A DNA stretch of 32,865 nucleotides from Kofleriaceae bacterium. GTDB lineage: Bacteria > Myxococcota_A > Polyangia > Haliangiales > Haliangiaceae. The stretch covers positions 1 to 32,865 of the forward strand of contig JBKJLC010000276.1 of assembly GCA_046597055.1 (NCBI GenBank). Reading direction: 5' to 3'. Position 1 is the stretch's first letter. Each line of letters begins with the position of its first letter. A program made the translations under genes and the position numbers. This document shows positions 1 through 32,865 of the stretch, piece by piece. The notes beneath the pieces were generated by a model. The model made no database searches. It worked only from the letters and a program-made list of their open reading frames with translations, and was not told where the DNA came from.

Positions 1-268
1 ACCAGCACGGAGGACGAGCCGAGGCGGGGACGAGGTCCCAGGCGCGCTCGTAAATTCCCCGGCCGGGTGGCGTGTGCGTCGGCGGGTCGGGGCAATGGCA
101 CCGGCGTGCGTCACGCCCGGGGACCCCGGATCGAGCAAGCGCCGGGACCTCGGCCTCGCCGACGGCGAGGCCGGCCGCGGGTGCCCCCGCCTCAGCAGGT
201 GCGGGACAGGGCGGTCGAAGGCGGTCCCGAGCGGCAGCGGGTCGAACGGTCGGGCGGCGCGTGCGTGC

Positions 269-325
269 GGTCAGCGCAGGTGCGCGCGGTCGGCGCAGGT
301 GCGCGTGGTCAGCGCAGGTGCGCGC
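269..325. repeat. Three tandem 19-bp direct repeats overlapping the stop codon of the 309-1325 gene
   Basis: ggtcagcgcaggtgcgcgc (269-287), ggtcggcgcaggtgcgcgt (288-306), ggtcagcgcaggtgcgcgc (307-325); the third copy encodes the terminal AHLR-stop on the minus strand. Confidence 0.85.
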
Positions 326-1325
326 ACTTCGGATGCGTCGCGAGGTGCGGGGGCGTGCAGGTCGCCGGCAGCGAGCACGACAGGCCGCCGACCTCGCCGA
401 CCACGACGATGCGGTCGTCGTCCTCGACCAGCGTGATCGGTGAGAGCCGCCGGACGTACTCGACCAGCGCCGCCTGGAACGGCCAGTCGGCGCGCGCGAT
501 CACGATGCGGTCGGTGCCGGCCGCGAAGTCGAGGTGGTTGTCGCGCCCCTCCGCGATGAAGCTGTTCATGATCGTCCGGAACGTGCGGGTGTCGCCGCCG
601 CCGACCCAGCCGCCGCGGGTCTGATCGAAGATCACCAGGCCGGCGACCTCGATCCGGGTGATCGAGTTGGCGGCGTCGGCGTTGAGGTACATGCAGGTCC
701 CGGCCACCGGATCGCAGTCGGTGGGGCCGACCCGGATCCGGGTGGTGCCGGCGCAGGTCACCGTGTACTTGAGCCCGGCGGCGTGCAGGAAGCCGCCGGC
801 GCGGTCGCCGAGGAGGTTGGCGCCGAACGTGGTCCGGGCGTCGTCGGCGTAGGCCGACACCCCTTGCTCGAGCGCGCGCTTGATCTGCGCGCCGGTCAGC
901 GTCATGACGACCTGATCGTTGACGAACGGGAACCAGCCCTCGACGTCGGTGCGCGAGAGCGGACCCGGGCCATAGCGGTTGCCGATGCGCGCGGTCTCGC
1001 TCGACCACGCCAGCGTGGGTGGCCCCGAGTTGGCCCCGCCGCGGATCGCGCCGCCCTGCACGAAGGCGATGTCGATGGGCGCACCGGTCCGGGTCCTGCC
1101 CTCGATGAGGAGCGCGTCGGCCATCAGGTTGGCGATGCCACCCTCCGAGGTGCGCACGTCCTCCATCTGGGTCGAGCCCTGGTTGGTGAGCGCGCCGATG
1201 ATCTCGGCCTCGACGGTGGCATCGGGGCTGGCCGCGTCATCGCCAGCGCACCCGGCCACCAGCGTGACCAGGACCAGCGCGGCGCCCCCGGCGGGGCCAG
1301 ACCGGTGTCGGATCGAGCGGCTCAT
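309..1325 (-). CDS. Lipoprotein with a stand-alone 5'-nucleotidase C-terminal domain (338 aa)
   Basis: Lipobox LVAGC; 5_nucleotid_C-like motifs RTSEGGIANLMADA, DIAFVQGGAIRG, FPFVNDQVVMTLTGAQIKRALE, NSFIAEGRDN; SD GGAGGGGG upstream; no metallophosphoesterase motifs seen. Confidence 0.8.
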   Translation of the reverse strand: MSRSIRHRSGPAGGAALVLVTLVAGCAGDDAASPDATVEAEIIGALTNQGSTQMEDVRTSEGGIANLMADALLIEGRTRTGAPIDIAFVQGGAIRGGANSGPPTLAWSSETARIGNRYGPGPLSRTDVEGWFPFVNDQVVMTLTGAQIKRALEQGVSAYADDARTTFGANLLGDRAGGFLHAAGLKYTVTCAGTTRIRVGPTDCDPVAGTCMYLNADAANSITRIEVAGLVIFDQTRGGWVGGGDTRTFRTIMNSFIAEGRDNHLDFAAGTDRIVIARADWPFQAALVEYVRRLSPITLVEDDDRIVVVGEVGGLSCSLPATCTPPHLATHPKCAHLR

Positions 1326-1358
1326 GATGTCGTCCCCCTCCGTCTCGATCCCACCGTA

Positions 1359-4300
1359 TCAATACTTCCACTCGGCCGACACCGAGAATCGCCGACCCGG
1401 GCGCGGCAGGAAGTAGCCGTACGCCGGGCGCGGCTCGAGCTGCAAGATCAGCGGCTCGGCGACGTCCGCGTCGGTCACGTTGTGGATGAACGCCCGCACC
1501 GCCAGCGGCCGGCCGCCGAAGGTGGCCTGGTGCGACACGCCGACGTCGGCGTAGCGGTAGCCGGGATGGCGGAACGCGAACCGGAGCTGCTCGAACACCG
1601 TGCGGGCGTCGTTGGCGCTGTCGCTGACGCCGTGGAAGGTCAGCGTCATCCGCACCATTCGGAGGCGCCGGTACCAGCCGCGGTCGCGGTCGCCCAGCAG
1701 CTCGCCGGCCAGCCCGAACGGCCGCAGCGACATGCCCAGGTTGAGCCGGCGCTCGGGAACCGCGCGGATGTCGTCGGTGGTGACCACGTACTCGGCCGGA
1801 CAGCTACCGTCGGACGCCTCGCGGATGCAAGTGCCGAGCTGGCGCGGGTCGACCCGCGAGGCGTTGGCGAACACGAAGTCATGGGCGGTGAGGCGCAGGT
1901 CGAGCTCGGCCTCGATGCCGGTGACCCGGTGGCCGTTGAGGTTGATGATCTGGTAGCCGGCCGGGTTGAACAGCGGATCGGCCGCGAGGATGTCGGCGGT
2001 CCGCATCTCGAACAGGTTCATCCGCAGCGCCAGGGCGCCGCCGTAGGGCTCGAGCTGGCGGCGGCGGGCCGGGCCCAGCCAGTTGCCGATCGTGCTGATC
2101 GGGCGCAGCTCGACGCCGAGCTCGGTGACCTTGGTGGTCTGCGGCTCGAGGTTCTCGTTGGGGATGCGGAAGGTCGAGTCGGTGACCTTGGTGGTCGAGT
2201 CGTAGAGCTCGGCGAAGGTCGGCGCGCGGAACGCCCAGCCGTGGATCAGCTTGAGCGTGACGCCGGCGAGCCCGCCGCCCAGGGTCGGCGCCGCGACGAT
2301 GGCGCCCCGCGGATTGGCGGTGAGGTAGCGCTTGCGGTCGGCGGCGCGGCCGGCGTCGTCGGGAGCGCGGTAGTCCGAGAACGCGTCGAAGCGCACGCCG
2401 CCGGTCAGCCAGGTCTCGGCGATCGGGTTGCCCGGCAGCTGGAGCTGGGCCTCCCCGTAGGTGGACAGCTGGAAGCGATCGGCCTCGCGCTGGTCGAGGG
2501 CGAGATCATCGTAGTTCTGGTAGCCACGGGTCGGGATGCCCTGGTCGCTCAGTTGCTGCTTCACCGCGTCGCTGAAGTTGGCGTCGGAGATGAGCGAGCC
2601 GAGATACTCGACGTAGTTCTGATCGTACGAGAACGCGCTGATCGCGCCGTACTCGGCGAGCGCGCCCAGCGTGAGCGTGCCGCGCGTCCACAGCGGCCGG
2701 GTCCGCGGCAGCTGCCAGCGCAGCTGCGGCTCGAGCGTCACCGTGTGCGTGTGATACGCGGTACGGCGGCGCAGGCCGTCGGGCGCCGGGATCGGGTTGG
2801 CCCGGCTGGTGAAGTCGTCCGGACGCACCTGGAGATCATCGTCGACCGCGAGCAGGCCATACGAGAGCCGGGTGGTCAGCTCGAGCCGGCGGCCGAGCGG
2901 CACCGTGTAGTCGAGCGGCACGTGCACGGTGACCTGCCGCAGCTGGGCGTTGGTGGCCAGGGTCTCGGCCGGCCCGAAGTTGGGGCCGCGATCGTGGACG
3001 AACAGCTTGGGCTGGAGCTGCAGCCGATCGCCGGCGCGCACCACGGCGTCGCCGCGCAGCGTGGCGGTGAGCGCGAACCGCCGGTGGGCGTCGTTCAGGT
3101 AGCGCGGGTCGTCGGCGGCGAAGGGGCCGTTCAGGTCGTAGGGCATCCGCATCCGGGCGCCCTGGCTGGCCTCGAACAGCGCCGCTACCCCGAGGTCCCA
3201 GCCGCGCCAGCGCGTGGTCTGACGCAGGTAGCCGCTGCTGGCGAAGGTGTTGGTGTCGTGGAAGGCCGACCCCGACGGGAACCAGGTGCCGCCGACCACC
3301 GCGGTGTCACCGGCGCGGGCGTCGAAGGTGAGCACGCTGATCACGCCGGCGAACGCGTTGGTGCCGTACAGCGCCGAGCCGGGGCCCCGGATGACCTCGA
3401 TCCGGCGGATGTCGTCGATCGGCAGGTCGTACGAGACCGCGCCATCGTAGAGGCTGTTCAGGCGCACCCCGTCGAGCAAGACCAGCAGGTCGGCCGGCGC
3501 CTTCTGGCCGCGGAACAGCAGGTCGTAGTCGCCGAGGTTGGTGTAGCGGTGGGTGAAGCCCGGCACCAGCTGCAGCGCCTCGGCCAGGTTGGTGACGCCG
3601 AGCGCGCGCAGGTCGTCGTGGGTCAGCACGCTGACGATCGACGGCGCCTTCGATCGCTGCTGGGCCCAGCGCGAGGCCACGCTGACGATCTCCTCCTTGA
3701 CCCGGAAGAACGCCAGCTCCGAGCCGTCGGTCGCCCACGGGTCGCGCTCGCCGCGGGTGTCCTCGGCGCCGGCGACCAGCGGTGCGGCCGCGAAGTCGTC
3801 GTCCGACAGTTCGGCGATCGACGCGTACACGTCGTCGGCCAGGCGGGCCAGCGACGCCGACAGCGGCAGGCCGACCGCGGCGGCGGCGGCCTGGTTGACG
3901 ACCAGCGCGGTGCCGACCGGGGCCGCGACCCCGAGCTGGTCGGGGCGGGCCTCGCCGTCGAGGATCTCGGCGGCCATGGTGGCGGCCTGCGAGCCGAGGT
4001 CGGCGTCGTTGACCTCGACCGCCATCGCCGCCCCGACCTCCACGAACTCGCGGGAGAACGCGACCAGCGGCAGCCGGTGGCGCCGGGCGGCGGCGACCAG
4101 CGCCAGGAAGCCCTCGGGCGTGTACACGGCGGGGTCGGCCAGCGGATAGACCGCGGTGTCGACCGCGGCGCCGCCGAACCGGGCCAGCCGATCGAGGCGG
4201 TGGATCGGCACGACCTCGATCGCGATGCCGAGGACCTGCCCGGCCTGGCGCAGCTCGACCAGCGCCGGCGGCTGGTGCCGCTCCGAGCGGGTGACGACCA

Positions 4301-4748
4301 CCACCCGGCGCAGGCCGGGGACCAGCAGCTTCATCTGGGTCAGCTGGGCGTCGGCCGGGACCTCGAGCGCGACCCCGGCGACGTGGCCGCGCCCGAGCGC
4401 GCCGCGGTACGAGCGCCAGTCGAGGACGCTGGTGAACACCACCGGCACCTCGTGCTGCGCGGAGGCGGCCACGTGCGCCGCGCGGGCCCCGACCGCGAAC
4501 ACCAGCGCGACGTCGCGATCGAGCAGGCCGTCGACCAGGCGCTCGGCCGCCGCCCGATCATCGTCGAGCACGTGGGTCTCGATCCGGACGCCCGGGACGG
4601 TGAGCACCAGCGTGTCGCGGAACGCCTGGGCCGGTCGCTGGTAGGCGGCGACCGCGCTGCTCTGGAGGATCACGACCCGCGGTTGCGGGGCCGCCCGCGC
4701 CGCCGTCACCGACGCGGCGATCAGGGCGAGGACGATCAGCCACCTCAT
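1359..4748 (-). CDS. TonB-dependent receptor with an N-terminal ABC-type substrate-binding domain (ABC_sub_bind-like), 1129 aa
   Basis: Start MRWLIVLALIAAS (ATG 4748, GGAGG SD, ATGA overlap with upstream stop). About 3825-4690 is SBP-like (VPVVFTSV, LLVPGLRRV, LGSQAATMAAEILDG, LVVNQAAAAAVGL). Plug motifs APSIVSVLT, LAEALQLVPG, LLVLLDG, IRRIEVIRGPGSALYGTNAFAGVI; barrel motifs AFRAPTFAELY, NENLEPQT; C-terminal PGRRFSVSAEWKY. Confidence 0.9.
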   Translation of the reverse strand: MRWLIVLALIAASVTAARAAPQPRVVILQSSAVAAYQRPAQAFRDTLVLTVPGVRIETHVLDDDRAAAERLVDGLLDRDVALVFAVGARAAHVAASAQHEVPVVFTSVLDWRSYRGALGRGHVAGVALEVPADAQLTQMKLLVPGLRRVVVVTRSERHQPPALVELRQAGQVLGIAIEVVPIHRLDRLARFGGAAVDTAVYPLADPAVYTPEGFLALVAAARRHRLPLVAFSREFVEVGAAMAVEVNDADLGSQAATMAAEILDGEARPDQLGVAAPVGTALVVNQAAAAAVGLPLSASLARLADDVYASIAELSDDDFAAAPLVAGAEDTRGERDPWATDGSELAFFRVKEEIVSVASRWAQQRSKAPSIVSVLTHDDLRALGVTNLAEALQLVPGFTHRYTNLGDYDLLFRGQKAPADLLVLLDGVRLNSLYDGAVSYDLPIDDIRRIEVIRGPGSALYGTNAFAGVISVLTFDARAGDTAVVGGTWFPSGSAFHDTNTFASSGYLRQTTRWRGWDLGVAALFEASQGARMRMPYDLNGPFAADDPRYLNDAHRRFALTATLRGDAVVRAGDRLQLQPKLFVHDRGPNFGPAETLATNAQLRQVTVHVPLDYTVPLGRRLELTTRLSYGLLAVDDDLQVRPDDFTSRANPIPAPDGLRRRTAYHTHTVTLEPQLRWQLPRTRPLWTRGTLTLGALAEYGAISAFSYDQNYVEYLGSLISDANFSDAVKQQLSDQGIPTRGYQNYDDLALDQREADRFQLSTYGEAQLQLPGNPIAETWLTGGVRFDAFSDYRAPDDAGRAADRKRYLTANPRGAIVAAPTLGGGLAGVTLKLIHGWAFRAPTFAELYDSTTKVTDSTFRIPNENLEPQTTKVTELGVELRPISTIGNWLGPARRRQLEPYGGALALRMNLFEMRTADILAADPLFNPAGYQIINLNGHRVTGIEAELDLRLTAHDFVFANASRVDPRQLGTCIREASDGSCPAEYVVTTDDIRAVPERRLNLGMSLRPFGLAGELLGDRDRGWYRRLRMVRMTLTFHGVSDSANDARTVFEQLRFAFRHPGYRYADVGVSHQATFGGRPLAVRAFIHNVTDADVAEPLILQLEPRPAYGYFLPRPGRRFSVSAEWKY

Positions 4749-5503
4749 GGCGCCCTCCAGCTGGTGTAGTCGAGCAGACGGAGCGTGGCCCGCCCGGTCC
4801 GGCTCTGGTCCATGGTCGCGAACCCGGCGACCACCCGCGCGAGGTCCCGGGCGCCGACCTCGCCGGTCGCGCACAGCGGCGCGTTGGGGATCGGCGCCGA
4901 GCGATACAGCTCGACCAGGCCGTCGGCGAGCGCGCGATCGACCCGGGCCAGCTCGGCCAGGGTCGCGGGCGTGACGTAGGCCGCGTCGGCGCGCTGGAAC
5001 GTCAGCCCGAGGAGCGCATCGAAGCCCTTGGTCACGCGCAAGACGCGCGGCTTGCGGGGCGCGCGGAGGCTGCGGGCCAGCGGCAGGCCCTGGACCGCGG
5101 CCGGCGACGAGGTGGTGGCGACCACCTTGATGTCGACCGCGCGCGTGCCCTTCCGGACCAGCAGCACCTTGTGATGGGTGCTGGCGAGGCCGCGGAGCGG
5201 CACCATCACGACCCGGACCTCGAGCCCGAGCTCGCGCGCGGTCTCGGGCGCGATGATGACGAGGTCGAGGCGCCGGTCCAGCAGGTGCCGGCGCAGATCG
5301 GCGAGCCGGGTGAACGCGATGAACCGGGCATCGGGATCGATCGTGCGCAGGAACGCCGTCATCGTGGTCCGCAGCTGCCCGACGTTGGCGAGGTTGGCGT
5401 CGGGATCGAACATCGCCACGTCGAGGTCAGCGCGCGCGACCCGGGGTGCGGTCAGGAGCCACGCCGCGACCACGACCTGGACCAGAGCCCGGCGCGCGCC
5501 CAC
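4745..5503 (-). CDS. PhnD/SsuA/transferrin-fold periplasmic substrate-binding protein (252 aa)
   Basis: Signal peptide ending ARA; motifs KVLLVRK, DALLGLTFQRADAAYVT, LYRSAPIPNAPL, MDQSRTGRATLRLL resembling phosphate/phosphonate-binding type II SBPs; GTG start 3 nt after the upstream stop. Confidence 0.7.
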   Translation of the reverse strand: MGARRALVQVVVAAWLLTAPRVARADLDVAMFDPDANLANVGQLRTTMTAFLRTIDPDARFIAFTRLADLRRHLLDRRLDLVIIAPETARELGLEVRVVMVPLRGLASTHHKVLLVRKGTRAVDIKVVATTSSPAAVQGLPLARSLRAPRKPRVLRVTKGFDALLGLTFQRADAAYVTPATLAELARVDRALADGLVELYRSAPIPNAPLCATGEVGARDLARVVAGFATMDQSRTGRATLRLLDYTSWRAP

Positions 5504-5506
5504 GAC

Positions 5507-5983
5507 TCAGTCGTGCCCCAGGAACGCGAGATAGCGATCGGTCAGCCCGTCGAAGATCATCGGCGTCTGGCAGGTCGGGCACGCCCGCGCCGGCATCACT
5601 GCGCGGTCGGCCGCGAGCTCGGCGGCGACGTCGAGCTCGACCGAGTGCTCGGCCCGGCAGTGCAGGCAGGTGTAGGTGGCGAGGATGGTCTCGACCACCG
5701 CGCCCAGCACGGCGTCAGTGACCATGTTGAACAGCGCGACCATCGGCTCGCTGGCGCGCCGGATCACGACGGGCCCGCGCGGCGTGGCATCGGCGAGGAA
5801 GCGCACCCAGCGCGACACCCCCTCGGAGTTGATGAACTCGACACCCTCGAGGTCGAGGGTGAGCGGGCCGGTCCGGGTCCGCGCCCACTCGACCAGATCG
5901 CAGCGCTCGTCGATCGAGCCGCCGAGGGCCGTGACCTCGACGCCATCGACCTGGCTTAGCTCGATGCGCAACCCGTCGCTCAC
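5507..5983 (-). CDS. STAS-like anti-anti-sigma protein with C-terminal Zn-ribbon (158 aa)
   Basis: True start is GTG 5983 (GTGA overlap): VSDGLRIELSQVDGVEVTALGGSIDE...LTLDLEGVEFINSEGVSRW, where INSEG matches the DSxG phospho-Ser motif; then CLHC...CPTC. Confidence 0.75.
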   Translation of the reverse strand: MSDGLRIELSQVDGVEVTALGGSIDERCDLVEWARTRTGPLTLDLEGVEFINSEGVSRWVRFLADATPRGPVVIRRASEPMVALFNMVTDAVLGAVVETILATYTCLHCRAEHSVELDVAAELAADRAVMPARACPTCQTPMIFDGLTDRYLAFLGHD

Positions 5984-6972
5984 GCGGCGCTCCGCTCGGC
6001 CGCGGTCGCCACGAACGCGTGGAACGAGGGCACCAGCTCGAGCCGCACCCCGCCCCCGCGTACGTCGAACAGCGCGATCATCTCGGTCCACCGGCCCGGA
6101 TCGAGGTTGCACACGAGGTGATGGACGCAGCTCGCGGTCAGGGCGAGGCCGAGGCCGGCGCCGGCGCCGGCGGTCCCGGCGGTCCCGGCGGGACGCGGCG
6201 CCAGGCCGGGCGTGAGCGCGCGGCGCACGCAGCGCGCCAGGGTCGCGACCGCGAGCGAGCCCCAGCGATCGACGACCTCGATCGCAAAGTAGCGGTCGTC
6301 GGCGGCCCACCGGATCGCGACCTGCTCGTCGGCGGCGAGCGCGAAGTCGTCGACCCGCTGCTGCGCCGACCGCACGTGGGTGCCGGCCTGGTCGACCGGG
6401 CCGTGGAAGAGCGCGTTGCACACCAGCTCGTCGGCGGCCTGGGCTGCCAGCCAGCGCAGACGGCTGCCGTACCCGCGCGCGGCGAGGTCGGCGATCAGCG
6501 CGGCCTGGACCCCGCGCCGATCGCCGGCGCAGGTGAGGTGGTGCGCGACCGCGACGCAGCCCCACGCCAGGTACTTCTCCATGCCGAACAGGTCGCCGCG
6601 CAGCAGCTTGAGCGCGGTCACCGCCAGCTCGTCGAGCGGGCGCGGCGGGCCGAGCGCGCCCGCGCTCGACAGGGCGAACGCGGGGAAGCGCGCCAGGTCG
6701 GCCGTCTCGACCTGGTCGTTCGCGGTCACCGCGAGCAGGCAGGCGCGGACGCCGGCGGCCGCGGCCTCCTCGAGGAAGCCGGGCTCGTCGGCGAGCACGG
6801 CGTGCTCGGCCACCAGCAACTCGGGGTGCGCGGCCAGCGCGGCCCGGCCGTCGGTGACGGTCGCGGTGACGTGGAGCGGGCGCAGCGTCGGACGCAGGTG
6901 GTCCGCAACCCCGCGCCGGACCTCCGGAGCGCGGTGGACGATGACAATTCCCCTGGGACCCGTGCCGTCCAT
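5980..6972 (-). CDS. RsbW/SpoIIAB-like GHKL serine kinase with a degenerate receiver-like N-terminus (330 aa)
   Basis: N-box ADELVCNALFHG, G1-like EVVDRWGSL, G2 GAGLGL; DLFGMEKYL linker; ATG 6972 lies just downstream of a sigma70-like promoter. Confidence 0.75.
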   Translation of the reverse strand: MDGTGPRGIVIVHRAPEVRRGVADHLRPTLRPLHVTATVTDGRAALAAHPELLVAEHAVLADEPGFLEEAAAAGVRACLLAVTANDQVETADLARFPAFALSSAGALGPPRPLDELAVTALKLLRGDLFGMEKYLAWGCVAVAHHLTCAGDRRGVQAALIADLAARGYGSRLRWLAAQAADELVCNALFHGPVDQAGTHVRSAQQRVDDFALAADEQVAIRWAADDRYFAIEVVDRWGSLAVATLARCVRRALTPGLAPRPAGTAGTAGAGAGLGLALTASCVHHLVCNLDPGRWTEMIALFDVRGGGVRLELVPSFHAFVATAAERSAA

Positions 6973-6987
6973 GTACCCCGTCCGGTC

Positions 6988-7016
6988 ACAGTATCGTCGG
7001 GGGTCTGGCTTGACAA
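6988..7016 (-). promoter_or_regulatory. Sigma70-like promoter for the kinase-STAS-SBP-TBDT operon
   Basis: Minus strand TTGTCA (7016-7011), 17-bp spacer, TACTGT (6993-6988); overlaps a plus-strand TTGACA (7010-7015). Confidence 0.6.
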
Positions 7017-7051
7017 GACTCCGGGCTGGCACGGTCTACTGGGCGCGACGC

Positions 7052-8776
7052 ATGCCGACGGAGCTACAGGCACCAGCGGCGGGTCCGCCGACCGGTCAGC
7101 GGCCGCGCTCGTCGATCGCGGTGCAGATGATCGCGTCGACCGCGGTGCTGCTCGCGGTGGTGGTCGTGGTGTTCTTCGCGATCACGTGGGTGCAGCTCGA
7201 CAAGCTCGCCGACGAGCAGGCCGAGGCCCGCGGCGAAGCGGTCGACCAGGTGACCCGACAGACCGGCGTGTCGATCAGCCAGACCATCGCCGCCGCCAGC
7301 TCGGTCGCGCTGGCCGAGGGCGGCTACACGTTCATCCAGCGGCTGCTCGAGACCACCGCGCGGTCGAGCCCCGACGTGCTGTGGATGGTGGTGGCCGACG
7401 AGTCGGGGCGGATCGTCGCCGACTCGCGCGGCGCGCGCGGGGTGGCGCGCGCGGCGCCGCTGCCGCCCGCGGTCGCCGTTCAGGCGCGGGCTCGGCCGGG
7501 CGCGTCGGTCGAGCTGCCGCGCGCGGGCGCCGGCCCGCGGATCCTGGCCACGGCGATCCTCGGCCGCGACGAGCTGGCCGATGGCGCCGACGAGTGGACC
7601 GCGCCGGACGCGGTGGTCGCGCCGGCGGAGGTGATCGGCTTCGTCGAGGTCGCGACCGACACCGGCGTCCACGAGCGCGAGGCGGCCCGGGCCCGCCAGG
7701 CCGCGCGCGAGCGGGTCGGCGACACCGCCCGGCTGGCGGCGATCGCCGCGGTGGTCCTGCTGGTGCTGGGCGTGGTCGTCGCGGTCCAGCAGAGCCTCGG
7801 GATCGCGCGGCCGCTGCGCCAGCTGTCGGCGCAGGCGCGGCGGATCGCGCACGGCGAGATCGGCCAGGTCGAGCCGTCGGGCGCCGCCGAGATCCGCGAG
7901 CTGTCGACCAACCTCAACCACATGGCGACCCGGCTCGGCCAGCTCCTGGTCGAGACCGCCAAGAAGGCCTCGCTCGAGAAGGAGGTCGAGATCGCGCAGC
8001 TGGTGCAGAAATCGCTGGTGCCACCGTCGCGGCTGGTCCGGGTCGACAGCATCGACCTGGTCGGCTACTTCGAGCCGGCCAGCAAGTGCGCCGGCGACTG
8101 GTGGCTGTGGCGCCAGCTCGAGAACGGCCGCGTGCTCCTGCTGATCGGCGACGTCACCGGCCACGGCCTGCCGTCGGCGCTGATCGCGGCGACCGCGATC
8201 GGCAGCGCGCAGACCCTGCCCCGCAACGTCACCGCCGATCGCGCGCTCATGCACCTCAACGACGCGGTGCTGCGCGCCGCTCGCGGCGAGTTCGCGATGA
8301 GCTGCTTCGCCGCGGTGATCGACGCCGAGCGCCAGGTGATCGAGTTCTCGAGCGCCGGCCATCCCCTGCCCTACATCGTGCGCCGCGCCGGCAAGAAGCA
8401 CGAGCTGGCCTCGCTGGTCGCGCGCGGGCCGCTGCTCGGGATCCACGAGGTGCCGCAGTTCAAGCTGGTCGAGCGGCCGCTGCAGCCCGACGACGTGATC
8501 GTGCTGTTCACCGACGGGGTCACCGAGAGCCGCGGCCCGGACGGCACCGACTGGGGCGAGCGCCGCATGCAGCGCGCGCTGCTCGAGAGCGTCCAGCCGG
8601 CCAGCGACGCCGACCTGCGGCCGACCCTGACCGACGTCCGCGGCCGCATCATCGGCGCCCTGCGCGCGTTCGCCGGCGACGGCCCGCCGCGCGACGACAT
8701 CACGCTGGTGCTTGCGCAGATCAAGCCGACCGCGGTCGCCCGGCCGCGGGTGAAGAGCGTCTCCGGCGCCGGCTAG
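7052..8776 (+). CDS. Membrane-bound HAMP + SpoIIE/PP2C (RsbU-like) serine phosphatase (574 aa)
   Basis: Two TM helices (AVLLAVVVVVFFAITW; AAIAAVVLLVLGVVVAV) flank a periplasmic domain; HAMP IARPLRQLSAQARRIAHG...EIRELSTNLNHMA; PP2C motifs AGDWW, IGDVTGHG, SAGHP, FTDGVTE, DDIT all intact. Confidence 0.92.
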   Translation: MPTELQAPAAGPPTGQRPRSSIAVQMIASTAVLLAVVVVVFFAITWVQLDKLADEQAEARGEAVDQVTRQTGVSISQTIAAASSVALAEGGYTFIQRLLETTARSSPDVLWMVVADESGRIVADSRGARGVARAAPLPPAVAVQARARPGASVELPRAGAGPRILATAILGRDELADGADEWTAPDAVVAPAEVIGFVEVATDTGVHEREAARARQAARERVGDTARLAAIAAVVLLVLGVVVAVQQSLGIARPLRQLSAQARRIAHGEIGQVEPSGAAEIRELSTNLNHMATRLGQLLVETAKKASLEKEVEIAQLVQKSLVPPSRLVRVDSIDLVGYFEPASKCAGDWWLWRQLENGRVLLLIGDVTGHGLPSALIAATAIGSAQTLPRNVTADRALMHLNDAVLRAARGEFAMSCFAAVIDAERQVIEFSSAGHPLPYIVRRAGKKHELASLVARGPLLGIHEVPQFKLVERPLQPDDVIVLFTDGVTESRGPDGTDWGERRMQRALLESVQPASDADLRPTLTDVRGRIIGALRAFAGDGPPRDDITLVLAQIKPTAVARPRVKSVSGAG

Positions 8777-8855
8777 CGCCAGCGATCGAGGCTCGTGAAT
8801 GCCAGCGCCGGTGGGGCCGGCATGGCGACCCACAAGCGAGCGGCAGCCGCGACGG

Positions 8856-9110
8856 TCACGGCGGCGGTGGCGAGGCGCAGCTGTCCTCGCACTGGCGCGT
8901 GATCGTCTCGATGCTGGTCGCCTGCATCTGGCGGGCGCGGACGCAGTCGGCGACGCACGCGGACGGCGGCGCATCCACGGCCGTCGCCGCGTCGGCGGGC
9001 GTGGCCGGGCCGGTCGGCCGGTTGACGAGCGGGACCGCGGTCGGCCCCGGGCTTGGCTCGGACGCGCCGCACGCGGCGAGCCCGAGCGCGAGCAAGACGG
9101 CGCGGCTCAT
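8856..9110 (-). CDS. Small lipoprotein with two CxxxC motifs (84 aa)
   Basis: [14 protein letters not shown] lipobox; ATGA overlap with the sucB stop; Pro/Ala linker, then CVADC...CEDSC. Confidence 0.65.
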
Positions 9111-10363
9111 AGCTCGAGCAACATGCGGTCGGGCGCCTCGAGCCGGTCCTTGACCGCAACCAGGAACGAGACCGCCTCGCGGCCGTCGACCACCCGGTGG
9201 TCGTAGGTCAACGCGACGTACATCATCGGGCGGATCACGATCTGGTCGGCGACCACCATCGGACGCTTGACGATGTTGTGCATCCCGAGGATGCCGGTCT
9301 GCGGGTAGTTCAGCAGCGGGGTCGACATCATCGAGCCGTAGATGCCGCCGTTGGTGATGCTGAAGGTGCCACCCAGCAGATCGTCGAGCGCGAGCTTGCC
9401 GGCGCGCGCCTTCTCGGCGAGCGCCAGGATGCCCTTCTCGATCTCGGCGAACGACAGCGTGTCGACGTCGCGGAGCACCGGCACCACCAGGCCCTTCGGG
9501 GTCGAGACCGCGATGCCGAAGTCGTAGTGCTTCTTGTAAACGATGCTGTTGCCCGCGACCTCGGCGTTGATGCCGGGATAGAGCTTGCTGGCCGCGACAC
9601 ACGCCTTCGCGAAGAACGACATGAAGCCGAGCTTCACGCCGTGGGCTTTCTCGAAGCTGTCCTTGTAGCGGGCGCGGGTGTCCATCACCGCGGTCATGTC
9701 GACCTCGTTGAAGGTCGTGAGCGACGCGGTCTCGTGCTGGGCCTGGACCAGGCGCTCGGCGACCCGCTTGCGCAAGGTCGACATCGGCACGACCTCGTCG
9801 CGCGGATCGATCGGGCGGGCTGGCGTCGGCGCCGGGGTGCCCGCCGCCGGGGCCGCCGCCGCCACGGTCGGGACCACGCCGCGCTCGCGGGCGATCCGCC
9901 GCTGCGACGGCGACAGCTTGAGCAGCGCCTCGTCGTCGAGCTTGCCGGCGCCATCGCCAGCCTTGGCCGCTGCCTTGGGCGCGGCCGGCGCCGCCTTGGG
10001 CTCGGCCGCCCCGGGCGGCGCCGCCGCCGGAGCCTTGGCCGCCGCGGGTGCGAGCGCCTTCGTGGCAGGTGCGGGTGCGACGGCCGCGACCGGCGCCGGC
10101 TCGGCCTTGGCCGCGGCCTTGCCGGCGGCGCCGGCGGTGACCGCGCCGACCACCTGGCCGACCTTGACGGTGGCGCCCTCGGCGACCGCCTGGGCCGACA
10201 GCGCGCCGGCGACCGGCGACGGGAGCTGCACGGTGACCTTGTCGGTCTCGAGATCGATCAGCGGCTCGTCGAGCAGGACCTGGTCGCCGACCTGCTTGAG
10301 CCAGCGGGCCACCACCGCCTCCGTGATCGACTCGCCGAGCTGGGGAACTACGAGATCAGCCAT
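9107..10363 (-). CDS. sucB: 2-oxoglutarate dehydrogenase E2, dihydrolipoamide succinyltransferase
   Basis: Lipoyl motif LETDKV, Ala/Pro linker, [18 protein letters not shown], catalytic YDHRVVDG; directly downstream of sucA; AGAGG SD. Confidence 0.97.
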
Positions 10364-10422
10364 GATGTCCTCTTGCCTGCCGAACCAAACGGTCTCCGAC
10401 GTCTACCAGACTTCACGCGCGC

Positions 10423-13272
10423 TCACCGGGAGAACGCCGCCTTGAAGATGCGCTCCTGCTCGAGCCCGTGCGCCTTGTGTGACCCGGTGGCCGGGCTGGC
10501 GCTGGCGTCGCGGCTCACGCACCTTACCGGCCGGTCGAGCAGGCGGGCCAGCCGCGGGACGATGAAGGTCGCCGCGCCCATGTTCTCGGGCTCGTCCTGC
10601 ACCCACGCGACGTCGTCGAGCTTGGCGAAGTCGGCCAGGGTCGCGGCCAGCTGGTCGGCGCGGAACGGGTACAGCTGCTCGATGCGCGCGATCGTGGTGG
10701 TGTCGTCGCCGCGCCGCTTCCGCTCCTCGACCAGCTCGTAATAGATCTTGCCGGTGCACAGCAGCCCGCGCTTGGCCGCGGTCGCCGGCACCAGCGGGTC
10801 GGGCAGCACCCGCTGGAAGGTGCCGGAGGTCAGCTCGTCGACCGTCGAGGTCGCGGCGGGAAGTCGCAGCAGGCTCTTGGGGGTCATCACGATCAACGGC
10901 TTGCGCCACGGCCGCTTCACCTGCCGGCGCAGCAGGTGGAACATCTGCGCCGGGGTGGTCGGCTGGCAGACCTGGATGTTGTCCTCGGCGCACATCTCGA
11001 GGAACCGCTCGAGGCGCGCGCTCGAGTGCTCGGGCCCCTGCCCCTCGTAGCCGTGCGGCAGGAGCAGCACCAGCCCCGACAGCCGGTGCCACTTGTCCTC
11101 GGCCGACGTGATGAACTGGTCGATGATCACCTGGGCGCCGTTGGCGAAGTCGCCGAACTGGGCCTCCCACAGGATCAGCGCGTCCGGGTAGTCGAGCGAG
11201 TAGCCCCACTCGAAGCCGAGCACGCCGGCCTCCGACAGCGGGCTGTCGTAGACGCGGCAGGTGCCCTGCTCGGCGTGCAGCGCGCACAGCGTGTTGTGCT
11301 CGGCGCCGGTCTTGATGTCGGTGATCAACGCGTGGCGATGGCTGAAGGTGCCGCGCGAGCAGTCCTGTCCGGTCAACCGGACGTTGGTGCCGTCCCACAG
11401 CAGCGAGCCGTAGGCGAGCATCTCGGCCATGCCCCAGTCGAGCGGGCGCTCGCCGCGGCCCATCTGGGCCCGTTGGTCGAGCAGGCGGACGATCTTGGGG
11501 TGCGGCGTGAAGCCGGCCGGCGGGCTGGTCATCCGCTCGGCGATCGCCGACACGACCTCGCGGGTGACCGCGGTCTCGGCGTCGGGCACCGCGTGGGCCG
11601 GGCCGCCGACGTAGCCGCGCCACAGCCCGGTCAGCGCCTGGGTCCGCGGCCGCTGGGTGGTCGAGCGCGCCGCCGCCAGCTCCTCCTCGAGCGCGCGGTT
11701 GCGGCGCTCGGTGATCGCGAGGACGTCCTCGCCGCTGACCACGGCCTCGCCCAGCAGCCGCTTGCCGTAGATCTCGACGACCGACGGCTTCTTCTGGATG
11801 CGGTCGTACATGAGCGGCTGGGTGAAGCCGGGCTCGTCCATCTCGTTGTGGCCGTACTTGCGGTAGCAGTACAGGTCGATGATCACGTCGGACGTGAAGG
11901 TCGCCCTGTAGTCCATCGCCATCTCGGTGACCTGGGCGACCGCGTCGAGGTCCTCGCCGTTCACGTGCCAGATCGGGCACTGGATCATGTGGGCGACGTC
12001 GGTCGCGTACGGCGTCGACCGGGTCTCCTGCGGCGACGCGGTGAAGCCGACCTGATTGTTCACCACGATGTGGACGGTGCCGCCGGTGCGATAGCCCTGC
12101 AGGTTGTGCAGCTGCAGCACCTCGGTGACCAGGCCCTGCCCGGCGAACGCGGCGTCGCCGTGGATCAGCATGCCCATGACCTTGCGGCGCTCGACGTCGC
12201 CGTGGCGGCGCTGCTTGGCGCGGACCCGGCCGACCACGATCGGATCGACCGCCTCGAGGTGGCTCGGGTTGAACGCCAGCGACAGGTGGACCGCGTTACC
12301 GAGCGGATCGATCCGGTCCGACGAGTAGCCGAGGTGGTACTTGACGTCGCCGCCGCCCGACAGCGCCTCGGGCTCGATGTCCTCGAACTCGGCGAAGATG
12401 TCGCGCGCCGCGCGCTGCATGATGCACTCGAGCGCGGTCAGGCGCCCGCGGTGGGCCATGCCGATCACCGCCTCGATCGCGCCGTGGCGCGCGCCGTGGG
12501 TGAGGACCAGGTCCATCATCGGGATCAGCGCCTCGCTGCCCTCGAGCGAGAACCGCTTGGTGCCGGGATACTTCACGTGACAGAAGCGCTCGAACGCCTC
12601 GGCGTTGACCAGCAACTCGAGCATGCGGCGCCGGATCGGCGCCTCGGGGGCGCGGCGCAGGGTCGTCTCCATGCGCTCGGCCAGCCAGCTGCGCTTGGCC
12701 GGCGAGTCGATGTGCGCGAGCTCGAGCCCGACCGTGCCGCAGTACACGTCGCGCAGGTGGTCGATCAGCTGGCCCAGGGTCGCGCGCGGCAGGCCATGGA
12801 CCCCGGTCGACGCCAGCTCGAGCTGCTGCTGCAGCGGCGAGAAGCCCCAGGTCGCCGGCGCCAGCTCCGACACCTGCACGCGCTGGATCAGCCCCAGCGG
12901 ATCGAGATCCGCCGCGAGGTGGCCGCGGCTGCGGAACGCGTTGACCAGCGGCCACACGCTCGGTGCGTCGGCCAGCGGGCCCAGGGTCACCTTGCCGGGG
13001 CGCTCGCTGGCGCGTCCGATCGGCGCGATCGCCGCCGCGGCCGCGATCGCGGTCGCCTGGCCGGTGCCGCGGGTGTGGCCGTTGCCCGGACGCGCCTCGG
13101 GCGCGGCGCTGGCGGTCGCCGCACCGTGGCTGCCGCTGGCGCCGTTCCCGCCGTGGCCCTCGAGCAACGCAGCCCAGCTGGGATCGACCGAGCTGGCGTC
13201 GCTCTGGTAGCGCTCCGACATCTCGTCGATGAAAGCGAGCGAGCTGGACAGGCCAAGAACGTCAGGATGCAT
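10423..13272 (-). CDS. sucA: 2-oxoglutarate dehydrogenase E1 component
   Basis: KRFSLEG, GMAHRGR, GDVKYHLG, NPSHLE, ThDP motif HGDAAFAGQG...VVNN, RGTFSHRH, WEAQFGDFANGAQ, LPHGYEGQGPEHSSARLER. Confidence 0.98.
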   Translation of the reverse strand: MHPDVLGLSSSLAFIDEMSERYQSDASSVDPSWAALLEGHGGNGASGSHGAATASAAPEARPGNGHTRGTGQATAIAAAAAIAPIGRASERPGKVTLGPLADAPSVWPLVNAFRSRGHLAADLDPLGLIQRVQVSELAPATWGFSPLQQQLELASTGVHGLPRATLGQLIDHLRDVYCGTVGLELAHIDSPAKRSWLAERMETTLRRAPEAPIRRRMLELLVNAEAFERFCHVKYPGTKRFSLEGSEALIPMMDLVLTHGARHGAIEAVIGMAHRGRLTALECIMQRAARDIFAEFEDIEPEALSGGGDVKYHLGYSSDRIDPLGNAVHLSLAFNPSHLEAVDPIVVGRVRAKQRRHGDVERRKVMGMLIHGDAAFAGQGLVTEVLQLHNLQGYRTGGTVHIVVNNQVGFTASPQETRSTPYATDVAHMIQCPIWHVNGEDLDAVAQVTEMAMDYRATFTSDVIIDLYCYRKYGHNEMDEPGFTQPLMYDRIQKKPSVVEIYGKRLLGEAVVSGEDVLAITERRNRALEEELAAARSTTQRPRTQALTGLWRGYVGGPAHAVPDAETAVTREVVSAIAERMTSPPAGFTPHPKIVRLLDQRAQMGRGERPLDWGMAEMLAYGSLLWDGTNVRLTGQDCSRGTFSHRHALITDIKTGAEHNTLCALHAEQGTCRVYDSPLSEAGVLGFEWGYSLDYPDALILWEAQFGDFANGAQVIIDQFITSAEDKWHRLSGLVLLLPHGYEGQGPEHSSARLERFLEMCAEDNIQVCQPTTPAQMFHLLRRQVKRPWRKPLIVMTPKSLLRLPAATSTVDELTSGTFQRVLPDPLVPATAAKRGLLCTGKIYYELVEERKRRGDDTTTIARIEQLYPFRADQLAATLADFAKLDDVAWVQDEPENMGAATFIVPRLARLLDRPVRCVSRDASASPATGSHKAHGLEQERIFKAAFSR

Positions 13273-13278
13273 GGCGGG

Positions 13279-13299
13279 CGGATTCTAGTGCCGAATCCG
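13279..13299 (-). promoter_or_regulatory. Putative sucA -10 box (TAGAAT) overlapped by a 7-7-7 inverted repeat
   Basis: Minus strand TAGAAT (13287-13282) 9 nt before the ATG; cggattc-tagtgcc-gaatccg inverted repeat. Confidence 0.5.
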
Positions 13300-13449
13300 A
13301 CCCGCGGCTACCGATGACCGTGCCGGGAATGTACCCGGGATCCGAGGACTTGGGCCACGTTCACCGGTCGAGCTGGCCACCGGAGACCGGACGGTGACCG
13401 CGACGTGGGTACGGCTACCAGGATTTCATCGGCGCCCGCTGGGCCCGGT

Positions 13450-15747
13450 TCAGCAGTCCGACGCGCTGGCGCAGGTCCGGACCGGATCGAGCCCCCCGCC
13501 CAGGCCACCTTGGCCGTCGCTGCCGTCGCGGACCGGCGCGGTTGGCGCGTGCGCGCCGCCATTGCCGCCCGAGCCCGCCATGCCGCCGGTGATCGCGGCG
13601 TCGTGGGTGACGGTGGCGCCCGCGACCCACGCGATGCCGACCGAGCGCCCGCCCTGGCCGCCAGCCCCGCCGCCGGCGTGACCGCCGTGACCGCCGGCGC
13701 CGCCGCTGCCCGGGACCGCCGAGCCTGGGCTCTGGCCGGGGCCATTGCCGACGCCGGGGTCCTGACCGCGACCGCCGGTGCCTCCGGGGGCGCCGGTGCC
13801 TCCGTTGCCGCGGCTGATCGCGCAGCTCGCCAGCGTCGCGCTGCCGCTGGCCACGAACACGCCGAAGCTGCCGCCGCCCCCACCACCGCCCCCGCCGCCG
13901 GCTCGCGCCGCGCAGCCACCCGCGCCGCCACCGCCACCGCCCGCACCGTACGCGTCGGTGCCGGCGTCGCAGCCGGCGCCACCGCCGCCGCCACCACCGC
14001 CGCCGCCGTTCTCGCCGGTGCTGCCGCTGTTGCCGCCGCGGGCGTACCAGTAGCCGTTGGTCGTGAAGCCGTTGGTCTGGCGGCTGCCCCCGGCACCGTT
14101 GCCGACCGCGCCCGGGTTGCCGTCGGGATCCGGGCTGCGCGCGCACGCGCCGTCGGTCTCGGTGCTGCCGTAGCCGCGCTCGCCGAGCACGCCGGCGCGG
14201 AAGTCGCCGTCAGCGCCGCTGCCTCCCTGACGCGAGGTGCAATTGCCGCACACGCCACACGACCCGCACCAGCCACAGTCGCTGTCCATCTGGCCGCCGG
14301 CGCCGCCGGCGCCGCCGTCCATGTCGCGACCCGACGGGCTCTGGCTGCAGGTGTTCGCGCCCCGCGCGCCGCCGCCGCCCCGCCCCGAGGTGTCGCAGAC
14401 GGTGTCGTACTCGCGCCCATCGCCGCCGACGCTGCCGTCCATGTACGACTGGCGTCCGACGATGACGGCGTCGGTGCCGGAGGTGCCGGGCGCCCCGGGC
14501 GCGCCGTTGCCGCCGAGGATCTGGACCCGCTCGAGCACGACGGTCGCGCCATCGACGTGCACCCCGTAGCTGCTGCGGCCGTTGCCCGCGACGGTGCCGG
14601 CGGCGTCGGGCGCGTCGATGATGACGTCGCCGATCGTCACCGGCACGATCAGGCCGTGCGCGCGCACGCCGAGGTACTCGCCGTCGCCGCCGTTGCTGGT
14701 GTCGTGGCCGCCGGTGATGGTCACCCGGTGGGCCGGGTTGCTGTACGGGCCGCGCTGCCAGCCGAAGCTGTACCCGCCCCACACGTTCACGCCGTTCACC
14801 AGCACGACCACCTCGTTGTAGGTGCCGGTCTGGACGAACACGTGGGTGCGGCCCGCGGTCGCGGCCCGGATGATGCCGTAGCTGATCGTCTGGCACGGCG
14901 CCATCGAGGTCAGGCCGCAGGTCGGCGTGTTGGCGCCGCCGCCGGCGACGAAGACACCGCGGGTGACGTCGCCGTCGATGCCGTCACAGTTGGCGTCGAC
15001 GTACGAGCCGTCGGGGTCGTCGCTGGGCGCCGGCGGCGCGCACCCGCCCCAGCCGGTGGCGCCCTGACAGGTCCGGGTGCCGCTGCACGCGGTGTTGAAC
15101 GGCGTCATGATCGTGCAGCTCTCCTGCATCCCCATGCTGGTCGCGTCGCAGTCGCACGCGCCCGACGCCGGCACGCACTGTCGGATCACCTCGCCGCCGG
15201 CCGACTGGTCCTGGCAGACGAAGCCGTTCGGGCACGCGATCGTGCGGCAGTCGCGCGCGCAGAACTCCTTGCCATCGGCGTATTCCAGGCAGCGATCGTC
15301 GCCGACCTGGAGGCACTCGGCGTCGCTGGTGCATGCCGAGCACAGCTGATCGACGACCGGCACGCACACCGCGCTGACGGTGCCGGGCTCGATGACGTCG
15401 ACCACGCCGAGACAGCCCCACGCGGTCGGGCAGTCACCGCCGATGCACTGGATCGTGCAGCGACCGCCGGTGCCGATGAAGATGCAGATGTCGGACTCGC
15501 ACTCGGTGCGATCGGCGCATGGCTCGCCGAAGCCCTTGCGGGGCCGGCCGTCGACCGCCTCGTCGCCGCCGACCACGCAGGTGCCACTGGCATCGCACTC
15601 GTACCCGGACGGACACGCGACGGTCGCATCGCACGCGCAGACCTCGGCGCCGGGATCGCAGGCGGCGCCGCCAGGCTTCGACGACGCGCATCCGGCGAGC
15701 AGGATCGCCAGCACTCCCCCGAGGACAGCCGTGATCACTGACTGCAT
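13450..15747 (-). CDS. Cys-rich and Gly-rich (PGRS-like) surface lipoprotein with a MopE-type putative metal-binding motif (765 aa)
   Basis: MQSVITAVLGGVLAILLAGC lipobox; many Cys-rich repeats; DANCDGIDGD motif; beta-helix-entry-like PCQTISYGI...VFVQTGTYNE; long GGxGGxG tracts; TAGATT 7 nt upstream of the ATG. Confidence 0.8.
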   Translation of the reverse strand: MQSVITAVLGGVLAILLAGCASSKPGGAACDPGAEVCACDATVACPSGYECDASGTCVVGGDEAVDGRPRKGFGEPCADRTECESDICIFIGTGGRCTIQCIGGDCPTAWGCLGVVDVIEPGTVSAVCVPVVDQLCSACTSDAECLQVGDDRCLEYADGKEFCARDCRTIACPNGFVCQDQSAGGEVIRQCVPASGACDCDATSMGMQESCTIMTPFNTACSGTRTCQGATGWGGCAPPAPSDDPDGSYVDANCDGIDGDVTRGVFVAGGGANTPTCGLTSMAPCQTISYGIIRAATAGRTHVFVQTGTYNEVVVLVNGVNVWGGYSFGWQRGPYSNPAHRVTITGGHDTSNGGDGEYLGVRAHGLIVPVTIGDVIIDAPDAAGTVAGNGRSSYGVHVDGATVVLERVQILGGNGAPGAPGTSGTDAVIVGRQSYMDGSVGGDGREYDTVCDTSGRGGGGARGANTCSQSPSGRDMDGGAGGAGGQMDSDCGWCGSCGVCGNCTSRQGGSGADGDFRAGVLGERGYGSTETDGACARSPDPDGNPGAVGNGAGGSRQTNGFTTNGYWYARGGNSGSTGENGGGGGGGGGGAGCDAGTDAYGAGGGGGGAGGCAARAGGGGGGGGGGSFGVFVASGSATLASCAISRGNGGTGAPGGTGGRGQDPGVGNGPGQSPGSAVPGSGGAGGHGGHAGGGAGGQGGRSVGIAWVAGATVTHDAAITGGMAGSGGNGGAHAPTAPVRDGSDGQGGLGGGLDPVRTCASASDC

Positions 15748-15823
15748 GAACGGCAATCTAACATGTGGCCTGACCACTACCGCCAGTCCTCATCGACGAG
15801 GCGTGGTCGAGATCCCGATGTAG

Positions 15824-16419
15824 TCAAGGCTGCGTGGCGGTGGGCACCGCGTCGAGCCGGGGCGCGTCGACCTGCCCGCCATCGGCGGTGATCGGCATGC
15901 CGATCCAGGTCACCAGGCTGGGCACGCCGTGCACGATCAGCCCGCCGGCGATCCGCGGCGTGGCGCTGGTGTCGATCAGCTCGAGCGAGGGCGCCCGCGC
16001 GATCAGCGCCGCGCCGGCGACCGCGAGCAGCGCCGGCATCGAGATCTGCACCAGCGCGACGTCGTCGCGGATCGAGAGCGCGCCGACCGCGGTCAGCCGC
16101 GGCAGGTACACGCCGGCGAGGTCGCCGTTGCCGGCGATCTGCAGCACGCCGCCGACGGTGGCGAGCGCCGGCAACCGCACGGTGCCGATCGCCAGGCTGG
16201 GCCCGATCACCAGGTCGCCGTCGACGCGGGCCAGCGCTTCGAGCGGCGCGAGGTCGAGCGGCGCCGCGGTCCGCACCGCGAGGCCGGCGAGCTGGACGCA
16301 GCCGGCCAGCCGATCGAGCTCGGCCTGGCTCGCGACCCGGACGATCGTGGTCGGGCACCGTCGCGGCGGGGCCGGCGACGCGTGACAGGCGGCGAGCGCG
16401 ACGACGAGGCCGCCGCGGA

Positions 16420-16426
<7 letters not shown>
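15824..16426 (-). CDS. Lipoprotein with receptor L-domain/LRR-like beta-solenoid repeats (200 aa)
   Basis: GTG 16426 overlapping the pdxJ stop; VVALAAC lipobox; about 22-23 aa repeats [51 protein letters not shown]. Confidence 0.65.
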
Positions 16427-17178
<752 letters not shown>

Positions 17179-17194
17179 GGCTACTCTCGCCCGG

Positions 17195-18205
17195 TCAGAA
17201 GCGGCCGGTGACGATGAGGCCGGCCCGATCACCGCCGAAGATCGGCGACACGGTCGGCCCGGTCGGCGCCTCGGGCTCGGCCCGGGGCGCGGTGAAGTAG
17301 AGGAGCGCGCCGCCGACCACCGCCGCGGCGCCGACGCCGATGCCGAGGGTCGCCAGCAGCGCGCGGCTGCGCGCACCGTCGACTCGGTCCTGGGCGAGCG
17401 CGACGTCGCCACGACAGTCGGCGACCTCGCCGCCACACTCGGTGCGGGCGTCGTCGAAGCCGGTCCACGCCTGCATGGCGAACACGCTGCCGCCGGCGAG
17501 CGCGACCACGCCGACGCCGCCCATCACCAGGCCGACGGTGCGACGGGTCTTGCCGGGGTCGGGATCCGGGGGCACCACCGACTCGTCGAAGACCGGGCGG
17601 CGATCGTCGCCAGCGGGCGGTGGCGACGACGGCTCGGGCGTCCTGGCCAGCGGCCCGACCGCGACCGTGACGGTCGAGCCCTCGCCGGCCAGGGTGACGT
17701 CGAGGCTCCACGGCAGGTAGCCGGGCGCGGTCGCGATCAGCTTCGACGTGCCAGGGTCGACCGGGGTCGCCACGCCGACCAGCGCGGTGACGTCGCTGCC
17801 GTCGCGCGCGATCGCGAACCCCGCGACCGGATCCTTCACCACGATCAGGAGCCGGACCAGCCGGGGCTCGAGGGCCCGGGCCCGCTGGGCGGCATCGGCG
17901 CGGCGCGCCGCGTTGGTGTCGGTGGCCGCGAGCGCGGTCAGCTCGCCCCACGCCGACGCCAGCTTGCCCCAGCGCTCGAAGCAGAGCGCCAGGTTGTACT
18001 GGGTGCCGAACTGCGGATCGAGGGTCTGGCTCTGCTTGAAGGCCATGCATGCCGGCTCGGTCTGGCCCTTGGCGAGCATGTCCTTGCCCTGGCGGAACGC
18101 GGCCTCGGCGCCGGCCTTGCGCTGGGCCGCGTCGTCACCGGGCTGGGCGCGACCGACCCCGACCGACATCAGCAGGCAGCCGAGCGCGACGAGCGGGGTG
18201 CGCAT
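17195..18205 (-). CDS. Exported TPR + PEGA-like protein with C-terminal hydrophobic segments (myxobacterial family, 336 aa)
   Basis: Signal peptide; AEAAFRQG...[41 protein letters not shown]...[13 protein letters not shown]-like; hydrophobic C-terminal helices; ends GLIVTGRF. Confidence 0.75.
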
Positions 18206-18212
18206 GAGCGAC

Positions 18213-18368
18213 AGAATGCCCCGGAACCGTTGGCGCCGCCAAGTCGTGGGCCGCCGTGCCGGGGCCGACCTGACGCGCGAGTTCTATGGATGTGGGTATA
18301 TGCCCACCGGCCTCTTGACCCACGGCCCGGGAGTTTGCTCGCGCGCGGCCGCCGCGCGGGCCTACCAT
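18213..18368. promoter_or_regulatory. Divergent promoter region with palindromes
   Basis: Minus strand TTGGCG-18bp-CATTCT before 18205; plus strand TACCAT (18363-18368) 8 nt before GTG 18377; palindromes ttggcgccgccaa (18230-18242) and gtgggtatatgcccac (18292-18307). Confidence 0.4.
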
Positions 18369-18376
18369 GGTCGGCG

Positions 18377-19888
18377 GTGGAGATCGCATCCCGCGTCGTC
18401 CTCGTGCTGGACACGCTCATCGCGACGTACTTGCTCGCGTTCTTCGCGATCAACTTCTGGTTCCTGCTGCTGGCGGCGCGACGGGTCCGGCGCTTGCTTG
18501 TGCGCGAGCAGATCCGTCCGCCCGTGCGCGATCGCCAGAGCCCGTTTCTGCCGCCGCTCACGCTGCTGGTGCCCGCCTACAACGAGGAGGTCACCTGCGA
18601 GGACAGCGTGCGGTCGCTCCTGCGCCTCGACTATCCCTGCTACGAGGTGATCATCTGCAACGATGGCTCGAAGGACCGGACCGTCGAGGTCCTCAAGGCC
18701 GCCTTCGGGTTCGTCCGCACCGACGTCAACTACCACCCGGTCCTGGCCACCGCGACCATCCGCGGGCTGTACCAGTCGACCTGCCCGCTGCCAGCCAACG
18801 TCAAGCGGCTGGTCCTCATCGACAAGGCCAACGGCGGCAAGGCCGACGCGCTCAACGCGGCGATCAACGCCGCCGAGGGCATCTTCGTGTCGAGCATGGA
18901 CGCCGACAGCGTGCTCGAGCCCGACGCGCTCCTGCGCGCGATGCAAGCCGTCGCCGACGATCCGTCGCGGGTGGTCGCGATCGGCACCCAGGTCGGGCTG
19001 TCGAACGGCTCGCGGATCGAGAAGGGCGAGGTCAAGGAGCTGCGGGTGCCCGGCACCTGGATCGCGCGGTTCCAGGTCGCCGAGTACATGCGCTCGTTCA
19101 CCCAGGGCCGCACCGCGCTCGGCGAGCTCAACGCGCTGCTGATCCTGTCGGGCGTGTTCGCCCTGCTCCGCCGTGATCTGATCATCGCCGCCGGCGGCTT
19201 CCTGACCAAGCACGTGCGCGGCCGGCTGGTGGAGGAGTACTGCGGCGCCGGCTCGCACACGGTGTGCGAGGACATGGAGATCATCGTGCGCCTGCACCGC
19301 TACCTGCTCGATCGCGGGCGCACCGGCGTGGTGACGTTCTTGCCTCACCCGGCGGCGTGGACCGAGGCGCCCGAGGTGTACGGTGATCTCGGCAAGCAGC
19401 GCGGCCGCTGGTACCGCGGCCTGCTCGAGGTGCTCTGGTATCACCGCAAGATGATCTTCCGCCGTCGCTACGGGCGGATCGGCATGTTCTCGCTGCCCTA
19501 CCAGCTCGCGTTCGAGGCGGCCGCGCCGGTGGTCGAGACCCTCGGCTACCTGATCGTCCCGCTGACGCTCCTCACCGGGCTCCTGTCGGTCAGCCACGCG
19601 CTCGCGTTCATGTGCCTGGCCGCCGCGCTCAACGTGCTGCTGACCACCGCGTCGGTGATGGTGTCGGTGCGCGCGCACCAGGGCGGTGGCGGCAGCGACC
19701 GCGCGCTGTTCGGCTACCGCCGGCTGCGCGACATCATCTTGCTCGCGCTCACCGGCGCGGTCGGCAACCTCGGCTACCGGCAGTACCTGGTGTACTGGCA
19801 GCTCAAGGGCCTGCGCGACTTCCTGAAGGGGCGCAAGGACTGGGACAAGTTCGCGCGCAAGGGCTTCGCCAACACGGTGGCCAAGTAG
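18377..19888 (+). CDS. Processive family 2 glycosyltransferase (PgaC/IcaA/YaiP-like polysaccharide synthase), about 503 aa
   Basis: N-terminal [49 protein letters not shown] (QxxRW); C-terminal TM helices. Start codon inferred. Confidence 0.9.
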
Positions 19889-19894
19889 GACGAC

Positions 19895-20281
19895 GTGGAC
19901 ATCCTGATCGTCGACGATGATCTCGAGATCCTGTCCGCGCTGGCCCGCGGCCTGCGCGCGGCCGGCCACACGGTCACCGCGGCGCGCGACGGCGTCGCCG
20001 CGCTCGAGGCGGCGCGGGCAACCCCGCCCCAGGTCATCCTCGCCGACGTCATGATGCCGGGGCTCAACGGGTTCCAGCTGTGCCGGCGGCTGCGCCAGCT
20101 GCCCGAGACCGCGGCGGTGCCGGTGCTGCTCATGAGCACCAAGACCGACCCGGCCGATCACTTCTGGTCGGGCGAGGTCGGCGCGCGCGCGCTGCTGCTG
20201 AAGCCGGTCGAGCTCCCCGAGGCGCTGGCCCAGCTGGCGGCGGCGGTGCGCGCGGCCGCCAGCGCCGGGGCCGCCGGATGA
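19895..20281 (+). CDS. Single-domain response regulator receiver (CheY/PilH-like)
   Basis: ILIVDDD, phospho-acceptor in LADVMMPGLNG, MST, LLKP; TKTDPADHFW resembles the PilH-type D..W segment; AGGA SD. Confidence 0.92.
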   Translation: MDILIVDDDLEILSALARGLRAAGHTVTAARDGVAALEAARATPPQVILADVMMPGLNGFQLCRRLRQLPETAAVPVLLMSTKTDPADHFWSGEVGARALLLKPVELPEALAQLAAAVRAAASAGAAG

Positions 20282-23200
20282 GCCCGATCTTCGCGGCCTC
20301 GATCCTGATCGTGATCGCCGCGGTGGTGATCACCCTGTGGGTCGCGGGGCGGATCCTGATGGGCCGCCTGATGGCGCGGCGGGTGCAGAAGCAGGCGAAC
20401 GCGCTGGGCGCGACCCTGGCGCGGCTGCGGACCCAGGCCTACGCCGGCATCGATCAGGTGCTGTTCGAGATGCGCGACATGTACGACGTCAACCTGATCG
20501 AGCGCGAGCTGCGCCGCGAGCTCGGTGAGACCGAGACCGAGGCCGACCGGCCAGCGGCGCTGGTCGCGTCGTTCCGCCTGCTCGGGTTCACCGACCGCTA
20601 CCTGGCCGAGGTCCGGCAGGCCCGGGCCTGGCGCGATCGGGCCCGGGCCGCGACCGCGCTCGGGCTGTTGCGCGAGTCGCGCGCGGTCGGGCCGCTGGTG
20701 GAGGCGATGCGCGACGCCAACGAGGACGGTGACGTCAAGCTCGCGTGCGCCGAGGCGCTCGGCCGGCTGCGCGACCCGTCGGTGGTCGCCGAGATGTGCG
20801 AGCTGTTGGCCCAGGTCGACGAGTGGGCGTCGCCGCGGATCGCCCAGGTGCTGCGCGAGTTCGGGCCGATCGCGGTCGAGCCGCTGCTGAGCGTGCTCGA
20901 CCGATCCGACAGCCTCAACGCGCGGGTCTGGGCCGCGCAGATCCTGGGCCGCCTCGCCGACCGCCGGGCGACCTGGCCGCTGGTCGAGCGGCTCCACGAT
21001 CGCGCCGAGCAGCTGCGGCTGTCGGCCGCCAACGCGCTGGCCGAGCTCGGCGATGCCGCCGCGGTGCCGGCGCTGATCGGCGTGGTCCTCCGCGATCCGG
21101 TCGCCGCGGTCCGCGCGCAGGCCGCGCGTGCGCTCGGCGAGCTGGGCGACGAGCGCGCCCTGCCCCTGCTGATCGCGTCGCTGGGCGATCCCGACTACTG
21201 GATGCGGTTCCGGGCGCTCGAGGCGATCGAGGCGCTGGCGCCGACCGACACCTCGTCGATCGAGACCGCGCTGGGCGACGCCAACCCCGAGGTCCGCCGG
21301 CGCGCGGTGCTCGCGCTCGATCGCATGGGCCGCCTCGAGAAGCCGTTCGAGGACCTCACCTCCGACGACGATCTGGTCTCGGCCGAGGCCGAGCGCCGGC
21401 TGGTCGCGGTCGGGCGCGCCGGGCTGGCCGAGCGGCTGGTCCGCCACCTCGAGGCCGCCGAGCCCCGGATGCGGATTCGCATCGTCCGGGTGCTCGGCCA
21501 GGTCGGCGAGCCTCGCCACGCCGATGCGCTGGTCGCGGCGCTGAAGGACTCCGATCCCGAGGTGGTCCAGGAGGTGGTGCGCGCGCTGGCCACGCTGGCG
21601 CCGGCCTCGGCGGTGCCGGCCCTGATCGAGCGCCTGAGCGGGCCCGATCGCGCGCTGCGCACCGCGGTCGCCGGCGCGCTGCGCCAGTTCGACAGCGGCG
21701 CGCTGGCCACCCACCTGGCCCGGCTCAGCGAGCTGGCCCGCGAGCCCAGCGACGACATCCGGGTCGCCGCGGTGATCGTGGTCGCGGCCGTGCGCGAGCC
21801 GTCAGCCACCGGCGTGCTGGTCGCCGCCCTGTCCGACAACCACGGCGACGCCCGGCTCGAGGCCGCGGTCGCGCTCGGGATCCGCGCCCGGCGGGTGGTT
21901 GGCGACGCGACCGACGAGGTGATCGACGCGCTGGCCGTGGCGCTGACCGACGCCTCCGATCGGGTCCGGGTCGCGGCCGCCGCCTCGCTCGGGCTGGTCG
22001 GTGGCGTCCGCGCGGTCGAGCACCTGCTGGTCGCGCTGCCGCGCGCCGAGGCCGCCCAGCGCGACGCGATCTGCACGCACCTGGCCGATCTCGGCCTCGA
22101 CGCCCTGGCCCCCGCGATCGATCTGTTGCTCGCGATCCCCGACGCCAAGGCGCGCCTCGGCCTGGCCTGGACCCTGGGCAAGACCAGCGATCCGCGGGCG
22201 GTGCCGCTCCTGGCCGCGCTGCTCGGCGAGCCCGATGCCGCGGTCCGCGCCAGCGCCGCCGGCGCGCTCGCCAAGATCACGGGGCCCGAGGCGACCGCCG
22301 CGCTCGGCCGCGCCCTCGACGATCCCCGCCCGCCGGTGCGCGCGGCGGCGGTCAACGGGCTCGGACGCCGCGGCCCCGACTGCGTGGCCCGCATCGGCCA
22401 CGTGCTGGACGACCCCGACACCTTCGTGCGGCGCCGCGCGGTGATCGCGCTGGCGCGGGCCGGCGGCGAGGCGGTGGCACCGCGGCTGGTCGCGCTGCCG
22501 GTCGGTGGCAACGACCCGGCCGCGCTGGTGATCGCGCTGGCGCTGACCGCGGCCCCGGTCGCGATCGGCGAGGCCATGCGCCGGCTGCGCGATCTCGGCG
22601 TGGCCCGCGCGGTCGACGAGCTGCTCAAGGGCGAGGACGACGAGGTCCGCGCCGCCTACCGCGAGCGGCTGCGGCCGCGCCTGACCACGATGCGCATGCC
22701 GGTCATGAACGACGCGTCGCTGGGCGCGCTCCAGCTGGTCGGCGAGCAGGCCGCAGCGCTGCGCGACGCCGTCGATCCGCTCGACCGGCGGCGGGCGGCG
22801 GTGGCGCTGGCCCAGATCCCGGAGGACGAGGCGGTCCGCGCGCTGGCCCTGGCGGTGCGCACCGATCCCGACGTCGACGTCCGCCGTGACGCGATCCTGG
22901 TCCTGGCCGGGTCGGCCGAGCACCCGGCGGTGCGCGAGGCGGTCCTGGTCGCGACCCGCGATCCCGATCCGCAGGTGCGCGCGACCGCGCTGCGCGTGGC
23001 CGGCGGCCTGCTCGCGCCCGCGGAGGCGGCGCCGCTGCTCGAAGCGGTGCGCGCGACCGACGCCGGCATCCGCGCCGCCGCCGAGGAGGCGCTGGCCGCG
23101 GTGTTCGCCGCCGACGTCGGCGCGCTCCACACCTGGATGTCGACCCAGGACGACGAGGTGGTGATCGTCGCCACGATCCGCGTGCTCGGCCGGATCGGCG

Positions 23201-23934
23201 ACGCCGGCTCGCTGGGCGCGCTACAGCTCCAGCTGAGCGCGCCGTCCTCGAAGGTGCGCGCCGAGGCGGTCGGGGCCCTGGCCCGGCTGGCGACCCCGGC
23301 CGCGCTGGGCGCCGTGCTGGCCAGCCTCGGCGATCCGGTCGAGACCGTCCGGCTCGCGGCGGTGCGCGCGCTGGCGTCGACCAGCCGCGCCGACGTGATC
23401 GAGGCGCTGGCCGCGGTCGCCTTCGACCCATCGGTCGACGTCCGGGTCATGCTGGCGACCACGCTGGCGACCCTGTCGAGCACGCGCACGATCGACCTGC
23501 TCGCCGGGCTCACCGGCGACGCCGCGCCCCGGGTCGCGGCCCGCGCCGCGCTTGGCCTGCTGGTCGCGCCCGACAACGAAGGCCTGCGACGCTTCCTCGA
23601 CCGATATGCCCAGCTCGCGCCCGACGCCCAGGCCCTGGTCCGCCAGGACGCCGAGGTGGTGGTCCCCGCGGTCGAGTCGCGCCTGACCGGGTCGCTCGAC
23701 CCGCGGGTGCGTCAGACCGCGACGCGGGTGCTGACCGCGATCGATCCGCTCGGGCTCGCCAACGTGATCGCGCTCGGCCTGCGCGATCCCGATCCGACCG
23801 TGCGGATCGCGGCGGTCGAGGGCCTGATCGCGGCCGGTCCCGACAAGCTCGCCGACCGCCTGCGCGTCGTCGTCGACGATCCGGTGAGCGACGTGCGCAC
23901 GGCGGCGCGGCGCGCCCTGCTGAGGTCGGTGTGA
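20278..23934 (+). CDS. Membrane-anchored HEAT/PBS-lyase repeat protein (1218 aa)
   Basis: ATG 20278 in ATGA overlap; N-terminal TM IFAASILIVIAAVVITLWV; roughly 30 units of the type DPxxxVRxxAxxAL. Confidence 0.88.
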   Translation: MSPIFAASILIVIAAVVITLWVAGRILMGRLMARRVQKQANALGATLARLRTQAYAGIDQVLFEMRDMYDVNLIERELRRELGETETEADRPAALVASFRLLGFTDRYLAEVRQARAWRDRARAATALGLLRESRAVGPLVEAMRDANEDGDVKLACAEALGRLRDPSVVAEMCELLAQVDEWASPRIAQVLREFGPIAVEPLLSVLDRSDSLNARVWAAQILGRLADRRATWPLVERLHDRAEQLRLSAANALAELGDAAAVPALIGVVLRDPVAAVRAQAARALGELGDERALPLLIASLGDPDYWMRFRALEAIEALAPTDTSSIETALGDANPEVRRRAVLALDRMGRLEKPFEDLTSDDDLVSAEAERRLVAVGRAGLAERLVRHLEAAEPRMRIRIVRVLGQVGEPRHADALVAALKDSDPEVVQEVVRALATLAPASAVPALIERLSGPDRALRTAVAGALRQFDSGALATHLARLSELAREPSDDIRVAAVIVVAAVREPSATGVLVAALSDNHGDARLEAAVALGIRARRVVGDATDEVIDALAVALTDASDRVRVAAAASLGLVGGVRAVEHLLVALPRAEAAQRDAICTHLADLGLDALAPAIDLLLAIPDAKARLGLAWTLGKTSDPRAVPLLAALLGEPDAAVRASAAGALAKITGPEATAALGRALDDPRPPVRAAAVNGLGRRGPDCVARIGHVLDDPDTFVRRRAVIALARAGGEAVAPRLVALPVGGNDPAALVIALALTAAPVAIGEAMRRLRDLGVARAVDELLKGEDDEVRAAYRERLRPRLTTMRMPVMNDASLGALQLVGEQAAALRDAVDPLDRRRAAVALAQIPEDEAVRALALAVRTDPDVDVRRDAILVLAGSAEHPAVREAVLVATRDPDPQVRATALRVAGGLLAPAEAAPLLEAVRATDAGIRAAAEEALAAVFAADVGALHTWMSTQDDEVVIVATIRVLGRIGDAGSLGALQLQLSAPSSKVRAEAVGALARLATPAALGAVLASLGDPVETVRLAAVRALASTSRADVIEALAAVAFDPSVDVRVMLATTLATLSSTRTIDLLAGLTGDAAPRVAARAALGLLVAPDNEGLRRFLDRYAQLAPDAQALVRQDAEVVVPAVESRLTGSLDPRVRQTATRVLTAIDPLGLANVIALGLRDPDPTVRIAAVEGLIAAGPDKLADRLRVVVDDPVSDVRTAARRALLRSV

Positions 23935-25229
23935 CCGCCGGCGCGATCGGTCGCACCGCGCTGGTGACGCTCGCGGCCACGCTCGCCGTGGCCACCACCG
24001 CCCACGCGCAAGCGCCGCCGGTGCTGGCCGAGCTCGAGCGCGGGGTCGCGGCCGACCCCGAGGACGTCGATCAGCGGCTCCGGCTCGCCAGCGCGCTGGC
24101 CTGGGCCGGCCGCCGCGACGACGCCCGCCGCGAGGCCCGCGCGGTGCTCGCGCGCGCGCCCGCCTACCTCGATGCCGAGCTGCTGCTGGCACGGCTCGAT
24201 GCCTGGGACGCGCGCTGGCCGGCCGCGCGCGCGCGCCTGACCCGGGTCCTGGCCGCCCATCCCCACGATCTCGACACCCGGCTGCTCGCGGTCGACGTCG
24301 CGCTGTGGTCGGGCGACCTGGCGGGGGCCGAGCGCGGGCTCGCCGGGATCCAGCCGACCGAGATCGGCGCGGTCGAGCACTGGTATCGCGAGGCCCAGAT
24401 CGCGGTCGGTCGCCTCGATCACCGGCGGGCCCGCGCCCTCGCCGGCCAGATCCTGAAGGTGGATCCCCGCCACGCCGGCGCCCGCGGCCTCCGCGCCACC
24501 GTCAACCGGGTCAGCGTCGAGAGCGCGACCGACGTCGAGATCTACCCGCGGACGTATCCGTCCCGCCTGGCGTTTGGCGAGACCGTGTCCGCCACCGGGT
24601 TTCCCCGCGCGCGCTGGAGCGTGACCCTCATCTACGAGCTCCGCCGGCGCTTCGCGACCGACAACCACCGGGTCGCCGCGCGCGCCGACTGGCGACCGAC
24701 CGATCGCGTGACCCTGCTCGGGTTCGTGCGCGCCGGCGCGGTCGAGGTGCTGCCGCGGTTCACCGCCATCGGCGAGGCCCGCTGGGACCGGCGCGGCTGG
24801 CTGATCGGCGGTCGCTACACCTACGACCTGATGCCGTGGGCCGGCGACCTCCACCGGGCCCACGCGATCGCCGGCATCGCCCCGGCGCGCCGGGTCCGCA
24901 TCGAGGCCGAGGGCATGCTCGGCGTGCTGCGCGGCTGCGACACCAGCACCCGGGTGTGGGGCGCGCGCGGCCGCGTGATCTGGCACCCCGCGCCCTGGGA
25001 GCTCGCCGTCACCTACGGCTACGGCCTCGAGGCCGACCGCGCCGCCGGCGGCGCCGATCCGTGCGCGAGCCCGACCGTCGACCTGATCGATCGCGCCGTC
25101 CACGCTGGCGCCCTCGACGTCACCCGCGCCTTCGGCCGCCTGAGCATCCGCCTCGGCTACGGCCTCGAGCGTCGCGAGGCGGGCGACCTCGTCCACCTCG
25201 GCGGCCTCGCCGTGCGCACCTGGTTCTAA
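23931..25229 (+). CDS. TPR + YaiO-like outer-membrane beta-barrel protein (432 aa)
   Basis: GTGA overlap; signal peptide AHA; TPR helices (DPEDVDQRLRLASALAWAGR, PAYLDAELLLARLDAW); amphipathic beta strands; C-terminal VRTWF BAM-type signal. Confidence 0.75.
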   Translation: MTAGAIGRTALVTLAATLAVATTAHAQAPPVLAELERGVAADPEDVDQRLRLASALAWAGRRDDARREARAVLARAPAYLDAELLLARLDAWDARWPAARARLTRVLAAHPHDLDTRLLAVDVALWSGDLAGAERGLAGIQPTEIGAVEHWYREAQIAVGRLDHRRARALAGQILKVDPRHAGARGLRATVNRVSVESATDVEIYPRTYPSRLAFGETVSATGFPRARWSVTLIYELRRRFATDNHRVAARADWRPTDRVTLLGFVRAGAVEVLPRFTAIGEARWDRRGWLIGGRYTYDLMPWAGDLHRAHAIAGIAPARRVRIEAEGMLGVLRGCDTSTRVWGARGRVIWHPAPWELAVTYGYGLEADRAAGGADPCASPTVDLIDRAVHAGALDVTRAFGRLSIRLGYGLERREAGDLVHLGGLAVRTWF

Positions 25230-25298
25230 AAGAAGATGGACGTCGGCGCCCTCGAGAAGATGACGGAGGAGCTGAAGAGCTTCAAACCGGCACGATGA
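25230..25298 (+). other. Short protein-like frame KKMDVGALEKMTEELKSFKPAR* (sORF from ATG 25236, or a gene remnant)
   Basis: In frame directly after the TAA of the barrel gene; GC3-rich codons (GAC GTC GGC GCC CTC GAG AAG) like those of the real genes. Confidence 0.35.
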
Positions 25299-25301
25299 CG
25301 G

Positions 25302-26819
25302 TCAGTAGCGCGAGTCGCTGAAGTCAGTCCCGGCGCCGGTGCCCGCCGCGGTCCCCCGACCGTTGCCGGCCGAGCCCCGGTCCCGTCCGCCGCGTCGCGG
25401 TCCCTTCGCCGTTCCGGTACCGGTCGCCGTCCCGGCCGACCCGGCGGCGGAGCCCGCCTTCGCGCCCGTGGCCGAGCCGCCCGCCGTCGTCGCCGCATCC
25501 GCTGCCGCGGCGGTTCCTGCTGCCGTTCCCGATGCCGCTGCGGTTCCCGCTGCCGCTGCAGTTCCCGCTGCCGCTGCAGTTCCCGCTGCCGCTGCGGTTC
25601 CCGCTGCCGCTGCCGCTGCGGTTCCCGCTGCCGCTGCCGCTGCGGTCCCTGCCGCCGCCCCTGCCGTCCCCGCGCCCGGCGCCACCCCCGCAGCAGGGGC
25701 CCCCCCGGCCCCCGCCTTCCCGCCGTCCCCGCCACCGCCGCCCTGCATCACCACCGCGATCGCTACCGCGGCCGCCACGACCAGGCCGGCGATCCCGATC
25801 CACAGCCCCAGCCGCTTCCGCCCGGCCACGACCGCGGTCGGCCCCGCCCCCGCCGCCGCCCCGGATGAGCTGGACAGCGTCGTCGGTGCCGTCGCGAACG
25901 CCACCGCGCTCTTCGCGCGCGCGCTGGTCGGCAGCCCGGCCTGCACCCGCCCGATCCGCTTCGCCATGTCGAACGCGTGGGCCGGGCCGAACGGCGCCAG
26001 CGCCGCCGCCAGCTCCGCGATGCTGCCGTACCGCATGTTCGGGTCCTTCTCGAGGCAGGTGCGGATCACCTCCTCGAACCCGGCCGGCACGGTGACCCCA
26101 AGCGGTGGGGTCGGATCCATCGCGACCTTCAGCGCCAGCTCGGTGATCGACTCGGCCGCGAACGGCGACACCCCCGACACCAGCTCGAACAGGATCACGC
26201 CGAGCGCCCACACGTCGGTGCGGGTGTCGACGTCACGCGCGCTGCGCAGCTGCTCGGGCGACATGTACCCGGGCGAGCCCATCACGGTCGCGGTCCGGGT
26301 CAGCGAGAAGTCGGCGCTGTCGGTGGTCGCCTTCGAGATCCCGAAATCGAGCACCTTCACCGACGGGGTGCCGTCGGCACGCACGGTCAGGAACAGGTTG
26401 GCCGGCTTGAGGTCGCGGTGGATGATTCCCAGCGAGTGCGCCTCGGCGACCGCCTCGCTCGCCTGCATCACGAAGTCGATCGCCTGGGTGACCGGCAGCC
26501 GCTTGTGGATCTTCCGGAACGCCTCCAGGTCCTCGCCCTCGAGGTACTCCATCACGATGTACGGCGAGTTGCTGTCGAGCGTCCCGACGTCGATCACCCG
26601 ACAGACGTGCTCGCTCTTGAGCCGGACCGATGCCCGGGCCTCGCGCAGGAAGCGCTCGCTGGTCTCCGGGTTGCGCATCGCCTCGGGCAGCAGGAACTTG
26701 AGCGCGACCAGCTGACCGAGCTGCAGGTGCTGGGCCGCGACGACGACGCCCATGCCGCCCTGACCGAGCACGCGCTCGATCTGGAACTTGCCGGCAAGGA
26801 TCTGTCCCACCTCGACCAT
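25302..26819 (-). CDS. Hanks-type transmembrane Ser/Thr protein kinase (505 aa)
   Basis: LGQGGMG, VALK, HRDLKPAN, DFG, GSPGYMSPE, DVWALG; TM LWIGIAGLVVAAAVAIAVV; low-complexity tail ending DFSDSRY; TATGCT 6 nt upstream of ATG 26819. Confidence 0.95.
   Translation of the reverse strand: MVEVGQILAGKFQIERVLGQGGMGVVVAAQHLQLGQLVALKFLLPEAMRNPETSERFLREARASVRLKSEHVCRVIDVGTLDSNSPYIVMEYLEGEDLEAFRKIHKRLPVTQAIDFVMQASEAVAEAHSLGIIHRDLKPANLFLTVRADGTPSVKVLDFGISKATTDSADFSLTRTATVMGSPGYMSPEQLRSARDVDTRTDVWALGVILFELVSGVSPFAAESITELALKVAMDPTPPLGVTVPAGFEEVIRTCLEKDPNMRYGSIAELAAALAPFGPAHAFDMAKRIGRVQAGLPTSARAKSAVAFATAPTTLSSSSGAAAGAGPTAVVAGRKRLGLWIGIAGLVVAAAVAIAVVMQGGGGGDGGKAGAGGAPAAGVAPGAGTAGAAAGTAAAAAAGTAAAAAAGTAAAAGTAAAAGTAAAAGTAAASGTAAGTAAAADAATTAGGSATGAKAGSAAGSAGTATGTGTAKGPRRGGRDRGSAGNGRGTAAGTGAGTDFSDSRY
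25512..25648. repeat. In-frame minisatellite (mostly 18/24-bp units) encoding GTAAAA(AA) in the kinase tail
   Basis: Repeated gttcccgctgccgctgc(a/g) units with variable numbers of gctgcc hexamers. Confidence 0.85.
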
Positions 26820-26946
26820 GCCGGCAGCATACGCGGCGCGCCCCGTGGTGTCATGGAAACCGCTGGCGGCGTCGGCGCTCACGTTCGCCCGTACGTCGTC
26901 GCTGAGCTGATGGTTACCGGCGACCACGTCATGCGTACGACGCGCG

Positions 26947-26991
26947 CCGACCGCGGTCGGTTACAGCAGCGCGCGGCCGATCACGGATCGG
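26947..26991 (-). terminator. Possible hairpins immediately after the elbE-like gene
   Basis: ccgatc-acg-gatcgg (26977-26991) adjoining the stop, and palindrome ccgaccgcggtcgg (26947-26960); no U-tract. Confidence 0.25.
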
Positions 26992-28004
26992 TCACAGATC
27001 GGCGGCGACGCCCTGCCGCAGATACTTCACCGTGTCGTGAAGTGTGAGCGCCGGATCGCGGGCCTCGAAGCCCAGCTCGCGCTCGGCCTTCGCCGAGTCG
27101 AACCACCAGTAGTGCTGGCTCATCTCGACCGAGATCCGATCGACCGGCGGCGCCTTGCCGCGCCAGCGGTAGACCTGCTCGACCGCCGACGCGCCCCAGC
27201 GCGCGAGCGCCGGCGGCAGCGCCATCCGCGGCGCCCGCACCTTGGACGTGCGCGACAGCCGGCCGAAGAACTCGGTGACCGTCCAGTTGGGCCCGCCCAG
27301 CAGATAGCGCTCGCCGGAGCGGCCCCGCACCAGCGCGTTCGCGGTCGCCGCGGCGACGTCGCGGACGTCGACGAAGTTGACGCCACCCACCGGCACCGCC
27401 GGGATCTGTCCGCGCAGGAAGCGCAGGACGTCCCCGGTCGACGACAGCCGGCGGTCGCCGGGCCCGAGCAGGAGGCTCGGGTTGACCGCGACCACCTCGA
27501 TGCCGAGCTTCTTGCCGAGATCGAAGGCGAGCCGCTCCTGGTAGATCTTGGAGGCGTAGTACGGCCAGCCGGTGACCAGCGCCTCGGTCGGACCCGAGGT
27601 CTCATCGAGAATGGCCTCGTCGGCCGACACCGCCAGGGTACCCGAGGTCGATGCCAGCACCAGCCGCGGCACCTGGTGGCGGCCCATCGCCTGGATCACC
27701 TCGCGGGTGCCCTCGACGTGCAGCCGCATCATCCGGCTGGTGTCATCGGGATCGCGCGAGACCATGCCGGCGAGGTGGAACACCGCGGTGCAGCCGGGCA
27801 TCGCGACGTCGAGGTCGGCGGCCGACAGCACGTCGCCGCGGTGGATGGTGCAGCCGAGGTCGGCGAGGTAGTCGGAGCGGGTCCGGGCCAGCGCCCGCAC
27901 CTGGTAGCCACGCGCGAGCAGCTCGGCGCACAGGTGCTCGCCGAGGAAGCCGGTGGCGCCGGTCACCAGCACCGGGCCCGCGGCACCGTCGACAGGACGC
28001 GTGG

Positions 28005-28008
<4 letters not shown>
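26992..28008 (-). CDS. elbE: NAD-dependent epimerase/dehydratase (extended SDR), ElbE-like (338 aa)
   Basis: ATG 28008 in ATGA overlap; [22 protein letters not shown]; directly downstream of the elbD-like gene as in Myxococcus xanthus. Confidence 0.75.
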
Positions 28009-32657
<4,649 letters not shown>

Positions 32658-32692
32658 GCTGTCGTGCAGTCCCTGGGGTTCCGGCGGCCGGC

Positions 32693-32865
32693 TCAGACCA
32701 CGTCGCTGATGACGACCGGCGGGTGGTGCAGCATCGTGATCTGGGCCGAGCGGCCCATGGTGCCCTGCGCCATCGACACCGCCTCGGCCAGGCTATCGGC
32801 GGTCTCCCAGCCGAGCAGCTCGGGCACGGTCGCGTTGTCGGCACCGACGACGATCACGCGCGAGA
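32693..32865 (-). CDS. Partial CDS (C-terminus only), probably the ElbC-like / LarA(DUF2088)-like protein upstream of elbD
   Basis: Manual translation: ...[56 protein letters not shown]; not in the ORF track; identity inferred mainly from position. Confidence 0.55.

Follow-up and report, generated by a model that had tools for sequence, protein, structure and literature searches.

Six genes lie together between positions 309 and 8,776 of the window (the whole stretch of DNA analysed, 32,865 nucleotides), five on the reverse strand and one on the forward strand. They were called by GC3 phase analysis and start-codon mapping:

309-1325, reverse strand: G5, 338 aa, predicted lipoprotein (lipobox VAGC, Cys26)
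1359-4748, reverse strand: G4, 1129 aa, TonB-dependent receptor with an N-terminal periplasmic binding-protein domain
1362-3653, reverse strand: plug (residues 366-469, Pfam Plug) and beta-barrel of G4
3672-3695, reverse strand: TonB-box-like motif EEIVSVAS of G4, residues 352-359
3696-3827, reverse strand: linker of G4, 44 residues (308-351), acidic and Ala-rich, between binding domain and TonB box
3828-4688, reverse strand: ABC_sub_bind domain of G4, residues ~21-307, behind the signal peptide (residues 1-20)
4745-5503, reverse strand: G3, 252 aa, secreted PhnD-like binding protein (signal peptide end ARA/DL)
5507-5983, reverse strand: G2, 158 aa, STAS domain with a C-terminal four-cysteine zinc ribbon
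5980-6972, reverse strand: G1, 330 aa, receiver-like domain followed by an RsbW/SpoIIAB-like Bergerat ATPase/kinase domain
6973-7051, no strand: divergent intergenic region between G1 and G6, 79 bp
7052-8776, forward strand: G6, 574 aa, two-pass membrane phosphatase
7199-7717, forward strand: PDC/extracytoplasmic-PAS periplasmic domain of G6, residues ~50-222 (model and Foldseek)
within G6, forward strand: HAMP (residues 251-296) and PP2C (residues 358-557) domains

By start-codon mapping, G1 and G2 overlap at GTGA and G3 and G4 at ATGA; 3 nt separate G2 from G3, 33 nt separate G4 from G5, and G1 and G6 diverge across 79 bp in which no match to a sigma-70-like promoter was found. These are the six genes and the junctions that an earlier note on this DNA had described, and the domains it assigned to them are borne out by Pfam, by the structural model in the case of G1 and by a family profile in that of G2. 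As the contig stops 308 bp beyond G5, in a stretch where nothing readable was found, the operon could extend past the window. A scan of other genes of the window turned up no sigma factor, no GGDEF domain and neither permease nor ATPase of an ABC transporter, in keeping with the note's remark that transporter, sigma factor and diguanylate cyclase were absent; an output partner such as a sigma factor or cyclase, likewise not found within the cluster, may be encoded elsewhere.

The phosphatase, kinase-like and STAS proteins

G6 is a HAMP-SpoIIE protein (Pfam HAMP, 4.7e-11; SpoIIE, 3.8e-39) in which Pfam finds no HisKA or HATPase domain. Its PP2C metal-binding motifs are intact—GDWW and GDVTGHG do not vary across the family alignment, and G6 also has TDGV and DDIT—and Foldseek matches its model (pLDDT 87.5) to the sensor domains of WalK, DctB, CitA, DcuS and LuxQ. 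There is a loose likeness between this sensor domain and CHASE8 kinases, at an hhalign probability of 77% over the first membrane helix and about 60 residues; Pfam CHASE8 has no match in G6.

Pfam HATPase_c_2 reaches 0.003 in G1, under the cut-off. The AlphaFold2 model (pLDDT 90.5) matches RsbW (TM 0.81), SpoIIAB (TM ~0.7) and, as best structural match in Foldseek, LvrC of Leptospira (7.5e-8). G1 keeps conserved ATP-binding motifs (E182, N186, D235, G238 and G271-G275), with an N box at E182..N186 and glycines at G271-AG-x-G275. The G1 box usual in Bergerat kinases has the consensus DxGxG; in protein G1 it reads DRWGS. The receiver-like domain lacks an acid pocket and phospho-acceptor, H13, R14 and E56 replacing the acidic residues, so that kinase activity, in a protein RsbW-like in its modelled fold but with DRWGS instead of DxGxG, is assumed here. 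LvrC (PDB 9qih) has the same order of receiver and RsbW-like Bergerat domain, but its receiver is canonical and phosphorylated by LvrB, according to PMC13269768, and G1 departs from it in the three residues named and in its adjoining STAS partner. The pseudo-receiver-RsbW-like kinase family comprises 1440 representative clusters at E up to 0.001.

For G2 the Pfam match (STAS_2, 3.6e-4) is again under the cut-off, and the family profile matches the anti-sigma antagonist TM1442 (2e-5), as well as SpoIIAA (1.2e-4) and RsbV (0.008). Ser53, the same residue in all 11 of 11 sequences, lines up with the DS(S/A)G serine of these three proteins and is the candidate phosphorylatable STAS serine. The family alignment places the zinc-ribbon cysteines at C106, C109, C135 and C138; of 301 genomes sampled from the phylum, 45 encode a STAS-zinc-ribbon protein. 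By profile, model and Pfam, then, the partner-switch parts reported earlier (phosphatase, kinase-like protein, STAS protein) are real. They bring to mind SiaA/SiaB/SiaC(/SiaD) of Pseudomonas aeruginosa and RsbU/RsbV/RsbW of Bacillus, in which a STAS-type protein is the shared target of a GHKL serine kinase and of the PP2C phosphatase that counteracts it. Across HAMP and PP2C the SiaA model matches G6 at 6e-19, with a score of 68 bits that is far under its cut-off of 700. The window cluster differs from both in having neither cyclase nor sigma factor, in the zinc ribbon of G2 and in the pseudo-receiver of G1, while the Sia and Rsb systems lack its input side of receptor and binding proteins.

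A receptor fused to a binding protein

Pfam gives only two domains in G4, ABC_sub_bind (6e-22, spanning residues 70-307) and Plug (2.3e-22); PF00593 is precomputed for four of five G4 homologues (P0003-P0006). The profile of the binding domain matches the solved binding proteins 3lft, 6hni and 3lkv at ~1e-31. Next in order come the motif EEIVSVAS, which we take to resemble the TonB-box consensus and in which I354, V355, V357, A358 and S359 are invariant in all six fused proteins, and the plug; the binding protein is thus a periplasmic N-terminal extension placed before the TonB box. The fusion is no assembly artefact, since five full-length homologues of 1129-1143 aa, found among 52 matches in a 5.8-billion-protein set, carry both domains, and a metagenome contig, L013, spans the junction.

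In transducers of the FecA type, too, the signalling domain sits before the TonB box, and the signal goes to an inner-membrane protein. G4 resembles FecA/FecR/FecI in possessing an extra periplasmic domain at that place, and differs in that the domain is a 290-residue binding protein, Pfam finding no STN domain in G4; in the window, neither a FecR-like anti-sigma factor nor an ECF sigma factor was found.

The note had guessed at a nucleotide or phospho-compound as ligand on the basis of family names alone; three solved ABC_sub_bind proteins bind L-Trp, L-Tyr and L-Phe (Table 1 of the review PMC10443332). The names come from the other two exported proteins. G3 has a Pfam Phosphonate-bd domain (1.2e-10); its ortholog on L013 is 61% identical, and it aligns weakly with the PhnD-like proteins of the genus loci described below (hhalign probability 7%). 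G5 (Pfam 5_nucleotid_C, 5.9e-17) consists of the C-terminal, substrate-binding domain of 5'-nucleotidases only, without the metallophosphatase domain, and G5-like proteins come after related receptors at loci L014 and L017.

Recurrence of the gene set

On L013 a divergent PP2C gene is followed by genes for a kinase, a STAS protein, a PhnD-like protein and a fused receptor, 49-67% identical to those of the window; phosphatase and operon genes one to four stand in the window's order, and the contig end falls inside the receptor. The window's exact fused form is rare: it was found in none of 146 other genomes of the order, and in same-genus genomes the cluster is not present beside sucB. The parts were surveyed at the best 40 G6-like HAMP-PP2C loci in 17 same-genus genomes. 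A PhnD-like binding protein, without any ABC transporter genes, is present at 31 of these loci, a G2-like STAS-zinc-ribbon protein at 21 and a G1-like kinase at 9; a TonB receptor adjoins 20, and at 13 receptor-bearing loci neither kinase nor STAS is adjacent. Phosphatase, receptor, kinase and STAS come together at 7 of the 40, in 6 genomes (the window, L110, L113, L114, L115, L130 and L142). In the six other than the window a Peripla_BP_6 binding protein comes after STAS (L114 is cut by the contig end), so that their parts list matches that of the window, with a type-I binding protein separate there and fused here.

One reading of the locus is that an unrelated uptake operon and a partner-switch module abut by chance in a single genome. 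The absence of the window's form from the 146 other genomes of the order would fit such an accident, but overlapping and 3-nt junctions tie the switch genes to those for binding proteins and receptor, gene order is kept on L013, and the parts recur at the six other loci. These observations contradict the reading, which we regard as very improbable: as judged from order on L013 and recurrence in the genus survey, the linkage of the six genes is not chance. The co-occurrence of receptor and binding-protein genes with kinase, STAS and phosphatase genes, whose failure elsewhere the note had named as one possible refutation of its proposal, is seen on L013 and at six loci in five same-genus genomes.

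Alternatively, this could be an ordinary uptake locus, in which a nutrient is brought in by receptor, binding proteins and lipoprotein together with an ABC permease encoded elsewhere, while the phosphatase senses some other cue through its PDC domain and regulates the operon. Substrate passing from TonB receptor to binding protein is standard in uptake (BtuB-BtuF, FhuA-FhuD), PDC domains often bind small ligands themselves—those of CitA, DcuS and DctB are among the fold matches of G6—and regulators usually adjoin what they control. But no permease or ATPase gene appears in the scanned window genes, and no ABC transporter domain among 28 scanned flanking ORFs of five representative loci, though the partner could lie elsewhere; the binding domain of G4 occupies the signalling-domain position of transducers; and at 14 loci of composition PP2C-TPR-PhnD-like-STAS the PhnD-like protein accompanies the phosphatase without any receptor. 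The last result also means that this phosphatase family does not always come with a receptor. We consider the uptake reading unlikely.

A candidate route from receptor to STAS switch

The closest unfused receptors (L014-L018) are 29-32% identical to G4 over the barrel, L014 being 30% identical over residues 352-1064, and all five adjoin a membrane HAMP sensor, either kinase or PP2C: L014 and L015 have a YfiR-like (DUF4154) protein and a CHASE8 kinase beside the receptor, and L016, L017 and L018 a PP2C. Of 74 receptor loci at a greater distance, 9 have a YfiR-like or ABC_sub_bind protein, a kinase, or both next to the receptor. YfiR-like and ABC_sub_bind proteins take the same place in such clusters and have a common C-terminal motif (hhalign E 5e-4, probability 31%). 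L014 and L015 belong to trios of a type already curated in NCBIfam, namely the TonB receptor TOL_0244 (NF053590), YfiR-like TOL_0243 (NF053591) and a kinase near YfiR-like (NF053592). G4 scores 79.3 bits against NF053590, whose cut-off is 645; the periplasmic partner of the trio is DUF4154, whereas that of the window is ABC_sub_bind, with no DUF4154 in the window; and the trio's sensor is a CHASE8 kinase, that of the window a phosphatase. The trio and YfiBNR of Pseudomonas nonetheless share with our cluster the joining, in one unit, of a HAMP sensor with a small periplasmic and an outer-membrane protein, the outer-membrane part of YfiBNR being an OmpA-like lipoprotein rather than a TonB receptor.

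Such kinship raises the prospect of a YfiBNR-like sensor of envelope status, in which binding-protein-like modules in the periplasm repress or activate the phosphatase and, on being captured by the outer-membrane protein, signal that the receptor is occupied, TonB energised or the envelope under stress, no molecule being handed on. The DUF4154 and CHASE8-HAMP neighbours of L014 and L015, the naming of the NCBIfam trio after YfiR and the shared cluster position and C-terminal motif (the latter only at the hhalign values given) are in its favour, as is the G4 fusion itself, which never lets the domain leave the outer membrane. Yet that domain is a full two-lobed ABC_sub_bind, near to ligand-binding proteins, and the plug of G4 and its conserved TonB-box-like motif suggest that the receptor does transport. 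Moreover, in the Pah system of Cycloclasticus sp. P1, the sole one studied, ligand is reported to pass to the binding protein and alter its affinities (PMC10570129). All told, we judge the envelope-status reading quite unlikely.

In the Pah system, an experimental precedent, the TonB receptor PahS (687 aa) binds the binding protein PahP (318 aa), which according to PMC10570129 hangs on the receptor, binds the inner-membrane kinase PahK and carries the signal to this sensor. Compared by gene composition, the window, L013 and the six genus loci resemble it in encoding together a TonB receptor, a transporter-less binding protein and a membrane sensor; a further locus, L062, is Pah-like in composition (binding protein 319 aa, kinase 764 aa, receptor 684 aa, 42% GC). 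The output of PahS/PahP/PahK/PahR, as described there, is a histidine kinase with a GacA-type regulator, that of the window a PP2C phosphatase with a kinase/STAS switch; and the Pah binding protein is free, whereas in the window one is fused before the TonB box and a second, PhnD-like, is free.

LuxP docks on LuxQ, and LuxP/LuxQ and TorT/TorS both consist of a periplasmic binding protein on a PDC-type sensor domain, that of LuxQ being among the fold matches of G6; to our knowledge such units include no outer-membrane receptor, and their output is a histidine kinase.

With the Pah precedent and the NCBIfam trio, both overlooked in the note's remark that it knew of no characterised system with this composition, the proposed relay is already of a known kind. 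What is new relative to the Pah type is the fusion of the binding protein before the TonB box and the output, a PP2C/STAS/RsbW-like partner switch; the route of an outside signal to a sensor via receptor and binding protein has so far been shown only with sensor kinase output. Of the note's interpretation, the partner-switch parts, the co-occurrence and the transporter-less binding proteins stand; the lack of precedent is overstated, the ligand is conjectural, and docking of a binding protein on the phosphatase, import by the receptor and phosphorylation of the STAS serine are proposals.

Because these parts are found together again in related bacteria, we favour, on balance, the reading of this conserved six-gene cluster as a candidate cell-surface signalling pathway, likely carrying an outside signal from TonB receptor to STAS phosphorylation switch. 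Weighing against it are the rarity of the exact form, the cluster's want of a sigma factor or cyclase, the 14 loci of the phosphatase family that have no receptor and the 13 whose receptor has neither kinase nor STAS beside it, the DRWGS box and altered receiver of G1, the Pfam scores of G1 and G2 under the cut-offs, the weak alignment of G3 and the loose CHASE8 likeness of G6. The lipoprotein G5 would capture ligand at the outer membrane, and G4, energised by TonB, would hand it to free G3, to the ABC_sub_bind domain tethered to G4 itself, or to both. The loaded binding module would then dock on the PDC domain of G6, as PahP does on PahK (PMC10570129). LuxP docks on LuxQ in this way. HAMP would relay the signal to PP2C, which would remove phosphate from Ser53 of G2, opposing G1; unphosphorylated G2 would bind G1 and so free the partner of G1, a sigma factor or other protein. 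Output might alternatively run through the zinc ribbon of G2. More tentatively, the cluster may represent an ECF-independent second form of TonB-dependent cell-surface signalling, a whole solute-binding protein replacing the FecA-type signalling domain and a PP2C/STAS/RsbW-like switch replacing FecR/FecI; the G4 fusion might then be a 'Rosetta stone' for receptor and binding protein as one physical unit across a large myxobacterial-type family of envelope sensors.

Sensing by Gram-negative bacteria of molecules too large or too scarce for porin diffusion is known mainly from systems of the FecA/FecR/FecI type. For a second route, from receptor through periplasmic binding protein to membrane sensor, there are one paper, on PahS/P/K (PMC10570129), and unpublished NCBIfam curation. 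The natural fusion in G4 gives independent genomic support for physical coupling of receptor and binding protein. The cluster defines two sizeable unannotated families, pseudo-receiver-RsbW-like kinases and STAS-zinc-ribbon proteins, and with its relatives—in one genus alone the best 40 loci, about two to three per genome—it extends the receptor-binding-protein-sensor route to partner switches based on serine phosphorylation.

The gene cluster and its surroundings

Genes were called by codon-position G+C and start mapping in the window (G+C about 72%), one entire 32,865-bp contig from an 8.38 Mb genome in 303 contigs (completeness 94%, contamination 7.6%). By these measures the cluster consists of six genes, five sharing the minus strand and a sixth divergent from them.

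Genes of the cluster in the window
309-1325, minus strand: G5, lipoprotein
1359-4748, minus strand: G4, binding-protein domain fused to a TonB-dependent receptor
4745-5503, minus strand: G3, PhnD-like binding protein
5507-5983, minus strand: G2, STAS protein
5980-6972, minus strand: G1, kinase-like protein
7052-8776, plus strand: G6, HAMP-PP2C phosphatase

Start mapping returned every junction as the earlier note had it (GTGA, 3 nt, ATGA and 33 nt, with a divergent gap of 79 bp), and Pfam agrees with its domains: ABC_sub_bind and Plug in G4, Phosphonate-bd in G3, 5_nucleotid_C in G5, HAMP and SpoIIE in G6. The Pfam matches of the kinase (E 0.003) and the STAS protein (E 3.6e-4) fall under the Pfam cut-offs. 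Among the remaining scanned genes of the window, as had been claimed, ABC transporters, sigma factors and cyclases are absent, and a scan of positions 1-9200 for promoters and terminators gave none exceeding shuffled expectation. Left of G5 there are 308 bp before the contig end, with no readable gene at positions 1-308; to the right of the cluster lie sucB, then sucA. SucA of this contig is single-copy and 73-84% identical to SucA of the same genus, which marks the contig as native rather than a contaminant from binning; since the cluster is missing beside sucB/sucAB in the five same-genus genomes used for synteny comparison, it is a lineage-specific addition to this native contig.

Farther along, the window carries a 775-aa ORF (13453-15777, minus strand) without a Pfam match, whose G+C is strong at the third codon position and unusually high (0.65) at the second; a 974-aa family-2 glycosyltransferase, then a 1284-aa HEAT-repeat protein, then a TPR protein (16964-25226, plus strand); and a 1550-aa protein (28008-32657, minus strand) with fatty-acyl reductase (NAD_binding_4, Sterile), AMP-binding, carrier and acyltransferase domains.

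The switch proteins and the phosphatase

Family alignment, profile matches and a structure model bear out the claim that the weakly scoring G2 and G1 are a STAS protein and a kinase-like protein. When G2 is aligned with its ortholog from the metagenome locus L013, two database homologues and seven paralogues from the same genome, an INS-x-G motif with Ser53 is invariant and four cysteines are conserved. The G2 profile matches the anti-sigma antagonist TM1442 (2e-5), SpoIIAA (1.2e-4) and RsbV (0.008), and the serine of their DSxG motif, which is the phosphorylated one in all three, aligns with Ser53. A word-index search for homologues found only two besides G2 itself. The family, a STAS domain with a four-cysteine zinc ribbon that corresponds to no Pfam family, is expanded in the source genome, with 12 matches (loci L094-L103; contigs C269, C68, C46, C122, C302, C7, C224, C59 and C245), and of the 301 phylum genomes sampled, 45 (in 37 of 208 genera) have it. 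At one such locus (L096, C302, 3281-7658) a G1-like/G2-like pair is divergent from a receiver-GGDEF-EAL protein, a neighbourhood which hints at c-di-GMP enzymes as targets of some paralogous switches; at another (L097, C7, 10290-13492) the gene after a G1-like kinase is a long ORF whose start encodes two STAS-zinc-ribbon-like modules in tandem.

The family of G1 is large and lacks annotation, with 1440 representative clusters at E <=0.001 and 659 at E <=1e-10; the clusters nearest to G1 in the ESM Atlas are named 'hypothetical protein' and are mostly from Myxococcota. Modelled with AlphaFold2 from 80 family members, G1 gives a confident structure (pLDDT 90.5, pTM 0.90), whose top structural match is LvrC of Leptospira (E 7.5e-8), in which a receiver domain precedes an RsbW-like Bergerat domain; further matches are RssB, SpoIIAB (TM ~0.7) and RsbW (TM 0.81, rmsd 3.1). 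LvrC has been described as an anti-sigma factor under the control of its receiver, with its sigma factor not known (PMC13269768). Both the N box (E182, N186) and GxGxG (G271-G275) are preserved in G1, with DRWGS replacing the usual DxGxG. The acidic pocket of its receiver is replaced by H13, R14 and E56, making this domain a pseudo-receiver.

The PP2C motifs of G6 are intact. Its periplasmic part is confidently modelled (pLDDT 87.5) as a PDC/extracytoplasmic PAS domain, matching the sensor domains of WalK, DctB, CitA, DcuS, KinD and LuxQ. Complex prediction of this domain with the ABC_sub_bind domain of G4 (score 0.02, mark 0.32) was uninformative either way.

The fused receptor and its relatives

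G4 runs from a signal peptide through a two-lobed ABC_sub_bind domain, a 44-residue acidic linker and EEIVSVAS to plug and barrel. FecA-type transducers carry a signalling domain in front of the TonB box, and by the domain order of G4 its ABC_sub_bind domain, which is near the solved binding proteins 3lft, 6hni and 3lkv (~1e-31), sits at that position. In the TonB-box-like motif EEIVSVAS, residues I354, V355, V357, A358 and S359 are invariant across all six fused proteins. The fusion is rare: among 52 matches in 5.8 billion proteins only five are full-length fused homologues (53-64% identity), 40 relatives searched for an orthologue gave only plug-level matches, the other 146 genomes of the order gave none at E <=1e-30, and the fused-receptor alignment scanned against genome contigs produced 101 pattern matches and no relatives.

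Barrel-wide likeness to G4 is confined, among the 80 metagenome loci of the receptor alignment search, to L013-L018. A HAMP sensor adjoins all five of the unfused receptors (L014-L018).

Genes at the loci with unfused receptors
L014: DctP-type binding protein, YfiR-like protein, CHASE8 kinase, receptor, G5-like lipoprotein
L015: YfiR-like protein, CHASE8 kinase, receiver, receptor
L016, L017, L018: PP2C, then receptor; L017 also G5-like lipoprotein

A G5-like lipoprotein lies downstream of related receptors in three of the four loci readable on that side, and in relatives a HAMP-SpoIIE gene accompanies the receptor at 6 of the best 11 loci. Where likeness is plug-level only, a YfiR-like or ABC_sub_bind protein and/or a kinase stands beside the receptor in 9 of 74 loci, among them L062 (binding protein 319 aa, hybrid kinase 764 aa, receptor 684 aa). 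The receptor's own relatives thus favour linkage to membrane sensors too. NCBIfam curates a trio of TOL_0244 receptor (NF053590), YfiR-like TOL_0243 (NF053591) and 'kinase, YfiR-like protein-associated' (NF053592), the last matched by the L014 kinase at 9e-45. We judge it improbable that the window cluster is a YfiBNR-like status sensor operating without ligand transfer.

Two further observations concern these neighbourhoods. An FHA-domain sigma-54 activator (L014, 12227-13624) comes after the receptor and G5-like lipoprotein; and in the source genome (L109, C64, 497-4249) a YfiR-like (DUF4154) gene precedes a CHASE8-HAMP-PAS hybrid kinase; a PilZ gene lies upstream, and no receptor was seen in the vicinity.

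Recurrence of the parts and the proposed relay

On a 6.2 kb metagenome contig (L013), genes for kinase, STAS, PhnD-like protein and fused receptor run divergently from a PP2C gene, in the order of the window and at 49-67% identity, the contig end falling inside the receptor. To survey one genus locus by locus, we searched its 17 genomes with G6 and kept the best 40 of 54 rows (E <=4e-62), leaving out 14 weaker ones (E 2e-51 to 6e-41) that match the phosphatase domain only; about 7 kb on each side was then searched with the window proteins and their paralogues.

Features beside the phosphatase and gene layouts, loci of the best 40 of 54 rows
Secreted PhnD-like protein: 31/40
Large TPR protein: 31/40
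G2-like STAS-zinc-ribbon protein: 21/40
TonB receptor: 20/40
G1-like kinase: 9/40
No other feature found: 5/40 (two on contigs <6 kb)
Type I (PP2C, TPR, PhnD-like, STAS): 14/40
Type II (PP2C, receptor, TPR, PhnD-like): 13/40
Type III (STAS, kinase, receptor divergent from PP2C, TPR, PhnD-like): 6/40, in 5 genomes

All six type III loci have a Peripla_BP_6 binding protein after STAS (L114 is cut by the contig end). The source genome has types I (C269) and II (C81) and lacks type III; the window has the same set of parts as type III except that its type-I binding protein is fused to the receptor, it lacks the TPR protein, and it has gained a lipoprotein. The linkage of phosphatase with receptor, binding-protein, STAS and kinase genes proposed in the earlier note therefore recurs, at L013 and at six type III loci, and chance adjacency of the window genes is highly improbable. 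An uptake locus whose regulator is no more than a neighbour is unlikely, if less so than the status sensor; ABC permease or ATPase domains were absent from 28 flanking ORFs scanned at five representative loci.

At type I loci L094 (C269, 1599-3799) and L120 (12451-14653) a cytoplasmic PAS histidine kinase and a single-domain receiver directly follow the STAS-zinc-ribbon gene and are possibly the output of that switch. A 308-aa protein of C269, tried as a diverged G1-like kinase, was ruled out (hhalign probability 0.5%): it belongs to the secreted PhnD-like family, of which 5 of 18 members match Phosphonate-bd (best 1.1e-9), and resembles G3 weakly by hhalign and not at all by direct BLASTP.

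From the parts, their folds and motifs, topology signals and recurrence, we consider a ligand relay from G4 and G3 to G6 and the G1-G2 switch the most likely mechanism, with somewhat better than even prospects. G5, only the substrate-binding half of a nucleotidase, would capture the ligand, which G4 and TonB would import; it would bind the tethered ABC_sub_bind domain and/or free G3, which would dock on the PDC domain of G6. HAMP would then set PP2C activity against kinase G1, acting on Ser53 of G2, and unphosphorylated G2 would bind G1, releasing a partner of G1. A nucleotide might be the ligand, a suggestion drawn solely from the family names of G5 and G3; a table in a review has three solved ABC_sub_bind proteins binding aromatic amino acids (PMC10443332).

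The signalling principle has one experimental precedent, in Cycloclasticus. There, PahS (687 aa), a TonB-dependent receptor, is reported to bind PahP (318 aa), a periplasmic binding protein, with an affinity of 92 nM; for PahP and the kinase PahK (771 aa) the value is ~10 nM. Polycyclic aromatic ligands alter both affinities, and mutants of each gene lose the response (PMC10570129). Its output is a histidine kinase, whereas that of the window cluster is a predicted partner switch. What the earlier note observed (genes, junctions and domains) is confirmed, and its interpretation is supported in part: the parts recur and the principle is precedented.

No description of a TonB-receptor-linked PP2C/STAS partner switch turned up in the literature searched, and a 2010 survey of the myxobacterial phosphatome goes no further than listing a HAMP-SpoIIE orthologue group (PMC2887360). 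The features not found in print are the placing of a fused binding protein ahead of the TonB box and the partner-switch output; the wider family, at two to three loci per genome in the genus, is unstudied, and the window cluster belongs to the receptor, binding protein and sensor kind of relay.
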